From: Candidatus Omnitrophota bacterium | Lineage (GTDB): Bacteria; Omnitrophota; Omnitrophia; Omnitrophales; Aquincolibacteriaceae | Reading direction: 5' to 3' | Assembly: GCA_030698625.1 (NCBI GenBank) | Contig: JAUYMS010000028.1 | Coordinates: 3,854 to 67,853, forward strand | DNA: 64,000 nucleotides | Shown: in pieces, positions 1-64,000 of the stretch | How the letters are laid out: each line of letters begins with the position of its first letter | Numbering within the stretch: the first letter of the stretch is position 1 | Program-made: the position numbers and the translations under genes | The notes under the pieces: generated by a model | Told to the model about the DNA's origin: nothing | The model's input: only the letters and a program-made list of their open reading frames with translations | The model's database searches: none

Positions 1-821
1 AGGAAGCGATTGCCACAGTGATTGATAGCGTCCGGAATGCGCTAAAGGGCACATCCCACACCTATGAGCTCCTTGTTGTGGATGATTGCTCGGACGATAA
101 GACCGTTGAGATCGCCGCGTCGAAGGGCGTGAAGGTCATTCGGCGGCGGATGAGAGGCGGTTCTGGATCCTCCCGCCGAACGGGTATCCGGGAATCGCAA
201 GGAGCGATCATCGTCATGCTTGATGCCGACGGCTCTTACGAAGCAGGAGATATTCCGCGGTTACTCGAATATTTCCCGGAGTACGACCAGGTTAATGGCG
301 CTAGAACAAGCGAGCAGGGTACGTTGAAGCTTCTGCGCACGCCGGCGAAGTGGATCATTCGAAAGCTCGCGTGTTATTTAACAAGCCAGAACATACCGGA
401 TTTGAATACCGGACTCAAGGCGTTCAAAAAAGATATCATGAAAAAGTACCTATGGGTACTCCCTGATGGGTTCTCATGCGTCACGACGATGACTCTGGCG
501 TTTCTAGCTAATGGCTTTGCCGTAAAATATATCCCTACGACGTATCACAAGCGGATAGGCAAATCGAAGTTTCATCCGGTAAAAGACACCGCTTCATACC
601 TCAATACAGTTGTTCGTATGGTGATGTACTTCAAACCCTTACGTGTTTTCATGCCCTTGGCTTTCGGGCTGCTTGCCTTTGGGCTGATTAAATCTGTTTT
701 GAGTCTTGTCTATACCTCGACGATTCAGGAGTCGGATATCATTATCATTATGACTGCTGTACTTCTTGGTGCCGTTGGGCTCCTCGCAGATTTGATTGTC
801 GCCTACCAGAATCGTGACTAG
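1..821 (+). CDS. GT2 glycosyltransferase with C-terminal TM helices, GtrB/CsbB-like; 5' end lies upstream of the window
   Basis: Reading frame is open to nt 1 with no upstream stop. Motifs LLVVDDCSDDKT and MLDADGSY(E) are GT2 DxD-type. The hydrophobic C-terminus (MPLAFGLLAFGLI..LGAVGLLADLIV) is typical of polyprenyl-phosphate hexose synthases. Confidence 0.8.
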   Translation, partial: EAIATVIDSVRNALKGTSHTYELLVVDDCSDDKTVEIAASKGVKVIRRRMRGGSGSSRRTGIRESQGAIIVMLDADGSYEAGDIPRLLEYFPEYDQVNGARTSEQGTLKLLRTPAKWIIRKLACYLTSQNIPDLNTGLKAFKKDIMKKYLWVLPDGFSCVTTMTLAFLANGFAVKYIPTTYHKRIGKSKFHPVKDTASYLNTVVRMVMYFKPLRVFMPLAFGLLAFGLIKSVLSLVYTSTIQESDIIIIMTAVLLGAVGLLADLIVAYQNRD

Positions 822-3141
822 ACGCTTCAAAGACTCCTTCGCCATTACTCTCATCATTGCCGCGATCGCGGTGGTGTTCTATGATCTCTTGACCCTGGAT
901 CAGGCCTTTCTTAGCGGGGATCACCGCGAACAGCAATATCCCTGGGCGTTTATATTTCAGGAGGCTCTGAGGGGCGGGCATCTACCGTGGTGGACACGTG
1001 CCATTCATTGCGGATTTCCAATCCTTGCGGAGGGGCAGATCGGTGCTTTTTACCCGGTCAACATCCTGTTCTACGCGCTCTTGCCCATCAAGTGGGCATA
1101 CAACTACAGCATTCTATTCCATTATGTCGTCGGCGGGCTGCTGTTCTACGCATACCTGCGTCGGTCTGGGCGTTCCACAGAAGCATCCTTTATCGCGGCC
1201 GTTATTTTCCTTTTTGGTTCCAGTCAAGGGGGATACTTTTATTATAATTACATCTCTCAGAAAGTAGTTATTTGGCTCCCGCTGACTCTTCTATTGATAG
1301 ATCGCCTGCGTGAGAGGAAGCAGGCGCTGGATGCGTTTCTGCTGTCGTTAGTATTTGCCTTACAGATATTTGGCGGGTATCTCCAAGTGGCGATTTACTC
1401 TGTTCTTTATTCATCAATCTATTTCCTTTTCTTCTGGTTTCGTGAGCGAAGCACGAAAGTGGTCCTCCTTTTTACGGCATCGGGGTTGCTGGCTATCTTT
1501 TTTTCGCTAGTCCAACTGCTGCCGACGCTTGAGCTTGCACTTCTCTCATCGCGAGCCGAGGCAGTGAAAGGGATAGCGTATCTGGGATCCGCTACACCCA
1601 TGGCCTGGCTAACGCTGTTTTTCCCGTCCTGGGATTCCTTCCTTAGGTCGGAGTTTTACGTGGGCATTTTGGGCCTATTTTTCGCAATCATGAGTTTTTC
1701 GGGAGAGAGGGATACAAAGCGTAATTTTTTTGTTTTCGGAGCAGCCCTTTTCTTTCTGCTGGCGTTGGGGCAGTACAGCCCCCTTTATGTGGGTATCGTG
1801 GAGATGACCGGGTTTAATGGGTTTCGCACTCCCATTAAATTTCTTTTTTTTGTGACTTTTTCAATGGGGGTCTTGGCGGCTTATGGCTGGGATTCATTTT
1901 TCCAGGAAACTCGAAGGGTGGGGGCGCTGAAGTCGTATCGTTTCTTTGTGATTGTGGTGGGCGCCATGGTCCTCGCTCCTCCGGTCATTGAGTTTGTCCT
2001 CACGGCTTTCCGAGAGACCTTTCTCCCGGTACTCAAGGATTATGTAACTGACCATATATTCGGAAGGCCGGGCCATCACCATTCGTTGGAACATTATATG
2101 AGTCAGGCGGTTTCTTTCTATGACAGTACAATTGATATGGTGACGCTTAAGAATAAATACACATTGAGTGCGTGGCTGTCGCTGGTAGTTGGTTTGGTGG
2201 TCGCGCTAGGGATGGGCCGAGCCGGTTTTAAATCGGTCCGCGGGGTACAGCTCCTGTGCACGTTACTTCTCTTTGTGGACCTGTTCTTTTATGGTTTTAA
2301 CAGCATCAAGCCGAACTATATGCCGTTCGATAGTATCGGGGACAAAAGGGGAGAATCCGCGATTGTCGACGAAATAAAGAAGGATCCGGGTCTGTTCAGA
2401 ATAAGCGAGGTCTACGGCGAGTTGTGGCATAACGACGTCTACCCGATGGTGCCTAGCTCTAATATGCTCCACGGGATCGATGATGTCGGGGCATACTCTC
2501 CGCTCGCCATGAAGGATTACGGTGCCTTCTTGAAGGGCTGGGCCTATGTCAATGATTCCCTCTCTGTCAATTTTGTGACGGCCGACGGTGTTCTTGCTAA
2601 TCTCGAGCGGCTGAGTTTGTTGAACGTGAAGTATATTCAGTCGACCGTTCCGTTGGAACATGAGGATCTGACTCTCTTGATGACCGACAAGGATGTCTTG
2701 CTGTATAGGAATGATGCGGTCCGCTCGCGAGCGCTATTCGCCCCGGGGATGAGAGGGCCGTCGAGTTTGGACCAGATCATGAAAGCGCGTCTTATCGATA
2801 TTCCGATCGAAAGTTATGAGAATCAGCGGGTCCGCATACAATTCGAGGCCGTAACCGACGGTCTTTTCTTGCTCTCAGACATGGCCTATCCGAATTGGGG
2901 GGTGCGTGTGAACGGTGCGGATTCAGCTGTTCTGAAATGGGCCGGTCTATTTCGCGCCGTGGAGGTTCGGCGGGGCGTAAACGACATCGTCTTTGAGTAC
3001 ACGCCGAGACTTTACCGATCCGTGGGTTTGGCGGCAGCGATGACGGCTATCTTGCTGAGCCTGTTCTTTTTGTCTCGATCAGTTCCTGCTTATACGCGAA
3101 GGTTGACGGCCGAGGTTAAAGGCCGGGGGGCAATCGGATGA
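796..3141 (+). CDS. YfhO-family GT-C membrane glycosyltransferase, 781 aa
   Basis: Many predicted TM helices. N-terminal YfhO-like block 'W...GFPILAEGQIGAFYPVNILFY' with a large C-terminal periplasmic domain. Overlaps the upstream GT2 by 26 nt. Confidence 0.7.
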   Translation: MSPTRIVTRRFKDSFAITLIIAAIAVVFYDLLTLDQAFLSGDHREQQYPWAFIFQEALRGGHLPWWTRAIHCGFPILAEGQIGAFYPVNILFYALLPIKWAYNYSILFHYVVGGLLFYAYLRRSGRSTEASFIAAVIFLFGSSQGGYFYYNYISQKVVIWLPLTLLLIDRLRERKQALDAFLLSLVFALQIFGGYLQVAIYSVLYSSIYFLFFWFRERSTKVVLLFTASGLLAIFFSLVQLLPTLELALLSSRAEAVKGIAYLGSATPMAWLTLFFPSWDSFLRSEFYVGILGLFFAIMSFSGERDTKRNFFVFGAALFFLLALGQYSPLYVGIVEMTGFNGFRTPIKFLFFVTFSMGVLAAYGWDSFFQETRRVGALKSYRFFVIVVGAMVLAPPVIEFVLTAFRETFLPVLKDYVTDHIFGRPGHHHSLEHYMSQAVSFYDSTIDMVTLKNKYTLSAWLSLVVGLVVALGMGRAGFKSVRGVQLLCTLLLFVDLFFYGFNSIKPNYMPFDSIGDKRGESAIVDEIKKDPGLFRISEVYGELWHNDVYPMVPSSNMLHGIDDVGAYSPLAMKDYGAFLKGWAYVNDSLSVNFVTADGVLANLERLSLLNVKYIQSTVPLEHEDLTLLMTDKDVLLYRNDAVRSRALFAPGMRGPSSLDQIMKARLIDIPIESYENQRVRIQFEAVTDGLFLLSDMAYPNWGVRVNGADSAVLKWAGLFRAVEVRRGVNDIVFEYTPRLYRSVGLAAAMTAILLSLFFLSRSVPAYTRRLTAEVKGRGAIG

Positions 3142-3242
3142 AGAATTGGATAATTGTGATTTGGGCGTTCAGCGTAATCCTGGTGTATTGCTGGAATATG
3201 TGGGTGAATAAGGTTGCGGAATCCGTGGGAGGGTTGCTGTGA
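3138..3242 (+). CDS. Candidate 34-aa hydrophobic micro-protein (MKNWIIVIWAFSVILVYCWNMWVNKVAESVGGLL)
   Basis: Found by manual translation. Its ATG overlaps the YfhO stop (ATGA at 3138-3141) and its TGA overlaps the GTG of the next gene (GTGA at 3239-3242). It is a single TM helix. Below the 60-aa cutoff of the ORF track. Confidence 0.3.
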   Translation: MKNWIIVIWAFSVILVYCWNMWVNKVAESVGGLL

Positions 3243-5092
3243 TTCTGTGGTTTGCAATGCCAGCTGTGACCTTCCTGTGTTTTAGTGCGGGGCGCCTGTG
3301 CATCACGAGATGGCGGATTACAATGGAGAAAGACGAGCAGGTGCTTTTCGGGACAGCGGTCGGCATGGGGATGCTTTCTTACGGCGTGCTTCTCCTCGGC
3401 CTTATGGGGCAACTCCGCCTGGTTTCTCTATGCGGATTGCTGATCGTTTTGTTGATTATGAGCGCGATGAACTGGGGACATTCCTGGGCGGCACTGAAAA
3501 GGGCGGTTGCCTTGTGGGAACCTAAAGCTCATCCGTGGAATACGGCTATTTTTTTAGGCAGCGGCCTATGTCTTGCGACTGCCTTTTTGGGCGTTCTTGC
3601 TCCGGAGACGACTAATGATTCTCTATGTTATCACCTCCATTTACCTAAACTTTTTTTAGTCTCGGGCACCATAGGGCCAATCCCGTACGAAGTGAATTCG
3701 TTGTTCCCGTTTTTTATGGAGATGCTTTATACGGCGGGATTGACTGTGGGAGGAGAGGCCCTTTCTAAGTATTTTCATTTCTTGACCGGAATCTTGGCAG
3801 CCATGGCAGTGCTGGTATACGCCCGTCGATACACTTCACGAGTCTATGCCTGGTGGGCGGCGCTGCTGTTTCTAACTACGCCCGGAATTATTAACCAGTT
3901 GTCTACGACTTACGTCGATGTTGGCCTGACATGCTACGGCGTACTTGCGTTGTACGGATACCTGCGTTGGCGTGAGACTCGTGAAACGAGCTGGGCCGTC
4001 CTCGCGGGGATGTGTGCCGGTTTTATGCTGAGCATCAAGTACCTGGCATTGATTGCGTGTCTCGGGATGGGCTTGTTGCTGATCTATGAATTAATTCGAA
4101 GGCGGCAGCTCCTGCGTGGGCTTATCTCGGTCATTCCGTGGTTCTTGATTCCGATGTGTCTGTGTGCGGGCTATTGGTATGTGCGTGCTTATGTGGAGCT
4201 GGGTAACCCCGTCTACCCGTATTTTTATTCGATCTTTAAAGCCGGGGATCCAACGATCCATTACAACGATATCGGTGTTTCGAAGAATATCCTTTCTTTT
4301 GTAGCGGTGCCGTGGCTAATGACCATGCGCCCGGATATTTTTGAAGGTTTTGGCGTGCAGATCGGACCCGGATATTTAGCGTTTCTGCCTTTGGCGTTCA
4401 TGTCGCGGAGCAAGATTCCAAATGCGGGGAGCTTGGCCTTTTTTAGTCTTTTCTATCTCGTGTGCTGGTTTTTCCTGGGGCAGAGCTTGAGATTTCTCTA
4501 CCCCATCCTGCCGGTCCTGGCAATGCTGATGGCGGGTGGTTTTGCCTACAGCTCTTCATTGGGCAATGTAGGGCGTTGGGTTCCGGCCATGGTGGCAGCT
4601 GTGATATGGATTCATGCGGGAGTTGCTTTCTATCATCATCGAAGCATTTATCAAGTCGCGCTGGGGCTTGAATCAGGCACTGAGTATCTCAGCAAGCGTG
4701 AGCGGAGTTTTGACGTCGCGCAATGGGTAAATAAGAACTTGGATGCAGACAGCAGAATCATGAACGTTGACGAGACTCACATGTACCACTTCGAACGGCC
4801 GATTGTACGCGAGATCGTCTATGCCGGCCGTACCGAATATTATGAGGGGGCCGAGTCGGCCGCGGATGTGGTTCGGCGTCTTCTGGCAGATGGTTTTACA
4901 CATATTCTGGACGTGAGTCGTCCGAGCGATGGGAGTCACTCCGGGCAGTCTCCTTTCCGGCTGCCCCGCCTTCTTCGGGAAGGGCAAAAGGAGCTTGCCC
5001 TTCATTTGGATCTCCTCTACACTCATGCGTTTAGAGAGGACTCTGGCGAGGCGGTGCGATACCGCCTGTATTATCTGAATCCCAGTATCTGA
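3239..5092 (+). CDS. PMT/ArnT-like GT-C membrane glycosyltransferase (GT39/GT83-like), 617 aa
   Basis: Polytopic membrane protein with a PMT_2-like hydrophobic architecture and a soluble C-terminal domain. GTG start. An alternative ATG at 3257 is possible. Confidence 0.6.
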   Translation: MILWFAMPAVTFLCFSAGRLCITRWRITMEKDEQVLFGTAVGMGMLSYGVLLLGLMGQLRLVSLCGLLIVLLIMSAMNWGHSWAALKRAVALWEPKAHPWNTAIFLGSGLCLATAFLGVLAPETTNDSLCYHLHLPKLFLVSGTIGPIPYEVNSLFPFFMEMLYTAGLTVGGEALSKYFHFLTGILAAMAVLVYARRYTSRVYAWWAALLFLTTPGIINQLSTTYVDVGLTCYGVLALYGYLRWRETRETSWAVLAGMCAGFMLSIKYLALIACLGMGLLLIYELIRRRQLLRGLISVIPWFLIPMCLCAGYWYVRAYVELGNPVYPYFYSIFKAGDPTIHYNDIGVSKNILSFVAVPWLMTMRPDIFEGFGVQIGPGYLAFLPLAFMSRSKIPNAGSLAFFSLFYLVCWFFLGQSLRFLYPILPVLAMLMAGGFAYSSSLGNVGRWVPAMVAAVIWIHAGVAFYHHRSIYQVALGLESGTEYLSKRERSFDVAQWVNKNLDADSRIMNVDETHMYHFERPIVREIVYAGRTEYYEGAESAADVVRRLLADGFTHILDVSRPSDGSHSGQSPFRLPRLLREGQKELALHLDLLYTHAFREDSGEAVRYRLYYLNPSI

Positions 5093-5100
5093 AAGGACTT

Positions 5101-6405
5101 ATGAAGGTTGCACTTATTGATCTGAAGGAGAGCCGTAACGGCTGTAATAATAAGGACAAGGCAGGCGGTTTCGGCAACAAGTCACACGGCGAAGATCTGA
5201 TCTCTCGCATTTATGCTTATTTTAAGCATAGTCAAGTCGATGTTCCCGTAATGCACTTTGGCTATATGGCCGCTATCTTTCGCCAGCATGGGCATACAGT
5301 CAAATTCTACGATGCAGAGCCCGAGGACGAGGAACTGGTCATCATGGCTTCCTCGATCGTTGGTTATGACGAAGAACTCTCGTTTGCTCGCCGCATCCAA
5401 AAGCCCGGCAGGAAGATCGGTTTCATCAACGCATTTGCCACTGTGAAGCCGGAGATCTTTCTCAATGCGTCAGACTTTGTGATTAAGGGGGAACCGGAGC
5501 AGGCCACGATTGAAATTGCCAAAGGGAACGTGAAGCCAGAGGGGGTGATTGACAGCGCCTTGATCTTTGACCTCGAGAGTCTTCCGTTTCCGGACTGGGA
5601 TGGTTTTCCTGTTTCCCGGTACGGCTATTACCCGGTCTTGAAGAAGAAACCGCTTATTTCTATCCTCACGAGCCGGGGCTGTTCGTTTGACTGCAGCTAT
5701 TGTCCGTATATGGTCACTCAGACGGAAAGGTGGCGCAGGCGTTCCGCCAAGCATGTCTGCGATGAAATTGAATACCTTCAAAAGAAGTACAAGGTGCGCA
5801 GCCTCGTTTTCCGCGACATCATGTACACCCAAAGCAAACAGCGCGCCATTCAGATTTCTGAGGAGATCATTCGGCGCGGAATTCGCGTCGAGTGGAGTTG
5901 TGAAACTCGAGCCGATTGCTTGGAAGAGGATACACTGAGACTACTCCACCGGTCGGGGCTGCGAGTTATTCACTTAGGGATCGAGTCGCCAGAGGATCAG
6001 ATCGTCAAAGATTCGGGACGCATCCCAATCAAAGAGATGCAACAGGAGAAGATCGTGCGGCTGTGCGAGAAGATCGGAATCGACGTTATCGGATTTTATA
6101 TCCTCGGCTTTGTCGCGGACACTCAGAAATCCATGCGGCGAACGATTGATTACGCCAAACATTTGAATACGCCTCTGGCGCAGTTCGATGTCATGACGCC
6201 GTATCCCGGTACAAAATTCTATGATGAGATGAGGGACCGTATCTTGAGCCACAATTGGAAGGAATACACAACCCATCATCCGGTCGTTCGACTGGATAAT
6301 GTCTCTCACGAAGAAGTGCTCGACTTCAAGAATCGCGCTTACCGGGAGTATTATTTTCGGTCGAGTTGGATGCTCAAGCACGGACTGAAGACCGTCCTCG
6401 GATAA
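5101..6405 (+). CDS. B12-binding domain radical SAM protein
   Basis: CxxxCxxC radical SAM cluster motif 'SRGCSFDCSYCPY'. N-terminal Rossmann-like B12-binding region. The fold is class B radical SAM. Confidence 0.8.
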   Translation: MKVALIDLKESRNGCNNKDKAGGFGNKSHGEDLISRIYAYFKHSQVDVPVMHFGYMAAIFRQHGHTVKFYDAEPEDEELVIMASSIVGYDEELSFARRIQKPGRKIGFINAFATVKPEIFLNASDFVIKGEPEQATIEIAKGNVKPEGVIDSALIFDLESLPFPDWDGFPVSRYGYYPVLKKKPLISILTSRGCSFDCSYCPYMVTQTERWRRRSAKHVCDEIEYLQKKYKVRSLVFRDIMYTQSKQRAIQISEEIIRRGIRVEWSCETRADCLEEDTLRLLHRSGLRVIHLGIESPEDQIVKDSGRIPIKEMQQEKIVRLCEKIGIDVIGFYILGFVADTQKSMRRTIDYAKHLNTPLAQFDVMTPYPGTKFYDEMRDRILSHNWKEYTTHHPVVRLDNVSHEEVLDFKNRAYREYYFRSSWMLKHGLKTVLG

Positions 6406-6419
6406 GCGGAGAGATCACC

Positions 6420-7322
6420 ATGATTGCAATCACCGGAGCCACAGGCTTCATCGGTGTGCATCTTATCAAGGCCCTGCAGGAAAGGGGGGTGGCGTTTCGC
6501 TGCCTCGTCCGCGCTAATTCCACTAGGGTGAGCCAAGTAAAGGCTCTGACCGAGCATGTCGTCCAGGTCGACTACAGTCGACCCGAGACTTTGCGTAAAG
6601 CGTTTACGGGGTGCGATGTCCTTGTACATGCCTTGGGTCTCATTAACGGGAGTGAGGAAGAACTGCGCGAGGCCAATATTGAGTGCCCGCGCAGAGTGTT
6701 TGAGGCCGCAACGAAGGCCTCGGTCGAGCGCGTTGTTTTTATCAGCTCCGTAGCCGCTTTGAGACGGCATGGACCCTATGGCGTGACCAAGTCCGAGGGT
6801 GAGGATGTGCTGAGGAGTTCCGGGATTCCCTACATCATTCTACGTCCGGCATACGTTTATGGGGTGGGTGACGAAAACAATACGGCTCTGATGCTGCGAA
6901 CCTTAAAACGATTCCCGGTGATCCCTGTACTGGGAGGCGGGCAGTTCCGGTTACAGCCCGTGTACGTCGACGACGTCTGCGATCTGATCGTTCAAGCGCT
7001 CAGATGCAAAACCTGGAATCGGGCGTACACGGTTGCAGGACCGGAACAGATTACATTGTGGTCCATGCTGAAGTTGCTTGCCGGAGGTCTCGGGGTGAGT
7101 CGACTTCTTGTACCGATCCCGCTAAAACCGGTTCAGGCGTTGATGCGTTTTTATCTTCGCTTTTTTCCCGAGACCAAGCTCCCGGCCAAGCAGATACTCG
7201 AGTTGGATAAACACGAGGCCTTTGATATCTCAGAGACACAATCGAATTTTAATTTTAAGCCCCGGCCTTTTCGCGAAGGGGTTGAGGGGATGTTTACCGG
7301 CGACCTATGTGCGGCATTGTAG
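6420..7322 (+). CDS. NAD(P)-binding NmrA/NDUFA9-like SDR, sugar epimerase/reductase family
   Basis: Motif 'IAITGATGFIGVHLIKAL' GxxGxxG. Start chosen at ATG 6420 with upstream GGAGAG. Confidence 0.7.
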   Translation: MIAITGATGFIGVHLIKALQERGVAFRCLVRANSTRVSQVKALTEHVVQVDYSRPETLRKAFTGCDVLVHALGLINGSEEELREANIECPRRVFEAATKASVERVVFISSVAALRRHGPYGVTKSEGEDVLRSSGIPYIILRPAYVYGVGDENNTALMLRTLKRFPVIPVLGGGQFRLQPVYVDDVCDLIVQALRCKTWNRAYTVAGPEQITLWSMLKLLAGGLGVSRLLVPIPLKPVQALMRFYLRFFPETKLPAKQILELDKHEAFDISETQSNFNFKPRPFREGVEGMFTGDLCAAL

Positions 7323-9223
7323 GCTATTTTACTCCTGATCCCAAACAGGCCGACGGCTCTTTTTTGGCCGCGATGAATGAAACTCTAGTGCACCGGGGCC
7401 CCGATGCTTCGGGGTTGCTTCGACGACCGCATGCGGGTTTGGCGATGCGGCGTTTGAAGGTCATTGATCTCGAGACCGGAGACCAGCCGATTTCAAGCGA
7501 ATCCGGATCCTGCCATATTGTTTTCAACGGGGAGATATACAATTTCCGGGAGTTGCGGGACCGTCTTGAAAAGAAAGGGCATCATTTCCGAACTCGGTCT
7601 GATACGGAGGTTTTGCTACACGCCTACGTTGAGAAACGCGAAAAGTGTCTCGATGATCTCAATGGCATGTTTGCCTTTGCCGTCTACGATGAGAAAGATA
7701 AGAGCCTATTTGTGGCTCGAGACCGGCTTGGAATTAAGCCGCTCTTTTATGCGGAGACAGACAAAGGACTGGTCTTTGCTTCCGAGCTGAAGGCCTTTCT
7801 GGCTTGCCCGTGGATTTCCTGTGAACTTGATCTGCAAGCGCTTTCCCATTTTCTGAGCTTGAATTATTTGCCCCCTCCGTGGACACCCCTTAAGGGAATA
7901 AGACAATTGCTGCCGGGTCACTGGATGCGTGTTCAGGCCGACAAAGTTGAGGTGAAATCCTACTGGGAGATTCCGCTTGAAGAGAACCGTGACATCTCGG
8001 AGCGGGAGGCCGTCACAGAAATTACACGCCTTTTGCATCGCTCCATCGAAAGGCAGTTGATTGCCGATGTGCCCGTAGGCGCTTTCCTCAGCGGGGGGAT
8101 GGACTCAAGCACTCTGGTTGCTCTCATTAAAGAGCATCGGCACGATAAGATTAAAACCTTTTCGGTGGGCTTTGAAGACCCGGTCTATGACGAGACGCCT
8201 TATGCGAGGGAAGTGGCAAAGTACTTTGGCACCGAGCACTATGAAATGCTCTGTAAACCAGAAGATGTGAGCCGCTCTTTATCCCGCATTGCCTTTCAGG
8301 CGGACAACCTGTTGGCGGACCAGGCAGCCCTGCCTCTGTATCATGTCTCGCAATTGGCTAAACAGCATGTGACGGTCGCCTTGTCGGGTGATGGGGGTGA
8401 CGAATTATTTGTCGGATACCCGACATTTCATGCTGACCATTATCACTCTTTGTATACTCGTTTGCCGCGGTTCTTGCGGAAGAATGTGATCGAGGCCGGA
8501 ATACGGGCCCTGCCGGCCTCGACAGGAAAGCTCAGTTGGGACTATCGCGCCAAGAAATTTATTCAGGCGGGCGACATGTCTCGAGAGAAGGCGCATTACT
8601 GGTGGCGAACTATTTTTACGACCGACGAAAAGGAAAGCATTCTCACCGAGGCAGCGTGGCGTGCCATCCCCGACAAAGATGCCTTCGGGCTTTATGCCGA
8701 ATACTTTAACAGATCGACGGGCTCCAGTTTTGTGAATCGCGCTCTTTATGCGGACCAAAAGGTATGGCTGCCCGGCAATAACCTTTGTAAGGTAGATACC
8801 ATGTCGATGGCCCATGGGTTGGAAGCGCGTGTTCCCTTCCTGGATCACGAGTTGGTCGAAACCGTCGCGCGCCTGCCGGCCGAGATGAAGTTTCGCGGCC
8901 GCATATTGAAGTACCTGCTCAAGAAAGCGATGAAGGGCCGCCTACCCGAATCAATTATCAAGAGACGGAAGGCCGGATGGCATATGCCCATTGCCGGCTG
9001 GTTGCGGGGGCCCATGGCGGGTTATGCTCAGGATTTACTCCTACAGCAGAAGACGCCGGTCCATGGGCTATTTAAACAAGATGCGCTTGCGGCATTGATT
9101 CGAGAACATCGTGTCGGCAGGCATAATCACGCCTTCAAGATATGGGGACTTCTGGTTTTGAATCATTGGTCGGGCCAGTTCTTAAGCAAGCAGCAGGTCG
9201 GGCAGGCGGTGAGTGCGTCATGA
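7307..9223 (+). CDS. asnB: Asparagine synthase (glutamine-hydrolysing)-like amidotransferase
   Basis: N-terminal 'MCGIVGYF' with the class II glutamine amidotransferase Cys2. Central PP-loop 'SGGMDSS'. Length 638 aa. Confidence 0.85.
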   Translation: MCGIVGYFTPDPKQADGSFLAAMNETLVHRGPDASGLLRRPHAGLAMRRLKVIDLETGDQPISSESGSCHIVFNGEIYNFRELRDRLEKKGHHFRTRSDTEVLLHAYVEKREKCLDDLNGMFAFAVYDEKDKSLFVARDRLGIKPLFYAETDKGLVFASELKAFLACPWISCELDLQALSHFLSLNYLPPPWTPLKGIRQLLPGHWMRVQADKVEVKSYWEIPLEENRDISEREAVTEITRLLHRSIERQLIADVPVGAFLSGGMDSSTLVALIKEHRHDKIKTFSVGFEDPVYDETPYAREVAKYFGTEHYEMLCKPEDVSRSLSRIAFQADNLLADQAALPLYHVSQLAKQHVTVALSGDGGDELFVGYPTFHADHYHSLYTRLPRFLRKNVIEAGIRALPASTGKLSWDYRAKKFIQAGDMSREKAHYWWRTIFTTDEKESILTEAAWRAIPDKDAFGLYAEYFNRSTGSSFVNRALYADQKVWLPGNNLCKVDTMSMAHGLEARVPFLDHELVETVARLPAEMKFRGRILKYLLKKAMKGRLPESIIKRRKAGWHMPIAGWLRGPMAGYAQDLLLQQKTPVHGLFKQDALAALIREHRVGRHNHAFKIWGLLVLNHWSGQFLSKQQVGQAVSAS

Positions 9224-10143
9224 GTGAGACTCAGATGCAGACGGGGCGCATGGACTGGGTCCGGGAGTATTTGAAGGAGCTGCCTCATTGCCCGCTGTGC
9301 CATGGCCGTGGCGCAACGCCGTTGCTGGAATTAGGACCCTTGCGAGTTTGGCGCTGCAAAGATTGCAGATTGATGTATTTGAACCCATGTCTTTTTCCCG
9401 ACGAACAGAAAATGATTTTTTCCTCACCCGATTTCCTAACCCGTGTCAGCGAGTTCTTCGCGGATTATTATCAAGGCGAAACTTGGAACACTCCGCGGAC
9501 CCTAGCGGTTTATAACGGCGTGATGCGGGAGTTGGCCTCTTTGTTTCCGGCGAAAGGGAAAATTGTCGACATCGGGTGCGGCCGCGGCGCTTTTTTGAAG
9601 GCGGCGAAGGCCGGCGGGTGGACCGCTAGCGGAGTCGAACCCAACTTTGATGATGCTGAACACTTGCGGCGTGATCATGATATTGAAGTATTCCAAGGCG
9701 ACTTTTTTGAAGCCGCGCTTCCTGAGTCAGGATTCGATGTGGTTTCCATGTGGGATCTCATAGAGCATGTCCCCGAGCCGGGTGATTGGGTAAGGCGCTG
9801 TGCCAAACTACTCAGGCCGGGCGGCGCTCTCTTGCTGGCTACTCCGAATCATTTTAGCTTCTTAGATTTTCTGGCGTTCACGTCGTATCGTCTTAGCTTC
9901 GGAAATTTTTCTTACGCTTTGGAGAAGCTTTATACCGTCGATCATACCCTTTACCTGACACAGCATACCTTAAGGGACCTCTTTGAGCGCTCGGGGTTTA
10001 CCGTAGTTAAGACAATTAAGGTCAATACGGATCTGAGCCGCTATGCGATGGGCCCTTTGTTTCGCGGTATTGCGGAGGGATTGCTGGCGGTTGGCGGCCT
10101 GATGCAGCTTCACAATCGCGTGATAATGATTGCTATTAAATGA
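9220..10143 (+). CDS. Zn-ribbon class I SAM methyltransferase (paralog 1 of 3)
   Basis: N-terminal 'CPLCHG...CKDCRLMYLNP' four-Cys ribbon. SAM motif I 'VDIGCGRGAF'. Start at ATG 9220 (ATGA overlap with asnB). Confidence 0.8.
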   Translation: MSETQMQTGRMDWVREYLKELPHCPLCHGRGATPLLELGPLRVWRCKDCRLMYLNPCLFPDEQKMIFSSPDFLTRVSEFFADYYQGETWNTPRTLAVYNGVMRELASLFPAKGKIVDIGCGRGAFLKAAKAGGWTASGVEPNFDDAEHLRRDHDIEVFQGDFFEAALPESGFDVVSMWDLIEHVPEPGDWVRRCAKLLRPGGALLLATPNHFSFLDFLAFTSYRLSFGNFSYALEKLYTVDHTLYLTQHTLRDLFERSGFTVVKTIKVNTDLSRYAMGPLFRGIAEGLLAVGGLMQLHNRVIMIAIK

Positions 10144-10164
10144 TCAGTTTTCGGTCGGGTGAGG

Positions 10165-10193
10165 TTGACTTTTTTTCAGCCCGCTGTTAGAGT
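10165..10193 (+). promoter_or_regulatory. Sigma70-like promoter TTGACT-N17-TAGAGT
   Basis: Read in the 59-bp gap 10144..10202 upstream of the epimerase gene. Confidence 0.4.
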
Positions 10194-10202
10194 GTTGCCC
10201 TT

Positions 10203-11231
10203 ATGCCCCAACAATCACAAGCCAATCAGCAGACTTTAACCCCCGAACAGACCTACTTCACAGGCAAGCAGATCCTTGTAACCGGAGGCGCTGGGTTCCT
10301 GGGTAGTTTTCTATCTGAGGATCTTGTTGCCTGCGGTGCCAAAGTCACGATTTTTGACCGCTTCACTCACGGGCGAAGCCGTGTGCGGGGTCTCGAGAGC
10401 CATGAGTCGGTGGAGGTCATTCAGGGCAATGTGCAAAATTACAAAGAGCTTGTGCGTGCCGTTCGGGGTAAGGACTTAATCTGGCATTTGGCGGGTAACA
10501 CGGATATTCCTGCGGGACTTCGCGACACGAGTCTTGATCTGAAGGACGGCATCATTGCGACGCAAAATGTGCTGGAGGCCATGCGTGAGGCCGGTGTGAT
10601 GAAACTAGCTTTTCCTTCCTCGGGTGCCATCTACGGAGAACAGACATCCGGATTGCGCCGTGAAGATAAGGGCCCGACCCTCCCGATATCCCTTTACGGT
10701 GCGGGCAAGGTTTCCTGCGAAGCGTTTATAAGCGCTTATGCGCACTTATTTGATATTCAAGCATGGATCTTCCGCTTCGGCAATGTTATCAGCGGACGCA
10801 TTACGCACGGCGCTATCCGTGATTTTATCCGTAAGCTGCGTGCGAATCCGAAAGAGCTGGAAGTTCTTGGTGACGGGACTCAGACGAAGAGCTATCTCCT
10901 GGCGGAGGAATGTATCGAGGGTATGCGTTATACCATAGCGCACACAAACATTGAGGACGGCGCGGGCTTCTGCCACCTCTACAATCTCGGTGCTCCCGAC
11001 GAAACGGCTGTGCTCGACATTGCAAAGATCGTTATCGGGGAAATGGGCCTGCCGGGCTGCACGATCAAACTGAAGGGCGGAGAGCGCGGGTGGAGAGGCG
11101 ATCAAGCCAAGATTGCGCTCGACATCTCAAAGCTCCGCGCTTTCGGATGGGAACCCAAACACTCCTCCGATGATGCCGTGCGGATTTCCGTACGCCGGAT
11201 GATTGAGCAGAAGGGGATTGAGGATGAATAA
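10203..11231 (+). CDS. NAD-dependent sugar epimerase/dehydratase (extended SDR)
   Basis: 'ILVTGGAGFLGSFL' motif and YxxxK 'YGAGK'. Confidence 0.8.
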   Translation: MPQQSQANQQTLTPEQTYFTGKQILVTGGAGFLGSFLSEDLVACGAKVTIFDRFTHGRSRVRGLESHESVEVIQGNVQNYKELVRAVRGKDLIWHLAGNTDIPAGLRDTSLDLKDGIIATQNVLEAMREAGVMKLAFPSSGAIYGEQTSGLRREDKGPTLPISLYGAGKVSCEAFISAYAHLFDIQAWIFRFGNVISGRITHGAIRDFIRKLRANPKELEVLGDGTQTKSYLLAEECIEGMRYTIAHTNIEDGAGFCHLYNLGAPDETAVLDIAKIVIGEMGLPGCTIKLKGGERGWRGDQAKIALDISKLRAFGWEPKHSSDDAVRISVRRMIEQKGIEDE

Positions 11232-12543
11232 GGTCTGTGTCGCAGGTCTGTGGCATTTGGGGCTCGTAAGCGCGGCGACGCTCGCGGAGCTGGGTTTTCG
11301 TGTGACAGGCTTCGAGGCCGATACTCCGAAAATTGAGAATTTGCGTCAGGGAAAGCTCCCGCTTTATGAGCCCGGGTTGGAGGAGCTCGTCAGCGCTCAC
11401 CTTAAGAAGTCTTCGCTCCAGTTCGAAGATGACCCTGTCCGGGCCGTGAGCCAGGCGCAGGTCGTACTGATTACCTTTGATACTCCGGTTGATGACGAAG
11501 ACCGCGTGGACCTATCTGAGTTAGACAGCACCATCACACTAATCACGCCGCATCTGGATAAGAATGCGGTTGTGATTATTCATAGTCAGGTTCCCGTCGG
11601 TACGTCCGAGCGATGGCAAGTTGAGATCGACACAAAACGCCCCGGGGCGAGTATTGACGTCGTGTGTAGTCCCGAAAATTTGAGGTTGGGATGCGCCTTG
11701 GAACTTTACAAGAAGCCCGACATGATTGTCGTGGGAAGTGATTCGGAGCGCGCTCGAAAGAAGGCTGCGACATTCTTCGCTTTTTTTGATGCTCAAAAGA
11801 TTTATGTTTCACGGCGTACGGCTGAAATGGCTAAGCATGCCCTGAATGTTTTTTTTGCGACGAGTATCAGTTTTGCCAATCAGCTCGGAAACCTGTGCGA
11901 TCAAGTGGGCGCTGACGGCATGGAGATCGCGAGGATCTTGAAAGCAGACGGCCGTATCGGAAAACGGGCACAGGTAAGGCCGGGGCTGGGATTTGCCGGG
12001 GCTACCCTTGCGCGGGACCTTCGAGCCTTGCAGCGCTTGGGACATGAGGTCGGCGAGCCAACGCCGTTGATTGATGCGGTTCTTGACATTAACCAGCGCC
12101 AGACAGAGCGTGTGGTCCGGCTGATAGCACAGTATTTTGAAGGGGATATGCGGGGGAAGGTGGTCACGGTTCTGGGCTTAACGTACAAGCCGGGGACCAG
12201 TACGTTGAGGCGTTCTGCGGCACTCGAAATTATCCAGAAATTGCAGAACTTGGGAGCCGAAGTGCGGGCTCACGATCCGAAGGCTGACATTGGCGAGTAC
12301 TCGGGTAAGGTCCCTTTTGAATTTATCCGGGATCCCTATGAAGCGGTAGCCGGCGCTCATGCAATCTTGCTCACGACGGAATGGCCGGAGTATCGAGATC
12401 TCGACTTCGCAAAGATTCGCGAACGCATGAGCGGGGCTGTGATTCTTGATGCAAAAAACCATCTGGATGCAAAAAAAATCCGTGAGAAGGGTTTCGTCTA
12501 CCTGGAACTAGGGCGAGGGCAGTTAGCCGGGGAGAAAGTATGA
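11224..12543 (+). CDS. UDP-sugar 6-dehydrogenase, UDP-glucose/GDP-mannose dehydrogenase family
   Basis: N-terminal 'KVCVAGLWHLGLVSAATLAELGF' Rossmann fold. Central and C-terminal dehydrogenase domains. Start at ATG 11224. Confidence 0.8.
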   Translation: MNKVCVAGLWHLGLVSAATLAELGFRVTGFEADTPKIENLRQGKLPLYEPGLEELVSAHLKKSSLQFEDDPVRAVSQAQVVLITFDTPVDDEDRVDLSELDSTITLITPHLDKNAVVIIHSQVPVGTSERWQVEIDTKRPGASIDVVCSPENLRLGCALELYKKPDMIVVGSDSERARKKAATFFAFFDAQKIYVSRRTAEMAKHALNVFFATSISFANQLGNLCDQVGADGMEIARILKADGRIGKRAQVRPGLGFAGATLARDLRALQRLGHEVGEPTPLIDAVLDINQRQTERVVRLIAQYFEGDMRGKVVTVLGLTYKPGTSTLRRSAALEIIQKLQNLGAEVRAHDPKADIGEYSGKVPFEFIRDPYEAVAGAHAILLTTEWPEYRDLDFAKIRERMSGAVILDAKNHLDAKKIREKGFVYLELGRGQLAGEKV

Positions 12544-13559
12544 TGAGGGTCGGAATTGTCGGAGCGGGATTGCAGACCAAACGCCGTGCGCCGGTGTTTT
12601 CTCAGTCGAAAGACGCGGAGCTTGTGGTTATCTCAGCGGAGCATGAAGAGCACGCGAAGGCCATGGCGGAACAATTTAATTGCGAGTTTGCGCGGGGATG
12701 GGATTGGGTGGGCGAACGCGACGATTTGGATGTGATCCTAGTGTGCACGCCTCCCGATTTACATGAGAAAATCTCGATATTGGCGATGCGCACGGGCAAG
12801 CACGTGCTGTGTGAAAAGCCGCTTGCGCGCACGTTGGAAGAATGCCGGAACATGATAGCCGTCTCGAAGGAGACGGGCAAGGTGTTGAAATGTGGTTTTA
12901 ACCACCGCCATCACCCTGCCGTCTTAGAAGCCAAGCGGCAAGTTGATGCGGGCAAGATCGGCAAGCCGCTTTTTGCGCGAAGCCGCTACGGGATTATCGG
13001 TATGCCGGGCCGCGAGAAGGAATGGCGTGCGGATCCGGCGCGTGCCAGCGGCGGCCATCTGATGGAGCAGGGGATTCACGCGGTGGATTTGTCCCGGTGG
13101 TTCCTCGGAGATTTCCAGGAAGTGGCCTGTTTTCGGGAGACTCAGTATTGGTCCTTCGGTGACCTCGAAGACAACGCTTTCATGATGCTGAGAGGAAACG
13201 AGGGGCGCATGGCGTCGATCCATACTTCGCTCCTGCAATGGAAGAATCTGTTTTCCCTCGAGATCTACGGCGAAGAAGGGTATTTTGAGATCGAGGGGCT
13301 TGGGGGCTCTTATGGCACCGAAAAACTGCACTATTGTCCGAAGCACTATGACAGGCCCTTTGAGGTGCAGACGACCGAGTTCCGCGGAGGAGATACGTCG
13401 TGGCAGTTGGAGTGGGACGAATTTGTTGCCGCCATCAACGAAGATCGTGAACCCTTAGGGAGCGCGTTTGACGGGATGGAGGCGATGCGTCTTGTTTTTG
13501 AAGGTTATCGCTTTTCGGATGAACAGTCAGCGCGTCGGTCGGCGAACCCTGTTAGCTAG
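12540..13559 (+). CDS. Gfo/Idh/MocA-family oxidoreductase, WbpB-like candidate UDP-sugar 3-dehydrogenase
   Basis: 'MRVGIVGAGLQ' N-terminal Rossmann fold and conserved 'EKP' motif 'HVLCEKPLA'. Confidence 0.75.
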   Translation: MMRVGIVGAGLQTKRRAPVFSQSKDAELVVISAEHEEHAKAMAEQFNCEFARGWDWVGERDDLDVILVCTPPDLHEKISILAMRTGKHVLCEKPLARTLEECRNMIAVSKETGKVLKCGFNHRHHPAVLEAKRQVDAGKIGKPLFARSRYGIIGMPGREKEWRADPARASGGHLMEQGIHAVDLSRWFLGDFQEVACFRETQYWSFGDLEDNAFMMLRGNEGRMASIHTSLLQWKNLFSLEIYGEEGYFEIEGLGGSYGTEKLHYCPKHYDRPFEVQTTEFRGGDTSWQLEWDEFVAAINEDREPLGSAFDGMEAMRLVFEGYRFSDEQSARRSANPVS

Positions 13560-14168
13560 TCTTCTCTTTTCAATTGCGGCGATCTTCCGAGCCGCCTCCC
13601 AAAGATCCTTCACGATGTAGTCGGGTTTTGCGCCTTTTTTTTCCATGAGCCTCAACCAATCCAACTTAACTTGACCGACTAATAGGGTCGTGCAGCCGGC
13701 TCGCTTTCCTGCCTGGATATCATTGATGCCGTCCCCAACCATATAGGAAGTCCTTAGGTCGATATTAAGATCGCGTGCCGCTTGTTTCAAAAGCCCCGGT
13801 TTAGGTTTGCGGCAGGGGCAATTCCTACGCAGGCGCCCATAACCTTTGGTAGGATGACAGACGCAGTAATAGATTCCGTCGAGGGCGGCCCCCTCTTTCT
13901 TGAGCAGTCGCACCATCTTTCGGGTGATATCGTTCAAGGCTTTTTCGGTGAAATGCCGCATGGCCAATCCGGGTTGGTTTGAGGCGATGACGGCCTTTAG
14001 ACCGATACAGTTTAGTCGCCGTACGGCTTTAGCTGCGTGCGGCAGGAGCCGGAATTGTTTTGCGGTGAAGGGTGTCTCTATGATTCCCATCTCTTCATGG
14101 AAGATAATATCGTTGATGACGCCGTCACGATCGAGAAAAACCGCACTCGACTTCTGGTTAACTGACAT
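13527..14168 (-). CDS. gmhB: D-glycero-D-manno-heptose 1,7-bisphosphate phosphatase (HAD, histidinol-phosphatase-like)
   Basis: 'VFLDRDGVIN' HAD motif I. Zn-binding 'CVCHP..CPCRKPKPG' typical of GmhB. Start chosen at the internal Met (MSVNQKS). Confidence 0.75.
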   Translation of the reverse strand: MSVNQKSSAVFLDRDGVINDIIFHEEMGIIETPFTAKQFRLLPHAAKAVRRLNCIGLKAVIASNQPGLAMRHFTEKALNDITRKMVRLLKKEGAALDGIYYCVCHPTKGYGRLRRNCPCRKPKPGLLKQAARDLNIDLRTSYMVGDGINDIQAGKRAGCTTLLVGQVKLDWLRLMEKKGAKPDYIVKDLWEAARKIAAIEKRRLANRVRRPTR

Positions 14169-14880
14169 GCGTTCTCCTGCTCGTGCGCAGAAGCTTCTCC
14201 CGCACATTGGCAAGTCCGTCGGGTGTGCCGACGTCGAGAGGAGGTTCGGCGATCGGGTAGGCCTGCAGGCCGCCCTCTGCGGCAATTTTCGCGAGTACAT
14301 CGACTTCGAGCGAAAACTTCACGTCGGATTCGAAATAGTCAAACAGGGCCTTCGAGAACAGCTTGATCCCGCTATCGACATAATCCTTGCCGGCCGGGTT
14401 TATATAATCGTAGGCCTCAATGATGCGGCGATCCTCGGACAATTTTACATTGCTGCGAAATAAGGGCGGCGAGTTCCTCCAGCATGCGAGCAAGCCGATA
14501 AAACGAGACGCATCAAACCGGTCATCAAAATCGCGGTAATCAAGTGTGAGATAATTATCACCGCTGACGACAAAGAATCGGTCATGTAAAAGCCCTCGTG
14601 CCTGCTTGATTGCCCCGCCGGTGCCGAGCAGCTCCTTTTCAAAGGAATATTGAATCTTATAGCCCCACGCTGATCCGTCAGCAAAATACTCTTGGATTTT
14701 GTCGGCTCGGTGGCCGACGCATAGCACGAAATTCTTTATGCCGTAACTGCCTAAATGATCAAGCAGCCACTCGAGAAAAGGCTTATCGCCGACGGGCACC
14801 ATAGGTTTCGGCAGGTCCCGGGTAATGTCGCCGAGTCGGGTACCCAATCCGCCGGCTAAGATTAAGGCTTGCTCAGTCAC
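14158..14880 (-). CDS. hddC: D-glycero-alpha-D-manno-heptose 1-phosphate guanylyltransferase-like sugar nucleotidyltransferase
   Basis: 'LILAGGLGTRLGDITRDLPKPMVPV' nucleotidyltransferase signature. Sits in an operon with gmhA, gmhB and hddA. Confidence 0.7.
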   Translation of the reverse strand: MTEQALILAGGLGTRLGDITRDLPKPMVPVGDKPFLEWLLDHLGSYGIKNFVLCVGHRADKIQEYFADGSAWGYKIQYSFEKELLGTGGAIKQARGLLHDRFFVVSGDNYLTLDYRDFDDRFDASRFIGLLACWRNSPPLFRSNVKLSEDRRIIEAYDYINPAGKDYVDSGIKLFSKALFDYFESDVKFSLEVDVLAKIAAEGGLQAYPIAEPPLDVGTPDGLANVREKLLRTSRRTHVS

Positions 14881-14883
14881 GTG

Positions 14884-15534
14884 CTAGGCGAGAGTTTTCG
14901 TTCCCTGCCAAGCGTTGAGAAACTCCTGGATGGTCAACTCTGTTTGGGGGTGATAAGCCAGGGCAGGGAAGAATTTGTAGGGAACTGTGATAATGTCGGC
15001 GCCCGCCAAGGCGGCGTCATTAATCTGGGTGAGCAGGCGGATGCTCCCCACGATAATTTTGGTGGTGAAATTACTTTGTTTGAACAGCTGTGCCGACTGA
15101 CGGATGACATCCAACCCGTCATGGCCCAGATCCGAGATGCGGGAATAGAAGATGCTTGCATAAGTTGCACCCGCACTGGCCGCCAACATCGCCTGATTGA
15201 CTGTCATGATGGCCGTGACATTTGTCTTGATTCCCTTATTCTTGAGAACGCTTGCAGCTTCAAGGCCGGCTGGCGACATCGGCAGCTTGACGACAATGTG
15301 TTTGCTCCACGCCGCAAGCTTCTGGGCTTCGATAATCATTTCGGCGGGGTCATTGGTCGTCACTTCAACGCTCAGAGGTCCGGAGACGATCTCAAGAATC
15401 TCCTCGACACGCGTGCGCAGATCAACACCCTCCTTGGCGAAGATCTTGGGGTTGGTGGTCACGCCGCGTATAACACCCCAGCGTGCGATTTCGCGTATCT
15501 CGTCAATATTGGCCGTATCGATAAAAAGTTCCAT
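14884..15534 (-). CDS. tal: Transaldolase / fructose-6-phosphate aldolase family (short type)
   Basis: 'MELFIDTANIDEIREI..GVTTNP' motif. About 216 aa, matching short transaldolases. Confidence 0.8.
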   Translation of the reverse strand: MELFIDTANIDEIREIARWGVIRGVTTNPKIFAKEGVDLRTRVEEILEIVSGPLSVEVTTNDPAEMIIEAQKLAAWSKHIVVKLPMSPAGLEAASVLKNKGIKTNVTAIMTVNQAMLAASAGATYASIFYSRISDLGHDGLDVIRQSAQLFKQSNFTTKIIVGSIRLLTQINDAALAGADIITVPYKFFPALAYHPQTELTIQEFLNAWQGTKTLA

Positions 15535-15552
15535 GGGTCTCTCCTTTAGGGG

Positions 15553-16194
15553 TTATGCCGAGGCGCAGGTGGTGATTCGCGATTCGGCTCCCTCGGTGGA
15601 TGCGATTTTCTCGATCAGACGGTTACAGACCAAATGACCGAGGGCCAAGTGAAAACTTTCGACATGCTGAGTGTTATGAAAGGGGACGGTAACGCAGATG
15701 TCGCAGATTTCCTTCATGACACCTCCGTCGTAGCCGCTAAAGCCGATGGTTTTCACGCCGTGTTCCTTGGCGATGAGATAAGCTTTCAGAAGATTCTGCG
15801 ACCACATGCCTGCTTTGTCTTTGCCGGAGCCGCCGTGCGCACTGAAGCCGACGAGTGTGTCGCCGGGCTCGATAAAATTGAGCATTTGTTCGGAGTAGAG
15901 ATTGTCGAATCCGTTATCGTTGACGAGCGCCGTCGTTAGAGCCATGTTGTCGGTCAAGCCGATGACCTTGAATCTCTTCTTGCCGGGCAGGGCTGTGCAC
16001 TTGCCGAAATCATTAACGAGATGCGAAGCGGTCGAACCGGAGCCGCCATTTCCCATCAGGTACATGCGTTTACCGTTTGCCCAGGTTCCGTAGACAGCGT
16101 CGATGATCTGATCGATCTTGTCACGGTCGAGGGTGTCGACGATGGATTTCATTTCACTCAAATATTGATCGATGTAATCACGGTTTGTTTTCAC
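15553..16194 (-). CDS. gmhA: SIS-domain sedoheptulose-7-phosphate isomerase (copy 1)
   Basis: 'MYLMGNGGSGSTASH' SIS motif. Length 213 aa. Confidence 0.8.
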   Translation of the reverse strand: MKTNRDYIDQYLSEMKSIVDTLDRDKIDQIIDAVYGTWANGKRMYLMGNGGSGSTASHLVNDFGKCTALPGKKRFKVIGLTDNMALTTALVNDNGFDNLYSEQMLNFIEPGDTLVGFSAHGGSGKDKAGMWSQNLLKAYLIAKEHGVKTIGFSGYDGGVMKEICDICVTVPFHNTQHVESFHLALGHLVCNRLIEKIASTEGAESRITTCASA

Positions 16195-16226
16195 TCGGTT
16201 TCTCCTTTAATTTACGCCTACTGGTT

Positions 16227-17252
16227 CTAGACCAGAGCCGCTTTGGTATGTTTGTTCCGGATTCCGTCATCGACGAGTACCGTCGTGCCGGTAAAATCAA
16301 ATGAGAACTTGAGTTCTTCCAGTTCCTCGGCGGCCATAGCTTCGCGCAATCTCTGCCGGTTGACCGGGTCGGAAGAGTGAAGCATGAGATATCCGCCGCC
16401 GCCGGCGCCTATGATCTTGCCCGCACTCGCACCGTTGTCCAGGGCCGTTTCGTAGAGGCGGTGAATACGTCCGTTTGAAACCATGTCGGAAAGCTTCTGT
16501 TTTGCTTCCCAATGCTCGCGCAGGAAATCGGCATAGCGGTCAATCTCTCCTGTGCGAAGAATCTCCTCGATCTGGATTCCGAGATTCTTAATTCTGTGAA
16601 GATTGTCCAGCGTCCGGGTTTCTTTTTTTACGCCTCGAACCAGTGCCTGCTGAACCTTGAAGGAGTTTCTTTTGATGCCGGTATAGAAGAGAAGGATGTC
16701 ATTTTCGAGGCGATCGATGGATTCGTGCGAAATTTGAACGGGGCTCACAACAACGCCGCCGCCCGGCTCAAAGACCATGCGTGAGATTCCGCCGAAAGCC
16801 GCAATGTACTGATCCTGCTTGCCGCCGGCTTCGGCCAGAATTTCGCGCTCAATGCGACATGCCATGTGTGCAATCTCGTATTGGGTCATGCGCAGACCCT
16901 TGTGGGCCGCCAATGCCGCGATGAGACCGACCGTAAAACTGCTCGAACTGCCAAGTCCCGTGTCCGAGGGGACATCGGCAAAAGAAATAATTTCGATGCC
17001 TGTATCCTTGATGCGGAACAGTTTCATGGCTTCTCGGACTACCGGATGCTGAACTTCATCGGCCGTGTTGACGATTTCGCGCTTGGAGTAACAAATGCGG
17101 ATACTCTTATCAAAACTGCTGTGGATGACAATATAGATATACTGATCTAGTGCCGCGCTTACGACGTAGCCGCCGAACTGCTCGTAATATTCCTTTACGT
17201 CAGTACCGCCGCCGCCGAGACAAATCCGGAGTGGTGTACGAGTGATGATCAT
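16227..17252 (-). CDS. hddA: GHMP kinase, D-glycero-alpha-D-manno-heptose 7-phosphate kinase-like
   Basis: GHMP motif 'PSDTGLGSSSSF'. Start chosen at the internal ATG (MIITRTPLRI). Confidence 0.7.
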   Translation of the reverse strand: MIITRTPLRICLGGGGTDVKEYYEQFGGYVVSAALDQYIYIVIHSSFDKSIRICYSKREIVNTADEVQHPVVREAMKLFRIKDTGIEIISFADVPSDTGLGSSSSFTVGLIAALAAHKGLRMTQYEIAHMACRIEREILAEAGGKQDQYIAAFGGISRMVFEPGGGVVVSPVQISHESIDRLENDILLFYTGIKRNSFKVQQALVRGVKKETRTLDNLHRIKNLGIQIEEILRTGEIDRYADFLREHWEAKQKLSDMVSNGRIHRLYETALDNGASAGKIIGAGGGGYLMLHSSDPVNRQRLREAMAAEELEELKFSFDFTGTTVLVDDGIRNKHTKAALV

Positions 17253-17401
17253 ATGGCTGGGTATTATATCGGCGCGATTCGGAGGTTGTAAAGCGGTTAT
17301 TTTTGTAATCCATGTAGGCACAATATCTTACGATGATGCTGTAAGTTATTTAAAACAATGCGCTTAGCTCGATATAAAGCTGAATGGCCCCTTAATAAGG
17401 G

Positions 17402-17429
17402 TTGATTCTCGCCTAAATTTCTCTAAAAT
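17402..17429 (+). promoter_or_regulatory. Sigma70-like promoter TTGATT-N16-TAAAAT in the divergent intergenic region
   Basis: Lies in the AT-rich 188-bp divergent gap 17253..17440 between hddA (-) and the GT2 gene (+). Confidence 0.4.
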
Positions 17430-17440
17430 GTGAGCAATCT

Positions 17441-18181
17441 ATGAAGCCCTTTGTCATGCTCCCTACGTATAATGAAAGCGAGAATATCGCTCTTTTAATT
17501 GAGCAGATATTACGCGTATGCCCAAGTTGCCAGATCGTCGTCGTCGATGACGATTCCCCGGATGGGACATGGCGGATTGTGGAAGAGATTCGCGAGAGGG
17601 ATTCCAGGGTGCACCTAGTGCACCGCAAGAGCAATCGCGGCCGCGGTATTTCGGGGATTAAGGGGTTTCTTTATGCCCTCGACCACGGTGCGGATGCGGT
17701 TCTGGAAATGGACGCCGATTTTTCGCATGACCCATCTTATTTGCCGCACTTCTTTTCTTCAATTCAAGAATATGATGTGGTCTCCGGTTCAAGGTTCGTG
17801 CAGGGCGGTCGCGATGCCGACCGGGGATGGCTGCGGCAAAGGATTACCTACTTTGCTAATTTATATATACGTATCGTATTGCGCATTCAGCTTACCGACT
17901 GCAGTTCGGGGTTCCGTTGTTATCGCCGTGAAGTCTTGCAGAATTTGAATCTCCCCTCCATGGTCTCGATTGGCCCGTCGATCGTGCAGGAAATGCTCTT
18001 GCGGGCATGTCAATTGGGATACGATGTTTTGGAAATTCCCATTGAGTTCCGTGACCGCCAGAGGGGAAAGACAAAACTGACCTATCGGCATTTGATCAAC
18101 GGATTTCGGATGGTTTTGAAATTGCGTTTTTCAAAACCGCGGAAAAAACTCAAAGAGGGATCCCCTGAGGTTCCGGTATGA
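17441..18181 (+). CDS. GT2 glycosyltransferase, DPM1-like polyprenyl-phosphate hexose synthase (no TM tail)
   Basis: 'VMLPTYNESENI', 'VVVDDDSPDGT' and 'DADFSHDP' motifs. Length 246 aa. Confidence 0.8.
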   Translation: MKPFVMLPTYNESENIALLIEQILRVCPSCQIVVVDDDSPDGTWRIVEEIRERDSRVHLVHRKSNRGRGISGIKGFLYALDHGADAVLEMDADFSHDPSYLPHFFSSIQEYDVVSGSRFVQGGRDADRGWLRQRITYFANLYIRIVLRIQLTDCSSGFRCYRREVLQNLNLPSMVSIGPSIVQEMLLRACQLGYDVLEIPIEFRDRQRGKTKLTYRHLINGFRMVLKLRFSKPRKKLKEGSPEVPV

Positions 18182-19164
18182 AAGAAGTTGATATTCGCCC
18201 GGCTCATCTTGCCGATGAGTGTCAGAAGCTGTTCGAGAAGGAGTCCCGCTCAATGCTTCAAAGCGAAAGAGACTTCGTGGAAGTCTCTTGCCCTGCGTGT
18301 TCATCGGTATCGGGCGCTCTGGACTTCACGAAAGGGGGATATCAATTTAAAAAATGCGCCGAGTGCCGTACGGTTTACGTTAGTCCCCGGCCGACGGCAG
18401 AGATGCTGGGGGAGTATTACCGGAATAATGCGGCGGCCCATTTCTGGCAAACCCATATTTTTCCTCAAACGGAGAAGGCCCGGTTGCAAGGCATTCACAG
18501 GCCGCGCATCGACTTGGTGCTTAATGAAGCCGATAAGAATGGGGCGGGTGGAGAGGTCTTTGTAGAGGTCGGCGCGGGCTCAGGTATTTTTGGCCGCGAG
18601 CTGGCGAAGCGGAACCGCTTCAAAAAAGTAGTTTTGATTGAACCCGGGCCTATGAATCTTGAGAGTTCGGGGGTGATTGAGGTGATTAACTCGTCAATCG
18701 AGGAAGTTAACGTGGATCTGAAGGCGGATATGGCGGTCAACTTCGAGTTGATCGAACACCTGTTTTCGCCCGATGATTTTCTGAGCAACATTAGTCGCTC
18801 ATTGAATCCGGGAGGCCTTTTTTTATTTACGACACCCAATATGGAGGGATTGGAACTGTTGACCCTCTATGAAAAGTCGCCGGGCCTAGTAGCGCCGAAT
18901 CATCTGAATAATTTCAATCGGGACTCGATCCGGACGCTGGTTGAGCGGAACGGATTCGAGGTTGTCAGTGTGAGTACTCCCGGAGAGCTCGACTGCGATA
19001 TAGTCAGAAATAAACACCTTGAGGGCGTCATTGACCTCTCAACCCAGCCTTTCTTAAAGCACGTTCTTATCGATAGGCCCGAAGACTGTTTGGGTGCATT
19101 TCAACAATTTCTGAAAGAATCAGGGTTGTCTTCACATATGATGGTTGTGGTGAGGAAGCCATAA
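18178..19164 (+). CDS. Zn-ribbon class I SAM methyltransferase (paralog 2 of 3)
   Basis: 'CPACSS...CAECRTVYVSPRP' ribbon and 'VEVGAGSGIFG' SAM motif. C-terminal 'GLSSHMMVV' is shared with paralog 3. Confidence 0.8.
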   Translation: MKEVDIRPAHLADECQKLFEKESRSMLQSERDFVEVSCPACSSVSGALDFTKGGYQFKKCAECRTVYVSPRPTAEMLGEYYRNNAAAHFWQTHIFPQTEKARLQGIHRPRIDLVLNEADKNGAGGEVFVEVGAGSGIFGRELAKRNRFKKVVLIEPGPMNLESSGVIEVINSSIEEVNVDLKADMAVNFELIEHLFSPDDFLSNISRSLNPGGLFLFTTPNMEGLELLTLYEKSPGLVAPNHLNNFNRDSIRTLVERNGFEVVSVSTPGELDCDIVRNKHLEGVIDLSTQPFLKHVLIDRPEDCLGAFQQFLKESGLSSHMMVVVRKP

Positions 19165-19251
19165 TGGATGCCGCCCGAAAAGCGGTATTAGATCCGGTCG
19201 TGGAGCGTTAAGCTTCCCTCACAGACCCCCCTAGAATTTCTAGCGACACGT

Positions 19252-20841
19252 ATGTCCATCCCTAAGCTCTCGCGATTTCTTCCCGGTCTGATCATCAGCG
19301 CAAGCGTCGGTATTCGCTTAGCAGGAATAACAAGGCCCCTATTGGGGAATTTTGCGGTCTACGGATCGGCACAAGCGATGATCGCGCGGTTTTTTTTGGA
19401 AGGTCCGTTCTCGAGTCTTCTGTATCCGCGTATTAATGTGCTGGTCAACGGAGAGCCGTCTCTTATTCTGCTCTACTATCCGATTAGTTCACTCATCGCA
19501 GCTGCTATGCATACGCTCTTCGGCGGCTCTCTGGATGTGTGGGGCAGGCTTCAAGCCGTCGTGTTCTTTGGCTTGGCGGCGGCATTCCTTTATCGATTAA
19601 TTAGGAAAGTTGCGGATGAAAAAATGGCGGTCGCAGGTTTGACTGCCTTCTGCCTCTTTCCGCTCACGATTATCTACGGGCAGAGCTTTCAAAATGAGAT
19701 GGCTACCATCTTTTTCAGTGTGGGTTTCTTTTGGTACTGGTTACGTCTCGTCGAAACGGGAAAAAAATACCACATTCTCACTGCGGCGATGATGCTGACC
19801 GGAGTTCTTCTGACGCGTCCGAATAATCTATATCTCCTGCTGCCGGCTCTCTATCTGGCGCTGATAAAGGGAAATAAGATTTCTATGGGGCGATTGCTGT
19901 TCTTTAGACTCGTGCCGTGCTTGCTCTTGAGCGCGGTCATCCCGGCCTTATGGTATTTTCATGTCTGGCGGGTATCGGTCGAAGAAAGTAATATTTACAG
20001 CACGATGTTTGCCCAGTTGATGGTGCGGTCGAGCTTTGTGAATCCAATCATTTTGACGGCCGACTATTACAAGAAGCTGTTCGATATGCTGGTAACTATG
20101 TCGTTTACCCCGATAGGTTTCACTCTCTTTGTGGCCGGATGTTTTCTGGCGATCCCCAGATGGCGCGAGGCCGGCTTTTTTGTGCTCTGGTGTCTGGCGT
20201 TTCTCGGTAGCTCCTTGCTCATTCCGAGGAAACTAATTGACCACGAGTTCTATCTGCTGCATTTTGTAACAGCCGGAGCCCCCCTTGTCGGGTTGGGGTT
20301 TTGTGCGATTGCGAGCATGTTTGGGCGTGAAATGCGCGGGCGAGGGGTGTTGCTTGGCTTTTTTTTGCTGTTGGCACTGGGCATGACAATGCGCTATGCC
20401 GCGCATCCTGCATTTAAGACTCCTGCCAGTGAAAGGCATTTCATCGAATTGGCCCAGAAGGTGAATTCGTTAACGGAGAAAGCGAGAAGTCGAATCGTCT
20501 TTCAGGGGACTCATACGCTTTTGTACTATTCGGATCGCTACGGGTGGGGGTTTCACCTAAACCGGACCGGTGATATCGGGGATTACTATAAGCATATGAA
20601 TTGGCAAAAGCTCTCAGAGGAAGAGAGAGGAGCTCGCAACGAGGCGCGCCGTGAAGCAACCACGGATCTTGAATATCTGAGGGAGCATGAGGGGGCAACT
20701 CATTTTGTGGTAACGGATCTTGGCGAGTTTTACACGGATGCCAAGTTTGCCGACCATATGCACCAAACCTACCAGACCCTCTTTGTCGACAAAGAAGTCG
20801 GCATCATCTTTTCTCTAAGTTCTGAAGCCGTATCGCCTTAG
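19252..20841 (+). CDS. ArnT/PMT-like GT-C membrane glycosyltransferase (GT83-like), 529 aa
   Basis: More than 10 predicted TM helices. N-terminal region resembles 4-amino-4-deoxy-L-arabinose transferase-like proteins. Confidence 0.6.
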   Translation: MSIPKLSRFLPGLIISASVGIRLAGITRPLLGNFAVYGSAQAMIARFFLEGPFSSLLYPRINVLVNGEPSLILLYYPISSLIAAAMHTLFGGSLDVWGRLQAVVFFGLAAAFLYRLIRKVADEKMAVAGLTAFCLFPLTIIYGQSFQNEMATIFFSVGFFWYWLRLVETGKKYHILTAAMMLTGVLLTRPNNLYLLLPALYLALIKGNKISMGRLLFFRLVPCLLLSAVIPALWYFHVWRVSVEESNIYSTMFAQLMVRSSFVNPIILTADYYKKLFDMLVTMSFTPIGFTLFVAGCFLAIPRWREAGFFVLWCLAFLGSSLLIPRKLIDHEFYLLHFVTAGAPLVGLGFCAIASMFGREMRGRGVLLGFFLLLALGMTMRYAAHPAFKTPASERHFIELAQKVNSLTEKARSRIVFQGTHTLLYYSDRYGWGFHLNRTGDIGDYYKHMNWQKLSEEERGARNEARREATTDLEYLREHEGATHFVVTDLGEFYTDAKFADHMHQTYQTLFVDKEVGIIFSLSSEAVSP

Positions 20842-20856
20842 CGGAGAGCCAAGTGC

Positions 20857-20890
20857 CTGTCCTGACACTGTCCTGACATCTTATGACATC
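20857..20890. repeat. Tandem 11-bp direct repeat (ctgtcctgaca x2) giving three TGACA half-sites spaced 11 and 10 bp
   Basis: Read directly from the sequence: TGACA at 20863, 20874 and 20884. Located immediately upstream of the promoter -35. Confidence 0.6.
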
Positions 20891-20902
20891 TAATGAATAG
20901 TG

Positions 20903-20931
20903 TTGACCAGTGCCAATGCAGATGCTATTTT
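20903..20931 (+). promoter_or_regulatory. Sigma70-like promoter TTGACC-N17-TATTTT
   Basis: Lies in the 120-bp gap, the largest one on the + strand, ahead of the HTH gene and pse operon. Confidence 0.45.
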
Positions 20932-20962
20932 ACACGAAACTAACCAGAAGTAGGTCCTAGCG

Positions 20963-21265
20963 ATGGAAATCAAAGAGAACGAAATCTATACCCCGAAGGA
21001 AACCCAGGGGTTGCTTAAAGTCAGCGCGAGCACGATGACGCGCCTGATCAAAAGCGGTCTCATTCGTACGGCGAAGGTCGGAAAGCAATATCGCATCATG
21101 GGAAAAGAAATTTTGCGCATGCTGTCTCCCGAATTAGAGGACACGGTGGGCATGTTGTACAACAAGGGGAGGAATTGGGCTCATGAGAATCCCCGGCCGG
21201 AAAAGGCCCCTGAGTCGACTGCAAAAAAACTAAGCGGAGGAAACAGCAATGAATTGGAAAGATAA
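20963..21265 (+). CDS. Excisionase/MerR-family helix-turn-helix DNA-binding protein, 100 aa
   Basis: 'TPKETQGLLKVSASTMTRLIKSGLIRTAKVGKQYRI' HTH_17-type motif. Overlaps pseB by 17 nt. Confidence 0.65.
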   Translation: MEIKENEIYTPKETQGLLKVSASTMTRLIKSGLIRTAKVGKQYRIMGKEILRMLSPELEDTVGMLYNKGRNWAHENPRPEKAPESTAKKLSGGNSNELER

Positions 21266-22235
21266 AGTAGTTCTTATCACGGGCGGAACGGGGTCGTTCG
21301 GACAGAAGTTCGTGAAGACGATGCTCGAACAGTATCACCCTAAAAAGATCGTTATATTTAGCCGTGACGAACTCAAGCAGTTCGAAATGAGCCAGCGCAT
21401 CAATCACGCAAGCGTGCGTTATTTTATCGGAGACGTCCGCGACGTCGAACGGTTAAGGCGCGCTTTTTTCGGAGTGGATATCGTGGTTCATGCCGCGGCT
21501 CTGAAACAGGTCCCGTCATGTGAATATAACCCGTTCGAAGCGATCAAGACGAATGTCATCGGCGCTGAGAATGTGATTACGGCAGCTATTGACCGGGGCG
21601 TAAAAAAGGTGATCGCCCTGAGCACCGATAAAGCCGCAAACCCGATCAACCTTTACGGAGCGACAAAACTTTGTTCGGATAAACTTTTTATTGCAGGGAA
21701 TGCTTATGCCGGTGATCAGCCTACGCGTTTTAGCGTGGTTCGTTACGGAAATGTTATCGGATCGCGCGGAAGTGTTATCCCCGTGTTTAAGAAGAAGAGA
21801 GCTGAGGGGATGATTCCCATTACGGATGAGAGGATGACACGCTTCTGGATCACGCTGGAAAAGGGTGTCGAATTTGTGATTAAGTGTTTTGACATCATGC
21901 ATGGCGGCGAGCTTTTTATCCCCAAGATTCCCAGTATGCAGATTCTGAGTTTGAAACGGGCCATTGCACCCGAGTGTGCGCATACGGTTACCGGAATTAG
22001 GCCGGGAGAAAAGCTGCACGAGGTCCTACTGCCTACCGAGGAGGCGCATCGCGCGATTGAATTTGATGACATGTATGTTGTTGAGCCCAATTTCGAATGG
22101 TGGAAACCCGGTAATCACAGCGGCGGTAAGAAAATACCGGAAGATTTTGAATACCGCAGCAACACGAATGCCGATTGGTTATCGGAAGACGAACTCAAAC
22201 GCTGGCTAGAGGAATCTGACGCAAGTCATGGCTAA
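21249..22235 (+). CDS. pseB: UDP-N-acetylglucosamine 4,6-dehydratase (inverting), FlaA1/PseB-type
   Basis: Near-collinear similarity to H. pylori FlaA1 as I recall it: 'ITGGTGSFG', 'IFSRDELKQ', 'IGDVRD', 'ALSTDKAANPINLYGATKLCSDKLF', 'VVRYGNV.GSRGSV.P'. Confidence 0.9.
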   Translation: MNWKDKVVLITGGTGSFGQKFVKTMLEQYHPKKIVIFSRDELKQFEMSQRINHASVRYFIGDVRDVERLRRAFFGVDIVVHAAALKQVPSCEYNPFEAIKTNVIGAENVITAAIDRGVKKVIALSTDKAANPINLYGATKLCSDKLFIAGNAYAGDQPTRFSVVRYGNVIGSRGSVIPVFKKKRAEGMIPITDERMTRFWITLEKGVEFVIKCFDIMHGGELFIPKIPSMQILSLKRAIAPECAHTVTGIRPGEKLHEVLLPTEEAHRAIEFDDMYVVEPNFEWWKPGNHSGGKKIPEDFEYRSNTNADWLSEDELKRWLEESDASHG

Positions 22236-23385
22236 AAGCCTACTGCCTTACGGCAAGCAGTGGATTGACAAAGACGACGTTCGGGGCGTGGTGCGCACGC
22301 TGCAATCCGATTTCATCACGCAGGGCCCGCGTATTGAGGAGTTCGAAAGACGGATCGCTGATTTTTGCGGGGCTCGATACGCGGTGGCATATTCGAGCGG
22401 TACTGCCGCGCTTCACGCCGCTTCTTATGCGATTGACCTTGGTCAGGGCGACGAGGCGATCACGTCGCCGATCAGCTTTATTGGGACTGCTAATGCCATC
22501 GTTTTCCAGCGTGCGCGTCCGGTTTTTGCCGATATCGAGCTCGACACGGTCAATCTTGATCCGAGTGAGGTCGAGAAAAGGATCACTTCACGCACGAAGG
22601 CCATTTTTGCCGTTGATTTCGCGGGCCATCCGGCCCCGCTCAGAGAACTCAAGCGTATCGCGAAAGCAAAAGGGCTCTATGTTGTCGAAGACGCGGCGCA
22701 TGCGCTAGGTGCGAAATATCACGGGCGTCGCGTTGGGGCATTGAGTGACATCTCCATTTTTAGCTTTCATCCGGTCAAGCATATCACGACAGGCGAAGGA
22801 GGCATGGCGCTGACAAACAACGCGAAATTGTGCCGCCGCCTGAGGTTGTTCAGAAATCACGGCATGGTTCGAAGCGATGAGCTTTCCGAAAAGCACGGGC
22901 CGTGGTACTACGCCATGGAAGACCTTGGGTACAACTACCGGGTGAGTGACATTCAATGTGCTTTGGGATTATCACAGTTCCGAAAAGTGGAGCGCTTTTT
23001 GAGATTACGCAGAAAATTGGCGGCTTCTTATCTTAAAAAGTTGAAGGGTGTGAGCGGGATCATCTTGCCGAAAGAGAAGATGGGGATTGAATCCTCCTAC
23101 CATCTCTTCGTGATTCAACTGAAGACGGCGCTTAAAGCACAGAGGCGTATTCTGTTTGAGGAGATGCGCCGTCGCGGCATCGGTGTGAACGTCCACTATA
23201 TTCCGATACACCTTCAACCCTATTATATTAAAAACTTTGCTTATAAAGCGGGAGACTATCCGAACGCCGAACTGTATTACTCTCGGGCATTGACATTGCC
23301 TTTGTTCCCCGCCATGCGTGAACGGGACGTAGACCAGGTCGTTCAGGTGCTTGTGAAAAGCCTGGCCGGGCTAAGGAGCGCCTAG
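22228..23385 (+). CDS. pseC: DegT/DnrJ/EryC1 PLP aminotransferase, UDP-4-keto-6-deoxy sugar transaminase
   Basis: DegT-family architecture with a conserved Lys region. Positioned directly after pseB. Confidence 0.8.
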   Translation: MAKSLLPYGKQWIDKDDVRGVVRTLQSDFITQGPRIEEFERRIADFCGARYAVAYSSGTAALHAASYAIDLGQGDEAITSPISFIGTANAIVFQRARPVFADIELDTVNLDPSEVEKRITSRTKAIFAVDFAGHPAPLRELKRIAKAKGLYVVEDAAHALGAKYHGRRVGALSDISIFSFHPVKHITTGEGGMALTNNAKLCRRLRLFRNHGMVRSDELSEKHGPWYYAMEDLGYNYRVSDIQCALGLSQFRKVERFLRLRRKLAASYLKKLKGVSGIILPKEKMGIESSYHLFVIQLKTALKAQRRILFEEMRRRGIGVNVHYIPIHLQPYYIKNFAYKAGDYPNAELYYSRALTLPLFPAMRERDVDQVVQVLVKSLAGLRSA

Positions 23386-24872
23386 TGATGGGCGCAATAC
23401 TTTTACGTGCAGACGGTAACGCTCATATTGGGGTGGGGCACCTTATGCGGTGCCGCGCATTAGCGGAAGCCGCGAGCGTGCAGGGGATTCGCGCCTCGAT
23501 CGCGTCCGCTGACGATAGGACGGATGTTCCTGTTCTTCGTGTGAATGCGGCAAGCGGCACGGACAAGGACGCCAAGGCGACGATCGGTCTCGCGCGGCAG
23601 TGCGAATCATCGTGGATTGTCGTTGACGGTTATCAGTTTGGGGCCGGCTACCAGCGCGCTCTTAAAGATGCGGGGCTTTCGGTTCTCGTAATGGATGACG
23701 GAGGGCATTCGGAACATTATTCCGCGGACGTTATCGTGAATGCGAATGTGCATGCACACGATGACTTTTATCGCAGCCGTGAGCCTTACACGAAATTGTT
23801 GCTTGGCACGCGTTACGTTTTTATGCGGCAGGAGTTTCTAGAGTTCCGGAGGCAACGTAAGGCGCGTGGCAGTGTGAAGCGCGTCCTTGTGACGCTAGGC
23901 GGGGGCGACGCACCCAATGCCACGCTCGCTGTGCTGTTGGCGCTTAGCAAAATCACGAAGATGGACTTCGAAGTTGTTGTCGCGATCGGGCCCGAGAATC
24001 CTCATCGCGAGAGTTTGGAAGCCTTTGCTGCCGAAAGTGCTTTGGACGTGAAGCTTGAATCGGGCTTGAATCAAATGGCGCGTTTAATGGCTGAGTCAGA
24101 CATCGCTATCGCGGGTGCCGGATCAACGAGTTGGGAATTGGCATACATGGGCGTACCGCAATTGGCGGTGGTGATAGCGGAGAATCAACGTCCTGTTGCC
24201 GAGGAGCTGGAACGTCTTGGGGTTGTCATGAGGCTCGGGGATACTAGGGATCTCAAGGGCGAGGCTACCGCAAAAAAAATCGCCGAAGTATTCGGAGACG
24301 ATGGGATCCGGGAGCAGATGCGCCTTCGAGGGACGGCGCTTGTCGACGGATTAGGGGTAAGGCGGGTGCTGGCTGAAATGGGGCTCGGGGAGTTTTCGTT
24401 GAGACGAGCGCGTCCCGATGACTGCGAACATCTCTATGAGTGGAATAATCAGGCGGATGTGCGGGCCGTCTCATTTTCGACGGATCCTATTCCTTACGAG
24501 AGTCACCGGAAATGGTTTGCTGCAAAATTGAGTGATCCGGCATGTCGGATCTATATTGCCTTGGATCGCCAGGGTGCGCGAATGGGCCAGGTTCGTTATG
24601 AAATCAGCGGAAATGAAGCCGAAGTCGCCATCGTGGTGGATTCGCGTTATCGAGGCAAGCAGTACGGGGCTCTCATGATAGAACGTGCCACCCAAATTGT
24701 CAGAGCGGAGGGCGCAATCGAAATCGTTCACGCTTATATAAGGGGTGATAATGAAAAATCGAGCGGTGCTTTCCGTGCCGCCGGGTTCGTCGACGCGGGA
24801 AAGGTGAGTATTAAAGGCTGTGAGGCGGCGCACTATCTATATGAAAAGCAAAATATTACCGCAGGCATCTAA
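23385..24872 (+). CDS. Fusion of PseG-like UDP-sugar hydrolase (N-terminal) and GNAT N-acetyltransferase PseH-like (C-terminal)
   Basis: N-terminal 'ILLRADGNAHIGVGHLMRCRALAEA' is the PseG signature. The C-terminal ~170 aa is a GNAT fold 'EWNNQADVRAVSF...RYRGKQYG'. Confidence 0.7.
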   Translation: MMGAILLRADGNAHIGVGHLMRCRALAEAASVQGIRASIASADDRTDVPVLRVNAASGTDKDAKATIGLARQCESSWIVVDGYQFGAGYQRALKDAGLSVLVMDDGGHSEHYSADVIVNANVHAHDDFYRSREPYTKLLLGTRYVFMRQEFLEFRRQRKARGSVKRVLVTLGGGDAPNATLAVLLALSKITKMDFEVVVAIGPENPHRESLEAFAAESALDVKLESGLNQMARLMAESDIAIAGAGSTSWELAYMGVPQLAVVIAENQRPVAEELERLGVVMRLGDTRDLKGEATAKKIAEVFGDDGIREQMRLRGTALVDGLGVRRVLAEMGLGEFSLRRARPDDCEHLYEWNNQADVRAVSFSTDPIPYESHRKWFAAKLSDPACRIYIALDRQGARMGQVRYEISGNEAEVAIVVDSRYRGKQYGALMIERATQIVRAEGAIEIVHAYIRGDNEKSSGAFRAAGFVDAGKVSIKGCEAAHYLYEKQNITAGI

Positions 24873-25914
24873 GATCCATATAGGCGGACGACGGATAGGT
24901 CCGGGGGAACCCGTCTATATTGTGGCCGAGATGTCTGCGAACCATCATCAAGATTATGAGGAGGCCGTAAACATTCTGCGTGCGGCTAAAGACGCCGGAG
25001 CGGATGCCGTGAAAATCCAGACTTATACGGCTGATACGATTACCCTCCGTTCGGACAAAGATTTTTTTCGCCTTAGCGGCGGGACTCTTTGGGATGGGCG
25101 TCAGCTTCACGACCTTTATCGCGAGGCCTATACTCCGTGGGAGTGGCAGCCCAGACTTAAAGCCATCGCGGAGGAGATCGGCCTGGATCTTTTTTCGGCG
25201 GCATTTGATCCGACCGCTGTCGAATTTTTGGAAAATATGGGCGTGCCTGTACACAAGGTTGCATCCTTTGAAATTGTAGATATCCCGCTCATTCGGTGCA
25301 TGGCTCGAACAGGAAAGCCTCTAATTATTTCAACAGGCATGGCCTCCCGTGAAGAAATTGGGGAGGCCGTGGAGGCTGCCCGCCAAAGCGGTGCTGTGGA
25401 AATCGCCATTTTGAAATGCACCAGCGCTTATCCGGCCCCGCCAGCAGAAATGAATCTTTTGGCCATTCCCGATTTGGCAGCTGCCTTTGAGGTGCCTGTA
25501 GGGCTTTCCGATCACACCCTCGGGATTACCGTCCCGGTGGCAGGCGTAACTTTGGGAGCGTGCATTGTTGAAAAGCATCTGACGATGACACGCTCAAAGC
25601 CGGGGCCGGATTCCGCCTTTTCTCTAGAACCTCATGAATTTAAATACATGGTAGATGCAATTCGGACCGCCGAAAAGTCGCTAGGGCGGGCGGACGCTTT
25701 GCCGAGTGAGCGTGAGCTTCCGATGCGCTCGCTCAGGCGCTCTCTCTTTGTGGTTGCCGATGTAAAGGCCGGAGATTTGATTACCGAAAGGAATGTTCGT
25801 TCCATTCGGCCTGGGTATGGACTTCACACGCGCCACATGGGCGAGGTGATCGGCAGACGAGCCGTGCGCGATCTTGAAAAAGGGACTCCGTTGGCATGGG
25901 AGATGCTGACATGA
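24841..25914 (+). CDS. pseI: Pseudaminic acid synthase, NeuB family with C-terminal SAF domain
   Basis: 'IGGRRIGPGEPVYIVAEMSANHHQD' NeuB N-terminus. Start moved to ATG 24841. Confidence 0.85.
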   Translation: MKSKILPQASKIHIGGRRIGPGEPVYIVAEMSANHHQDYEEAVNILRAAKDAGADAVKIQTYTADTITLRSDKDFFRLSGGTLWDGRQLHDLYREAYTPWEWQPRLKAIAEEIGLDLFSAAFDPTAVEFLENMGVPVHKVASFEIVDIPLIRCMARTGKPLIISTGMASREEIGEAVEAARQSGAVEIAILKCTSAYPAPPAEMNLLAIPDLAAAFEVPVGLSDHTLGITVPVAGVTLGACIVEKHLTMTRSKPGPDSAFSLEPHEFKYMVDAIRTAEKSLGRADALPSERELPMRSLRRSLFVVADVKAGDLITERNVRSIRPGYGLHTRHMGEVIGRRAVRDLEKGTPLAWEMLT

Positions 25915-26477
25915 GCATCCTAAGCGAAACTCAGAATAAATTGCGCGGCAAAAAGTTCAATCTGCGCCCGCTAGTCGTCGCAGACGTTTCGGACGCATAT
26001 ATAGGCTGGCTCAATGACCCGGTTGTGAATCAGTTTCTTGAAGCAAGATTTTCAAAACAGAGCACCGAAACGGCGCGTGCCTATGTTGCGGGTTATTACG
26101 AGGGTGGCGAGAAATATATTTGGGGAATTTATCCTCAAGGATCTAAAGACTTCATCGGAACGGCGACGCTTAGTGAGATTCGACCGGAGCACGGATGGGG
26201 AGAAATCGGACTGCTGATCGGAGATAAGCTTTTTTGGGGCAAAAATGCTTCAACGGAGGCGCTGGATTTAGTCGTCAAGTTCGGTTTTCAGGTCTTGAAG
26301 CTCCGGCGGCTCACCGGGGGCAGTTACGCACCAAATCTTGGTATGAACTTTACTTTTAAGCGTTGCGGTTTCCGCTGCGAGGCGAAATTGGTTCGGGCCT
26401 ATCGGCTAGGCGAGAATCAGTACGTCGACGGTTACCGTTGGGGCTTGTTGGCAGAGGAATGGAGGGAACGCAAGTGA
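25911..26477 (+). CDS. GNAT-family N-acyltransferase (RimL-like)
   Basis: GNAT fold motifs. ATGA overlap with pseI. Confidence 0.7.
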   Translation: MSILSETQNKLRGKKFNLRPLVVADVSDAYIGWLNDPVVNQFLEARFSKQSTETARAYVAGYYEGGEKYIWGIYPQGSKDFIGTATLSEIRPEHGWGEIGLLIGDKLFWGKNASTEALDLVVKFGFQVLKLRRLTGGSYAPNLGMNFTFKRCGFRCEAKLVRAYRLGENQYVDGYRWGLLAEEWRERK

Positions 26478-28270
26478 ACGCCATATTCGATGCCCTCAAG
26501 CCGACGCCTGCGTCCTATCTAAAAGCAGAACGGGAGATTTCGACGGGAAAGGAGGGCTCGCTCAGGCATGTGCGCGTTGCCGTGCTTGGGACTTTCACGA
26601 CAAACTATTTGAAGCCTTATCTTACTGTAGAGGGCGCGCGCCGCGGATTGTCGATTGATGCCTATTTCGGTCCGTTTAACCAAATGGAGCAGGAAACCCT
26701 TGATGAATCGAGTGCGCTCTATCAGTTCGACCCCGACGTTGTGATTGTTGCCTCGCGCCTGGAAGAAATGACGCCCGATCTGGTAAACCGGTTCTTGAAG
26801 TTAAGCGCAGAGGAAATCGATGCTCTCGGTGAGCGTTCTCTGGAGCGCTTACGGGCGCTTCTGCAGGCTGTGCGGCAGAAGACGGCCGCCACAGTTCTTC
26901 TATTTAACTTTGCGCCGCCGTCGCTGCTCAACGCGGGTCTGGCAGATGCGGGAATGGTAGATTCGCAGACCGCTGTGATTTCGCGGCTCAACGGGAGCTT
27001 GGCGCGAGTGGCCGGAAGTCTGAGCGGGGTTTTTGTTTTTGATTTGGCTCGCGTCATTACCGAGGTCGGGATTCGGAGGGCATTTGATGCCAAGCTCTGG
27101 CATATGGCACGACTCCCGTTTAGCGTGGATGCCCAGATTGCGATCGGGGAGCGTTTGGCTCGTACAATTCGTGCTGCGGTTTTGCCGCCGTGTAAATGTC
27201 TCGCCGTCGATCTGGATAATACGCTATGGGGCGGTGTGGTTGGGGAGGACGGCCTCGGAGGGATTGCGCTCGGAGATGAATGCCCGGGCAATGCTTATAA
27301 GGATTTCCAGCGCGAATTGCTTTCTCTGCGCGATCGCGGCGTGTTGTTGGCTATTGCGAGCAAGAATAACGAGGACGACGCGCTGGCCGTATTCGACAAA
27401 CACCCGGACTGTCTTTTAAAGCGAGAGCATTTTGCTGCAACGCAGATTCACTGGGGGGATAAGGCGGAAAGTTTGCTTGCGATTGCTCAGGAACTCAATT
27501 TGGGGCTCGACTCGGTGGCGTTCCTCGATGACAGCCCTGCAGAAAGGGAGTGGGTGCGCATGAAAATGCCGGAAGTCCTGGTCTTGGATTTTCCGGCAGG
27601 ACCGCCGACTTTTCGAACGATCGAGGAGTCGGGTGCCTTTGACCAACTTGTCATATCCGGAGAGGATCGAGAGAGGACGATTTTTTACCAGCGCGAGAGT
27701 GAAAGGTCGAAGCTGCAAACCCAAAGTGTTTCATTAGAAGAATTCCTGGGGGACCTCGATATTACGGTATCCATCGGTCAAGTGGATAACGATACGCTGC
27801 CTCGCGTCGCTCAGCTCGTAGGAAAGACAAATCAATTCAATCTGACCACGCGGCGGCATACCGAAGGGGCCATTTCAGACATGCTTAGCCGGGGTTGCAT
27901 CGCGCTTTGGATGCGCGTTAAGGACCGCTTCGGTGACTACGGACTGGTGGGGGTTGCGTTGGCGATGCCGTTAACAGCAAAGCGTTGGGAAATTGATACG
28001 TTTCTACTCAGCTGCCGCATGATCGGACGCCGCGCCGAAGATGCGCTTCTGGCTGTTCTGATCAGGCAGATTAGCGCCCGGGGAGGGGAAGTGGTTGAGG
28101 GGGTGTATATCCCCACAGCCAAGAATGCGCAGGTTAAAGCCTTTTTCCCCGCACGCGGCTTTCGGGTATGTGGGACGGAAACCGACCGCTGGGAGTGGGA
28201 TCTTTCTCAGGGGAGCTATCTCGCGCCGGATCTTTTGAAAGTGAGATTTGATGATGAGTCCGATGACTGA
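26459..28270 (+). CDS. FkbH-like HAD-superfamily (IIIC) domain protein
   Basis: 'CLAVDLDNTLWGGVVGEDG' HAD motif I typical of FkbH. About 600 aa with a C-terminal GNAT-like domain. Confidence 0.75.
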   Translation: MEGTQVNAIFDALKPTPASYLKAEREISTGKEGSLRHVRVAVLGTFTTNYLKPYLTVEGARRGLSIDAYFGPFNQMEQETLDESSALYQFDPDVVIVASRLEEMTPDLVNRFLKLSAEEIDALGERSLERLRALLQAVRQKTAATVLLFNFAPPSLLNAGLADAGMVDSQTAVISRLNGSLARVAGSLSGVFVFDLARVITEVGIRRAFDAKLWHMARLPFSVDAQIAIGERLARTIRAAVLPPCKCLAVDLDNTLWGGVVGEDGLGGIALGDECPGNAYKDFQRELLSLRDRGVLLAIASKNNEDDALAVFDKHPDCLLKREHFAATQIHWGDKAESLLAIAQELNLGLDSVAFLDDSPAEREWVRMKMPEVLVLDFPAGPPTFRTIEESGAFDQLVISGEDRERTIFYQRESERSKLQTQSVSLEEFLGDLDITVSIGQVDNDTLPRVAQLVGKTNQFNLTTRRHTEGAISDMLSRGCIALWMRVKDRFGDYGLVGVALAMPLTAKRWEIDTFLLSCRMIGRRAEDALLAVLIRQISARGGEVVEGVYIPTAKNAQVKAFFPARGFRVCGTETDRWEWDLSQGSYLAPDLLKVRFDDESDD

Positions 28271-28505
28271 AGACAGGCTTTGCCGGGTCCTTGCCGAAGT
28301 ATTCGGTGTGCCGGCGGAACAGATTAACGAAGACAGCAGCCCGGATACCATCGAGAATTGGGATTCCGCATCGCATATCAATATGATCTTGTCTCTTGAA
28401 TCGGAGTTCGATGTGAAGCTGACCCCCGAGCATGCCATGGAGATGTTGTCGGTAAAGCTCATTCGGATGATTTTGGAAGAGCTCGGGGTTAAAGATTTCA
28501 AATGA
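28248..28505 (+). CDS. Acyl carrier protein
   Basis: 85 aa. 'ENWDSASHINMILSLE' phosphopantetheine-attachment Ser context. Confidence 0.7.
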   Translation: MMMSPMTEDRLCRVLAEVFGVPAEQINEDSSPDTIENWDSASHINMILSLESEFDVKLTPEHAMEMLSVKLIRMILEELGVKDFK

Positions 28506-29683
28506 AGACAGCCGTCCGGTCACAATATGAAGTAGGCCAGGTATTTCGGACCAGCATCGATGTGGACCAGAAACTGGTCGAACGGTTTGCCGATTTTTCC
28601 GGCGACCGTAATCCGCTTCATATGGACGCAGGCGAAGCTCAGTCTTACGGGTATGCGCGCAGGGTTGCGCACGGGGGAATCCTCATCGCCTTTTTATCAA
28701 AACTGATCGGTATGGAAATCCCCGGACCGGGAGCGGTGTGGATGAACCAGCAGGTGGATTGGACAAGTCCGGTGTTTGTCGGAGATGTCGTGGAATTGGC
28801 TGTGACCGTCGAGAAAATATCGACCGGCGCGGGAATGCTTACGCTGGATGTCACGGCGGCAAATCAGAAAGGGAAGACGGTTATGAAAGGGAAAGCGAAT
28901 GTTAAGGTTGCGGAAAAGATCGAGCAGAAAAGTGCTCAAAAAAAAAGCGTGAAGACGGCCCTCGTAACGGGTAGCGGCCGCGGTATCGGCGCAGAGATAG
29001 CTCGCAAACTGGCGGCAAGCGGGGTGAAGGTTATCGTCAATTGTCGCAAGTCGGTTCACGAGGCTGAGGGGGTTCAGCAGGAGATCAGGGCCTTGGGCGG
29101 CACAGCGGAAGTGATGCAGGCAGATCTCTCGGACTATGCGCAGACGGAAGCGATGATCGATAGCATTATTAAGCAATTCGGTAGTTTGGATATTGTGGTG
29201 CATGGCGCGTCGCCTATGGTCACTCCGGCGATGGCCGATCAAGTGACGCAGGAGCGGCTCGATCATTTTTTTAGGGCTTATGTCGGAGGGGCCAGGAGTC
29301 TTGTCGCAAAGGCGGCGCCTGCGATGGCGGAGAGAAAATTTGGGCGCTTCATTTTCTTGGGAACGTCGTTCATGTTTGGAATCCCTCCGGCAGGCATGAG
29401 TGCTTACGTTACCGCAAAGGAAGCCTTGTGGGGATATGTGAAGTGTCTGGCCGCAGATCTCGGGCCGTCGGGCATTACATCCAATATGGTCTCTCCGAGC
29501 ATGACGGTCACTGATTTTACCGCCGATATTCCGGCTCGCATGAAAGAGCTCGAGGCACGGAAGAGTCCGATGCGACGCATGGCTTCCGTGGCAGATACCG
29601 CAGCAGCCGTGGTTTTCTTGGCGGGCGAGGATGCGTCTTATATTAACGGCAGCAATCTGCCGGTCACCGGAGGGCCCATTTGA
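28502..29683 (+). CDS. MaoC-like hot-dog dehydratase fused to FabG-like SDR reductase
   Basis: N-terminal hot-dog region 'GDRNPLHMD...'. C-terminal 'ALVTGSGRGIGAEIARKLAASG' SDR. Confidence 0.75.
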   Translation: MKTAVRSQYEVGQVFRTSIDVDQKLVERFADFSGDRNPLHMDAGEAQSYGYARRVAHGGILIAFLSKLIGMEIPGPGAVWMNQQVDWTSPVFVGDVVELAVTVEKISTGAGMLTLDVTAANQKGKTVMKGKANVKVAEKIEQKSAQKKSVKTALVTGSGRGIGAEIARKLAASGVKVIVNCRKSVHEAEGVQQEIRALGGTAEVMQADLSDYAQTEAMIDSIIKQFGSLDIVVHGASPMVTPAMADQVTQERLDHFFRAYVGGARSLVAKAAPAMAERKFGRFIFLGTSFMFGIPPAGMSAYVTAKEALWGYVKCLAADLGPSGITSNMVSPSMTVTDFTADIPARMKELEARKSPMRRMASVADTAAAVVFLAGEDASYINGSNLPVTGGPI

Positions 29684-30681
29684 GCCAAGCTATCGAGCAA
29701 ACCAGGGTACTGGTAAGCGGTTGCGGATCGATCGGTAAGCGGCATATCGCAAACTTGCAAGCGCTGGGGCTCTCCGCGATTACGGCAGTAGACCCGGATA
29801 AGAGCGCTTGCATGGAGGCCGAGCGAAAACTTGGCGTCCGGATAGCGGTCTCTTTTGAGGAAGCTCTTCGGGAGCGGCCCGACATTGTTGTCGTGGCCAG
29901 CCCCAATCACGTGCACATGGAACAGGCATTGCAAGCGGCGAAGGTTGGCGCGGACCTTTTCATCGAGAAACCTCTATCTCATGAAATGACCGGTGTCAAC
30001 GAGCTCTTGACTTACGTGGAGCAGAACCGGCTTGTGGGTATGGTGGGTTGCAATATGCGTTTTCATCCGGCGATCTCGAAGATAAAAGAGGTCCTGTCCG
30101 AGCAAAAACTAGGCAAGGTCTATTCCGTTCAAGCCGAGTTTGGCTTTTATTTGCCATGGTGGAGGCCGGGCAAGGACTACCGTGAAAATTACGGCGCCAG
30201 AAAAAGGACGGGCGGAGGTGTGATTCTTGATGCCATCCATGAAATCGATGCCTTGTGGTGGTTTTTTGGCCCCGTTCGCCAGGCAATGACGTTGTCGCAG
30301 AAGCAAAGTGATCTCGAAATTGAAACTGAGGACGTGGCGGAAATCTCGCTCAGGTTTGCAAACGGTGTGCTGGGGCATATTCACCTGGACTATCTTAACC
30401 GCCATTATGCACGTAACCTTAAAATTATCGGCAAGCAGGGGACGCTCGAGTGGGACTGGAACCAGGAATTCATACGGATCTTTCGCGAAGGGGACAGCCC
30501 GGCCGAGGAGTATGCGGTGCCCGCTCGTGAGAACCCGAACGAAATGTATCGTGATGAAATGCGCCATTTTCTCAGCTGCGTGGCAGAAAGAAAAACTACG
30601 ATTTGTCCGATTGAGGATGCGGCTGAAGTTCTGAGCGTGGCGATGTCGGCAAAAAGATCTTCAGAGATGGTACCGCAATGA
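29680..30681 (+). CDS. Gfo/Idh/MocA-family oxidoreductase
   Basis: 'VLVSGCGSIGKRHI' Rossmann fold and 'EKPL' motif. Confidence 0.75.
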   Translation: MSQAIEQTRVLVSGCGSIGKRHIANLQALGLSAITAVDPDKSACMEAERKLGVRIAVSFEEALRERPDIVVVASPNHVHMEQALQAAKVGADLFIEKPLSHEMTGVNELLTYVEQNRLVGMVGCNMRFHPAISKIKEVLSEQKLGKVYSVQAEFGFYLPWWRPGKDYRENYGARKRTGGGVILDAIHEIDALWWFFGPVRQAMTLSQKQSDLEIETEDVAEISLRFANGVLGHIHLDYLNRHYARNLKIIGKQGTLEWDWNQEFIRIFREGDSPAEEYAVPARENPNEMYRDEMRHFLSCVAERKTTICPIEDAAEVLSVAMSAKRSSEMVPQ

Positions 30682-31523
30682 AAAAGAGTATTTTTGTCCA
30701 GGCCCGGATGGGATCAAGCCGATTGCCCGGAAAGGTGATGGCGGATCTCTTCGGGCGCCCGCTTCTCGAGCGTCTGGTGGAGCGGCTGCGGCGATCGACG
30801 AGCGCAGATCAAGTGGTGGTGCTTACTAGCAGTGCGGAAGCGGATCAAGCGATTGAGGACTTGGCATATGCAATGGACGTTCCCGTTTTCCGGGGCGACG
30901 AAGATGATGTGTTAGACCGTTATTTTCAAGCGGCAAAGAAGTTTCAGCCGGATGCCATTATCCGCGTCACAGGGGATTGCCCTCTGATTGACCCAAGAGT
31001 CATTGACCAGGTTGCGTCTTTTTTTGAAACGGAAGACCGGGATTATGTGAGCAATATCCTTATCCCGACTTTTCCCGACGGGTTGGATGTGGAGATTTTT
31101 AGGATTGAGGCGCTCGAGAGCTGCTGGCGTAACGCGCGGGAAAAGTACCAGCGCGAGCATGTGACGTCGTACTTCTACGAAAACCCGGACCTCTTTCGTC
31201 TGGCTAATTTCCGGTCCCCTGTCGATCGTTCCGCTATGCGCTGGCTAGTCGACGAGGCTCCGGATCTCGTGTTTGTGCGAAAAGTGTATGAGCGTCTTTA
31301 TCCGGATAACGCAACATTTTTATACGCCGACATTCTTGCCCTTTTGGACCGCGAGCCGGAATTACAGACATTGAATGCGCACCTGCGCAGGAACGAAGGA
31401 TTTTTTAAGAGTAAAGACGGAGCGTCGGCCCATGCGGCGGAAGATGCGCGTTCCGGCTGGGCGCGCTATATCCAAGAAATTATGCAGAAAAAGGGATGTG
31501 AGCTATATGAATCTGTCGGTTGA
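30678..31523 (+). CDS. pseF: CMP-nonulosonic acid cytidylyltransferase (acylneuraminate cytidylyltransferase / SpsF family)
   Basis: 'VQARMGSSRLPGKVMADLFGRPLL' N-terminal signature. Confidence 0.75.
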   Translation: MKKSIFVQARMGSSRLPGKVMADLFGRPLLERLVERLRRSTSADQVVVLTSSAEADQAIEDLAYAMDVPVFRGDEDDVLDRYFQAAKKFQPDAIIRVTGDCPLIDPRVIDQVASFFETEDRDYVSNILIPTFPDGLDVEIFRIEALESCWRNAREKYQREHVTSYFYENPDLFRLANFRSPVDRSAMRWLVDEAPDLVFVRKVYERLYPDNATFLYADILALLDREPELQTLNAHLRRNEGFFKSKDGASAHAAEDARSGWARYIQEIMQKKGCELYESVG

Positions 31524-32799
31524 CGGGTTGAAGGAATCGGTTGCGTTGTGGAAAAAGGCCGCGGACTTGATCCCCGCAGGAACCCAAACGCTCAGTAAGG
31601 CGCCCAATCAATTTGTTGAAGGGGTTTACCCGAAATTCATCGAGCGGGGTAAGGGAAGCCATGTCTGGGATGTTGACGGTAACGAGTATATCGATTACCC
31701 GTTATCACTAGGCGCTGTTTTACTGGGTCACTGCTACCCGGTGGTGGATAAGGCGATTACAGACCAGCTGAAGAAGGGGATCGTTTTTTCGTTGATGCAC
31801 CGGTTGGAAGGTGAAGTCGCCGAGCGGGTTCGCGCGCTGGTTCCTTGTGCCGAGCAGGTGCGGTTTTCAAAGACAGGCTCGGAGGTGACTACGGCGGCCG
31901 TGCGTGTTGCGCGTGCGGCGACGGGCCGTAAGAAGATTGCCTACTGCGGGTATCACGGATGGCATGATTGGTATGCCGTGACCACCACACGTTCCAAGGG
32001 GATTCTTCCCGAACTTTCGGAGTACATGCTCCCTTTTACCTATAACGACATTACGACACTGGAAAGGATTTTTCAGGAGAACCCCGATGAGATTGCGGCG
32101 ATCATCATGGAGCCGGTTGGGCTTGAGGCCCCGAAAGGGGATTTTCTTAACAGTGTCCAGAAATTGACGAAACAACACGGCAGTCTGCTTATCTTTGACG
32201 AAATGATCACGGGTTTCCGCATGGCGAGGGGCGGGGCCCAAGAATATTATGGAATAACCGCGGACCTGGCGACCTTCGGGAAGTCGGTTGCCAACGGAAT
32301 GCCGCTCAGTATCTTGGCGGGTAGGAAGCAATTCATGAAAGAATGCGAAGAGATCTTTTTTTCCACAACATTCGGAGGCGAGGCATTATCTCTGGCGGCT
32401 GCGCGTGCGGTCTTGGATGAGATCGTTGAAAAGCCAGTGGTGGCTCATCTGTGGACTCAGGGGAGGAAATTAAAAGACGGTTTTGCACAACTTGCGGCGG
32501 AAACCGGAGTGCAAGCCGCGTTTTCAGGGTTTCCGGTTCGGCAGTTTCAGGTATTTAGGGATGCTGAGGGCGAAATCTCTACAATTCATAAAGCTCTGTT
32601 CTGGCAGGAAACGATCAAGCGTGGTGTGCTTTTCGGAAACGCTCAAATGATTTCATATTCGCATTCTGACGAAGACATCAAACGCACTCTGGAAGTGTGC
32701 GGAGAAGCCCTGCATGTTGTAGGGTGCGCCGAAAGAGAAGGCCGTTTGGAAACGGCTATGGAAGGAAAACTTCCTACAGAGATATTCAGAAAGCCCTGA
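31507..32799 (+). CDS. Class III PLP aminotransferase (glutamate-1-semialdehyde aminomutase-like)
   Basis: The signature region of glutamate-1-semialdehyde aminomutase-type class III PLP aminotransferases ('YCGYHGWHDWY'). Internal ATG 31507 chosen as start. Confidence 0.7.
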   Translation: MNLSVDGLKESVALWKKAADLIPAGTQTLSKAPNQFVEGVYPKFIERGKGSHVWDVDGNEYIDYPLSLGAVLLGHCYPVVDKAITDQLKKGIVFSLMHRLEGEVAERVRALVPCAEQVRFSKTGSEVTTAAVRVARAATGRKKIAYCGYHGWHDWYAVTTTRSKGILPELSEYMLPFTYNDITTLERIFQENPDEIAAIIMEPVGLEAPKGDFLNSVQKLTKQHGSLLIFDEMITGFRMARGGAQEYYGITADLATFGKSVANGMPLSILAGRKQFMKECEEIFFSTTFGGEALSLAAARAVLDEIVEKPVVAHLWTQGRKLKDGFAQLAAETGVQAAFSGFPVRQFQVFRDAEGEISTIHKALFWQETIKRGVLFGNAQMISYSHSDEDIKRTLEVCGEALHVVGCAEREGRLETAMEGKLPTEIFRKP

Positions 32800-32806
32800 G
32801 GAATTC

Positions 32807-33418
32807 ATGATAGCGATTATTGATTATGAAATGGGAAATTTAAAGTCGGTGGCAAATGCCTTTAAGGCCGTGGGTGTTGAGCCCTGCATTACACGTGATC
32901 CGTCTGAGCTTTCAGCGGCGGATCGGATTGTTTTGCCGGGGGTTGGCGCATTCGGCAACGGAATGGAGCGGCTTCGACGATTGGGTTTTGTCAGGGCCTT
33001 GGAGGAAAACGTCCGAGAGAAAAAGAAACCCTTCTTGGGTATTTGCCTTGGGATGCAGCTTCTGGCAACCAAAGGTTTTGAGTTCGGAGAGCATGCAGGG
33101 CTGGGCTGGATTGAGGGAGAGGTCCGCAGACTCGAATCCCCGGACTTGCCCGTGCCGCATGTCGGATGGAATGACGTGGCTGTCACACAGTCGTCGCCGC
33201 TGCTCGAGGGGATAGGCGATAAAGCCGACTTCTATTTTGTTCACAGTTATCATTTCGAAGCAGCGCAACCCGATAGCGTTACAGCCACTTGTGAGTACGG
33301 TCAACGCTTCGCAGCGAGCGTGAGCCATGGGAATATCTTTGGGGTCCAGTTTCATCCCGAGAAGAGTCAGAAGGCCGGTAAACATTTGCTCGAAAACTTC
33401 CTGAGGATCAGCGCGTGA
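32807..33418 (+). CDS. HisH-like class I glutamine amidotransferase subunit
   Basis: 'MIAIIDYEMGNLKSV' plus the Cys-His-Glu triad context. Sits in a sugar locus, not a his operon. Confidence 0.8.
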   Translation: MIAIIDYEMGNLKSVANAFKAVGVEPCITRDPSELSAADRIVLPGVGAFGNGMERLRRLGFVRALEENVREKKKPFLGICLGMQLLATKGFEFGEHAGLGWIEGEVRRLESPDLPVPHVGWNDVAVTQSSPLLEGIGDKADFYFVHSYHFEAAQPDSVTATCEYGQRFAASVSHGNIFGVQFHPEKSQKAGKHLLENFLRISA

Positions 33419-34236
33419 AGAAAAACCGTTTAATCCCTGTACTCCTTTTGAAGAACGGCTGGCTGGTACAGAGCAAATCATTCCAGCGTTATCAGAATCT
33501 AGGCGACCCGATTACATCTGTTCGGCGCCTGAGTAATTGGGCGTCAGACGAGCTCATCTTTTTGGATATGACGCGAGAGGGAGGCTATGACATGCGTCGG
33601 GATGACAAAGGCCACCCGAATCGGCATGATATCCTGGAGATTATCGAAGACGTTTCTAAGGAATGCCTAATGCCGATTGCAATCGGCGGGCGCATTAGAA
33701 CGCTTACGGATATTATGGTAAGGCTGGCGTCGGGCGCCGACAAGGTTTGCGTTAATACGAAACCGTTGGAGGACCCCGCGTTTATTACCGAAGCCGCGAG
33801 GGAATATGGGTCCCAATGCATTATCATTTCGATCGACGCGAAGGTTTCGGGCGAGGGGCGGTGGGAGGTCTATAAGGACGGCGGCAAGGTCGCGACAGGA
33901 CGGGACCCGGAGTCTTGGGCACGTGAAGTGGAATCGCGCGGTGCCGGCGAAATTCTGATCAATTGTATTGACCGCGACGGTGCGCGTACCGGCTACGATC
34001 TGGATCTCGTAGGCCGCGTCAGTGATGCCGTGAGTATTCCGGTGATTGCCATGGGCGGCGTTGGGGAGTGGGAGCATTTTGCCGAAGCGCTGAGCCGCAC
34101 AAAGGCGGATGCGGTCGCGGCTGCGAACATCTTTCATTACTATGATCAGAGCGTCTATTTGGCAAAGAAGTACCTGCACGACCGGAACTTCAACGTGCGC
34201 GCTCCGGACCTCATACCCGTTGAAGTGACAACGTGA
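33415..34236 (+). CDS. HisF-like cyclase/synthase subunit
   Basis: 'LIPVLLLKNGWLVQSKSF' (beta/alpha)8 HisF-like N-terminus. Confidence 0.8.
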   Translation: MKKNRLIPVLLLKNGWLVQSKSFQRYQNLGDPITSVRRLSNWASDELIFLDMTREGGYDMRRDDKGHPNRHDILEIIEDVSKECLMPIAIGGRIRTLTDIMVRLASGADKVCVNTKPLEDPAFITEAAREYGSQCIIISIDAKVSGEGRWEVYKDGGKVATGRDPESWAREVESRGAGEILINCIDRDGARTGYDLDLVGRVSDAVSIPVIAMGGVGEWEHFAEALSRTKADAVAAANIFHYYDQSVYLAKKYLHDRNFNVRAPDLIPVEVTT

Positions 34237-35273
34237 CTTCGATAACAGATCCCAAGCCTAACGATGCATGCGCCCCGCTCCGGGAGTCCGCTATTCGCGC
34301 TCCGGAACTCAGGCCGGAGGCACTCGAGTGCCAGGAAAGAGACCGTCAGTTCCTGCTTGCACAGCAGCACCGCTTTGCCGAAGTCGCTTGCCCTGCTTGT
34401 GAAAGTGACAAAAAGACGATCAAGTTTATTAAGGCCGATTTTCATTATTGCAGCTGCTCTGACTGTGCGACCGTGTATATCAGCCCGAGGCCGAGCGCTG
34501 AGCTCTTGGAAGAGTTTTATTCAATTTCAGAGAATTACATTTATTGGAATAAATATATTTTTCCCGACTCCGAGAAGGTCAGACGCGAGCAGATCTTCAT
34601 ACCGCGCGTCAATCGGATTCTGGACATTTGCCGTAAATACAGCGTCGGAAGGGAAGCTATTATGGAAGTGGGGGCGGGCTTTGGCATCTTCTGCGAAGAG
34701 ATGATAAAAAAGAGACAGTTTGAGCGGGTCATCGCCGTCGAGCCTACAGCAGATCTTGCGGCGACATGCCGGTCCAGAGGTCTCGATGTGTTGAATCTGC
34801 CGGTCGAGAAGGTTCAACTTCCAGAGCGCTCACTGGACGTCGTGGTGAGCTTCGAAGTGATCGAGCATCTTTTTTCACCGCGCGACTTCGTAAGGGCTGC
34901 GGCCCGGTTTCTGAAGCCGAAGGGTTTGTTTATTCTTACTTGTCCTAATATTATGGGGTTTGAAACACAAGTCGCGGGCCCTGCGACATGCACCTTTCAC
35001 TACGAACATTTGAATTATTTTCATCCCGGCTCAGTTTCCCGGCTTCTGGCGGATGTCGGGTTCAAGATTCACGAGATCCTGACGCCCGGCGAATTGGATG
35101 TGCAGGTCGTGAAACGTGTTTTTGATTCGGGCGATATCACACTCGAGGATAACCGGTTCTTCCGGATGCTCCTCAGCTCAGGCCGGGATGAAACGCTTAA
35201 CGCATTTCAGCGTTTCCTAGCCGAGAACGGTCTTTCGTCTCATATGTGGATAGTGGCTTCGCGTAATAATTAA
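34233..35273 (+). CDS. Zn-ribbon class I SAM methyltransferase (paralog 3 of 3)
   Basis: 'CPACESD...CSDCATVYISPRP' and 'MEVGAGFGIF'. C-terminal 'GLSSHMWIVASR'. Confidence 0.8.
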   Translation: MTSITDPKPNDACAPLRESAIRAPELRPEALECQERDRQFLLAQQHRFAEVACPACESDKKTIKFIKADFHYCSCSDCATVYISPRPSAELLEEFYSISENYIYWNKYIFPDSEKVRREQIFIPRVNRILDICRKYSVGREAIMEVGAGFGIFCEEMIKKRQFERVIAVEPTADLAATCRSRGLDVLNLPVEKVQLPERSLDVVVSFEVIEHLFSPRDFVRAAARFLKPKGLFILTCPNIMGFETQVAGPATCTFHYEHLNYFHPGSVSRLLADVGFKIHEILTPGELDVQVVKRVFDSGDITLEDNRFFRMLLSSGRDETLNAFQRFLAENGLSSHMWIVASRNN

Positions 35274-35282
35274 GGAGATTCC

Positions 35283-36425
35283 ATGCGTTATTGCAAACGT
35301 TGTGTTTACCCGGAAGTGGCTGTTAACCTTTATTTTGACGAGGACGGGATTTGCAGTGCATGCCGGACATTTGAAAAATTCGAGGCCCTGACGGACGATT
35401 TTTGGATTGAGCGCAAGAAAAAGTTCGAAAGGCTTCTAGAAGAGGCTCGCAGGACCAAATCGATCTACGACTGTATTATTCCGGTCAGCGGCGGCAAGGA
35501 CAGCTATTACCAGACCCATAAGATGGTTACTGAATACGGCCTGAAGCCGCTTTTGGTGACTTATCACGGCAATAATTTCCTGACCGAGGGAGATTATAAC
35601 CGCGACCGCATGCGGCAAGTCTTCGACGCCGATCATTTAGTTTTTGGGCCGAGCGTTCACGTGCTGAAGAAGCTCAACCGCCTATGCTTCCGCAAGATGG
35701 GGGATATGAATTGGCATGCTCACTGCGGCATCTTCACGGTGCCGATTCAGATGGCCGTGCGCTTCGGTGTACCCCTCGTGATATGGGGAGAAACGAATTG
35801 GGACATCTCGGGAATGTACGAACCTGAGGATTTCGTTGAGTTCAGCGCTCGCGTTCGCCACGAGCATGATCTTCGCGGATTCGAATGGTATGACATGATG
35901 AATGACTCTTCCGAAAAGCTGACTGAAAAAGACATGCTGTGGGCCCAGTATCCGTCAGACGAGGAAATTCTGAAGGTGGGAGTTCGGGGGCTCTATGTCG
36001 GAAATTTCTTCAAGTGGGACCCAAACTGGCACGCAAAGATGATTCAGGAAAGGTATGGGTGGAAGCCGATCGAGGGGGTCTTCGAGCGCACGTATCGTTC
36101 GTTTTCAAATCTGGACGACCGCTATGAAAACGGCGCGCACGATTTGCTGAAATATATCAAGTTCGGCTATGGACGTGCCTCTGACCATGGGTCAAAGGAT
36201 ATTCGCATGGGTTATATGACGCGCGAGGAGGGGATCGAAAAAATTCGAAAACATGACCACATCATCCCGAGCGACCTTGATTATTGGTTGGAATATGTGG
36301 GTATGAAGAAGGAGTTGTTTTGGGAAATCGCAAACTCATTTCGCGACAGCCGAGTGTGGCGCCAAGAAGACGGCGTGTGGGTAAAAGATAATATTTGGGA
36401 TGAGGTCGCTTCTGCTGCTAAATGA
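35283..36425 (+). CDS. N-acetyl sugar amidotransferase (PP-loop ATPase; WbpG/WbuZ/PseA-like)
   Basis: N-terminal 'CKRCVYPE....CSAC' Zn ribbon and PP-loop 'IPVSGGKDS'. Confidence 0.8.
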   Translation: MRYCKRCVYPEVAVNLYFDEDGICSACRTFEKFEALTDDFWIERKKKFERLLEEARRTKSIYDCIIPVSGGKDSYYQTHKMVTEYGLKPLLVTYHGNNFLTEGDYNRDRMRQVFDADHLVFGPSVHVLKKLNRLCFRKMGDMNWHAHCGIFTVPIQMAVRFGVPLVIWGETNWDISGMYEPEDFVEFSARVRHEHDLRGFEWYDMMNDSSEKLTEKDMLWAQYPSDEEILKVGVRGLYVGNFFKWDPNWHAKMIQERYGWKPIEGVFERTYRSFSNLDDRYENGAHDLLKYIKFGYGRASDHGSKDIRMGYMTREEGIEKIRKHDHIIPSDLDYWLEYVGMKKELFWEIANSFRDSRVWRQEDGVWVKDNIWDEVASAAK

Positions 36426-38347
36426 GTACACCCGTTAAGTATTACTTTCTAGAAACGTGCTCGCCGCGCTTTACGGAACGGGATGCGAAAGTAATCTCGC
36501 TTACGCCGCAGGTGTCCTACGAGCTTGGCCGGCGTGGTATTCCTTACCGGATCCTGGAAGACTTCTATAGTGAGCGGGATCTACGCAGCGGGGAAGACGA
36601 GTATTTTACTGACCAACTTAACTGGTTTAAGCGATTCGATGCTTTTTTGGGAGAGCACATCGCCTGGTCTTCGAGCGACAGATGTGCGCTGGCGCGTACC
36701 CACTACGACCACCTAAAGTATTTCGTCGACACCATCATCATTCAATCCTACATCTTATCGAAAGTGATTGCGTCGATTGCTCCCGAAAATCCCTCGATCG
36801 AATATATCAAGGCATCGTACTTGAGCGAGCGTAAGCAGACCATGGAGCAATTCCGATACGGGGAGCAATCAACTTTGTTCGCTGAGCTCATGCCCTATGT
36901 TTGCAAGAAATTTCCGAATGTGAAGTTTACGGTTACCTGCGAAGAAGTGACTCCTTCGGACAAGGCAAGCACAACCCCCGGGACAGTCCCTGGATGGTTT
37001 GAGGCCGGCATGCAATACGTCAAGGAGCGCGTTCGAGCCGTTTACTATCCGCTGAAATATCGCTCGTCGTCAAGTGGTGGATCGCCTGCGAATAATCTGC
37101 GTTGTCTCTTCATCCATACGGGGAGCAGGCATCTCGACCCGGTGATCCGCCAATTAATCGGAGCTGGTGCTGTAGTCTATGGCCTGAATGGCGATGCGGC
37201 CTATCGCTTGGACTGTATCCGTCCCGGGCCAAACGATAAGATCAACGCAGCGCAACAGGATGAGTTGAGCGGTGATCTGAAGCGGCAATGCGAGGCGGCC
37301 TCTCGGGAATTGTTCGGAGGAGAAGCCGAGATTGTAAGGTGGATAGAAAATCGATGCGGGCTCCAACTGCGAGACTTTTTACGACCTTACCTCACGGCCT
37401 TTGTGAAAGATGCCCTCTCGGAGACCCTGAAGTTGGCGAACGCATTCAAGCATTTCTACGAGGAAAGGAACATCACTCATGTTTTTAGTCACACCGGCTC
37501 GGATAAGCACTCCCGCGCGGGGATTTTAGGTGCGAAAATGGTTGAGGGCACTATGTCGGTGGGGATACAGCACGGTTGTGAAATATTCGAGGACAAGGTC
37601 TGGGATATTAGGGATATTGATACTTTTGATCATTATCTGGCGACAGACGATTATTCGCAGGAAAAATTCAGGAAGTCCCTGGAGTTTGACTATGTGGGTC
37701 ACCACCGCATCGAGCAGTCGTCGCATTATCTTCAGAGTATTAAGGCGCGGCACGCGGCACTTCCGAGGAGACGGGGATCCGCGAGGAAGTGTTTCCTCTA
37801 TCTGCCGTCCAAGCTGTCCGTACACCGGCGCTGTTTTAACAGCATGGTTTATCCGGTTCTGTGGTACTACGAGTTTCAAAAGAATCTCTTAGATTTTATG
37901 GGAAGCCAGGCCGCGGAATACGACTTCATTTACAAACAAGCCCCTGCGAGGAATCCGTATGCCAAGGAATCCGTTATACGCTATTTACACGACCGTCAAT
38001 TTAGTAACATTAGGGTGGAAACGGCACCTCCCGTTGAATTCTTCAACACCGTAGACGGGGTTATCATGGACCGTGCCACGACAGCCTTTTTTGAAGCGGC
38101 TGTTTGCAACGTCCCGACTCTGGTCATCTATCCTTCTTTCATGGGCGAGATCATCAATGAAATGACAAGCGCGGAAAATAGGCGATGCACCGCGTCATTT
38201 TCTTCCTGGGAAGAAGCCTTTCGGAACATCGCGGAGTTCATCAGAGAGCCCTCGCGTAGACATACCCCTAAACTCAGCCTCACGAAGGACAGTGTCGTGG
38301 ATGCCGTAGCGAAGATGTCGGCAAATATCCTGGGATCCTCTGTGTAG
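36422..38347 (+). CDS. Hypothetical 641-aa soluble protein, candidate glycosyltransferase (GT-B-like C-terminal half)
   Basis: No motif I can assign confidently. Sits between pse/acetamidino genes and the flippase. The C-terminal 'VIMDRATTAFFEAAVCNVPTLVIYPSF' resembles GT-B / capsule-synthesis family donor-binding segments. Confidence 0.4.
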   Translation: MSTPVKYYFLETCSPRFTERDAKVISLTPQVSYELGRRGIPYRILEDFYSERDLRSGEDEYFTDQLNWFKRFDAFLGEHIAWSSSDRCALARTHYDHLKYFVDTIIIQSYILSKVIASIAPENPSIEYIKASYLSERKQTMEQFRYGEQSTLFAELMPYVCKKFPNVKFTVTCEEVTPSDKASTTPGTVPGWFEAGMQYVKERVRAVYYPLKYRSSSSGGSPANNLRCLFIHTGSRHLDPVIRQLIGAGAVVYGLNGDAAYRLDCIRPGPNDKINAAQQDELSGDLKRQCEAASRELFGGEAEIVRWIENRCGLQLRDFLRPYLTAFVKDALSETLKLANAFKHFYEERNITHVFSHTGSDKHSRAGILGAKMVEGTMSVGIQHGCEIFEDKVWDIRDIDTFDHYLATDDYSQEKFRKSLEFDYVGHHRIEQSSHYLQSIKARHAALPRRRGSARKCFLYLPSKLSVHRRCFNSMVYPVLWYYEFQKNLLDFMGSQAAEYDFIYKQAPARNPYAKESVIRYLHDRQFSNIRVETAPPVEFFNTVDGVIMDRATTAFFEAAVCNVPTLVIYPSFMGEIINEMTSAENRRCTASFSSWEEAFRNIAEFIREPSRRHTPKLSLTKDSVVDAVAKMSANILGSSV

Positions 38348-38349
38348 TC

Positions 38350-39882
38350 ATGAAGACATCAAGCGGTGGTCGCGCGCGAATCGCCAAGGATGCGGGTTTG
38401 TATCTAGCCGGATCTTATGGCGCTCAGTTCTTTGATATCATTAACGGAATTCTTATCCGGCGATTTCTCGGACCGGAGAATATGGGCATCTGGGCGTTCC
38501 TTCAGGTAATTTTGAATTACGCGAAGCATTCGGCGCTGGGTGTTACGGCGGCAACATCAAGAGATGTGCCGTATTACCGCCGCAAAGGTGAAAATGACAA
38601 GGCCGAACGCGTTAAGAACATGGTGTTTAGTTTCACGGTTGTTACAGCTACGTTAGCCGGGCTGGGGGTTATCGTCTATGCGTTGATGAATCGAGATAAA
38701 TATGATACCCCATTCTTTTTCGGCCTTGTGGTAATAGGAATCCTTATCGTCTTGCAGCGTCTGTTTAATCTCCACATAGTTCTGCTGCGCGCCCTCAAGG
38801 AATTTGCATTCGCCTCTACGGCCAATGTTTGTTCTAGTGTGCTTACGGTCCTGTTCACGGTGAGTTTGGTTTGGCGTTTCGGGCTCTATGGTCTTTTTGC
38901 AGGGCTTATCTTGAACTATATCCTGATGATTGCCGGCATCAGCATTAAATCGGGAATTCGTTTCCGTTTTATTTTCCGATTCGGGGAGTTGTCTCCGATA
39001 TTTAGCCTTGGTTTTGCCATGTTGGTATACGGTGTACTCACAACGATTTTGATGAGTGTGGACCGTATCATGATTACGAAGTATATGGGTTTTGAGGCTC
39101 TCGGGATTTACAGTATCGCGCTGATGGCGGGCAATTATCTTTTTAGTTTGCCGACAATGCTGGCCGTGGCTTTCTCCCCGTATTTACAAGAGGCCTATGC
39201 GGAAAGAGATGTCGCGAAGGATCTGGAGAAATTCCTCGTGGTGCCGACACTGGTGATTGGGTATCTTTTTCCGTGCCTCATCGCTCTTGTGTGGGTGGTG
39301 TCGGACTGGCTCATTCCGTTGCTTTTGCCCGCCTATGTCGCCGGCATTCCTGCCCTTAAGTGTCTTATCCTAAGCAGCTTTTTTCGAGGCCTCTTGCACC
39401 CGTTTCTTTCTTTTTTTGTGACAGTTCGAAAACACTGGCACCTATGCCCTATCCAGGGATTTCTGGCACTCTTATGCTTCGGGCTGACTTGGGCCTTTAT
39501 GAAGAGCGGGATGGGATTGCTGGGGGTGGCTCTCGCAAGCGTGATTACGTACGGATTGGGGTTTGGGCTTATTTCGGCCTATTGCTATCGGCGAATCCAG
39601 TCTTTGAAGAAGGCTCTTGGGATTTACATCAGGATATTCGGTGTGTTTGTTTATTTTTCGGGCGCACTGTACCTCATGGACTCTTATGCACAGACTTTTC
39701 CTCCGACGATACTTCGGTTTTCTTTGCAGTTTGCAGTGTTCATGGTGCTGATGCTGCCGTGGATATTTCTGGCGGAGAGGGAAACGAAAGCCTTAACGAC
39801 GCTAAGGGCGGTTGTGAAGAGTTGGCTCGAGAAGCGTGCTAACCGGGGAAACCCTTCAGTTCCGAACGAAGAAAGTCAATAA
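38350..39882 (+). CDS. Wzx-like oligosaccharide flippase (polysaccharide biosynthesis protein, MOP superfamily)
   Basis: About 14 predicted TM helices. N-terminal 'RIAKDAGLYLAGSYGAQF' is typical of Wzx proteins. Confidence 0.75.
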   Translation: MKTSSGGRARIAKDAGLYLAGSYGAQFFDIINGILIRRFLGPENMGIWAFLQVILNYAKHSALGVTAATSRDVPYYRRKGENDKAERVKNMVFSFTVVTATLAGLGVIVYALMNRDKYDTPFFFGLVVIGILIVLQRLFNLHIVLLRALKEFAFASTANVCSSVLTVLFTVSLVWRFGLYGLFAGLILNYILMIAGISIKSGIRFRFIFRFGELSPIFSLGFAMLVYGVLTTILMSVDRIMITKYMGFEALGIYSIALMAGNYLFSLPTMLAVAFSPYLQEAYAERDVAKDLEKFLVVPTLVIGYLFPCLIALVWVVSDWLIPLLLPAYVAGIPALKCLILSSFFRGLLHPFLSFFVTVRKHWHLCPIQGFLALLCFGLTWAFMKSGMGLLGVALASVITYGLGFGLISAYCYRRIQSLKKALGIYIRIFGVFVYFSGALYLMDSYAQTFPPTILRFSLQFAVFMVLMLPWIFLAERETKALTTLRAVVKSWLEKRANRGNPSVPNEESQ

Positions 39883-40882
39883 TAAGCCGCGTCACTTCCG
39901 CATGGCCGCTGCTATTGAGATGGGTGTCCAGGGGAAAGTAAAGAGTTCCATAATCCTCCCTGGTCCTAAAAACTCTCCAAAGACTTAGTAGCGGGATAGT
40001 CCTGCTCGCGGCGTAGCGCTCCAAATAGGTATGCGTCAGGAATTGTTCGGGTTTGAGTATCTCCTCACGGCGGGGGATGTAGATAATGGCGAATTGAATG
40101 CCTCTGCTATCGGTAAAGCCTTTGATGCGCTCAAGCCACTCTGCTGTAGCGGCAAATTCCGTGTCGGTGATTGTGTACGGGATAACGAAATTGCGCTTGA
40201 AGTTTACGACGAACGCATAGAGGGCGCTTCGGCCATAGAAAAGATGATCAAGCGTTTGGCTGATCCGGCCAAACGCCCGATAGAAAAATGAAAGAAATGG
40301 CGACGGATTATAGTGGTTTGTCTTATCAAGGGCCTTCTGAAAGTTGTCTTGAATGTCATTCTGGAAAAAACAGAGCACTACGGAATCCGGGGAGTACTTG
40401 ATCCCTTCTGACTGCAGAAAACGAAATTCATCGGCAGTTGACGAACCGGGCGCGCCGCCGTTGATAGCTTCGCCGTAGGCCGCGATCTTCTTGTTGACCC
40501 CCGCCACAAAAGTTTGGTGTTCCTCTACGCCCGTTCCGTAGGTGAATGAATCTCCGAGAAACAGGATGCGGTAGCGTGAAGGCGACTTTTCGTAGGGCGT
40601 CTCGGGATTTCGCAACCCTTTGGTGTTAATGCCGACCGTCATTTCGTACTCGCGTCTTTTGACGACTGCCTGGCTGCCCGGGATATTCCATTCTCCGAGA
40701 GTCGGGTGCTTGCCGAAAGTCGGCTGTGACGAGGGATGGCGGATGTTGAATTGATGATTGAGGAATTCGCTGCGCGCCGGCGAAGGGAATATTCGAAAAG
40801 CAATTTCGAGGAAAAGAATGAATATCAGCGTTGAAATTGCGGCTGCGGTGATGTTATTCGCTATTTTCGTTTTTGTGCTCAT
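39839..40882 (-). CDS. Membrane-anchored SGNH/GDSL hydrolase (paralog 1 of 3)
   Basis: N-terminal TM helix. 'ILFLGDSFTYG' block I. C-terminal 'DTHLNSSGH' DxxH block V. Confidence 0.7.
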   Translation of the reverse strand: MSTKTKIANNITAAAISTLIFILFLEIAFRIFPSPARSEFLNHQFNIRHPSSQPTFGKHPTLGEWNIPGSQAVVKRREYEMTVGINTKGLRNPETPYEKSPSRYRILFLGDSFTYGTGVEEHQTFVAGVNKKIAAYGEAINGGAPGSSTADEFRFLQSEGIKYSPDSVVLCFFQNDIQDNFQKALDKTNHYNPSPFLSFFYRAFGRISQTLDHLFYGRSALYAFVVNFKRNFVIPYTITDTEFAATAEWLERIKGFTDSRGIQFAIIYIPRREEILKPEQFLTHTYLERYAASRTIPLLSLWRVFRTREDYGTLYFPLDTHLNSSGHAEVTRLIIDFLRSELKGFPG

Positions 40883-43368
40883 GCCGCTATTTTTTTCCGC
40901 CCCGCTTTTTTCCGCTTCGTAGTTTTTGACGCCCATAGAAAGAGGCATGCGCTGACGACCAGTCCCGCGCCGTACGGCACCCGCGGGAATGGATCGAGAT
41001 AAAAACGGACGACATGATTACCGGGTGGAACACGGACGGCCCTAAAGGCGTGATAGGCAATGTAGAGCGGTGTGTCCCTGCCGTCAAGAGTGCTTTTCCA
41101 GCCCGGATGATAGGTGTCTGTGAGGACAAGGATCCTTTCATCGTCTGTGTGAACTTCAACTTCAACTCGGTGGGGGGTGTACTCGGCGATCGTCACCTTA
41201 TCCTCGGCTGAGAGCGCCTTGGAACTGATTGCGGGGGCGTTTTTACCTTCGAGTATGGCTACTTCTCGCGGATCAGTGCTGCTGTCTTCGAGCCATGCCA
41301 ATGATTGAGCCGCATCTCGCGCGACGGCGGACTCGGCAACCAGAAATGCGCGGTCCAGTGCATTCCGGTTCTGGTAAACGAGAAATTCCGTGTCTTCAAA
41401 AACGGGAGTGCGCCCCGGGAGAATATCGGGCTTTGTTGTTATGACGTATTTCACGTTAAGTAGATCTGCGAGCTGATCATCGTACTGGTAAATGTCATGA
41501 AGGCGGATGGTATCAATCGCCTCATTGTGCGCAAGCAGTTTGAAGACATCGCTGTAGCGCCTTAGCGTCAGCGCTTGATACCCGTGAACGGAAGACAGGC
41601 CATGCACTAACTGCTGATCCGCGGGAAGGAACTGGGTGTGCCCCCAGGGGAAACCGACCTCGTCCCTGGGTTTCAAGGAGAGGAAGCGGAAGTATGACGC
41701 GTCTTGTTTGAGAAAGGCGATCGTTGGGTTGACGGGATACGCAGTGTTACGCGGCACGAGAGTGTTGAACGGGAGGGGGTGGGCCACAAAGCCATCCCAT
41801 ATCACCATTCCAAAGAAAACAATACCAAGTACGAGTCTTGGGGCCTTCCGTTTTTTGAAAGTCACAAACAGAACAGTGCCTGCCCCGTAGAGGATAAGCG
41901 GTACGAATATAGCCGGGGATCGCCAGTTTGCCCATGTCTCGAGCCATAGGAGAAAGTCAGTTATGCGCTCACGGTAAAAACTCTCGGTCTGTTGATAAGC
42001 GCCGCGCGTCATGATGAAGCCGAGCGTCTTTTCATGGAGAGCTTCGAGCGCAAAAGAATTAATAGCCATAACGATAAGATCCTTGATCAGAAAAAACGCG
42101 AGGAGGATCAAGAGAAATCTTGCGAATCGCCTCACCCAAGTTGCGGCCAGGGTATGCGGTGAACTTGTAACCGTGATACTGTTCATAAAGGCGGCCATGC
42201 CGGCGGCCGCAAGAATGGGTATCGTGACGGTCGTGAGCACAGTCATCCGTTGCGTGTTGATGAGCATGTTGACGAGCGGGATATCACGCAAGAGCGGCAA
42301 GATAAATACCTCGCCGCCCAGCACATAAGCGAGTGTGGCAAGAAAGGTAATCCAGTGCGGCAGCAGCCACGCGGTGATCTTGCGGGCAGACCAGGCGCAG
42401 CAAATAAAGAAAGCGGCAAACAGCCCCGGGTACCAGAAGTCGTGCAGACGGATCTTCCGCCCTGACATTGCAACGCCGATCGCTTGCATGAGCCGATCAT
42501 GAATGTGAGGGGATTGGATTGAATGGTGTGTCAGAAAGTCCGGAAATAGTACGGTTAAAAGACTGAAAGGACTGATGAAAAGCGGGGTCGTTTCCGCCAA
42601 CGTCTCGCGCGTCGAGTTTAATCCCACGACGCCGAGAATATAGGTCCGAAACCACACCACGGATAGAAACGTCACTATGTAAGTTAACGCATAGAAGAAT
42701 AGCTGCCGTCTGCCGCCCGCCGACTCATCATTTGATTGCAGAATCCGAATAAAGAAGTAGACGGTAGCGATGGGGATGAGATAAATAGGGTAATTGGCAT
42801 GGGAGCCCAGGAAGAGCAAGGCAGTGCTTGCTGTGGCGAGAAGTAAATAACGCGTCCTTCTGGTTTCGATGAGGCACTCGAAGAAGAGCAGCACCAACGG
42901 GAATAAGAAGAGTTGAATCTGGGGTTCCACGAGACAATCGGTGACCCATTCCGATCGCATGAAAAGAATGGCTCCAAAGAGACTCGCGATGCGGTGCCCT
43001 GTCATTCGCGATAAGTAGGCATACATGCAGAGTCCGGCGAGGAGATACGTCAAAATGAAAATAAGAAACCAAGCGGTTTCCGTCTGAAACAATAGAATGA
43101 GCGGCATAAACAAAAGCCAGGCGGGATTCGATACAGCCGTGTCCGCCATGTTGCCGGCCACCGATCCTGTGACCCACCACACGGGGAAATGGCCGGCCAA
43201 TGCCCAACGCTTGAAATAGGCCATGGCAGGGTAGGACATGAATCGCCCGTCCGTATGTAGCGGCATCGTCCCGGAAACGATCGGCTCCCAGAACACGACA
43301 AGAGAGACAGCCGCTAGCACGACGAGGCTCAGCGCAAGTTCGTAGGATTTTTTGGTGGAATGGCTCAT
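40879..43368 (-). CDS. YfhO-family GT-C membrane glycosyltransferase (second copy), 829 aa
   Basis: Polytopic N-terminal half with a YfhO-like block 'FPVWWVTGSVAGNMADTAVSNPAW'. Large C-terminal periplasmic domain. Paralogous in architecture to 796..3141. Confidence 0.65.
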   Translation of the reverse strand: MSHSTKKSYELALSLVVLAAVSLVVFWEPIVSGTMPLHTDGRFMSYPAMAYFKRWALAGHFPVWWVTGSVAGNMADTAVSNPAWLLFMPLILLFQTETAWFLIFILTYLLAGLCMYAYLSRMTGHRIASLFGAILFMRSEWVTDCLVEPQIQLFLFPLVLLFFECLIETRRTRYLLLATASTALLFLGSHANYPIYLIPIATVYFFIRILQSNDESAGGRRQLFFYALTYIVTFLSVVWFRTYILGVVGLNSTRETLAETTPLFISPFSLLTVLFPDFLTHHSIQSPHIHDRLMQAIGVAMSGRKIRLHDFWYPGLFAAFFICCAWSARKITAWLLPHWITFLATLAYVLGGEVFILPLLRDIPLVNMLINTQRMTVLTTVTIPILAAAGMAAFMNSITVTSSPHTLAATWVRRFARFLLILLAFFLIKDLIVMAINSFALEALHEKTLGFIMTRGAYQQTESFYRERITDFLLWLETWANWRSPAIFVPLILYGAGTVLFVTFKKRKAPRLVLGIVFFGMVIWDGFVAHPLPFNTLVPRNTAYPVNPTIAFLKQDASYFRFLSLKPRDEVGFPWGHTQFLPADQQLVHGLSSVHGYQALTLRRYSDVFKLLAHNEAIDTIRLHDIYQYDDQLADLLNVKYVITTKPDILPGRTPVFEDTEFLVYQNRNALDRAFLVAESAVARDAAQSLAWLEDSSTDPREVAILEGKNAPAISSKALSAEDKVTIAEYTPHRVEVEVHTDDERILVLTDTYHPGWKSTLDGRDTPLYIAYHAFRAVRVPPGNHVVRFYLDPFPRVPYGAGLVVSACLFLWASKTTKRKKAGRKKIAA

Positions 43369-43459
43369 GGTGATAACTGTAACGGCAGATGATACTTGAT
43401 TCGATCGGGAACCTCAAGAACATGTGGTCAAGGTGGGATTTGACTCCTATAATAAAAAG

Positions 43460-44683
43460 ATGAAAAAAGCCGAAAAGAACAGTACCCGGAACTGGATGCT
43501 CCTCGCGGCGGCTGTCGTCGCTCCACTCCTAATTGCTGAAATTGCATTGCACGGGTTTATCCCGGCAGCAGATCGGCCGGAGGCTTTTGCTCATCAGTTA
43601 AGCGAAAACCCCAAACTCTTTTATGATCCTGTGCCGAGAGCGAGTCGGGAAGTCACCTATTTTGAGGGGACCGTGGATGAGACCGCGGTCCGTTATGAGA
43701 TCAATGCGGCCGGTTTCCGGGATCGGGATTATTCGGTCAAGCCGCCTAGCGGCGTGGAGCGAATTGTTTTTCTTGGAGATTCGATTGTTTTTGGTTTTTC
43801 AGTAGACGGGCACGACGCTATGCCTAAACAGCTGGAACAGCGATTTCGGGATCATGATGATGCGACGCAAGTTCTTAATATGGGGGTATCGGGTTATGAC
43901 ACCGAGCAGGAGGTGGAATTTTTTAAGGTCAAAGGCGCCGCGTATGAACCGGATCTGGTTGTTGTGGGGTACGCATTGAATGATGCCCGTTATGCCTCGT
44001 GGGAACTCGATGTCTTACGGAATAATTGGGAGGCATTTGTCCGGCAGCCTGCGACGAACATTCGAACAAAGACCCTAGCATTCCTATTCAAAAACTCCCG
44101 AATCCTCGATCTTCTCAACCGACAATTTCATATTCAGAAGAGGGCATCATTCCTTCAGGCCTATCCGCTACTGTTTGATTTCGTTGAGGAGAAGTACTTG
44201 AGTCAGCGAGATCCGGAAGGGAGCCCGTATCGCCGTTTGGAAGCACTCATACAGCAAGAGGCGACTCGCCTGGGGACACCCGAACCGGCTCTCAACTACA
44301 TGATGCAGGGCATCGGTTTCCGTAATGAGAATCCTGTATTCTCATCGCACTGGCAGTTGAGTGAAGCCGCTTTTCGGGATCTGGCCCAGTTGTCGAAAGA
44401 GCGGGGGTTTGGCGTTGCGGTGGTACTATGGCCGCTCATGAGTTCCATGGCGACGTATCCGCTGGGTCCCTTGCATCAGTTTTTGCGAGTTAAGTTGGAG
44501 GCGATGGGCTTTGAAGTCATTGACCCGAAAGACTATCTGCAAGAACTCTGGATGAGTCATGGCGATAAATTGAGTCTCGACGGTATCCATTTTACACCCT
44601 GGGCGAATGAGAAAATCTCGAACTTCCTTTATCCCCGAATAAGAGACATTCTGAGGGCTCAAGCCTCAGATAATGATGGCTAG
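43460..44683 (+). CDS. Membrane-anchored SGNH/GDSL hydrolase (paralog 2 of 3)
   Basis: 'IVFLGDSIVFG' block I and 'DGIHFT' block V with an N-terminal TM helix. The alternative start 43424 was not preferred. Confidence 0.65.
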   Translation: MKKAEKNSTRNWMLLAAAVVAPLLIAEIALHGFIPAADRPEAFAHQLSENPKLFYDPVPRASREVTYFEGTVDETAVRYEINAAGFRDRDYSVKPPSGVERIVFLGDSIVFGFSVDGHDAMPKQLEQRFRDHDDATQVLNMGVSGYDTEQEVEFFKVKGAAYEPDLVVVGYALNDARYASWELDVLRNNWEAFVRQPATNIRTKTLAFLFKNSRILDLLNRQFHIQKRASFLQAYPLLFDFVEEKYLSQRDPEGSPYRRLEALIQQEATRLGTPEPALNYMMQGIGFRNENPVFSSHWQLSEAAFRDLAQLSKERGFGVAVVLWPLMSSMATYPLGPLHQFLRVKLEAMGFEVIDPKDYLQELWMSHGDKLSLDGIHFTPWANEKISNFLYPRIRDILRAQASDNDG

Positions 44684-44765
44684 GCCAGTTATTAGTCGTA
44701 AGGCTTTATGATTAATAGGCTTATGACGCCGGCATGAAGCGCCTAAATGGTCGAATAAGGGGTCC

Positions 44766-44794
44766 TTTACAGCCCTCAAGATTTCCTGTAAAAT
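44766..44794 (+). promoter_or_regulatory. Sigma70-like promoter TTTACA-N17-TAAAAT
   Basis: Lies in the 212-bp gap before the epimerase gene. Confidence 0.4.
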
Positions 44795-44831
44795 ACGTCG
44801 CTTCAAGCATTTATCGCAGATTTCGCGGGTC

Positions 44832-44845
44832 GGTGAGTGCTCACC
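44832..44845. promoter_or_regulatory. Perfect inverted repeat GGTGAG-TG-CTCACC between promoter and start codon
   Basis: Seen directly in the sequence. No T-run follows, so it looks like an operator or leader hairpin rather than a terminator. Confidence 0.35.
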
Positions 44846-44895
44846 CCGAAGCGTTGTGAATTCCCGCCAAAATACCGTAAGGAGCTCAAAGGATT

Positions 44896-45909
44896 TTGAG
44901 AATGCAGAATTGTCTTGTTACAGGTGGTGCAGGTTTTATTGGAAGTCATTTGGTAGAGCGCTTGTTGCGTGACGGTCACCGAGTGACTGTGCTGGATAAC
45001 CTTAGTACAGGTCGCCTGAGCAATCTGTCGTTTGCGCAAGATAATACCTCTCTGACTTTTCATCAACAGGATGTCGCGGAGGCGTCTGCCATTGAGGGGT
45101 TCTTCAGCGGAGTTGATTGGGTGTTTCACTTGGCGGCGTTAGCAGATATTGTCCCGTCGATAGAGCGGCCGCTTGATTACCATCGCGCGAATGTCGACGG
45201 TACGGTTGCTGTGCTGGAAGCTTCGCGAAAGGCGGGAGTTAAAAGATTCGTCTACACGGCGTCATCTTCCTGTTACGGCATCCCCGATAAATACCCTACT
45301 CCCGAGTCCGCGCCTATTCGTCCCCAATACCCCTATGCCCTAACCAAATACATCGGCGAGACGACAGCGATGCACTGGACGCAGGTATACGGGTTGCCCG
45401 TTGTGTCTCTGCGGCTCTTTAACGTTTATGGACCGCGGTCGCGGACATCAGGAACATATGGCGCCGTATTTGGAGTGTTTTTGGCCCAGAAGCTTGCCGG
45501 TAAGCCATTTACGGTTGTTGGTGACGGAAAACAAACGAGGGACTTCACTTTTGTCTCGGATGTGGTTGATGCCTTCGTCGCAGCGGCGGCTTCAGATAAG
45601 TCCGGTGAGATCTTGAACATTGGTTCGGGCAATACGTACAGCGTTAATCTTCTGGTGAGTCTCCTGGGCGGAGAGGTTGTTTATATTCCCAAGCGCCCAG
45701 GGGAGCCCGACTGCACGTTTGCGGACACGGCAAGGATCCGCGACGTGCTCTCATGGACTCCGCGAGTCAGTTTTGAAGAGGGCGTCCAAGTGATGCTCGA
45801 CAATATCGAATGTTGGCGGGAGGCCCCTGTCTGGAACGAGTCGTCCATCGCTGAAGCGACACGGGGTTGGTTCCAATATCTTAGTCCCGAAGGAGCTTCG
45901 AAGCAATGA
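44896..45909 (+). CDS. NAD-dependent sugar epimerase/dehydratase (UDP-glucuronate decarboxylase / 4-epimerase-like)
   Basis: 'CLVTGGAGFIGSHLVERL' motif and YxxxK 'YALTK'. Confidence 0.8.
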   Translation: MRMQNCLVTGGAGFIGSHLVERLLRDGHRVTVLDNLSTGRLSNLSFAQDNTSLTFHQQDVAEASAIEGFFSGVDWVFHLAALADIVPSIERPLDYHRANVDGTVAVLEASRKAGVKRFVYTASSSCYGIPDKYPTPESAPIRPQYPYALTKYIGETTAMHWTQVYGLPVVSLRLFNVYGPRSRTSGTYGAVFGVFLAQKLAGKPFTVVGDGKQTRDFTFVSDVVDAFVAAAASDKSGEILNIGSGNTYSVNLLVSLLGGEVVYIPKRPGEPDCTFADTARIRDVLSWTPRVSFEEGVQVMLDNIECWREAPVWNESSIAEATRGWFQYLSPEGASKQ

Positions 45910-47447
45910 CCACCAAACTGGAAATTATTAAAGAAAAGATTTTCGAGATCGACCGCATCGATGGCGAACTGGATGCAGCGCGTAGCCAAGGGAAAAAGGT
46001 CGTGCAATGCCACGGGGTTTTTGACCTTCTTCACATCGGTCATATTCGGCACTTAAACAGGGCCAAGAAGATGGGGGATGTGCTCGTTGTTTCGATTACG
46101 CCGGACCGCTTTGTGAACAAGGGCCCCCACCGCCCCGCGTTTCCGGACCAATTGCGCGCGGAGGCTATTGCCGCGCTCGACTGTGTCGACTATGTCGTGA
46201 TCAACAACTGGCCCAAGGCAATTGAAGCAATCAAGCTCATCAAGCCGGATATGTACGTCAAAGGACGTGACTACCGTGATGCGGCCAAGGATCACACCGG
46301 CGGAATTTTGGAAGAAGAGTCGGCCGTGCAATCGATCGGCGGCAAGCTCGTCTTCACCGATGAGATTGAGTTCAGTTCCACAAGCCTGATCAATCAGCAC
46401 CTCGGCGTTTTTCCGAAAGAAGTCACGCAGTATCTGACCGATTTTGCCAAGCGCTATTCCTCAGACGATGTGATCGGATTTATCAAGCAAGAGCAGCCCC
46501 TTAAGGTCCTGGTAATCGGTGAGGCCATTGTCGACGAGTATCAGTATTGTGAAGCCATCGGGAAGTCATCGAAAGAGCCCATGCTTGCGGTTAAGCGTCT
46601 TTCGACGGAAAAATTTGCGGGGGGTATCTTGGCGGTTGCCAATCACGTCGCGAATTTCTGCGATGAAGTCGGCCTTGTCACAATGCTGGGCACGAGGCAT
46701 TCTCAGGAAGAGTTTATCCGAGAGAAGATGAACGAGAAAATCCACAATGTGTTCCTCTATCGAGAGGATTCGCCCACGATTGTGAAGCGCCGCTTTGTGG
46801 AGAGCTACTTCTTTACGAAGATGATGGAACTCTATGAGATTAACGATGGCTTGCTCACAGTTGAAGACAATCGCGCACTTTGCAAAGCCCTTGAGGCCGA
46901 GGTTCCTAGGTATGACGTTGTGATCGTTGTTGATTTCGGGCATGGCCTGATGAGTTCGGACGCGGTTAAAGTTATTTGCGATAAAGCCAAGTTTTTGGCC
47001 GTTAACGCGCAGTCGAATGCCGGCAATATCGGATACCAGACGATTTTAAAATACCCTCGAGCGGATTATATTTGCATGGCCGAGAATGAGATTCGAATGG
47101 AAGCGCGTGACCGGCGAGGTGACCTGAGACAGATGATTATCGACTTAGCGAAGAAAGTTAAATGTGAGCGTATTACGGTGACCCGCGGTAAAAACGGGTG
47201 TTTGTGCTATTGCCGTGAGGAAGGTTTTTCGGAAGTCCCGGCATTTGCCGGCCAAGTACTTGACCGCATGGGTGCGGGCGATTCATTTCTTTCGCTGACC
47301 TCGGGGTTGGTTGCCCGAAAAGTGCCCACCGAAGTTGTGGGCTTTGTTGGGAATGTAACTGGGGCACAAGCGGTGGCTACGGTGGGCCATCGGCGTTCCG
47401 TGGAACGTGCGCCGCTTTTTAAGCACATCGAATCATTGCTGAAGTAA
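45906..47447 (+). CDS. Bifunctional cytidylyltransferase-like nucleotidyltransferase (N-terminal) and PfkB sugar kinase (C-terminal); HldE-like with reversed domain order
   Basis: N-terminal 'CHGVFDLLHIGHIRHL' H/TxGH motif. C-terminal PfkB 'GAGDSF' signature. Confidence 0.7.
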   Translation: MTTKLEIIKEKIFEIDRIDGELDAARSQGKKVVQCHGVFDLLHIGHIRHLNRAKKMGDVLVVSITPDRFVNKGPHRPAFPDQLRAEAIAALDCVDYVVINNWPKAIEAIKLIKPDMYVKGRDYRDAAKDHTGGILEEESAVQSIGGKLVFTDEIEFSSTSLINQHLGVFPKEVTQYLTDFAKRYSSDDVIGFIKQEQPLKVLVIGEAIVDEYQYCEAIGKSSKEPMLAVKRLSTEKFAGGILAVANHVANFCDEVGLVTMLGTRHSQEEFIREKMNEKIHNVFLYREDSPTIVKRRFVESYFFTKMMELYEINDGLLTVEDNRALCKALEAEVPRYDVVIVVDFGHGLMSSDAVKVICDKAKFLAVNAQSNAGNIGYQTILKYPRADYICMAENEIRMEARDRRGDLRQMIIDLAKKVKCERITVTRGKNGCLCYCREEGFSEVPAFAGQVLDRMGAGDSFLSLTSGLVARKVPTEVVGFVGNVTGAQAVATVGHRRSVERAPLFKHIESLLK

Positions 47448-47459
47448 AGGGAGAACCCA

Positions 47460-48071
47460 ATGGATTTTCAGTATCTGCCGATCACGAATTACCTTCGGCG
47501 TCTTGGGGAAATTGCCTTATGGACGGAGGTGAACGCCGGTGCGGGAGAGAACACGAATGCTATTTCGCTGGATGACGGCTCGAAGCGGGCGGTGCAGATG
47601 ATTCTGGACGCCAAGTTTGGGCAATCGAAGATCATGCTGGTCGGTAACGGTGGAAGTGCCGCGATCGTCAGTCACATGCAAAACGATCTCTGCGATTCCG
47701 TCAAAGCCCGGGCGATGGTCTTTAACGAGCCGCCTTTCTTGACTGCCGTATCGAATGACCACGGATACGCGACGTTTTTTGAAGACGCTGTGAAACTCTG
47801 GGCAGAGCCCGGAGATGTACTGATTGCAATCAGCAGCTCAGGGAAGTCCGAGAATATTCTGCGCGCGGTGCGTGCGGCTCGGGCCAAAGATTCAGAAGTG
47901 ATCACCCTGTCGGGATTCGATGAGAAGAACCCGCTAAGAAGTTTGGGTGACCTCAACTTTTATGTGCCTGCAAATGAATACGGTATTGTCGAAACGGCGC
48001 ACGGAATCCTATGCCACTATATGAGCGACGCTGCTCTGGCAGCTTTAAACGTGCCGAGGCCGGTCGCTTAA
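47460..48071 (+). CDS. gmhA: SIS-domain phosphoheptose isomerase (copy 2)
   Basis: 'IMLVGNGGSAAIVSH' SIS motif. Confidence 0.7.
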   Translation: MDFQYLPITNYLRRLGEIALWTEVNAGAGENTNAISLDDGSKRAVQMILDAKFGQSKIMLVGNGGSAAIVSHMQNDLCDSVKARAMVFNEPPFLTAVSNDHGYATFFEDAVKLWAEPGDVLIAISSSGKSENILRAVRAARAKDSEVITLSGFDEKNPLRSLGDLNFYVPANEYGIVETAHGILCHYMSDAALAALNVPRPVA

Positions 48072-48073
48072 GC

Positions 48074-49102
48074 ATGAGAAAGTTCCAAGAAATACTGGTC
48101 ACGGGTGGGGCTGGATACGTCGGCGCGCGGTTAGTGCCTAAGCTCCTCAAACGCGGCTATAAGGTGCGCGTCCTTGACCTGTATCTTTTTGGCGAAGGAT
48201 TCTGGCCGGAGTGGGATGGATCCGCAAAACTGACCGAAATCAAAGGGGATTTGCGGGATACGGAAACGGTCCGCCGGGCGGTTCAAAGATGTGATGCGGT
48301 CATCCATTTAGCGTGCATTTCAAATGACCCAAGCTTCGAGTTAAACCCGGATCTCGGGCGCTCCATCAATTACGATGCTTTTCGACCGCTCGTGACCATG
48401 AGCCGGGATGCGGGTGTGAAACGGTTTATCTACGCGTCTTCCTCGAGCGTATACGGAATCAGTGACCGCCCAAACGTGACCGAAGATCACCCGCTTAAGC
48501 CGCTCACAGATTACAGCAAGTATAAAGCGCTCTGCGAAGAGATTCTTGCCGAGTACGAGAGCCCCGACTTTACAACGGTGGTTCTGAGGCCGGCGACGGT
48601 TTGCGGGTATTCGCCCAGGCAACGCCTCGACTTAACGGTGAATATTTTGACGAATCACGCTGTGCATAACGGCAAGATTAAAGTTTTTGGCGGAGAGCAG
48701 CTGCGCCCCAATATCCACATTGAGGACCTTACGGACCTGTATGTTCAATTGTTGGAACTACCTGCTGAAAAGGTGGCGGGTAAGACGTACAACGCGGGTT
48801 ACGAAAATCAAAAGGTGAAGGACATTGCGATGGCTGTCAGCAGCGTGGTTCGTGCAATGATACCGGAGCGCTCAGACCTCGCAATAGAGACAACACCGAC
48901 TGACGACAATCGCTCGTATCACATTTCTTCTGCAAAAATAAAGGGCGAGTTGGGATTTGCCCCCAAGAGGACCATCGAAGATGCGGTCAAGGATTTAGTG
49001 GCTGCTTTCCAGGCAGGCAAAATTCCGAATGCGATGACGGACAGCCGCTATTTTAATATCAAGACCATGCAGGAAAGCGTACTGGCGCAGCCGCAGTCAT
49101 GA
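48074..49102 (+). CDS. NAD-dependent sugar epimerase/dehydratase
   Basis: 'ILVTGGAGYVGARLV' motif. Internal ATG start chosen. Confidence 0.75.
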   Translation: MRKFQEILVTGGAGYVGARLVPKLLKRGYKVRVLDLYLFGEGFWPEWDGSAKLTEIKGDLRDTETVRRAVQRCDAVIHLACISNDPSFELNPDLGRSINYDAFRPLVTMSRDAGVKRFIYASSSSVYGISDRPNVTEDHPLKPLTDYSKYKALCEEILAEYESPDFTTVVLRPATVCGYSPRQRLDLTVNILTNHAVHNGKIKVFGGEQLRPNIHIEDLTDLYVQLLELPAEKVAGKTYNAGYENQKVKDIAMAVSSVVRAMIPERSDLAIETTPTDDNRSYHISSAKIKGELGFAPKRTIEDAVKDLVAAFQAGKIPNAMTDSRYFNIKTMQESVLAQPQS

Positions 49103-50067
49103 AAACGCATCCCTCTATCGAATTATATCGCGAAATGTTGCGCATTCGGCGCGTCGAAGAACGTATTGCCGAGCTCTATCCGGAGCAGGAAATCCGCTGC
49201 CCTGTCCATTTGTGTATCGGCCAAGAGGGTGTGGCTGTCGGCGTATCTGCAAACCTGAAGCCCCAAGATTATGTCCTCAGCGGCCATCGTTCGCACGGGC
49301 ATTACTTAGCACGCGGCGGAAACTTGAAGGCCATGATGGCAGAGCTGTGGGGCAAGGTTACGGGTTGCTGTCAGGGTAAGGGCGGCTCGATGCACTTGAT
49401 TGATTTGTCGGTCGGATTTCTGGCATCGACGCCGATTGTGGCCAGTACGATTCCGATCGCCGTCGGCGCCGCCTTGGGTTCGGTGATGAAGAACGAGGAT
49501 CGTGTCACGGTCGTGTACTTTGGCGAAGCCGCGACTGAGGAGGGCACGTTCCACGAAGCGGCTAATTATGCGGTCTTGAAGAAGTTGCCCGTGGTTTTTG
49601 TTTGCGAAAATAACCTTTATTCTGTCTATTCGCCGTTGGAAGTACGCCAACCGCCCGAACGCTCCCTCGTCGAGTTAGCGCGGGGCCACGGAATGGAAAG
49701 TCACTGGGAAGATGGCAACGATGTCCTTGCGGTGAAACGCTTGAGTGAACACGCCATCGATCATGCCCGCGCGGGTAAAGGTCCCAGCCTTCTGGAGTTT
49801 TCGACCTACCGTTGGTATGAGCACTGCGGTCCGAATCTTGATAACCATATCGGTTATCGCACGGAAGAAGAATTCCTCACATGGAAGAAGACTTGCCCCC
49901 TTTTGAAGTTAAGAGAGTCTTTACTTGCTGAAGGGATTTGTGCTGAGCCGGATCTGTCGTTGATCGAAGAAGATTTGAAGGCTGAAATTGATGACGCAGT
50001 TCGGTTTGCAAAAGAAAGCCCGTTTGGTGAAGAAGATTTGGCCTATCAACATATCTATGCAACCTGA
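49099..50067 (+). CDS. Thiamine-diphosphate-dependent dehydrogenase E1 alpha subunit
   Basis: TPP motif region 'GQEGVAVG...YRSHGH...GKGGSMH'. Confidence 0.8.
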   Translation: MKTHPSIELYREMLRIRRVEERIAELYPEQEIRCPVHLCIGQEGVAVGVSANLKPQDYVLSGHRSHGHYLARGGNLKAMMAELWGKVTGCCQGKGGSMHLIDLSVGFLASTPIVASTIPIAVGAALGSVMKNEDRVTVVYFGEAATEEGTFHEAANYAVLKKLPVVFVCENNLYSVYSPLEVRQPPERSLVELARGHGMESHWEDGNDVLAVKRLSEHAIDHARAGKGPSLLEFSTYRWYEHCGPNLDNHIGYRTEEEFLTWKKTCPLLKLRESLLAEGICAEPDLSLIEEDLKAEIDDAVRFAKESPFGEEDLAYQHIYAT

Positions 50068-50075
50068 CGAGCGTC

Positions 50076-51293
50076 ATGCCTGCAGACAAGTTTGATATTG
50101 CGATCATCGGTGGCGGGATCGTCGGGCTGGCGACAGCGCTAAGTCTTGCTAAAAGCCGGCCCGATTTACGGCTGTGCGTGTTTGAGAAGGAAGCATTGAT
50201 CGGGGAGCATCAGACATCGCATAATAGCGGCGTGATTCATTCCGGCATTTATTACGCGCCGGGCTCTTTGAAAGCGAGTCTTTGTGTGAAAGGCGTCGGC
50301 GCGATGATTTCTTTTGCTAAGGAAAACGGCGTGCCCTTTGAGCAGTGCGGGAAAGTTATTGTGGCAACCCGAGAAGAACAGAGACCGAGACTCAGAGCGC
50401 TATTCGAGCGGGGAATAGCAAACGGCGTTCCCGGTCTGCGTATACTTAACCGAACGGAGCTCCTTGAGCTCGAGCCGCATGCTGAAGGACTCGAAGCCAT
50501 TCACTCGCCGACTACCGGCATCATTGATTTTCGAAGGGCGGCCGAAGTCATGGCCGAAAAGTTTAAGGCCGGCGGCGGTAGCGTAGAGACCATGGCGAAA
50601 ATGGTTTCAGCTGAACATACCGGCTCCGAGCTTGTGTTGAAAATAGGCCGGATGGAAATCCGGACAAAGTATTTGATTAATTGCGGCGGTCTTTATTCGG
50701 ACACGATCGCCTTGATGCTCGGGGTTGAGCCGGGCGTGAGGATTATTCCGTTTCGCGGCGAGTACTATCTTATCCGGAATGAAAAGCGGCATTTAGTGAA
50801 GAATCTTATTTACCCGGTTCCAGACCCGGACTTACCTTTTTTGGGTGTTCATCTGACGCGTACAGTGGACGGGAAATTGGAAGCCGGACCGAACGCGATC
50901 CTGGCAACAGCGCGTGAGGGGTATCGGCGATCCGATTGGAAGACCGGAGAGTTTCTTGCAACATTGAGTAGCCCGCATTTTTGGAACATGGCGCGCCGTT
51001 ATTGGAAGACCGGTATTTTGGAGTGTTACCGTGCGGTGAGTAAGCGATCATTTGCGCGAGAGCTGCAAGGTCTGATAAAGGGCATTAGCGAAGATGATCT
51101 GGTGGATGGGCCAAGCGGCGTGCGGGCCCAATGCGTGGCAGAGGATGGCACGCTGGTTCACGATTTCAAGATTGTTGAAGGGCCGCGGTCAATTCACGTT
51201 GTAAACGTACCGTCACCGGCGGCAACGGCATCACTGGCGATCGGGGAGTATATCGCGGGGCTCGGAATTAAATCCTATGACGAGAGAACTTAA
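50076..51293 (+). CDS. FAD-dependent oxidoreductase (L-2-hydroxyglutarate oxidase / DAO family)
   Basis: 'FDIAIIGGGIVGLATA' dinucleotide fold and a 'SGVIHSGIYY' motif typical of this 2-hydroxyacid oxidase (LhgO-type) family. Confidence 0.75.
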   Translation: MPADKFDIAIIGGGIVGLATALSLAKSRPDLRLCVFEKEALIGEHQTSHNSGVIHSGIYYAPGSLKASLCVKGVGAMISFAKENGVPFEQCGKVIVATREEQRPRLRALFERGIANGVPGLRILNRTELLELEPHAEGLEAIHSPTTGIIDFRRAAEVMAEKFKAGGGSVETMAKMVSAEHTGSELVLKIGRMEIRTKYLINCGGLYSDTIALMLGVEPGVRIIPFRGEYYLIRNEKRHLVKNLIYPVPDPDLPFLGVHLTRTVDGKLEAGPNAILATAREGYRRSDWKTGEFLATLSSPHFWNMARRYWKTGILECYRAVSKRSFARELQGLIKGISEDDLVDGPSGVRAQCVAEDGTLVHDFKIVEGPRSIHVVNVPSPAATASLAIGEYIAGLGIKSYDERT

Positions 51294-52338
51294 ATATTTT
51301 CAAGCAATTCGCGAAGCGTTGGACCTGAGTCTGGAGCAGGATCCCTCTGTGTACTTGATGGGGCTGGGTGTGCCGGACCCTAAGGGGATCTTTGGCACGA
51401 CGCTGGGTCTTCAGGAGAAGTATGGCCCGGAGCGCGTGATGGATATGCCGACGGCAGAGAATGGCATGACGGGTGTTGCCCTGGGGTCAGCGATTGCGGG
51501 GATGCGGCCGGTCATGGTTCATCAGCGACTCGACTTCGCACTGCTGGCAGTGGAACAGATCGTGAATCAAGCTGCGAAATGGCATTACATGTTTGCCGGT
51601 AAGAGCTCGGTGCCGATGGTGATTCGATTGGTGATCGGACGAGGTTGGGGCCAAGGGCCGCAACATTCGCAGAGTCTCCAATCGTGGTTTGCTCATGTCC
51701 CGGGTCTCAAGGTTGTTATGCCGGCAACACCTTACGATGCGAAGGGATTAATGCTTTCCAGTATACGGGATGATAACCCGGTCATATTCTTGGAGCATCG
51801 CTGGCTTCACAATATGTTTGGTGCAGTGCCGGAAGGTGATTATGAAGTGCCGATCGGGAGAGCTCATGTTATTCGCGAGGGAAGGGATGTTACGATTGCC
51901 GCAGTGTCGCATATGGTCGTAGAAGCTCTGCAGGCGTCGAAAATGCTGGCAGAAGTAGGTATTGAAGCCGAGGTTGTTGACGTTCGCACCCTGCGTCCCC
52001 TGGATACGGAAACCATCGCAGCCTCGGTGCGTAAGACGCGGCGTATCCTGGTGGCCGATACCGACTGGAAAACAGGCGGCTTCAGCGCTGAAATTGTCTC
52101 ATGGGTGTGTGAAAACCAGTTTGATATCTTGAAGACAGCGCCGAGACGCGTGGCGTTGTCGGATTGCCCCGTGCCGACATCGCAGGTTCTTGCGAATCCT
52201 TGTTACCCACGGCCGGTAGATATTGCGCGCCAGGTATGCGAGATGGTGGGGCAGTCGACAGCGGATATTCAAGTACCCGTTGAATCAAGCGGAATACCGT
52301 TGGACATTCCGGATGCAAGTTTTGCGGGGCCTTTCTAA
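51277..52338 (+). CDS. Thiamine-diphosphate-dependent dehydrogenase E1 beta subunit (transketolase-like Pyr and C-terminal domains)
   Basis: E1-beta-like organisation with no lipoyl or E2 domain nearby. Confidence 0.8.
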   Translation: MTRELKYFQAIREALDLSLEQDPSVYLMGLGVPDPKGIFGTTLGLQEKYGPERVMDMPTAENGMTGVALGSAIAGMRPVMVHQRLDFALLAVEQIVNQAAKWHYMFAGKSSVPMVIRLVIGRGWGQGPQHSQSLQSWFAHVPGLKVVMPATPYDAKGLMLSSIRDDNPVIFLEHRWLHNMFGAVPEGDYEVPIGRAHVIREGRDVTIAAVSHMVVEALQASKMLAEVGIEAEVVDVRTLRPLDTETIAASVRKTRRILVADTDWKTGGFSAEIVSWVCENQFDILKTAPRRVALSDCPVPTSQVLANPCYPRPVDIARQVCEMVGQSTADIQVPVESSGIPLDIPDASFAGPF

Positions 52339-52339
52339 T

Positions 52340-53494
52340 ATGACAACAAGAGCAGCCGATAAAGAGACAGTCTCCGAAACACGACAGGTGCCGTACGTGA
52401 ATATTACGGGACAGCATGCGGGTCTCAAAAAGCAATTGCTCCGGGAATTCGAACGCGTTATCGATAGCGGCCAATTCGTGCTAGGTGAGGATGTGGGGAT
52501 ATTTGAAAAGCGTTTCGCCGAATTGTGCGGTGTTTCGTATGCTGTTGCCGTCAATTCCGGCACAGACGCACTCCTCTTAGCGTTGCGCGTCCTGAAGGTG
52601 GGTGAGGGCGACGAAGTTATTACGGCGCCAAACTCGTTTGTGTCGACGGCGAGTTGCATACGTCTTACCGGTGCGATGCCGGTCTTTGCCGACGTCGGGG
52701 AAGACTACAACATCGATCCCTCCAAGATTGAGGCTGCAATAACTGAGCGCACGAAGGCGATTTTGCCGGTGCATCTTACGGGACGCACTGCCGACATGGA
52801 TGCCATACTCGCGATAGCCAAAAGACATGAGATTCTCGTTGTTGAGGACGCCGCGCAAGCCGTCCTATCGGAATATCGCGGACGTCGCGCGGGTTCCTTC
52901 GGTGTTCTTGGGTGTTTCAGTCTTCATCCGCTAAAAACGCTCAATGCCTGCGGCGACGGCGGAGTTATTACAACAAACGACGAGAGGCTCTACAAACGGC
53001 TTCAGGTTTTACGTAACTTGGGTCTGGAGCATCGCGACGATTGCGTGGTCTGGACGGGGAACTCTCGCTTGGATACGATACAGGCTGCCGCGTTGCTCGT
53101 GAAGATGGACTATCTCGAGGCGTGGACTGCGGGCCGACGGAAGAACGCTGAATTTTATCGGCGTGAACTAGCCGGTGTTGCCGGGGTGCGGTGCCCGGAG
53201 CCGAAGAATCACGAAAGACCGGTGTACCACACGTTCGTGATTCGTGCCGAGCGGCGCGACAACCTCAAAAAGTATTTGGCAGATCAGGGAATCGGCTCGG
53301 CGGTGCATTACCCTGTTCCTATCCATATGCAAACGGTCGCCAAAGATCTTTGTGTGGCTGAGGGCAGTTTGCCTGAGGCCGAGACGCAATCGAAGGAAAT
53401 ATTGAGCCTTCCTGTTTATCCTGAGCTCGGCAAAGAAGACCTCGCCTATGTTGTTTTTTACATAAAAAAATTCTATCGGAGCGAAAATATATGA
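52340..53494 (+). CDS. DegT/DnrJ/EryC1 PLP sugar aminotransferase (tandem copy 1)
   Basis: DegT family. Start at ATG 52340. Confidence 0.8.
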
Positions 53495-54615
53495 GCACAA
53501 AGACAATGCAAGTGAAGTTCTCATATTTGGACCGCCAGTTTGAGAACATCGAGGACTACTTAGACGATATCCGTCAGGTGGTGAAGTCCGGTGATTTTAC
53601 GCTGGGGGTCGCGGTTCGTGAATTCGAGTCACGTTTTGCAAGGCTCTCCGGAGTCGCCCATGCCGTCGGAGTGGGAACGGGAACTGATGCGCTTGCGATG
53701 CCGCTCAAGGTGTTAGGCGTGGGGCCGGGCGACGAGGTGATTACGACGCCGATGACCTTCATCGCGACGGTCGGTGCTATTGCGAAGACGGGCGCCACCC
53801 CGGTTTTTGTTGATAGCGAAGACGGCTTTGTGATTGATCCCGACAAAATTGAGGCTGCTATCACGCCGCGGACAAAGGCGATTCTTCCGGTGCACTATAC
53901 CGGGAATGTGGCTGATATGCCGCGTATTGCGGCAATCGCCCAAAAACACAACCTCCTGATCGTCGAAGATGCCTGCCAATCGATCGCAGGGGCCATCGAC
54001 GGCAAACCGGTGGGCTCCTGGGGAGAGGCCGCAGGATTTAGCCTCCACCCATTGAAGAACTTGAATGTTTGGGGTGACGGGGGAATGATCATTACGCGCT
54101 CCGAAAAGTTGGCCGAACACTTAAGACTTTTTCGTAATCACGGGCTTGTAAATCGTGACGAGGTCTCCCTGTTCGGTTGGAACTGCCGCCTAGACAGTCT
54201 ACAAGCGGCCATCGGCAACCGTCTGATTGACCAGGTCGATTTTATTACCGACGGCCGAATTGCCAATGCCGCTCGTTATGATGACGGGTTGAAGGATTTG
54301 GCTGAATCAATATCCATTCCCGTAAGGCGGCCCGGAGTCAAGCATGTCTACCATCTCTACGTGATACGCGTTACGGAGCGCGATCGGTTGCTTAAGCATC
54401 TAATCGAAAACGGGGTTGAAGCAAAGGTGCACTACCCGATCCCGGTTCATTTGCAGGAGGGGGCCCGATCGCTGGGGTACAAGAAGGGCGACTTCCCTAA
54501 GTGCGAAGAGGATTGTGAGGATATCATTACTTTGCCCGCTCATCAGCATCTGGGCAATGATGAGATTGACTACACGATTGAGCAGGTAAGAAATTTTTAC
54601 AGGGGTAAGTCATGA
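53491..54615 (+). CDS. DegT/DnrJ/EryC1 PLP sugar aminotransferase (tandem copy 2)
   Basis: DegT family and paralogous to copy 1. Confidence 0.8.
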
Positions 54616-55868
54616 CGCTTAGTCTCAGAGAAGCAAGAATACGGAAGAAACAGCCTTATCGGCCGTTACTCGTGAATCTTGCCTTGCTGGTTTTTGTATG
54701 CGTTTTGGCGGTAGGCGCCGCCGAGGGCGTCCTACGCATAACGAAGTCCGTCAATCGCCTTCACAATCGAGCCACGAACATCTTTGATCCGGACATTGGC
54801 TACTACCATGGCCCGAAACAAAGTACGATATTCCGGTTCGAAGGACAGCGAATTCCGTATGGAACCAATAATTTAGGGTTCCGTGATAGGGACAGGGAAG
54901 TCCCCAAACCCGCGGACACTTACCGCGTTTTGTTTCTTGGCGACTCCTTCCTCGAGTCGCCGTGGTTGCCGAGTGAAGCCATTTTCCCGGCGGTTCTTGA
55001 GGAACGCTTCCGGGAGCGTGAGGTCGCTTCGGGCAAAAAGGTTGAATTTCTTAATTTTGGGGTCCTCGGTTATGGAACGGGTGTTCAGTACAATCAGCTT
55101 CTGAAAATAGGCGTTCAAACGGAGCCTGATTTTGTAGCGGTTGCATTCTTCATCAATGACATTTTAGACAACTATACGACTCCTCTTTTGCCGGGCGGCC
55201 GCCCGGATCCCGAATTTCTAGATCCGATCGATTATCACTTGGCTCATTATGCTAAGGATAGTACGGGGGGATGGCGGTTTATTCCGGCAGAGCCGTATCC
55301 GCATCGCGGCGCCGTGCGTACTTTTTTGAATAAGGAATTTCACCTCTATCAGTTTTTGGGAGACAGCTTTCCGGCTCTCAAAAAAGTGCTCCGCCTATTT
55401 GAGCGTAAGGCGCCGGAAGAGCATGTGACCGAAACCTCTGAGCGGAGGCTTGAACCGAACCAAATGTTTAATTTTCTTCAGTCTCCCCCGGTTGAGGTGG
55501 TGATCGGTTGGGAAGCTACCGAGTATATCCTTGGTGAAATGAAATCCTATCTGAGTCTGAAGGGAATCCCGATGATGTTAACCTTCCTGCCACCGGACTA
55601 TCTCCTATCGCGAGAGGCATGGGAAGCGGAAATGAAGGCCAGGGGTCTGAATCCTGACGAAGGGGCTATCGATCTTCCCGAGCAAAAGGTTAAGGCAATT
55701 TGCGAGAAGCTCGACATTGAGTTTGTGAGCCCGACAGCGAAGTTTCGCGCCTCGGGCAAGCAACTTCATTTTAAATCCGACCCTCACTTTAATGCGAGCG
55801 GGCACGCGCTTATGGCAGATGTGATGGAGACTTATTTCCAGAACCGGCTCGCGCCGGGAAGGAAATGA
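54612..55868 (+). CDS. Membrane-anchored SGNH/GDSL hydrolase (paralog 3 of 3)
   Basis: N-terminal TM helix. '[11 protein letters not shown]' block I and 'DPHFNASGH' block V. Confidence 0.7.
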
Positions 55869-56869
55869 ACAACATGGGAAAAGAAACGGTAGCAGTCATA
55901 GGCAGTAATTGTTTCACGGGAAGCCATGTCGTGGATCGTTTGCTGCAAGATAAGGATTTGAGGGGAATCGGTCTGAGCCGGTCGCCCGAAAAAAAGGACT
56001 TCTTCCTGCCATACAAGAGCCGGGCAGAGGCCGACTTCCAGTTCTTCCAAGTGGACTTAAATCGGCAGAGTGAGGAATTGATTCGTATTCTCGATGAGTT
56101 TGAACCGAGCACGGTGATCAATGTAGCGGCTTTAAGTGAAGTGGCACTTAGTAATTTTCAGCCTATGGACTACTTCGATACGAACACGATGGGGGTTGTG
56201 AAGTTGTGCAGCCAACTGCGCGAGCGCTCCTATTTGAAGAGGTATGTCCATATATCGTCTGCGGAAGTCTACGGCAGCTGTCCCGAACCGCTTTTGGAAT
56301 CAGCTCCGTTGAATCCTTCGACGCCGTACGCGGTTTCAAAGGCGGCCGGTGATATGTACCTGCAGACGCTCTACAAGAATTTTGATTTCCCTATGATGCT
56401 AATCCGGTCTACGAATGTCTACGGCCGGCACCAACAGCTTTTCAAGATCATCCCTCGAACGATTATTTATTTGAAGCAGGGGAAGACGCTCGAGCTTCAC
56501 GGCGGCGGAATGGCTGTGAAGACGTGGCTGCATATTCGCGATGTCTCCGAAGGGATTTACCAGGCGATGAAGAAGGGCAAGCCGGGGGAGATCTACCACT
56601 TTGCGGATGCGCACTCTTATACAATTCGGGATCTCGTGGAGCGCATCTGCCGGCTTATGGGCAAGGATTTCTCAGCGTGCACGAAAGACGTGGGCGAGCG
56701 TCTGGGGCAGGATGCGCGCTATGAGCTTGATTACGGAAAGGCGAAGCGGGAACTGGGGTGGCAACCGCGAGTTTCGTTCGAAGAGGGGTTGCGCGAGACC
56801 ATAGAGTGGCTGGAGAATGATCCGAATGAAATCGAAGGAGAGTCCTTGGTGTACGTTCACCAGGCTTAA
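55865..56869 (+). CDS. Extended-SDR sugar nucleotide dehydratase/epimerase with an atypical dinucleotide motif
   Basis: 'VAVIGSNCFTGSHVVDRL' replaces the canonical GGAGFIGS, while YxxxK is still present. Confidence 0.7.
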   Translation: MNNMGKETVAVIGSNCFTGSHVVDRLLQDKDLRGIGLSRSPEKKDFFLPYKSRAEADFQFFQVDLNRQSEELIRILDEFEPSTVINVAALSEVALSNFQPMDYFDTNTMGVVKLCSQLRERSYLKRYVHISSAEVYGSCPEPLLESAPLNPSTPYAVSKAAGDMYLQTLYKNFDFPMMLIRSTNVYGRHQQLFKIIPRTIIYLKQGKTLELHGGGMAVKTWLHIRDVSEGIYQAMKKGKPGEIYHFADAHSYTIRDLVERICRLMGKDFSACTKDVGERLGQDARYELDYGKAKRELGWQPRVSFEEGLRETIEWLENDPNEIEGESLVYVHQA

Positions 56870-56877
56870 GGAGCGTT

Positions 56878-57636
56878 ATGGAACTTGGTCTTGAAGGAAA
56901 AACGGCATTAATAGTGGGCGCAAGCCGCGGCATCGGACGGGCCGCAGCAATAACGCTCGCACAATACGGTGCGCAGATTACTGCGGTTGCCCGCTCGAAA
57001 GACGCACTGACCTCCCTGATCACAGGGCTTGGCGGAGAGGCCAAAGGACATTTGGGTATCGCCAAGGATCTCATGCCGGCAGAGGGTCCCGCAGAGATTC
57101 TCAGACAGTTGCAGGAAATGGGGCGCGACATCGACATTGTCATCCACTGTTTGGGCGGAACGCTCGGAGTCAAAGAACCGTTTTGTGACCCGGAGGCATG
57201 GCGCCGGGTTTTTCGTCTAAACCTTGATATTGCCGTAGAACTTAACCGTTATCTTATTCCGTTGATGCAGAAAAGAAAATGGGGCCGTGCCCTGCACGTC
57301 TCGTCAATCGCGGCAACGCTCACGCGAGGCTCTCTGGCATATTGTGCTGCAAAGGCTGCGTTGAATGCGTATGCGAGAAATCTCGGCTGCACGGTTGCCA
57401 GCGACGGTGTCGTGATTTCTGCTTTAATGCCGGGGGCGGTTCGATTCGACGATAATCCATGGGATAAGCTCTCAAAAGAGAAGCCCGAGCAGGCGGCGGC
57501 GTATCTGGAAGAGCGAATGGCGATCAAACGTTTTGCCAAGCCCGAGGAAATATCGGATTTTATTGCCTTTATGTGTTCCGAAAAGGCGGAGTTTGCGACG
57601 GGTGCCGTCGTGCCGATTGACGGGGGTTCGTGGTGA
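56878..57636 (+). CDS. Classical SDR oxidoreductase
   Basis: 'ALIVGASRGIGRAAA' motif. Confidence 0.75.
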   Translation: MELGLEGKTALIVGASRGIGRAAAITLAQYGAQITAVARSKDALTSLITGLGGEAKGHLGIAKDLMPAEGPAEILRQLQEMGRDIDIVIHCLGGTLGVKEPFCDPEAWRRVFRLNLDIAVELNRYLIPLMQKRKWGRALHVSSIAATLTRGSLAYCAAKAALNAYARNLGCTVASDGVVISALMPGAVRFDDNPWDKLSKEKPEQAAAYLEERMAIKRFAKPEEISDFIAFMCSEKAEFATGAVVPIDGGSW

Positions 57637-57655
57637 AGGTGTCTCTGTGGTGAAA

Positions 57656-58576
57656 ATGAAGACAAAACGGCAGCTGGGTATTTGCGACAGCCGCCTTGCA
57701 AGTTCAATACTTGGCGATTTTCTGATCTTGTTGGAGGAGCTCCAGATTAATTCGGCAATTCGTCAGATAGAGGCGCCGACTGATATTGCCATTCTCGGGG
57801 ATAATCCCGGATCGGATTTTCTCGCGATGGCGAAGGGTTTCAATGGAGTAGGGGAAATCTTTGTGCTTGCGTCCTATCGGGAACTCGAGGCCTTGATGGC
57901 CGAATCGGTCTATGAATACACTCCCTGGCCGGGGCTCGGCCCTGAGGGGGTATCGGGTTATCAATATGGCTATACGCTCTTCATCCAGGATTATTTCGGA
58001 AAGACGGGCGCAATTCCCTCGCTTGCACTCAAACCGGAATATCGCACTTGGGCGTGTGATTGGCTTAGGGAACAGGCCGGTTCCGTGAACACTATTGCCG
58101 TTCACCTGAAGAATAAGATCCGGCCTTCGGGGAAACCCGACTGGTACAACGCCCGGTTGGACGAATGGGAGACATTTTTTAGAACGATTCGCGGCCGTTA
58201 TGATGTGAAGTTCATCCTGGTTGGTAATGAAAGGGTGCCCGATGGGATTCGTAATCTCGAGAATATAATCGTGACGCACGAATGCGGCGGTACGATATTG
58301 AAAGACCTGGCTTTAATTGAGAACACACAGGCCTTTATGGGGGTTGCCAGCGGGCCCTGCCAGATGGCCATGTTTGGCCGACGGCCCTATGTTATTTTCA
58401 AGAACCCCGAACGGCATGTCGACCGGATGTTTGAAGAGCTCGGGAACCGGAATCAGTACGTTTTTGCTGCGCCCACGCAGAGATTTTTGCGGCGCTTCGA
58501 AACGAGTGCGACGTTGCTCGAAGAATTCGAAGCTGTTTATGCCGGCATTGAGACCACCGTTACACAAGGAAATTAA
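57656..58576 (+). CDS. Candidate GT9-like (heptosyltransferase family) glycosyltransferase
   Basis: C-terminal 'FMGVASGPCQMAMFGRRPYVIF' resembles the GT9 'DSGPMHLAAALG.P.VALFG' segment. Start chosen at ATG 57656. Confidence 0.45.
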   Translation: MKTKRQLGICDSRLASSILGDFLILLEELQINSAIRQIEAPTDIAILGDNPGSDFLAMAKGFNGVGEIFVLASYRELEALMAESVYEYTPWPGLGPEGVSGYQYGYTLFIQDYFGKTGAIPSLALKPEYRTWACDWLREQAGSVNTIAVHLKNKIRPSGKPDWYNARLDEWETFFRTIRGRYDVKFILVGNERVPDGIRNLENIIVTHECGGTILKDLALIENTQAFMGVASGPCQMAMFGRRPYVIFKNPERHVDRMFEELGNRNQYVFAAPTQRFLRRFETSATLLEEFEAVYAGIETTVTQGN

Positions 58577-58577
58577 T

Positions 58578-59426
58578 ATGACAAACAGTCAAGAAAAACG
58601 CTTTACCGATAAGGTCGTCGCAGTTACGGGTAGTGCTCGAGGCATCGGTAAGAACATTGCGGCTGCATTTGCCGGAGAAGGCGCCTTTGTTTTTATTTGC
58701 GATATAAACACGGAAATGGGGAAGGCGACCGAAGACGAGTTTCGCAATCGCGGTCTGGCCTGTGAGTACCTGAAAGTGGATTTAGCCAAGAGCGGTGCTG
58801 CGGCAAAAATGGTGCAAGAGATCGTAAAGCGGAAAGGCTGTTTGGATGTGCTCGTCAACAATGCGCGCTCACGGCATCGTGTTTCGATGCTGGAAGAGAC
58901 CGAAGAATCCTGGGAGCAAGGGATGGCCGTTACCCTCAAAGGGGCATTTTTCGCCTCCCAGGAAGCGATCCGGGTCATGTCCGAAAGGTCCGGCGGCAGC
59001 ATTGTCAACATCAGCTCGGTGATGGCGGAAATGACATGCCATGAATCGCCCGTTTATCACATTGCGAAGGCCGGCGTGTCGCATATGACCCGTTACTTTG
59101 CAACTCATGGATCACCGCTGGGCGTGCGCGTCAATGCGGTTGTGCCGGGTTTCATCGTCCAGGACGAAAATCGCGAACGTTACGCCGGAACAGATAACAA
59201 AAGTTACCGGGAGGTCGGCGAATTCACGCATCCGGTGCGCACCGTAGGCAAATCGGATGATGTCGCTTACGCCGTGCTTTTCCTTGCCTCGACCGAGTCG
59301 TGTTTTATCACGGGGCAATGCCTCGTCGTCGACGGCGGCGCGACATTGCAGGAACAAAACAGCTTGATACATCGGTTTTCAAAAACGGGGCATGAGGGAC
59401 TTGAGAAGGCGGGCAAACGCATATGA
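58578..59426 (+). CDS. Classical SDR oxidoreductase (FabG-like)
   Basis: 'VVAVTGSARGIGKNIA' motif and YxxxK. Confidence 0.75.
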   Translation: MTNSQEKRFTDKVVAVTGSARGIGKNIAAAFAGEGAFVFICDINTEMGKATEDEFRNRGLACEYLKVDLAKSGAAAKMVQEIVKRKGCLDVLVNNARSRHRVSMLEETEESWEQGMAVTLKGAFFASQEAIRVMSERSGGSIVNISSVMAEMTCHESPVYHIAKAGVSHMTRYFATHGSPLGVRVNAVVPGFIVQDENRERYAGTDNKSYREVGEFTHPVRTVGKSDDVAYAVLFLASTESCFITGQCLVVDGGATLQEQNSLIHRFSKTGHEGLEKAGKRI

Positions 59427-60106
59427 CGGAAACGGGCAGCAAAATCGGACGTGAAATTAATTTGATGGACCGGTATCCGAGAAGTAAGCGGCCGATCGAC
59501 GAGCGGGCAATGCTAATCACCGAAGAGCATCGAAAGATAGCTCGCCGCTTTGAAAAGGATTTTTTCGACGGCGACCGCCTCTATGGATATGGAGGATATC
59601 GTTACCACCCGCGTTTTTGGAAGGAAACCGTGATGCGCTTCCGCGACTTTTACGGTTTGAAGCCCGATGCGGCGGTACTGGACGTGGGATGCGGTAAAGG
59701 CTTTATGCTCCATGATTTTAAGGAGTTGATGCCCGATATGACGGTTGCGGGAATTGATGTTTCGGAATACGCCATCGAGAATGCGATGGAGACGATGAAG
59801 CCGTATGTGCGTGTGGGGAATGCTAAAGACTTGCCTTACGAAGAAAACTCCTTTGATTTGGTGATTTCGATTAATACGGTGCACAACCTGCCGCCGGAGG
59901 AATGTAAGCGATCGCTCAGGGAGCTCGCGAGAGTATCACGTGCCCATGCATTTATCATTGTCGATGCTTGGAGAAATGACGCCGAGAGAGACAGCATGAT
60001 GAAGTGGAATTTGACGGCACTTACCTACAGCCATGCCGATGACTGGAAGAAACTCTTCCGAGAGGCCGGATACGGCGGCGATTATTATTGGTTTATCGCC
60101 GAATGA
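59423..60106 (+). CDS. Class I SAM-dependent methyltransferase
   Basis: SAM motif I 'VLDVGCGKGFM'. Confidence 0.75.
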   Translation: MTETGSKIGREINLMDRYPRSKRPIDERAMLITEEHRKIARRFEKDFFDGDRLYGYGGYRYHPRFWKETVMRFRDFYGLKPDAAVLDVGCGKGFMLHDFKELMPDMTVAGIDVSEYAIENAMETMKPYVRVGNAKDLPYEENSFDLVISINTVHNLPPEECKRSLRELARVSRAHAFIIVDAWRNDAERDSMMKWNLTALTYSHADDWKKLFREAGYGGDYYWFIAE

Positions 60107-60116
60107 GCCGAGGAAA

Positions 60117-61937
60117 ATGACACAAACTACAGCAAATCCCAATATTTCGCACGAGGCACTCAAGGCTTACGGAGAGTTTATAGCCGGGCTCAAGATCCGC
60201 AGGCCCAAAGAGCTTGTTCTCATCAATCCGCAGCTTGTGCCGGAGGGGGCATTTGATCCGCTTGTGGCCCGTAACCGGGGCTATTATGCGTTCCCGCCGG
60301 TAGGCCTGTTATATATCGCGGCAGTTGCCAAGAAGGTGCACCCAGAACTCAAGGTGCGCATCGTCGATCTTAATCTTGAAGTCTTGCGCCGCGCTCAGCG
60401 GGACGATTTTCGCTATGATGTTTGGAAGGACATCATTGCCGATGTCTTGAATTCCTGTGAGGCCCCTCATGTGGGAGTGACATGCATGTTCGGTGCCACG
60501 AAACCCATATTTCTTGAAGTGACACGCTGGTTACGCGAAGAATTCCCCGACTATCCGATTTTAGCCGGGGGTGTTCAGGCGACCTACGATGCGGTCGAGC
60601 TTTTGGAAAGTAATTGCTGTGATCTTCTGTTTCGGAGAGAGGCCGAAGACCAGTTCTTAAATTATATGCTGAATTTACTCGGTGATGATTCGGTATTTCC
60701 TGTTGGGGCGCTCTTTCGCTTCGACGGAAAGACGTATGAACTCGGCCGTGCCGAGGGGGATCCTCCCGTCGACTGGGATATCAGTGAGTTCTACGAAATG
60801 ATTGATGTGAAGGACTATTACCTGTACGGATCGTTGGCAGCGTTTTCCCGGTATAACGGAGAAGACAAACCGTTCGCTACGGTGCTGACCAATCGGGGAT
60901 GTCGTGCCCGCTGTACTTTTTGCACGGTTCGCGATTTTAACGGGTTTGGTGTCCGCGGACGTCCTATCCAAAGTGTCATCGACGAAATAAAATTTCTTGT
61001 ATCCGAGAAGGGTGTAAAGCAGATTGACTGGTTGGATGATGATTTGCTTTGGGATCCGGCACGGGCCGTTGAACTCTTCAAAGGGTTAGCTGAACAGGTT
61101 CCCGGACTGGAATGGATCTGTAATAACGGGTTGATTTCGGCCGCGGTTACCGACGAGATCATGGAGTGGATGGTCAAATCAGGCCTCAGAGCATTTAAGA
61201 TTGGAATCGAATCGGGTAATGATGAGATGCTGCATAAGATCAAGAAGCCCACGACGAAGGTGAAGCTGCGGCAAGGGCGAGCCTTGTATAGAAAATACCC
61301 TGAGGTATTTGTGAGTGCCAACTTGATCGTGGGATTTCCGAATGAAACATTTTCGCAGATGCTCGACACATTCAATTTTGCCAATGAACTGAAATGGGAT
61401 TGGTCAAGTTTTTACATTTGCCAGCCGCTGAAGGGCACTGAGATGTTTTCCGCATTTCAGGCATTAGGAGATGACCGTACCGAGGTCGAAAGTTATGACA
61501 AGACGCTCAACCCGGGCCGCGCGGCGGCCCGAGGCGAATTCGGATACCGTTTCAAGGAGGGGGGAGAGGTGGTGGCGACCGGACGTGATGTGTTTAAGCT
61601 GCCGCCGGACTTGATCCCGAGCCAAGAGCAAAACAAGGAGATTTGGTTTGCGTTCAACTTGGTTGCCAATTTTTTGGAAAACTTCAATTTCGGGCCGGGG
61701 GGGAATCCAAAAAAAATCGTCAAATGGTTAGAGTCGATTGCTCATGCCTATCCGTACGATGCGTCGATGTGTGCCGGATTGGCGAAGGGTTATAGCCTCC
61801 TGGGCCGCGTGGATCGCGAGCGGTTTTACCGCGAAAAATTTATCGAGATCCTTCGGGAGTCGTCTTATTGGCAGAAGCGGACCAAGGAATTTCCGGAGCT
61901 TCTTGAAATGGCGGATGTGCCCGCGGTGATGTTGTGA
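60117..61937 (+). CDS. B12-binding domain radical SAM protein (second copy)
   Basis: 'NRGCRARCTFCTV' CxxxCxxC and an N-terminal B12-binding-like domain. Start at ATG 60117. Confidence 0.8.
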   Translation: MTQTTANPNISHEALKAYGEFIAGLKIRRPKELVLINPQLVPEGAFDPLVARNRGYYAFPPVGLLYIAAVAKKVHPELKVRIVDLNLEVLRRAQRDDFRYDVWKDIIADVLNSCEAPHVGVTCMFGATKPIFLEVTRWLREEFPDYPILAGGVQATYDAVELLESNCCDLLFRREAEDQFLNYMLNLLGDDSVFPVGALFRFDGKTYELGRAEGDPPVDWDISEFYEMIDVKDYYLYGSLAAFSRYNGEDKPFATVLTNRGCRARCTFCTVRDFNGFGVRGRPIQSVIDEIKFLVSEKGVKQIDWLDDDLLWDPARAVELFKGLAEQVPGLEWICNNGLISAAVTDEIMEWMVKSGLRAFKIGIESGNDEMLHKIKKPTTKVKLRQGRALYRKYPEVFVSANLIVGFPNETFSQMLDTFNFANELKWDWSSFYICQPLKGTEMFSAFQALGDDRTEVESYDKTLNPGRAAARGEFGYRFKEGGEVVATGRDVFKLPPDLIPSQEQNKEIWFAFNLVANFLENFNFGPGGNPKKIVKWLESIAHAYPYDASMCAGLAKGYSLLGRVDRERFYREKFIEILRESSYWQKRTKEFPELLEMADVPAVML

Positions 61938-62830
61938 CGGTAAAACATTTAGGCCGCATCGCGGTCATTGGGGCATCGGGACTGATCGGGAGCGCCGTGA
62001 TGCGGTATTTCGAAGGGCGCCGAGGAGTCGACGCCAGCGGGTACTCATCAACGGATATTGACCTGCGTAAAGCGGAGAGCGTAGAGATCCTCGGGCGACT
62101 TGCGGATGAGGATACGACGCTGCTTATCGTTTCCGGCGTAATTTCAGATAAGAGCGGTGACCATGTCGCCAATTTTGCGGCCAACGTAGAAATGGCCGTC
62201 CATGTGGCGAGTTTTCTGGAGAACCACCGGGTGCGCAAATGCGTTTATTTCGGCGCCTTTTCCGTTTACGGTGATCATCAAACGAACCTGGCGATAGACG
62301 AACAGACGGCGGTGTCTCCTTCGACCTATTATGCCTTGGGCAAATACGCGTCTGAGCGCTTGATTCAGAATGCGGCTCAAAACAGCGGAAGTCCTTTCCT
62401 GGGATTACGGATTTCACGCGTGTACGGCCCCGGAGTTCAATATGCCAGTTACGGACCGGCTGCCTTTATTCGATCGATTCTGGAGTCCGGGAGAGTTCAG
62501 ATATACGGTCAGGGGGAAGAGACGCGGGAGATGGTTTACTTGGACGATCTCTGCAGGGCTGTCGGCGGATTGTTGGAAGCCGATGGCGCTGGGATCTATA
62601 ATCTAACAAGCGGCAAGAGTCCAAACTTTTCACGTGTCCTGGAAATCATAAGAGACATCATTCCTGATCCCTTTGATGTGGAGAGCGTAAACAGGACACG
62701 CCCTCTTGTGGACCAGCGCTGTAGCGGCGAGAAGTTGAATTCTATAATGCCGAATTTCAGGTGGACATCTTTCGAGGATGGTTTGAAGGCGACTTATGAC
62801 TATTATGCGGGGATCCGTCATGTCGCGTGA
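61934..62830 (+). CDS. NAD(P)-dependent sugar epimerase/reductase (SDR)
   Basis: 'IAVIGASGLIGSAV' motif. GTG start overlapping the upstream TGA. Confidence 0.7.
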   Translation: MTVKHLGRIAVIGASGLIGSAVMRYFEGRRGVDASGYSSTDIDLRKAESVEILGRLADEDTTLLIVSGVISDKSGDHVANFAANVEMAVHVASFLENHRVRKCVYFGAFSVYGDHQTNLAIDEQTAVSPSTYYALGKYASERLIQNAAQNSGSPFLGLRISRVYGPGVQYASYGPAAFIRSILESGRVQIYGQGEETREMVYLDDLCRAVGGLLEADGAGIYNLTSGKSPNFSRVLEIIRDIIPDPFDVESVNRTRPLVDQRCSGEKLNSIMPNFRWTSFEDGLKATYDYYAGIRHVA

Positions 62831-63860
62831 AACAAAGGCCGCAGTATTATGTGAACTGGGGAAACCTTTGCAGTTGATGTCGCTTACACTTCCCTCGTTG
62901 AAGCCGGGGCAGGTTCTCGTCGAGATGGCTTACAGCGGCGTATGTCACACACAGCTTCTGGAGGCTCGCGGAAGGCGAGGGCTGGATCCGCATTTGCCGC
63001 ATACTCTGGGACATGAGGGCGCGGGAACGGTGTGTGAAATCGGGCCTGGGGTCGAGAAGGTGAAGCCCGGTGACCGCGTAGTCCTGACTTGGATTAAAGG
63101 GCAAGGACAGGATGTGCCGTCCACCCAGTATAAAAGTGACATGGGACGCGTGAATTCAGGCGCCATCAGTACATTTATGCGCCATACTGTTACGTGCGAA
63201 AATCGGCTGATTCCGATTCCGGAGACAATGCCGCTCAGGGAAGCTGCGCTGCTTGGCTGTGCCGTTCCCACCGGCAGCGGCATTATTCACAATGCGGCGC
63301 AGGTAAACAGTGGCAGCACGATCGCCGTTTTTGGAATCGGCGGTATCGGATTAAGCGTCATTCTGGCGGCAAAGGCAACTGCTCCTAAAATGCTGATTGC
63401 CGTCGATGTAGTCGACGCGAAGCTTCGGCATGCGACACAACTCGGGGCAACGCATGAAATTAATGCCGCCAAGGTTGAGGCGTTGGCGGTCCTGCGGGAA
63501 CTCACCGGAGGGCGGGGCGTCGACTATGCGATCGAAGCGGCCGGCCGGCGCGTGACAATGGAAACAGCCTTCTCTTCGGTAAGGGAGCAGGGCGGTTTAT
63601 GTGTTATTGCCGGAAATCTTCCGCACGGGGAACGGATATCGATTGACCCCTTTGATCTCATTAAGGGCAAGCGGGTGATCGGAACCTGGGGAGGGGAAAC
63701 CTCTCCGGATCGGGACATTCCGAAGTACGTTGAGCGTTATCTGGCGCGGGAATTAGATCTGGAATCACTCATTACCCATGAGTATTCGTTAGATCAAGCC
63801 AATCAGGCCCTAGACGATCTCGAAGAGGGAAAGGTCGGGCGGGGAATAATTAAATTTTAG
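62820..63860 (+). CDS. Zinc-dependent medium-chain alcohol dehydrogenase-family oxidoreductase
   Basis: 'GVCHTQL...GHEGAG' Zn-binding motifs and a 'GIGGIG' Rossmann fold. Confidence 0.8.
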   Translation: MSRETKAAVLCELGKPLQLMSLTLPSLKPGQVLVEMAYSGVCHTQLLEARGRRGLDPHLPHTLGHEGAGTVCEIGPGVEKVKPGDRVVLTWIKGQGQDVPSTQYKSDMGRVNSGAISTFMRHTVTCENRLIPIPETMPLREAALLGCAVPTGSGIIHNAAQVNSGSTIAVFGIGGIGLSVILAAKATAPKMLIAVDVVDAKLRHATQLGATHEINAAKVEALAVLRELTGGRGVDYAIEAAGRRVTMETAFSSVREQGGLCVIAGNLPHGERISIDPFDLIKGKRVIGTWGGETSPDRDIPKYVERYLARELDLESLITHEYSLDQANQALDDLEEGKVGRGIIKF

Positions 63861-63873
63861 GCGGATATTGTTT

Positions 63874-64000
63874 GTGACTTATCAATCGAGTCCAGAAATT
63901 TCTTTTATAGTTCCGTGTTACAACGAAGCGGGTAATATTGCTTCGACGCTGGAAACAATTATGACATTCATGAAAGATCATGATTGTTTGTATGAAATCC
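63874..64000 (+). CDS. GT2 glycosyltransferase, 5' fragment that continues beyond the window end
   Basis: Manual translation gives 'SFIVPCYNEAGNIASTLETI', the classic GT2 N-terminus. GTG start at 63874. Confidence 0.5.
   Translation, partial: MTYQSSPEISFIVPCYNEAGNIASTLETIMTFMKDHDCLYEI

Follow-up and report, generated by a model that had tools for sequence, protein, structure and literature searches.

Two probable tailoring modules in a pseudaminic acid operon of an uncultured Candidatus Omnitrophota bacterium

In Campylobacter, the amidotransferase genes are arranged in the order pseA (Cj1316c), hisH (Cj1315c) and hisF (Cj1314c) (PMC12102941). A PP-loop and a CxxC...GxCxxC motif are features of the N-acetyl sugar amidotransferase (NASAT) family (PMC10607449), and acetimidoyl formation with subsequent N-methylation has a precedent in PtmG and PtmH (PMC13317340; bioRxiv 10.64898/2026.04.20.719630). 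Transfer of legionaminic acid in B. subtilis requires SpsF (PMC7439481). An oxidoreductase, a cytidylyltransferase and a class III aminotransferase occur together in Aeromonas flagellin glycosylation islands with no function assigned (PMC7874193), and a Legionella LPS cluster contains an aminotransferase-cytidylyltransferase pair (PMC3694923).

Here, we describe a locus that contains genes of both kinds, within a 64-kb stretch of DNA (the window) from an uncultured Candidatus Omnitrophota bacterium. The five ORFs at 31507-36425, which the original prediction had read as acetamidino machinery plus a class III aminotransferase, are all intact on the plus strand. We read this span as parts of two independent tailoring modules inside one pseudaminic acid (Pse) operon, with the reactions proposed below, at a probability of about 0.6.

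The pseudaminic acid operon

The genes from PseB to Wzx form one tightly packed Pse operon (Table 1), in which neighbours overlap or are spaced by 7-9 nt. Promoter- and terminator-like sites within it were no more frequent than in shuffled sequence. PseB, PseC, PseG-GNAT and PseI are NCBIfam equivalogs that also have Pfam matches, and the predicted set of HisH, HisF-like protein and PP-loop amidotransferase of the acetamidino type thus lies in a genuine Pse operon. The GNAT, FkbH-like, ACP and MaoC-SDR genes that follow the core genes constitute an acyl-carrier tailoring module, which is kept in three related loci (L081, L082 and L008).

Table 1. Genes of the Pse operon, with positions in the window.
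Feature	Position	Strand	Evidence
PseB	21249-22235	+	NCBIfam equivalog, 521 bits (cut-off 407.75)
PseC	22228-23385	+	NCBIfam equivalog, 466.9 bits (cut-off 423.5)
PseG-GNAT fusion	23385-24872	+	PseG NCBIfam equivalog, 209.3 bits (cut-off 153.55)
PseI	24820-25914	+	NCBIfam equivalog, 456.2 bits (cut-off 340.25)
GNAT, acyl-carrier tailoring module	25896-26477	+	Pfam
FkbH-like	26363-28270	+	TIGR01686, 288 bits (cut-off 146.65)
ACP	about 28260-28505	+	PP-binding Pfam, E 8e-6
MaoC-dehydratase/SDR fusion	28502-29683	+	Pfam
GFO/IDH/MocA oxidoreductase (GFO)	29680-30681	+	PF01408, PF22725, PF02894
SpsF-type cytidylyltransferase	30678-31523	+	PF02348 (CTP_transf_3), E 3e-37
Class III GSA-aminomutase-like PLP aminotransferase	31507-32799	+	PF00202, E 1e-51
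HisH-type glutaminase	32807-33418	+	TIGR01855, 256 bits (cut-off 105)
HisF-like barrel, WbuZ/HisF2 type	33415-34236	+	PF00977, E 9e-52
Zn-ribbon and class I SAM methyltransferase	34233-35273	+	PF13489; between HisF-like gene and WbuX
NASAT (WbuX/WbpG/PseA family)	35283-36425	+	TIGR03573, 314 bits (cut-off 203)
Uncharacterised 641-aa GT-B-fold protein	36422-38347	+	AF2 model, Foldseek
Wzx/MOP-type flippase, closes operon	38350-39882	+	PF13440, PF01943

In the two closest relatives by gene order (L081 and L082), synteny with this operon extends from PseB as far as the aminotransferase and resumes at Wzx. Identities are 45-77%, apart from PseC (46-47%), PseGH (36-38%) and Wzx (29-30%). The four genes from HisH to WbuX are absent from both relatives. 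These genes bear no compositional sign of foreign origin, with a GC content of 0.519 against 0.523 for the whole window.

The 641-aa protein that follows WbuX had no Pfam or NCBIfam match, while a full HMMER search found 462 representatives. Its AF2 model (pLDDT 89.3, pTM 0.91) resembles GT-B glycosyltransferases and 2-epimerases in Foldseek, including a polysialyltransferase. A homologue in L171 is encoded near a 50%-identical WbuX and immediately upstream of Wzx, and Wzx follows the transferase-like gene in L081, L082 and L171 alike. The modelled fold and this context mark the 641-aa protein as a candidate for the transferase that acts on the tailored sugar.

The amidotransferase cassette

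The genes for HisH, the HisF-like barrel, the methyltransferase and WbuX (32807-36425) constitute a widespread, self-contained four-gene cassette, which probably makes an acetamidino or N-methylacetamidino group. HisH retains Cys80, His183 and Glu185, and the Shine-Dalgarno sequence of its gene (GAGGA) overlaps the stop codon of the aminotransferase. The HisF-like protein scores below the cut-offs of both WbuZ (TIGR03572, 262 bits against 299.7) and hisF (238 bits against 294.55). Judging from its alignment with solved HisF, it lacks one catalytic aspartate of the cyclase, as Leu11 takes the position of Asp11 and the second aspartate is kept (Asp141). WbuX has the PP-loop SGGKDS at residues 69-74 and the family's cysteine motif (C4xxC7, G22xC24xxC27), and the solved Legionella NASAT 8wex matches it with an E-value of 2.8e-31. 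In the proposed reaction, HisH would hydrolyse glutamine as the source of ammonia, with the HisF-like barrel as its partner and as the conduit for ammonia. The PP-loop enzyme of the WbuX family would use ATP to activate an N-acetyl carbonyl of Pse, probably in its CMP-bound form, and exchange the carbonyl oxygen for NH to give an acetamidino group.

The methyltransferase carries CPAC at residue 53 and CSDC at residue 75, and is 100% identical to a protein from a Candidatus Omnitrophota MAG. It had been described as a paralog inserted in the amidotransferase triad. It is a paralog, 37% identical over its full length to the product of the ORF at 18178-19164, and it does lie between the HisF-like gene and WbuX, but it is a regular fourth member of the cassette rather than an insertion. 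This follows from 35 metagenomic loci (9 kb or longer) that encode a homologue of the methyltransferase, in which a WbuX homologue adjoins it in 33 and HisH, HisF and PseI recur in 29, 28 and 26, respectively. The commonest order across these loci is HisH-HisF-WbuX-methyltransferase (for example L089 and L090). Where a WbuX homologue is encoded beside the methyltransferase, its identity to the WbuX of the window is 42-71% (mostly 49-71%); other WbuX copies are 24-36% identical to it. By analogy with PtmG and PtmH, which act on legionaminic acid, the linked methyltransferase would most likely N-methylate the amidine.

It is possible, although we consider it doubtful, that the enzyme instead O-methylates a hydroxyl or the acyl side chain of Pse. 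Its Pfam class (Methyltransf_23/11) gives no acceptor atom, O-methylation is known from nonulosonates, as are O-methylglyceroyl groups (bioRxiv 10.64898/2026.04.20.719630), and the paralog in the window is encoded away from any amidotransferase. However, FkbH was detected in none of the 35 loci, which together with the adjacency of WbuX connects the methyltransferase with the amidino step and not with an acyl side chain, and the PtmG/PtmH precedent also favours the amidine.

The aminotransferase and its partners

The aminotransferase belongs with the oxidoreductase and cytidylyltransferase encoded upstream, separately from the amidotransferase cassette. Its ATG at 31507 is preceded by a Shine-Dalgarno sequence (AAGGGA) and its PLP lysine lies in FGK (residues 257-259). 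Homologues are numerous (7855 with E<=1e-20); of the best 120, about 37 are fused to a cytidylyltransferase. The 42 full-length loci with a homologue all contain an SpsF-type cytidylyltransferase, and 41 contain NeuB; the amidotransferase triad or FkbH/ACP accompanies it in just two. Conversely, the aminotransferase is missing from all 35 methyltransferase loci, so that it is not part of the acetamidino machinery; its constant partners are a cytidylyltransferase, NeuB and an oxidoreductase. However, a GFO homologue was detected by BLAST in just 10 of the 42 loci, and the others have an SDR, an aldo-keto reductase or no detected oxidoreductase. GFO adjoins the cytidylyltransferase-aminotransferase pair in L084, L085, L086 and L088. 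In the window, the GFO stop and cytidylyltransferase start overlap by 4 nt (ATGA), and in L081 and L082 the two enzymes form a single protein of 601-602 aa; such oxidoreductase-cytidylyltransferase fusions are common.

The cytidylyltransferase, which does adjoin the aminotransferase, had been taken for PseF. As a PseF equivalog it was rejected (TIGR03584, 25 bits against a cut-off of 205.7); it is SpsF-type, lies closest among solved structures to 6oew ('Cytidylyltransferase', E = 2.5e-40), and is the sole candidate for a CMP-nonulosonate synthetase in the window. It would form the CMP-sugar. GFO would most likely oxidise a hydroxyl of the nonulosonate, either as the free sugar or in its CMP-bound form, and the aminotransferase would in turn most likely replace the new carbonyl with a further amino group. 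Sugar C-6' aminotransferases are among the solved relatives of the latter. This extra amine may then receive an acyl group from the upstream GNAT/FkbH/ACP module. Against this, a natural Pse derivative that carries a third amine, on the ring or on the chain, is not known to us.

Alternatively, GFO and the aminotransferase could act in the core route, adding no third amine, by making or epimerising either of the two canonical amino positions in another way or by processing a precursor before the NeuB condensation. The trio occurs extremely widely in Pse clusters that are otherwise minimal, and the Aeromonas subgroup IA islands have it without PseH (PMC7874193). In Bacteroidota and Ignavibacteria (type B loci), the aminotransferase is found alongside a split transketolase, an SDR and a HAD phosphatase instead of PseB and PseC, which suggests that its substrate may be a precursor rather than a finished nonulosonate. 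We nevertheless consider a core role unlikely, since a complete set of PseB, PseC, PseG-GNAT and PseI is already in place in the window and in its relatives. Moreover, Pse clusters of the cassette type rely on the same SpsF-type cytidylyltransferase and do without the aminotransferase and mostly without GFO (present in 3 of 35), which indicates that the pair is dispensable for CMP-Pse.

The original prediction had proposed an acyl-ACP substrate. Here, an ACP-bound keto- or aldehyde-acyl group would be aminated with the help of FkbH, ACP and MaoC-SDR and then moved to Pse by the GNAT, similar to the aminotransferase domain of mycosubtilin synthase, which is among the solved relatives of the aminotransferase (E = 2e-46). 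Within the operon, these genes are 1-5 kb upstream of the aminotransferase, and they recur with it in L081, L082 and L008. This route is improbable, however, given the rarity of FkbH or ACP across the 42 loci as against the cytidylyltransferase and NeuB. In addition, fusions among the matches listed join the aminotransferase to a cytidylyltransferase and never to a carrier-protein enzyme.

The wider window and known systems

The window encodes many additional sugar enzymes, including a nucleotide-sugar dehydrogenase, a second GFO enzyme, two further DegT aminotransferases and several epimerases and dehydratases. The cassette might therefore act on another N-acetyl sugar of the 64-kb island, such as an N-acetylhexosaminuronic acid or FucNAc, just as the substrates of WbpG and WbuX are sugars other than nonulosonates (PMC10607449). 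We consider this very improbable: the cassette is embedded in the closely packed Pse operon, its homologues adjoin PseI in 26 of 35 loci, and the dehydrogenase at 11203-12543 matches UDP-glucose 6-dehydrogenases and not UDP-GlcNAc/ManNAc dehydrogenases. That the aminotransferase is a hemL paralog supplying 5-aminolevulinate for tetrapyrroles can be dismissed on context and scores: although its best NCBIfam (PRK06209) and PDB matches are glutamate-1-semialdehyde aminomutases, it stays below every hemL cut-off (PRK06209, 398.6 bits against 486; TIGR00713, 271.6 against 527.3; PRK00062, 285.5 against 398), the scanned window ORFs of at least 150 aa include no tetrapyrrole gene, and its homologues are found together with NeuB and a cytidylyltransferase. 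The description of this enzyme as GSA-aminomutase-like and without a role in canonical Pse chemistry is supported.

A Campylobacter-like arrangement had also been proposed, yet the order here is hisH-hisF-methyltransferase-wbuX, unlike pseA-hisH-hisF in Campylobacter. An ORF scan of the window found no flagellar, flagellin or maf genes; it encodes the Wzx flippase and GT-C-type membrane transferases. In its proposed chemistry, the four-gene cassette is analogous to Campylobacter PtmG/PtmH, which form an N-methylacetimidoyl group on legionaminic acid. The span thus combines machinery of known kinds with a very widespread, uncharacterised nonulosonate enzyme, the class III aminotransferase.

Pseudaminic acid operon and its flanking genes

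The five genes encoding the class III aminotransferase, HisH, the HisF-like protein, the methyltransferase and the WbuX-family amidotransferase are all intact and on the + strand, which confirms the gene set of the original prediction. Exact matches of proteins assign the source to a Candidatus Omnitrophota metagenome-assembled genome. The five genes are part of a single long and compact operon, in which genes overlap by 4-17 nt or are separated by gaps of 7-9 nt. The operon starts at its 5' end with the core genes of pseudaminic acid (Pse) synthesis, PseB, PseC, a PseG-GNAT fusion and PseI, each scoring above its NCBIfam equivalog cut-off. These are followed by a GNAT, an FkbH-like protein, an 85-aa acyl carrier protein (ACP) and a MaoC/SDR fusion, and then by a GFO/IDH/MocA (GFO) oxidoreductase and a CTP_transf_3 cytidylyltransferase that lead into the five genes. 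At the 3' end are a 641-aa protein and a Wzx-type flippase. Scans for promoters and terminators yielded candidate sites at a frequency not above that in shuffled sequence.

Coordinates of the operon and of other features of the window
Feature	Position	Strand	Match
B12-binding radical SAM enzymes (two)	5101-6405 and 60033-61937		
Zinc-ribbon methyltransferase copy	18178-19164		
Operon	21249-39882		
GNAT, FkbH-like protein, ACP, MaoC-dehydratase/SDR fusion	25896-29683		
Class III aminotransferase	31507-32799	+	PF00202, E 1e-51
HisH	32807-33418	+	TIGR01855, 256.2 bits vs cut-off 105.4
HisF-fold protein	33415-34236	+	PF00977, E 9e-52
Class I SAM methyltransferase with N-terminal zinc ribbon	34233-35273	+	
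WbuX-family N-acetyl sugar amidotransferase	35283-36425	+	TIGR03573, 314.3 bits vs cut-off 203.2
641-aa protein	36422-38347		No Pfam or NCBIfam match
Flippase-to-heptose-like-gene segment	39839-44683		
E1 dehydrogenase alpha- and beta-like subunits on either side of an FAD oxidoreductase	49099-52338		

Outside the operon, the window holds numerous further genes for glycan enzymes, YfhO- and PMT-type membrane transferases among them. The radical SAM enzymes lie inside this glycan island, and together with the E1-like/FAD oxidoreductase set they are possible further sugar-tailoring chemistry. The locus had been likened to the Campylobacter flagellin-glycosylation locus. This likeness does not extend to the gene order, which differs, and neither flagellar or maf domains nor flagellin, maf or tetrapyrrole genes were found in the scanned window ORFs of at least 150 aa and the 85-aa ACP ORF.

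The cytidylyltransferase next to the aminotransferase had been called pseF. It scores 25.3 bits against the PseF equivalog TIGR03584 (cut-off 205.7) and is instead an SpsF-type CTP_transf_3 enzyme. As it is the sole cytidylyltransferase of its superfamily in the window, and as many complete Pse clusters, whether or not they carry the aminotransferase, have this type alone, it probably makes the CMP-sugar, which is the job of PseF. SpsF is needed for legionaminic acid transfer in B. subtilis (PMC7439481), and an SpsF-type enzyme has been proposed to stand in for NeuA in a Vibrionaceae cluster (PMC7371886).

A word-index search with the 641-aa protein returned 2 homologues and a full HMMER search 462 representatives; His384, Lys505 and Glu558 are invariant. 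The AF2 model built from 48 sequences (pLDDT 89.3, pTM 0.91; a model from 3 sequences with pLDDT 42 was discarded) has a GT-B fold, with structural matches to glycosyltransferases, UDP-GlcNAc 2-epimerases and a polysialyltransferase. In a metagenomic contig (L171), a homologue is found near a WbuX that is 50% identical to that of the window and directly upstream of a flippase. The 641-aa protein is a candidate CMP-nonulosonate transferase for the tailored sugar, from an undescribed family.

A four-gene amidotransferase cassette

The amidotransferase set clearly belongs with the known NASAT/HisH/HisF2 sets. The TIGR03573 match of WbuX covers residues 1-350 of 380, and the protein matches the solved Legionella NASAT (PDB 8wex) with E 2.8e-31. 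Both features that define NASATs (PMC10607449) are present, namely the PP-loop SGGxDS (SGGKDS, residues 69-74) and the tetracysteine motif CxxC-Xn-[GN]xCxxC (C4KRC7 and G22IC24SAC27). HisH has kept its triad, with Cys80 in GICLGMQ and His183 and Glu185 in FHPEKS. The HisF-like gene overlaps the HisH gene by 4 nt, and the amidotransferase gene is in the same cassette. The HisF-like protein scores below all three equivalog cut-offs, those of WbuZ (262.4 vs 299.7), AglZ/HisF2 (214.3 vs 310) and hisF (238.3 vs 294.55), where TIGR03572 and NF038364 are the WbuZ/HisF2 partner profiles. In the alignment, Leu11 occupies the position of the cyclase Asp11, and the second Asp is kept as Asp141. As Leu11 replaces Asp11 and the scores are below the hisF and WbuZ cut-offs, the HisF-like protein would fit a role as partner or ammonia conduit rather than in histidine synthesis.

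The original prediction described an acetamidino triad into which a methyltransferase paralog was inserted. The set is present, the methyltransferase gene lies between those of the HisF-like protein and WbuX, and the paralogy is confirmed by 37% identity over the full length to the zinc-ribbon copy. That copy has a GT2 glycosyltransferase on one side and a PMT_2 membrane transferase on the other, with no amidotransferase nearby. The methyltransferase of the cassette is, however, a regular fourth member. We retrieved 80 metagenomic loci with methyltransferase homologues (43-51% identity) and counted homologues of the other genes on the 35 that are at least 9 kb long. WbuX is present in 33 of these and adjoins the methyltransferase in all 33, and HisH (29/35), the HisF-like protein (28/35) and PseI (26/35) are also frequent. 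The same linkage is seen for two independently picked methyltransferase homologues (L089 and L090). The most frequent order is HisH-HisF-WbuX-methyltransferase, beside PseG/PseI, so that the last two genes are reversed in the window. WbuX copies beside the methyltransferase are 42-71% (mostly 49-71%) identical to the window WbuX, and second WbuX copies and copies in aminotransferase loci are 24-36% identical to it. The locus counts, the usual order and the WbuX identities therefore reveal a four-gene cassette rather than a triad with an intruder. Beyond PtmG/PtmH, we know of no description of a NASAT set that is regularly paired with this methyltransferase family, as four genes tied to a Pse synthase.

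Two divergent WbuX-family amidotransferases accompany one methyltransferase in several compared loci (L123, L139, L141, L145, L147, L148 and L166), one copy being 24-36% and the other up to 55% identical to the window WbuX. Such loci may place two amidino groups on one sugar.

The two closest aminotransferase relatives (66-67% identity) are found in loci L081 and L082, which are syntenic with the window from PseB to the aminotransferase and again from the flippase into heptose-like genes. Both are wholly without the cassette; there, the aminotransferase is immediately followed by a 616-634-aa protein with weak capsule-synthesis and sialyltransferase-like matches, and then by the flippase. The composition of the cassette gave no signal of foreign origin (GC 0.519 vs 0.523 for the window), so an insertion could be read from this comparison only. 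As the next (transferase) gene differs as well, the comparison points to a variable segment and not a clean insertion. The segment from the flippase to the heptose-like genes also differs between relatives (compared with L081 14687-16169): it holds two GDSL-family proteins and a YfhO-like membrane protein in the window, and a methyltransferase and a CDP-alcohol phosphatidyltransferase in L081 and L082.

In the proposed mechanism, HisH would release ammonia from glutamine, WbuX would adenylate an N-acetyl carbonyl of Pse and swap its oxygen for NH, and the methyltransferase would methylate the WbuX product. The Campylobacter enzymes appear to introduce the amidino group at the level of the CMP-sugar (PMC5378307); PtmG builds an acetimidoyl group on legionaminic acid, which PtmH, encoded next to it, then N-methylates to give Leg5AmNMe7Ac (PMC13317340; bioRxiv 10.64898/2026.04.20.719630). 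From this analogy and the linkage to WbuX, we infer that the methyltransferase of the cassette N-methylates the amidine. The best 120 homologues of this enzyme carry generic names only, and methylation of an oxygen instead is an unlikely but serious alternative when set against that linkage. The cassette, with its strong linkage to genes for Pse synthase, could account for (N-methyl)acetamidino Pse across many lineages that are uncultured. Nonulosonic acids such as Pse are present on flagella, S-layers, capsules and LPS, where they affect immune recognition and phage susceptibility. Very few enzymes that tailor them are known (PMC5378307).

The aminotransferase module and its possible product

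The aminotransferase had been grouped with the acetamidino machinery, and the loci separate the two: none of the 35 cassette loci carries an aminotransferase homologue, and the amidotransferase triad is present in 2 of the 42 full-length genome loci with such a homologue. The companions of the aminotransferase in these 42 loci are a cytidylyltransferase (42), a NeuB-family synthase (41), PseB (11), GFO (10) and FkbH/ACP (2). A hemL paralog, the identity that would have spoken for tetrapyrrole synthesis, is excluded on scores, all below cut-off (TIGR00713 271.6 vs 527.3, PRK00062 285.5 vs 398, PRK12389 232.6 vs 637), and on family context, which is NeuB and cytidylyltransferase (41-42/42) and not tetrapyrrole.

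Among the candidates scored, 7855 aminotransferase homologues were found at E<=1e-20, and solved relatives include sugar C-6' aminotransferases. About 37 of the best 120 homologues are fusions with a CTP_transf_3 cytidylyltransferase, and in L081 and L082 the GFO and cytidylyltransferase form a single 601-602-aa protein. Two settings can be told apart for the family. The first consists of Pse-type clusters with PseB, PseC, GFO, cytidylyltransferase, aminotransferase, PseI and PseG; one such cluster is flanked by flagellin genes, and some relatives of the aminotransferase module, such as L084, are flagellar. The second, in Bacteroidota/Ignavibacteria, consists of cytidylyltransferase, split transketolase, aminotransferase, SDR, HAD phosphatase and NeuB. 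A conserved cassette of this second setting, with an SpsF-type cytidylyltransferase, a NeuB that has no SAF domain and no PseB or PseC, is found in Hymenobacter setariae (L073, 6993-14161) and in ~30 similar Bacteroidota/Ignavibacteria/Chlorobi loci. It resembles a pathway to an amino-ulosonic acid that has yet to be characterised.

From the fusions, oxidoreductase and aminotransferase would both work close to the cytidylyltransferase step; most simply, GFO would oxidise a hydroxyl and the aminotransferase would then transaminate. Pse lacks a primary hydroxyl, so that a secondary alcohol, at C4 or C8, would have to be oxidised. Together with FkbH/ACP, the additional GNAT might attach an acyl group to the newly formed amine or put one in place of an N-acetyl group. 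The module of GNAT, FkbH, ACP and MaoC-SDR is conserved in L081, L082 and a further compared locus, L008, and by analogy with Pse5Am7Gra of Tannerella could be the source of a hydroxyacyl N-substituent, of the glyceroyl or another type. The window is unusual in holding both the cassette and the aminotransferase module (0/35 and 2/42 co-occurrence), and it has an FkbH/ACP acylation module as well. We infer the substrates of both modules, and give a probability of about 0.2 to the full reading, in which GFO and the aminotransferase act on the C4 or C8 hydroxyl of (CMP-)Pse, the resulting third amine is acylated by GNAT/FkbH/ACP, and the product, with the action of the cassette, is a triamino nonulosonic acid, a class not yet described.

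A core-pathway or precursor role of the aminotransferase is rather unlikely, given the complete Pse clusters that do without it. An acyl-ACP as its substrate, for which the window does hold FkbH and ACP genes, is improbable given the scarcity of these genes in the aminotransferase loci. It is likewise improbable that the cassette targets a non-Pse N-acetyl sugar: in the segment considered for a ManNAc3NAcA-type pathway that could provide one (11203-13559), the dehydrogenase matches UDP-glucose 6-dehydrogenases.

If the triamino reading is true, such nonulosonic acids would be common, as the aminotransferase family has thousands of bacterial and archaeal members. The trio of GFO, cytidylyltransferase and aminotransferase is a widespread 'known unknown' module, found across thousands of genomes, those of Aeromonas and Legionella pathogens among them, and often as one fused protein. 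Assigning its reaction would annotate a very large family now mislabelled glutamate-1-semialdehyde aminomutase.

Comparison with known systems

The cassette resembles Campylobacter PseA/HisH/HisF (Cj1316c-Cj1314c) in having an amidotransferase of the same family with HisH/HisF-like partners in a nonulosonate locus, and PtmG/PtmH in having a methyltransferase gene beside the amidotransferase gene. It differs in order, which is pseA-hisH-hisF in Campylobacter (PMC12102941) and hisH-hisF-methyltransferase-wbuX in the window, and in setting, as the window has Pse as its sugar and an operon of the Wzx type for a surface glycan, without flagellin or maf genes. With the NASAT systems of E. coli O145 (WbuX/WbuY/WbuZ), P. 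aeruginosa (WbpG with HisH2/HisF2), Legionella (LpNASAT, 8wex) and archaea (AglX/Y/Z), it shares TIGR03573, SGGKDS, the tetracysteine zinc motif and an adjacent glutaminase and HisF-like partner. Unlike the window cassette, none of these has been described with an obligatory linked methyltransferase. Their substrates are FucNAc, ManNAc3NAcA, legionaminic acid or an archaeal N-glycan sugar (in part from PMC10607449).

Tannerella forsythia has a surface-glycan Pse with acetimidoyl and glyceroyl groups, Pse5Am7Gra, but pseA/ptmG homologues are reported absent there (PMC5378307), whereas the window has a NASAT cassette. In principle, this cassette and the FkbH/ACP/GNAT module could make such a product.

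For Kdo8N, Gattis et al. in 2013 reportedly described oxidation by KdnB and transamination by KdnA, followed by CMP activation by a cytidylyltransferase. As proposed for the trio, an ulosonic acid hydroxyl is thus oxidised, transaminated and CMP-activated. Unlike GFO, KdnB is an iron alcohol dehydrogenase, and the sugar, an acid of eight carbons, does have a primary alcohol. The oxidase role of KdnB in Shewanella is described in PMC5125639.

In Aeromonas group I flagellin glycosylation islands, the pse genes enclose pseF together with genes for an aldo-keto reductase and a class III aminotransferase (PMC7874193), and the Legionella serogroup 6/12 LPS cluster encodes PseG, a 'glutamate-1-semialdehyde aminomutase', a cytidylyltransferase, HisF, HisH and a WbpG-like gene (PMC3694923). 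The aminotransferase gene was noticed in both literatures without an explained function. These systems differ from the window in having an aldo-keto reductase instead of GFO, and their glycans are flagellar or O-antigen. Like the window, both Aeromonas group I and L. pneumophila Sg6/Sg12 have the aminotransferase by a cytidylyltransferase inside pse genes, with a reductase (aldo-keto or other) alongside.

Follow-up and report, generated by a model that had tools for sequence, protein, structure and literature searches.

A gene at positions 36422-38347 of the + strand in the 64-kb stretch of Omnitrophota DNA that we analysed (the window) encodes a 641-aa soluble protein with a predicted GT-B fold, which belongs to an unnamed family of ~620-aa proteins. 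We consider it probable (about 0.6) that this protein is a cytoplasmic glycosyltransferase that uses a CMP-activated derivative of pseudaminic acid (Pse), a donor that we infer, and that acts before Wzx flipping. The GT-B fold and the usual occurrence of the family in gene clusters for such sugars together suggest that the enzyme probably attaches a sialic-acid-like sugar to a surface glycan. The first-pass annotation had put the gene forward as a candidate nonulosonic acid (NulO) transferase, and this proposal now draws support from the fold, from similarity to the LIC12162 and BFO_1060 families, from synteny and from the lack of a rival in the window.

The open reading frame comprises 641 codons and a stop, and its coordinates, strand and hydropathy (maximum Kyte-Doolittle value of 1.5 over 19-residue windows, with none above 1.6) agree exactly with its initial description as a soluble protein of this length. 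The start codon shares bases with the stop of the WbuX-like ORF upstream (ATG and TGA joined as ATGA), and the ATG of a MOP/Wzx flippase lies two bases past its TAG; the overlap and the 2-nt junction indicate co-translation of the protein with WbuX and Wzx. A scan for promoters and terminators gave counts near chance, with no strong + strand terminator flanking the gene. Homologue alignments span residue 1 to about 620, so the gene is real, and a chance or non-coding ORF was ruled out by this full-length conservation.

The gene lies between the pse block and the flippase, as originally placed, and annotation of the window with Pfam and PDB searches establishes both neighbours. On the + strand, PseB starts at 21249, PseC at 22228, a PseG-GNAT (PseH-like) fusion at 23385 (PDB 3hbm at 1e-13) and PseI at 24820, forming a core Pse pathway at 21249-25914 (PDB 2gn4, 7e-122; 8h2c, 5e-86). 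The same gene string continues on this strand with activation and modification genes at 25896-36425, assigned by Pfam/NCBIfam-type annotation. The first part of this segment encodes a GNAT, an FkbH_N protein, a MaoC+SDR fusion, a GFO/IDH/MocA oxidoreductase and a CTP_transf_3 cytidylyltransferase, and the remainder a class-III aminotransferase, HisH, WbuZ/HisF, a methyltransferase and a WbuX amidotransferase. The MOP-family (Wzx-type) flippase occupies 38350-39882 of the + strand (PF13440, 1e-17; PF01943, 2e-11). As annotated, the Pse route in the window is complete, and the target is accompanied by both NulO synthase and cytidylyltransferase genes (PseB/C/G/H/I plus CTP_transf_3). Apart from the target, the glycosyltransferases of the window consist of GT-C-like membrane proteins and the products of two GT2 genes. 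No second soluble candidate transferase was found in the 64 kb, which bears out the earlier remark that no Pse transferase is otherwise evident.

The first-pass annotation had called the protein an orphan. That description holds for curated libraries: the target gave zero matches in Pfam and NCBIfam at E ≤ 0.01, and searches of PDB sequences with the single sequence, a family profile and a combined core profile returned no significant match. It does not hold overall, since an exhaustive HMMER profile search recovered 1078 representative homologues at E ≤ 1e-3, 260 of them at E ≤ 1e-30. A word-index search had yielded three proteins only, whether with the single query or with a 136-sequence profile. 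The homologues are nearly all metagenomic, and the main hosts so far are uncultivated Omnitrophota, Planctomycetia and Parcubacteria. One member (P0004) is a tandem two-module protein. GT1-type PDB sequence matches to the combined core profile (E 0.16-1.8), located at the D-x7-E motif described below, are suggestive at most, and PDB matches to mGluR5 at E 0.37 were dismissed as noise. No match was obtained by tblastn against annotated plasmids and phages, and a literature search retrieved no paper on the family and none connecting Omnitrophota with NulOs.

Structure prediction from the 136-sequence alignment gave an AlphaFold model with a pLDDT of 92.5 and a pTM of 0.93; an earlier prediction from three sequences (pLDDT 42) was discarded. 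In this model the target has a GT-B glycosyltransferase fold. A confident match to a non-transferase fold had been named in the first-pass annotation as the outcome that would speak against a transferase, and what the confident model presents is instead the fold of GT-B glycosyltransferases. All 50 PDB matches listed by Foldseek are GT-B fold proteins (E 8e-7 to 1.5e-4), nearly all of them glycosyltransferases or UDP-sugar 2-epimerases (OtsA, BshA, PglA, NeuC, HMW1C, CalG), and the named BFVD matches are for the most part glycosyltransferases. The PDB matches are weak (query-normalised TM-scores of 0.26-0.36, roughly 10% identity), and some of them are GT-B enzymes other than transferases, namely UDP-GlcNAc 2-epimerases and NeuC.

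From conservation and the secondary structure of the model, residues 1-339 (36422-37438, + strand) form a family-specific N-terminal region comprising the first beta-strands, long helices and an alpha/beta insertion, in which P29, W68, D73 and D103 are near-invariant in family alignments. Residues 340-597 (37439-38212, + strand) form a conserved, putatively catalytic core that contains the last N-domain strands and the C-terminal Rossmann domain. The C domain of the model is six-stranded (residues 456-593) and is followed by a terminal helix (625-640).

The core links the target to the LIC12162 family (TIGR04331/PF27859). Alignment of query residues 340-597 to a LIC12162 alignment with hhalign gave a probability of 98.1% (E 7.9e-14, 241 columns), and alignment to the LIC12162 protein of a locus that contains genes of both families (L005) gave 96.7%. 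Profile comparison thus identifies residues ~340-597 as homologous to the core of the LIC12162-family "transferase"; the core alone aligns, with no alignment to that family over the N-terminal ~340 residues. The word "transferase" in the LIC12162 name is itself an annotation, and the function of that family is putative. Matches to TIGR04331 below threshold occur in 22 of 75 members, the best at 45.9 bits against a curated cut-off of 225 bits. The target itself has no TIGR04331 match at E ≤ 0.01, and precomputed PF27859 annotation is absent from it and from its two word-index relatives. The Pfam set that we scanned does not include PF27859, and the link came through NCBIfam and precomputed annotations.

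Two motifs are shared between these families. His384 (codon at 37571-37573, + strand), in a Q-H-G motif, is the sole residue invariant both in 136 family members and in the LIC12162 family, where the motif reads QHGGGYG rather than the QHG-x of the target family. The second motif, D550-R-A-T-T-A-F-F-E558 (38069-38095, + strand), opens a helix of the C domain and has the family consensus D-x-P-S-T-x-x-F-E-A, with D550 conserved in 98% and E558 in 97%; in the hhalign alignment it pairs with D-H-x-x-T-x-F-L-E of LIC12162. We interpret this D-x7-E motif as a putative nucleotide- or ribose-binding element. Conserved residues of the core are H384, D403, K505, N529, D550 and E558. The D/E-D/E-G and HP motifs of bacterial sialyltransferases are absent from the family consensus, where Gly comes directly after the invariant His.

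Co-evolution with pse genes across genomes had been suggested as a check, and the family is linked to NeuB, CTP_transf_3, PseG and flippase genes. At least one of the first three lies within 10 kb in 33 of the 46 loci with ≥10 kb of flank and in 27 of the 34 such loci whose member is clear (≥400 bits), counts that come from phylogenetically non-independent loci and carry no background rate for random polysaccharide-locus genes near NeuB. These figures are also underestimates, because the PseI of our own window lies 10.5 kb away. Among 76 full-length cases, 29 have a flippase directly beside the family gene, the commonest immediate neighbour, and the position directly after NulO synthesis and modification genes is kept across 21-37% identity. 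The family tree follows the neighbouring NulO-modification genes, the clade of the window being the WbuX-associated one. In five clear loci (L011, L024, L026, L036 and L042), NeuB, CTP_transf_3 and PseG were not found within the stored flank, and a divergent clade (L078-L093) is methyltransferase-flanked and mostly NulO-negative.

We propose that the soluble cytoplasmic GT-B enzyme would accept CMP-activated, N-acyl-modified pseudaminic acid, probably an acetamidino derivative, made by the upstream genes, and would pass the sugar to a lipid-linked (undecaprenyl-diphosphate) oligosaccharide on the cytoplasmic side of the membrane, after which the finished unit would be exported by the neighbouring Wzx-type flippase. 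Within the enzyme, the C-terminal Rossmann domain (K505, N529, D550-x7-E558) may hold the CMP-sugar, His384 of the Q-H-G loop may serve in catalysis or phosphate contact, and the family-specific N-terminal 340 residues may constitute an acceptor-binding module.

The protein could instead be a GT-B glycosyltransferase of the same pathway that uses a UDP- or GDP-sugar, adding for example the sugar that bears the NulO or glycosylating the NulO as an acceptor, while an unrecognised enzyme moves the NulO itself. The nearest fold matches are NDP-sugar enzymes of the GT4, GT20 and GT1 types, and Q-H-G and D-x7-E resemble the T-x-H-G and E-x7-E motifs of GT4-type enzymes. The absence of sialyltransferase motifs and the family loci that have no NulO genes inside the stored flank point the same way, and NulO transfer could be performed by a Capsule_synth-like protein in locus L002 and by the LIC12162 protein in locus L005. 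We nevertheless regard a UDP- or GDP-sugar donor as unlikely, given the conserved position after NulO genes, the window's single soluble candidate for NulO transfer, and the finding that sub-threshold NCBIfam similarity is confined to LIC12162 and BFO_1060 and never extends to GT4 or GT1 models.

Two further readings do away with glycosyl transfer. A GT-B enzyme of NulO biosynthesis, whether a hydrolase or hydrolysing 2-epimerase (PseG, NeuC or LegG-like) or a modifier of CMP-NulO, would account for the top target-normalised TM-scores (0.51-0.59), which come from UDP-GlcNAc 2-epimerases and NeuC, and for a gene set amid sugar-modification genes and translationally coupled to WbuX. Such a role is improbable: PseG (the 3hbm match) and a complete Pse route are already present, and the target, with 340 additional residues at its N terminus, is roughly double the size of hydrolases and epimerases of this kind. 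Neither the query nor any scanned member matched Epimerase_2 or Glyco_tran_28_C; the most common immediate neighbour is a flippase, and the tandem architecture of P0004 is typical of dual-linkage transferases. The last reading is a TagB/TagF-like phosphotransferase, whose CDP-activated donor would supply an alditol phosphate or a sugar phosphate. An invariant His is a hallmark of TagF, and the target family shares one; a phage CDP-glycerol glycerophosphotransferase stands at BFVD rank 22 (E 3e-3), and two loci (L011 and L026) contain CDP-OH_P_transf genes. The Tannerella enzymes discussed below were also described as TagB-like by CDD (PMC5420450). PF04464 is missing from the query (E ≤ 0.01) and from eight members (E ≤ 1), TagF structures do not occur among the top 50 PDB fold matches, and the annotated part of the window shows no gene for CDP-glycerol or CDP-ribitol synthesis, so that we give this reading very little weight.

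Transfer of a CMP-Pse derivative is the reading that we favour as probable. More tentatively, the family may be an undescribed glycosyltransferase family of more than 1000 clusters, a designation that reflects the lack of a family-level relative in Pfam, NCBIfam or the PDB, and it could possibly form with the LIC12162 family a major, overlooked superfamily of CMP-NulO (Pse/Leg-derivative) transferases for Wzx-dependent surface glycans. Beside the familiar enzymes of Pse and Leg biosynthesis, those that attach the sugars are very scarce; the characterised examples are Maf and FlmG (acting on flagellins), KpsS1 (GT118) and the BFO_1060-type enzymes of Tannerella. NulO transferases are sought as tools to make Pse/Leg glycoconjugates chemoenzymatically and as genomic predictors of surface glycan structure. 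The family offers testable candidates, being large, conserved in its position in NulO loci, and joined by a sequence bridge to LIC12162 and to the proven Tannerella enzymes. If the proposal is correct, it would give a function to more than 1000 clusters of "hypothetical" proteins and, indirectly, to the LIC12162 family; the N-terminal 340-residue module would set acceptor choice, and a new CAZy GT family would be merited. The family also indicates that surfaces in Omnitrophota and other uncultured phyla may be decorated with heavily modified Pse.

None of the families named in the first-pass annotation (Maf/DUF115, KpsS/KpsC PF05159 and TagF) fits the target, and none gave a Pfam signal. Maf proteins are about 600-650 aa long, similar to the target, and have a sialyltransferase-like, non-GT-B catalytic domain, unlike the GT-B target. 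Maf and FlmG transfer Pse or Leg to flagellin from CMP donors, the donor type proposed here, whereas the target belongs to a Wzx-dependent polysaccharide locus in which no flagellin gene is annotated; PF01973 was matched neither by the query (E ≤ 0.01) nor by eight members (E ≤ 1). The retaining pseudaminyltransferase KpsS1 (GT118) and the Kdo transferases KpsS, KpsC and WbbB (PF05159, GT99/GT107) are ulosonic-acid transferases with a GT-B or modified GT-B fold and CMP-activated donors (PMC12887879). All of them are absent from the top fold matches listed for the target, PF05159 was not found in the query or eight members, and hhalign against a PF05159-positive, Capsule_synth-like protein (L002:17087-18802) gave a probability of 8.4%, on which a relation was rejected.

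The best fold matches of the target are GT-B enzymes of the GT4, GT20 and GT1 types (BshA, PglA, OtsA and CalG), with which it shares two Rossmann-like domains, a C-terminal helix that crosses back, a C-domain acidic-x7-Glu motif and a His that follows a strand of the N domain; faint PF00534/PF13579 signals were seen in some of eight family members scanned. Those enzymes differ in sequence and structure (the low identity and query-normalised TM-scores given above), in lacking the large N-terminal elaboration of the target family, and in using NDP-sugars rather than CMP-NulO.

LIC12162 proteins are similar in size to the target (570-630 aa) and fill the same genomic slot, past NeuB/CTP_transf_3 and beside a flippase: all three sampled genes lie past NeuB/CTP_transf_3, and one is immediately before a flippase. 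According to PMC6679464, they sometimes have a "surface carbohydrate biosynthesis protein" as a partner, and in the target family such a protein likewise occurs occasionally as a partner gene or fusion.

The proven point of comparison is the BFO_1060 family, which includes Tanf_01245 and TFUB4_00887 of Tannerella forsythia, BFO_1060 being the counterpart in strain 92A2 (PMC5420450). Similarity in sequence consists of weak C-domain matches to NF046086 ("BFO_1060 family glycosyltransferase") in 3 of 75 members (best 26.6 bits, E 3e-6, against a cut-off of 200), and the target itself has no match at E ≤ 0.01. The Tannerella enzymes (442-445 aa) belong to a Bacteroidota pathway for protein O-glycosylation, and they contain DXD, D/E-D/E-G and HP motifs (PMC5420450), which are missing from the target family. 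Their deletion abolished the terminal Pse5Am7Gra or Leg derivative, as established by knockout and complementation, and they are soluble, GT-B-like and encoded just downstream of CMP-NulO genes (PMC5420450). The target resembles them in all three respects, and their acetimidoyl/glyceroyl Pse donor has a parallel in the acetamidino system and FkbH-like enzyme encoded in the window.

The ORF at 36422–38347 (+), whose extent of 641 codons plus stop agrees exactly with the first-pass annotation, belongs to an uninterrupted, translationally coupled gene string, as its ATG and the TGA of the ORF before it overlap (ATGA), and 2 bases separate its TAG from the following ORF's ATG. The encoded protein (the target) contains no transmembrane-like segment (maximum 19-residue Kyte-Doolittle mean 1.5), and an identical protein from a Candidatus Omnitrophota MAG has been deposited as hypothetical. 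It had been described as an orphan, which is correct for Pfam, NCBIfam and PDB sequences, where no match was obtained, but not under exhaustive HMMER searching. A word-indexed search gave only 2 relatives (24–27% identity), and a three-sequence HMMER profile run against 1.84 billion cluster representatives retrieved 1078 proteins at E ≤ 1e-3 (660 of them at ≤ 1e-10 and 260 at ≤ 1e-30), almost all 600–650 aa long and matching end to end. Homologues that we sampled are metagenomic and without names; in GTDB, the genomes that carry the family are MAGs assigned to Omnitrophota, Planctomycetia, Parcubacteria or unclassified bacteria, and no homologue was found in annotated plasmids and phages. In a 136-sequence alignment, His384 (motif Q-H-G) is the sole invariant residue, with P29, W68, D73, D103, K505, N529, D550, P552, E558 and F606 conserved at ≥90%.

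A structure model from three sequences was discarded (pLDDT 42), and that from the 136-sequence alignment reached pLDDT 92.5 and pTM 0.93. The best 50 Foldseek matches in the PDB are exclusively GT-B fold enzymes (trehalose-6-phosphate synthases, BshA, PglA, PimB', CalG1/G3, HMW1C/NGT, UDP-GlcNAc 2-epimerases, NeuC), with E-values of 8e-7 to 1.5e-4, identity of ~10% and query-normalised TM of 0.26–0.36; no solved structure is close to the model, and a search of a viral structure library agrees with the GT-B assignment. The model shows a six-stranded C-terminal Rossmann domain (456–593), a GT-B-typical terminal helix (625–640), an N-domain strand (378–382) with His384 directly behind it, and a long helical and alpha/beta elaboration at residues ~45–350. 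At the level of this predicted structure, the fold class is settled as GT-B.

Upstream of the target lies a complete pseudaminic acid (Pse) core pathway, consisting of PseB (21249–22235; best PDB match H. pylori UDP-GlcNAc C6 dehydratase 2gn4, E 7e-122), the DegT-type aminotransferase PseC (22228–23385), a PseG-GNAT fusion (23385–24872; UDP-sugar hydrolase 3hbm, E 1e-13) and PseI (24820–25914; pseudaminic acid synthase 8h2c, E 5e-86, versus only ~1e-42 for NeuB structures). PseI is followed by a GNAT, an FkbH_N protein (635 aa) and a MaoC-dehydratase/SDR fusion (393 aa; together 26363–29683), a GFO/IDH/MocA oxidoreductase, a CTP_transf_3 cytidylyltransferase, a class-III aminotransferase, HisH, WbuZ/HisF, a methyltransferase, the N-acetyl-sugar amidotransferase WbuX (TIGR03573, E 1e-93), the target and, directly after it, a MOP-family flippase (PF13440, E 1e-17). 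The FkbH_N, MaoC/SDR and HisH/WbuZ/WbuX genes of this operon suggest that Pse here carries an acetamidino group and a glyceroyl or hydroxyacyl N-acyl group. The cytidylyltransferase, oxidoreductase and aminotransferase (29680–32799) form a triad, with a class III or DegT aminotransferase, that accompanies NeuB in many family loci and is also found in L002, L013, L022, L041, L058, L072, L076 and L092; it may serve to oxidise and transaminate a (CMP-)ulosonic acid. No second soluble candidate transferase was found in the 64-kb window, which bears out the earlier remark that no other Pse transferase is evident.

The rest of the window has only two GT2 genes, one of which runs off the window edge, together with many sugar-nucleotide enzymes and large membrane proteins that are GT-C-type candidates, two YfhO-like and two PMT/PMT_2-like (796–3141, 3239–5092, 19252–20841 (+) and 40879–43368 (-)). 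Several GDSL proteins are present, three of them in the same glycan region (39839–40948 (-), 43424–44683, 54612–55868). At 13527–17321 (-), genes for a HAD phosphatase, a nucleotidyltransferase, a transaldolase-like protein, a SIS isomerase and a GHMP kinase form a divergent block that resembles a distinct sugar-nucleotide (heptose-type) pathway; a further SIS protein and an HldE-like kinase/adenylyltransferase map to 45906–48071. At 49099–52338, within the polysaccharide region, an E1 dehydrogenase alpha-like subunit (PF00676) and a beta-like one (transketolase domains) enclose a DAO-family FAD oxidoreductase, a combination unusual for a glycan locus. Two B12-binding radical SAM proteins (5101–6405, 60033–61937) are encoded in the glycan region. 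In L011, radical SAM/SPASM genes also directly precede the family gene, and in L094 and L095 such genes lie close to LIC12162-family genes. Among SDR and methyltransferase genes, a 347-aa ORF (57533–58576) that partly overlaps the end of the upstream SDR ORF has no Pfam match at E ≤ 0.01; its start may be misassigned, or it may represent a further family without annotation.

Across the family, 93 loci were collected, 80 of them from a metagenome scan, and their ORFs were labelled by jackhmmer, with proteins of the window as queries; removal of four duplicate contexts left 46 loci with ≥10 kb total flank. Within 10 kb, NeuB was present in 30, CTP_transf_3 in 26, PseG in 18 and any of the three in 33, raw counts from loci that share ancestry, and an undercount, as the window itself scored NeuB-negative with PseI 10.5 kb upstream. 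Nonulosonic acid (NulO) core genes accompany 27 of 34 clear members (≥400 bits), and a MOP flippase occurs in 29/46 loci. As immediate neighbour of 76 full-length family genes, the flippase lies downstream in 20 and upstream in 9; other neighbours are mostly NeuB, WbuX, DegT, CTP_transf_3, GNAT or methyltransferases. In a neighbour-joining tree, clades track gene context: that of the window is HisH-WbuZ-WbuX-associated, and others adjoin NeuB or have the flippase upstream.

Domain architecture varies within the family. In P0004, a 1274-aa protein of an Omnitrophota MAG, two full-length modules (1–619 and 643–1273) are fused in tandem, an arrangement reminiscent of dual-module transferases. Another member (P0106, L013:10001-12721) has an extra N-terminal Rossmann-like domain of ~300 residues, which in L002 (11824–12927), L021, L022 and L072 is a separate gene adjoining or near the family gene; in L072 its product is a weak match to TIGR04396 ("surface carbohydrate biosynthesis protein"). 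The window contains no such partner.

As the most parsimonious reading, with a probability of about 0.6, we propose that the target is a cytoplasmic GT-B glycosyltransferase that adds CMP-activated, modified Pse, supplied by the upstream genes, to a lipid-linked repeat unit, which Wzx would then flip. By analogy with GT-B enzymes in general, the basis for assigning nucleotide-sugar, catalytic and acceptor roles, the C-terminal Rossmann domain (K505, N529 and the D550-x7-E558 helix) would hold the nucleotide sugar, the Q-H384-G loop would serve catalysis or phosphate contact, and the family-specific N-terminal region would form the acceptor site. The main rival, a GT-B transferase of the same pathway with another donor, we consider possible but unlikely. 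A divergent clade (L078-L093, e.g. L089:8840-10765; ~240–260 bits to the profile), in which methyltransferases on the opposite strand flank the family gene and NulO genes are mostly absent, may use another donor. Notable exceptions to the NulO association are L024, L026, L042 and L001, which have PseB-like-GNAT-HisH-WbuZ-WbuX-amidohydrolase-formyltransferase genes, then the family gene and a flippase, with no NulO synthase inside the 10 kb flank; L011 and L036 are likewise NulO-negative.

The GT-B class also includes non-transferases (epimerases, PseG). A biosynthetic hydrolase or epimerase is an improbable reading, and a TagB/TagF-like phosphotransferase a very improbable one.

The relationship to LIC12162 proteins emerged from a 572-aa ORF in the Parcubacteria locus L005, which matches the target-family profile weakly, is homologous to its core by hhalign (probability 96.7%) and is identified by NCBIfam as a true member of the LIC12162 family transferases (TIGR04331, E 1e-113). 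L005 holds both this gene (277–1992) and a target-family member (9983–11878), indicating that the two families are not simply interchangeable. Of 75 diverse members, 22 gave sub-threshold matches to TIGR04331 (best 3e-12) and 3 matched NF046086 "BFO_1060 family glycosyltransferase" (best 3e-6); no further NCBIfam model was matched save PRK05365, a marginal chance match (1 member, E 0.005), and the target itself matched neither TIGR04331 nor NF046086 at the E 0.01 cut-off. An alignment of 45 LIC12162 sequences, from matches all with PF27859, aligned to the family profile with 98.1% probability (hhalign E 7.9e-14, 241 columns, target 340–597), placing the QHGGGYG motif on Q-H384-G and D-H-x-x-T-x-F-L-E on D550...E558; the N-terminal ~340 residues did not align. 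When the cores of both families are aligned together, the His stays invariant, and conservation is ≥90% at D403, D550, E558 and P565. The profile from this combined alignment had no significant match among PDB sequences; of its seven weak matches, five were to GT-B transferases of GT1 type, with the alignment falling on the D-x7-E helix.

The target falls below the membership thresholds of LIC12162, BFO_1060, Maf, Capsule_synth and Glyphos_transf, and shares with LIC12162 proteins a homologous core and a genomic niche; we therefore classify the target family as a distinct, unnamed sister family in a NulO-locus-associated GT-B superfamily. No description of it was found in the literature searched. 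Although unsurprising in kind, the result offers, for a notoriously under-identified enzyme class, a large candidate family that can be tested. All three LIC12162-family genes sampled follow NeuB/CTP_transf_3 genes, one directly preceding a flippase, and in Herbaspirillum such genes lie beside neuABC, adjoining a "surface carbohydrate biosynthesis protein" (PMC6679464). Tanf_01245 and TFUB4_00887, whose counterpart in strain 92A2 is BFO_1060, are soluble, GT-B/TagB-like proteins encoded directly after CMP-NulO genes; their deletion removes the terminal Pse5Am7Gra or legionaminic acid derivative from the Tannerella O-glycan (PMC5420450; PMC5378307). The Am and Gra genes of Pse5Am7Gra were reported as unknown (PMC5378307), and this sugar resembles the Pse derivative predicted from the window genes.

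Follow-up and report, generated by a model that had tools for sequence, protein, structure and literature searches.

Three SGNH proteins, SGNH-A, SGNH-B and SGNH-C, encoded in a giant surface-sugar cluster of an uncultured bacterium (a Candidatus Omnitrophota MAG, source of SGNH-A, MDP3920149.1, and of SGNH-B, MDP3920151.1), are genuine acyl-ester enzymes that belong to a glycan locus and work outside the cytoplasm, where they probably attach acyl groups to exported sugars or trim them off. The cluster is rich in GT-C enzymes; the window is the whole stretch of 64 kb that was analysed. Our tentative preference is to see the three proteins as the extracytoplasmic halves of two-component O-acyltransferases whose partner would be encoded elsewhere in the genome; what we infer is their topology, what they act on, which way the reaction runs and that this genome has the partner at all.

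The GT-C enzymes of the locus number at least six (two YfhO, two PMT, DUF2079 and GT87); they include a PMT-type enzyme (3239..5092, plus strand; Pfam PMT, E 6e-10) and a PMT_2-type enzyme (19252..20841, plus strand; Pfam PMT_2, E 5e-9). A Wzx/MOP-type flippase with 11 TM segments (38350..39882, plus strand; Pfam Polysacc_synt_3, E 1e-17) is convergent with SGNH-A (347 aa; 39839..40882, minus strand), and the 3′ ends of the two genes share 44 nt. Next come YfhO#2 (40879..43368, minus strand) and SGNH-B (43424..44683, plus strand; 395-419 aa by choice of start). SGNH-C (418 aa; 54612..55868, plus strand) is embedded in a nucleotide-sugar operon. It is directly preceded by sugar-modification genes (49099..54615, plus strand), identified with Pfam as ThDP E1 alpha, an FAD oxidoreductase (DAO), E1 beta and two DegT aminotransferases; the order E1beta-DegT-DegT-SGNH-C is kept in two other contigs, L088 and L089. 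In all, the SGNH genes of the glycan locus number four.

The three genes have the coordinates first given, and their products are paralogues that have diverged from one another (28-34% identity, E 1e-13 to 1e-17). Pfam Lipase_GDSL_2 recognises SGNH-A (E 1.1e-8, 36.3 bits for a cut-off of 32.9) and SGNH-B (E 2.7e-12); SGNH-C scores under the cut-off (E 2.3e-6, 28.7 bits) and shows its homology to SGNH-A and SGNH-B by BLASTP (E 2e-13 and 6e-17). SGNH-A starts at M23 (40882), being 100% identical to MDP3920149.1, and has orthologues at 43-53% identity; SGNH-B, which was aligned in orthogroup alignments A2 and A3, has annotated starts at M13 (43460) or M25 (43496). The Ser of GDS, the Gly of block II, the N-D of block III and the His of block V are invariant in family alignments of 23 and 14 members. 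Three paralogous, membrane-anchored SGNH proteins were what the first-pass annotation had read here, and BLASTP, the alignments and the one N-terminal segment of each protein bear this out; all three are catalytically intact. Its attribution of GDS and DxxH to all three stands for GDS, while DxxH belongs to SGNH-B alone (DGIH), SGNH-A (LDTH) and SGNH-C (SDPH) displaying DxH. The N-terminal hydrophobic segment, single in each protein, forms a long helix in AlphaFold models, and because K/R residues precede it an N-in/C-out topology is predicted. A Glu at the outer end of this anchor, with an Arg four residues later, is conserved in 54 of 70 family sequences.

The SGNH fold is predicted with high confidence (AlphaFold pLDDT ~92: AF2 91.8 for SGNH-A, 91.9 for SGNH-B), as a canonical core with a helical insertion between blocks III and V (85-130 residues; ~130 in SGNH-B). 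The nearest PDB sequences and structures are esterases or thioesterases (TesA, Axe2, CEX, CgnD; profile E 6e-12 to 1e-5). Foldseek yields a target-normalised TM-score of up to 0.79 to TesA, for matches that span a core of ~180 residues only (query-normalised TM-score 0.35-0.44), and the top structural match is CgnD, an amide-cleaving hydrolase of SGNH-like type (PMC10070186). TesA and the Lipase_GDSL_2 proteins of carbohydrate-esterase type (Axe2, CEX, CrmE10) are the best matches in sequence and fold; the four blocks are canonical as in TesA, whose DGIH is also that of SGNH-B. Unlike them, SGNH-A/B/C carry a TM anchor, an N-terminal beta-rich segment and the large helical insertion, and are placed in glycan biosynthesis operons.

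Neither in sequence nor in fold do the proteins belong with AlgJ/AlgX or PatB, to which the first-pass annotation had likened them: the blocks run S-G-N-H, block II has its Gly and block III its Asn, and the matches are of TesA/CE type. AlgJ, AlgX and PatB match the family profile weakly (E 0.009-0.02), and the comparison of predicted structures with AlgX and PatB, which had been proposed as a check, led to TesA-type folds and carbohydrate esterases instead. There are likenesses nevertheless. With PatA/PatB, an MBOAT-SGNH system, the proteins share extracytoplasmic location, a lone TM helix at the N-terminus and the Ser-His-Asp triad, and SGNH-B relatives adjoin MBOATs, with FxYxxF in two cases (PMC12148441); they differ in that no MBOAT lies in or near the Omnitrophota locus, in the block II Gly (Ser or Asn in PatB) and in the helical insertion, while PatB itself (E 0.02) is not in the Foldseek top 50. 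AlgJ/AlgX (Pfam ALGX, PF16822) likewise come from exopolysaccharide loci and are SGNH-like enzymes, either membrane-anchored or located in the periplasm, with the DxH of SGNH-A and SGNH-C as block V (PMC9487903). In L088 and L089 the 55% orthologue of SGNH-C clears the ALGX cut-off with its C-terminal third; SGNH-A, SGNH-B and SGNH-C themselves give no match to that profile. AlgJ/AlgX, by contrast, are circularly permuted (H-S-G-N), with GTSYS for GDS in block I and Tyr for Asn in block III (PMC9487903), and no AlgI-type MBOAT is found near SGNH-A/B/C. OatA, OafA and OafB also hold an SGNH domain outside the membrane that acts on surface carbohydrates, and relatives fused or adjacent to AT3 resemble them. 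Yet the Omnitrophota locus has no AT3, the L030 fusion (SGNH, then AT3) runs in the reverse order of OatA and OafA, and the oxyanion-hole residues, atypical in OafA/B and SpOatA, are canonical here (PMC7448272, PMC9487903).

No acyl-exporting partner came to light around these genes. Absence of MBOAT and AT3 from the window, claimed earlier, was confirmed: no ORF of at least 150 aa matched PF03062 (MBOAT) or PF01757 (AT3), local HMMs for both found nothing among stop-to-stop ORFs of at least 40 aa in the window and its right flank, and the multi-TM ORFs of the window are limited to two YfhO, two PMT-type enzymes, Wzx and one GT2. A partner just outside the window had been named as the finding that would speak against the earlier reading; none is present in the 10 kb to the right (visible 74 kb in all), and the stretch free of them reaches 40 kb to the left and 18 kb to the right of the SGNH-A/B pair. 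The same is true of the syntenic contigs L088, L089 and L090, and of L008 and the surroundings of L009, where the nearest SGNH-B orthologues are found. SGNH-A and SGNH-C showed no MBOAT or AT3 linkage of their own, and Pfam detected no LbH/hexapeptide-type or other cytoplasmic O-acyltransferase in the window.

That SGNH proteins of this kind usually work with a membrane acyltransferase is true of this family, as relatives display. An MBOAT (E 3e-35, 8e-25; local HMM E 1e-197 to 1e-220) lies immediately 3′ of SGNH-B orthologues in L015, L017 and L019 (36-40% identity, full length). In L015 and L019 it terminates in FVYFQF, fitting FxYxxF, the acyl-shuttle motif of MBOAT-SGNH systems (PMC12148441), and is followed by a second SGNH-like gene. 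A rough NJ tree places these MBOAT-linked loci in a subclade sister to the group that holds SGNH-B. AT3 adjoins the SGNH relative in L034, L037 and L042 and lies not far from it in L014; in L030 a single 809-aa ORF joins the SGNH domain to AT3. A Myxococcota/Spirochaete clade of the family has AT3 next to its members or fused with them.

These relatives, together with the invariant catalytic blocks and the high-confidence folds, lead us to favour two-component O-acyltransferases. The Glu/Arg motif of the anchor, present also in MBOAT- and AT3-linked members, argues in the same direction, PatB likewise having an N-terminal TM helix, which docks on its MBOAT (PMC12148441). So do the DxH that SGNH-A and SGNH-C share with AlgX/AlgJ, the ALGX match of SGNH-C orthologues, and a window devoid of any LbH/hexapeptide-type enzyme to make the ester that a pure esterase would need. 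Known two-component systems, however, are normally gene-linked, and against the two-component reading stand the lack of MBOAT and AT3 in the window, in its right flank, in L088, L089, L090 and L008 and around L009, the absence of any such link for SGNH-A and SGNH-C themselves, and best matches that are hydrolases. All three proteins, moreover, keep the block II Gly and block III Asn at which the transferases PatB, SpOatA and OafA/B deviate (PMC12148441, PMC7448272).

The proteins could well be, instead, partner-independent extracytoplasmic esterases (de-O-acylases, possibly de-N-acylases) that trim or strip acyl groups from the exported glycan or from polyprenyl-phosphate-linked sugars. Parallels exist: Ape1 has the same trimming role for peptidoglycan, and in the Arn pathway a deformylation step precedes GT-C transfer. 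Since pat operons also carry Ape1, an SGNH esterase placed beside MBOATs, MBOAT linkage is no proof of transferase activity. Canonical, hydrolase-like S-G-N-H blocks, nearest structures that are all esterases or thioesterases, the amide hydrolysed by CgnD (PMC10070186) and the want of an acyl-exporting partner in the visible 74 kb and the syntenic contigs fit such trimming. They must be set against a locus where no cytoplasmic O-acyltransferase would create the removable ester, relatives that are fused to AT3 or adjoin AT3 or MBOAT, and a charged anchor motif that points to more than a simple tether, namely to a partner in the membrane or to a substrate linked to lipid.

YfhO#2 (829 aa, ~9 TM), first reported as a second YfhO, is a true but divergent one: Pfam YfhO matches its C-terminus only (E 1.1e-8), while its whole length can be aligned with YfhO#1 (E 2e-18, 21% identity). 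As in the CsbB/YfhO (GtlA/GtlB) three-component extracytoplasmic glycosylation system, YfhO-family GT-C and GT2 genes share one locus, YfhO#1 (781 aa; 796..3141, plus strand; Pfam YfhO, E 7e-29) directly following a GT2 whose C-terminus has two TM helices (18-821; Pfam Glycos_transf_2, E 3e-21); YfhO#2, very divergent, departs from it. We know of no SGNH partner for YfhO systems, and no paper mentioning SGNH together with YfhO was found in the literature searched. The abutting of the two genes, noted early, proves a stronger link than was claimed: the YfhO#2 stop and the SGNH-A start overlap in ATGA, by which the genes are judged translationally coupled, SGNH-A being the last of the operon. 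Overlap and order are constant wherever the pair is seen, in L088, L090 and partially L089 (SGNH 43-49% identity; YfhO#2 orthologues, at 45-46%, directly upstream). SGNH-B and this YfhO gene are transcribed away from each other, across a spacer (43369-43459) with promoter-like hexamers on both strands, not above chance.

It is unlikely that SGNH-A, and perhaps SGNH-B, forms a complex with a YfhO-like GT-C enzyme without MBOAT or AT3, a new functional pairing; in one version, the acyl group would cross the membrane on a polyprenyl-phosphate sugar and SGNH would move or remove it during GT-C transfer. The ATGA coupling, the conserved pair and the divergent placement of SGNH-B speak for such a pairing. 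At least 10 of 62 loci, L008 of Omnitrophica GWA2_52_8 among them, also have a GT-C gene (PMT_2, DUF2079, GT87, YfhO) at most three genes from the family member, but such genes are abundant in these phyla generally. Adjacency is no proof of a physical or mechanistic link, the pair was seen in four contigs only (0 of 56 distant relatives in JGI metagenomes), and no SGNH-GT-C fusion was found in the family, whereas one SGNH-AT3 fusion was.

Finally, that these are membrane-anchored lipases, (lyso)phospholipases or SGNH-fold peptidases, in a glycan locus by chance and aimed at envelope lipids or foreign material, is very improbable. TesA/lysophospholipase L1 and the peptidase-like CgnD do resemble them in structure, and some SGNH-B orthologues, such as L002/L009, lie among unrelated housekeeping genes. 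Against this stand four SGNH genes in a single glycan locus, the synteny of SGNH-A with YfhO and of SGNH-C with DegT-DegT sugar genes across contigs, and recurring MBOAT, AT3 and GT-C neighbours.

We take much of the glycan to be built outside the cytoplasm, by GT-C enzymes using polyprenyl-phosphate-sugars, and SGNH-A/B/C to be active Ser-His-Asp enzymes, each anchored in the cytoplasmic membrane by its N-terminal helix and probably facing outwards. On the two-component reading, an MBOAT or AT3 encoded elsewhere would acylate a tyrosine on the outer side of the membrane; the SGNH serine would receive the acyl group from there and hand it on to the hydroxyl of a sugar. SGNH-B is the closest of the three to known MBOAT-partnered relatives; SGNH-A may act on the product or the substrate of its co-translated YfhO-like GT-C, and SGNH-C on the sugar made by its own operon. 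The proposed targets of all three are O-acyl esters, most likely acetyl, carried by sugars that this locus exports.

What is new in this locus is a conserved GT-C–SGNH operon, accompanied by a cluster of orphan SGNH paralogues anchored by a transmembrane (TM) helix. Pfam annotation of every ORF of at least 150 aa describes the window as a single long surface-glycan locus, carried nearly entirely by the + strand. It comprises a GT2 gene followed by YfhO#1 (18-3141), two PMT-type GT-C genes (3239-5092 and 19252-20841), a GDP-heptose-type gene set on the - strand (13527-17321), a pseudaminic-acid-type nonulosonate operon with WbuX/HisH/HisF, FkbH and MaoC-SDR (21249-36425, assigned with both Pfam and NCBIfam), a Wzx flippase gene (38350-39882) and, after the SGNH and YfhO genes, more nucleotide-sugar genes up to the window end.

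The GT2 gene (18-821), cut by the window edge, encodes two C-terminal TM helices and overlaps the start of YfhO#1 (796-3141); the couple resembles the CsbB/YfhO pair, which associates a polyprenyl-phosphate-sugar synthase with a GT-C enzyme. The minus-strand island at 13527-17321, a compact suite of HAD phosphatase, nucleotidyltransferase, transaldolase/FSA, SIS isomerase and GHMP kinase genes, looks like a GDP-heptose pathway, and a second heptose-type set (HldE-like and GmhA-like) lies at 45906-48071. The core of the 21249-36425 operon consists of PseB- and PseC-like genes, a PseG+GNAT fusion, NeuB and a CMP-sugar synthetase; its tailoring extras are FkbH, MaoC+SDR, a class III aminotransferase, WbuX+HisH/HisF (an acetamidino-type amidotransferase) and a methyltransferase. 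Between WbuX and the flippase gene, a soluble 641-aa ORF (36422-38347) without Pfam or NCBIfam match could be a novel glycosyltransferase or a polymer-modifying enzyme. Within a nucleotide-sugar operon, ThDP-dependent E1 alpha and E1 beta genes, with an FAD oxidoreductase (DAO) gene in between (49099-52338), may account for a two-carbon branching or keto-sugar modification step; E1 beta is kept beside DegT-DegT-SGNH-C in two related contigs, L088 and L089. Two B12-binding radical SAM enzymes (5101-6405 and 60033-61937) are likely to catalyse sugar C-methylation, and the second is kept beside a methyltransferase and epimerases in the same two contigs and in a third, L090. Finally, an ORF of 324-347 aa, according to its start, sits between two SDR genes (57533-58576); it has no Pfam or NCBIfam match, and the Logan assembly also has a gene call there.

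Three SGNH genes of this Candidatus Omnitrophota MAG are at the centre of our analysis: SGNH-A (39839-40882, - strand; 100% identity with MDP3920149.1, encoded on a 132-kb contig under locus tag Q8R76_05020), SGNH-B (43424-44683, + strand; MDP3920151.1) and SGNH-C (54612-55868, + strand). That they are real and paralogous, as the first-pass annotation had it, is borne out by mutual BLASTP (all three homologous to one another, 28-34% identity, E 2e-13 to 6e-17) and by invariant blocks; each protein also has one N-terminal hydrophobic segment. SGNH-A and SGNH-B score above the Lipase_GDSL_2 cut-off, SGNH-C just below it (28.7 vs 32.9), while NCBIfam gave only sub-threshold matches, to Leptospira 'LA_2490 family SGNH esterase' models. 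Block I reads FLGDS in all three, its G, D and S being invariant in the family alignments A2 and A6; two alignments, with 20 and 11 database relatives, show no variation at the serine of GDS, the glycine of block II, the Asn-Asp of block III or the histidine of block V. The oxyanion-hole columns, N.G..G in block II and ND in block III, are invariant too, and NMGVSGYDT of SGNH-B can be aligned by eye with NASISGDT in TesA. Block V had been described as DxxH in each protein. This is the case for SGNH-B (DGIH), whereas SGNH-A (LDTH) and SGNH-C (SDPH) have DxH, with the Asp shifted by one.

The three proteins are single-domain, without fused AT3. Since Lys/Arg residues precede the only hydrophobic segment, which makes a long helix in the AlphaFold models of SGNH-A and SGNH-B, the positive-inside rule suggests that the catalytic domains face outward. 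Where the TM helix reaches its outer end, family members carry a conserved Glu, usually with an Arg four residues on (E-x3-R); a strict pattern finds it in 54 of 70 family sequences, in members linked to MBOAT or AT3 genes and in orphan members alike. This Glu is E26 in SGNH-A, E15 in SGNH-B (395-aa form) and E38 in SGNH-C. As to chemistry there is no doubt: all three are acyl-enzyme catalysts of the Ser-His-Asp type, predicted to sit at the membrane's outer face, in a locus devoted to decorating exported glycans.

The AlphaFold models (pLDDT 91.8 for SGNH-A, 91.9 for SGNH-B) show a canonical SGNH core with a TM helix at the N-terminus, a short stretch rich in beta structure and, between blocks III and V, a helical insertion of about 85 residues in SGNH-A and about 130 in SGNH-B. 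When compared with the PDB using Foldseek, they retrieve CgnD (8a2n), TesA, Axe2, CEX and further canonical SGNH hydrolases, with a probability of 1.00 to TesA, Axe2 and others; AlgX, AlgJ, PatB, OatA and DltD chains are absent from the top 50. The family profile run against PDB sequences tells the same story, with esterases at E 6e-12 to 1e-5, against 0.009-0.02 for AlgJ (0.009), AlgX (0.02) and PatB, in the C-terminal part only. The proteins are therefore placed with hydrolase-type SGNH enzymes, and the kinship to AlgX or PatB put forward in the first-pass annotation did not survive structural comparison. SGNH-A, B and C appear to belong only to the general Lipase_GDSL_2 superfamily.

In their way of working, these enzymes would nevertheless come closest to the SGNH partner in PatAB, AlgIJX and OatA systems, and it is useful to see where they depart from them. 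Features of the AlgX/AlgJ family (PF16822) are a circular permutation with order H-S-G-N, a GTSYS block I, a block III Tyr and a DxH block V (PMC9487903), whereas SGNH-A, B and C keep the order S-G-N-H, with GDS and ND; the DxH block V is common to that family, SGNH-A (DTH) and SGNH-C (DPH), not to SGNH-B. Pfam ALGX matches none of the three even at E up to 5, while SGNH-C orthologues reach 33-40 bits (cut-off 26.5), over profile positions 23-139 of 268 only. Unpermuted order, GDS, the block III Asn and the missing ALGX match rule out AlgX/AlgJ membership; PatB membership was rejected as well, PatB's atypical block II and gene-linked MBOAT being absent here. With MBOAT-SGNH systems (PatAB, AlgIJ, DltBD) our proteins share the N-terminal single-TM anchor and presumably the outward orientation. 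These systems, however, normally have a gene-linked MBOAT ending in FxYxxF, or a DltX-like microprotein; adjacent MBOATs were found in relatives' loci, and none in the window or the 10 kb to its right. OatA/OafA proteins have AT3 fused to SGNH, whereas SGNH-A, B and C are unfused; a Myxococcota relative has the fusion in reverse order, SGNH then AT3.

In the window, neither MBOAT nor AT3 was found by Pfam on ORFs of at least 150 aa or by local HMMs on ORFs of at least 40 aa, every multi-TM ORF has an assignment, and there is no DltX-like microprotein or ORF ending in FxYxxF. A Logan contig from run SRR13727534 (L006) runs 10 kb past the right window end. This extension encodes GT2, GT4, a CDP-OH transferase, a fourth SGNH with TPR, DUF2079, GT2 and GT87, and neither MBOAT nor AT3 was found there. 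The absence of these partners, already noticed from the window, thus holds across it and 10 kb rightwards. A profile of the two MBOATs beside SGNH-B orthologues had at least 8000 matches; the accessions of 10 NCBI-sourced ones among the matches listed are not near MDP39201xx. The fourth SGNH gene (L006 15493-17133, about 5.5 kb right of the window end, 530-547 aa) has TPR repeats inserted into the SGNH domain and after it, and is followed by DUF2079 (GT-C), GT2, methyltransferase and GT87 (GT-C) genes; SGNH+TPR fusions of a similar kind occur in three relatives' loci (L064, L071 and L022).

YfhO#2 (40879-43368, - strand, 829 aa) lies directly upstream of SGNH-A, and the M23 start of SGNH-A gives an ATGA overlap with its stop codon. 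It matches Pfam YfhO (PF09586) at 34.5 bits (cut-off 28.5) by its C-terminus only, has about nine TM segments, and aligns with YfhO#1 over its full length (BLASTP E 2e-18), the first-loop Asp included (HTDG vs SGDH). None of the GT2 genes of the locus (18-821, 17441-18181 and two more in L006) adjoins it. On the other side, the 3' ends of the Wzx flippase gene (+) and SGNH-A (-) converge with a 44-nt overlap (39839-39882), and a weak terminator-like hairpin is visible on the - strand at 39807-39791. Promoter and terminator scans round the YfhO and SGNH genes gave motif counts no higher than in shuffled sequence, and are not relied on.

Close SGNH-A relatives are few: seven proteins with E <1e-78 among 5.8 billion clusters. 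Three can be viewed in context, in L088, L089 and L090 (17, 9 and 14 kb seen). In all three, a YfhO#2 orthologue is directly upstream of the SGNH-A relative, overlapping it on the same strand (822 aa and 45% identity in L088; 836 aa and 46% in L090; truncated, 40%, in L089). They share neighbouring sugar genes (B12-radical SAM, methyltransferase, epimerases, DegT), and L088 and L089 have an SGNH-C orthologue (55%) at the same position, after E1beta-DegT-DegT. This recurrence marks both the YfhO-SGNH-A pair and the place of SGNH-C in its operon as conserved, rather than as chance arrangements in the source genome. L090 further has a GT2 gene next to the pair. Neither MBOAT nor AT3 was found in the stretches viewed. 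A scan of JGI metagenomes with the SGNH-A orthogroup yielded distant relatives only, with one MBOAT in their flanks and neither the YfhO pair nor AT3, the YfhO and AT3 HMMs used being narrow. The YfhO genes of the window fit the CsbB/YfhO type of extracytoplasmic glycosylation. No such system is known to have an SGNH partner, and our literature search found no mention of SGNH together with YfhO.

The wider family offers another perspective. A scan with one genome per species found 507 SGNH-B relatives; 80 of their loci were retrieved, from Omnitrophota, Planctomycetota, Myxococcota, Acidobacteriota and other phyla, and ORF calling with the family HMM gave a callable family gene in 62. Within three genes of it were 52 neighbours with at least four TM segments, among which Pfam recognized PMT_2 in 10, AT3 in 3 and MBOAT in 2, besides DUF2079, GT87, Wzy_C and flippase; local HMMs raised the count of acyltransferase partners further. 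MBOAT is immediately downstream of the SGNH-B orthologue in three loci (L015, L017, L019). In L015 and L019 it is followed by a second SGNH-like gene and ends in FVYFQF, an instance of FxYxxF, the acyl-shuttle motif that carries an acyl-tyrosine intermediate in MBOAT-SGNH systems (PMC12148441). AT3 is three genes off in L014, adjacent in L034, L037 and L042, and fused in L030, a Myxococcota MAG (JAPYQM010000104.1, 5187-7613), where an 809-aa ORF combines a TM-anchored N-terminal SGNH domain (97-191) with a C-terminal AT3 (416-763). In a rough NJ tree, SGNH-B goes with L008, L009 and L010, none MBOAT-linked, while the sister subclade unites the three loci linked to MBOAT with the one that has AT3 nearby; sequences adjacent or fused to AT3 fall into a clade of their own, and SGNH-A and SGNH-C pair together, far from SGNH-B. 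The best SGNH-B orthologue (45% identity) is in L008, Omnitrophica GWA2_52_8, in a cluster SGNH-DUF2079-PMT-like-GT87-Wzy_C-SGNH that echoes the source locus; further close orthologues, e.g. L002/L009, sit among unrelated genes.

How, then, should these enzymes be understood? Our first choice, tentative as it is, would make SGNH-A, B and C transferase halves, with an MBOAT or AT3 partner encoded elsewhere, unlinked. It is favoured by the recurrence of MBOAT and AT3 genes next to relatives, with one AT3 fusion among them, by the PatB-like anchor with conserved charged residues, by the AlgX-like DxH and the ALGX matches of SGNH-C orthologues, and by a locus without a cytoplasmic O-acyltransferase to supply an esterase with substrate. 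That they are esterases instead is a possibility to be taken seriously, if with some doubt. Their oxyanion hole is fully canonical, whereas it is non-canonical in the characterized transferases PatB, SpOatA and OafA/B (PMC12148441, PMC7448272); the nearest relatives are all hydrolases, and no partner was found in these 74 kb or in the syntenic contigs. Ape1 provides a precedent, so that MBOAT linkage is no proof of transfer, and the second SGNH-like gene after MBOAT in L015 and L019 goes in the same direction. A genuinely new coupling of SGNH to GT-C enzymes seems unlikely: translational coupling and conservation of the YfhO-SGNH-A pair and the frequency of GT-C neighbours in family loci speak for it, but no SGNH-GT-C fusion was found, and GT-C genes abound in these phyla. 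More doubtful still is a specific form of it, in which YfhO#2 and SGNH-A would be a dedicated two-enzyme machine on the membrane's outer face, needing neither MBOAT nor AT3: a polyprenyl-phosphate sugar would itself carry the acyl group out, and the SGNH enzyme would move this group elsewhere or take it off as the GT-C enzyme transfers the sugar. A non-glycan lipase or peptidase is scarcely probable because of the conserved synteny. The interpretation proposed in the first-pass annotation is partly supported.

Acylation of surface polymers outside the cytoplasm is currently explained by two routes, MBOAT + SGNH and AT3 + SGNH. Here, four SGNH genes lie in about 74 kb of glycan genes with at least six GT-C genes, yet neither kind of acyl exporter was found. 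If, as in our preferred reading, the partner is merely unlinked, this would be an ordinary system with an unusual gene dispersal; if it is absent, we would be dealing either with deprotection tied to GT-C glycosylation or with a novel means of moving acyl groups across the membrane. The YfhO#2/SGNH-A machine, if true, would be a third route of extracytoplasmic glycan acylation or deprotection. The analysis also defines a widespread clade of uncharacterized TM-anchored canonical SGNH enzymes, with their helical insertion and charged anchor motif, and offers an initial view of how uncultured Omnitrophota make their envelope glycans.
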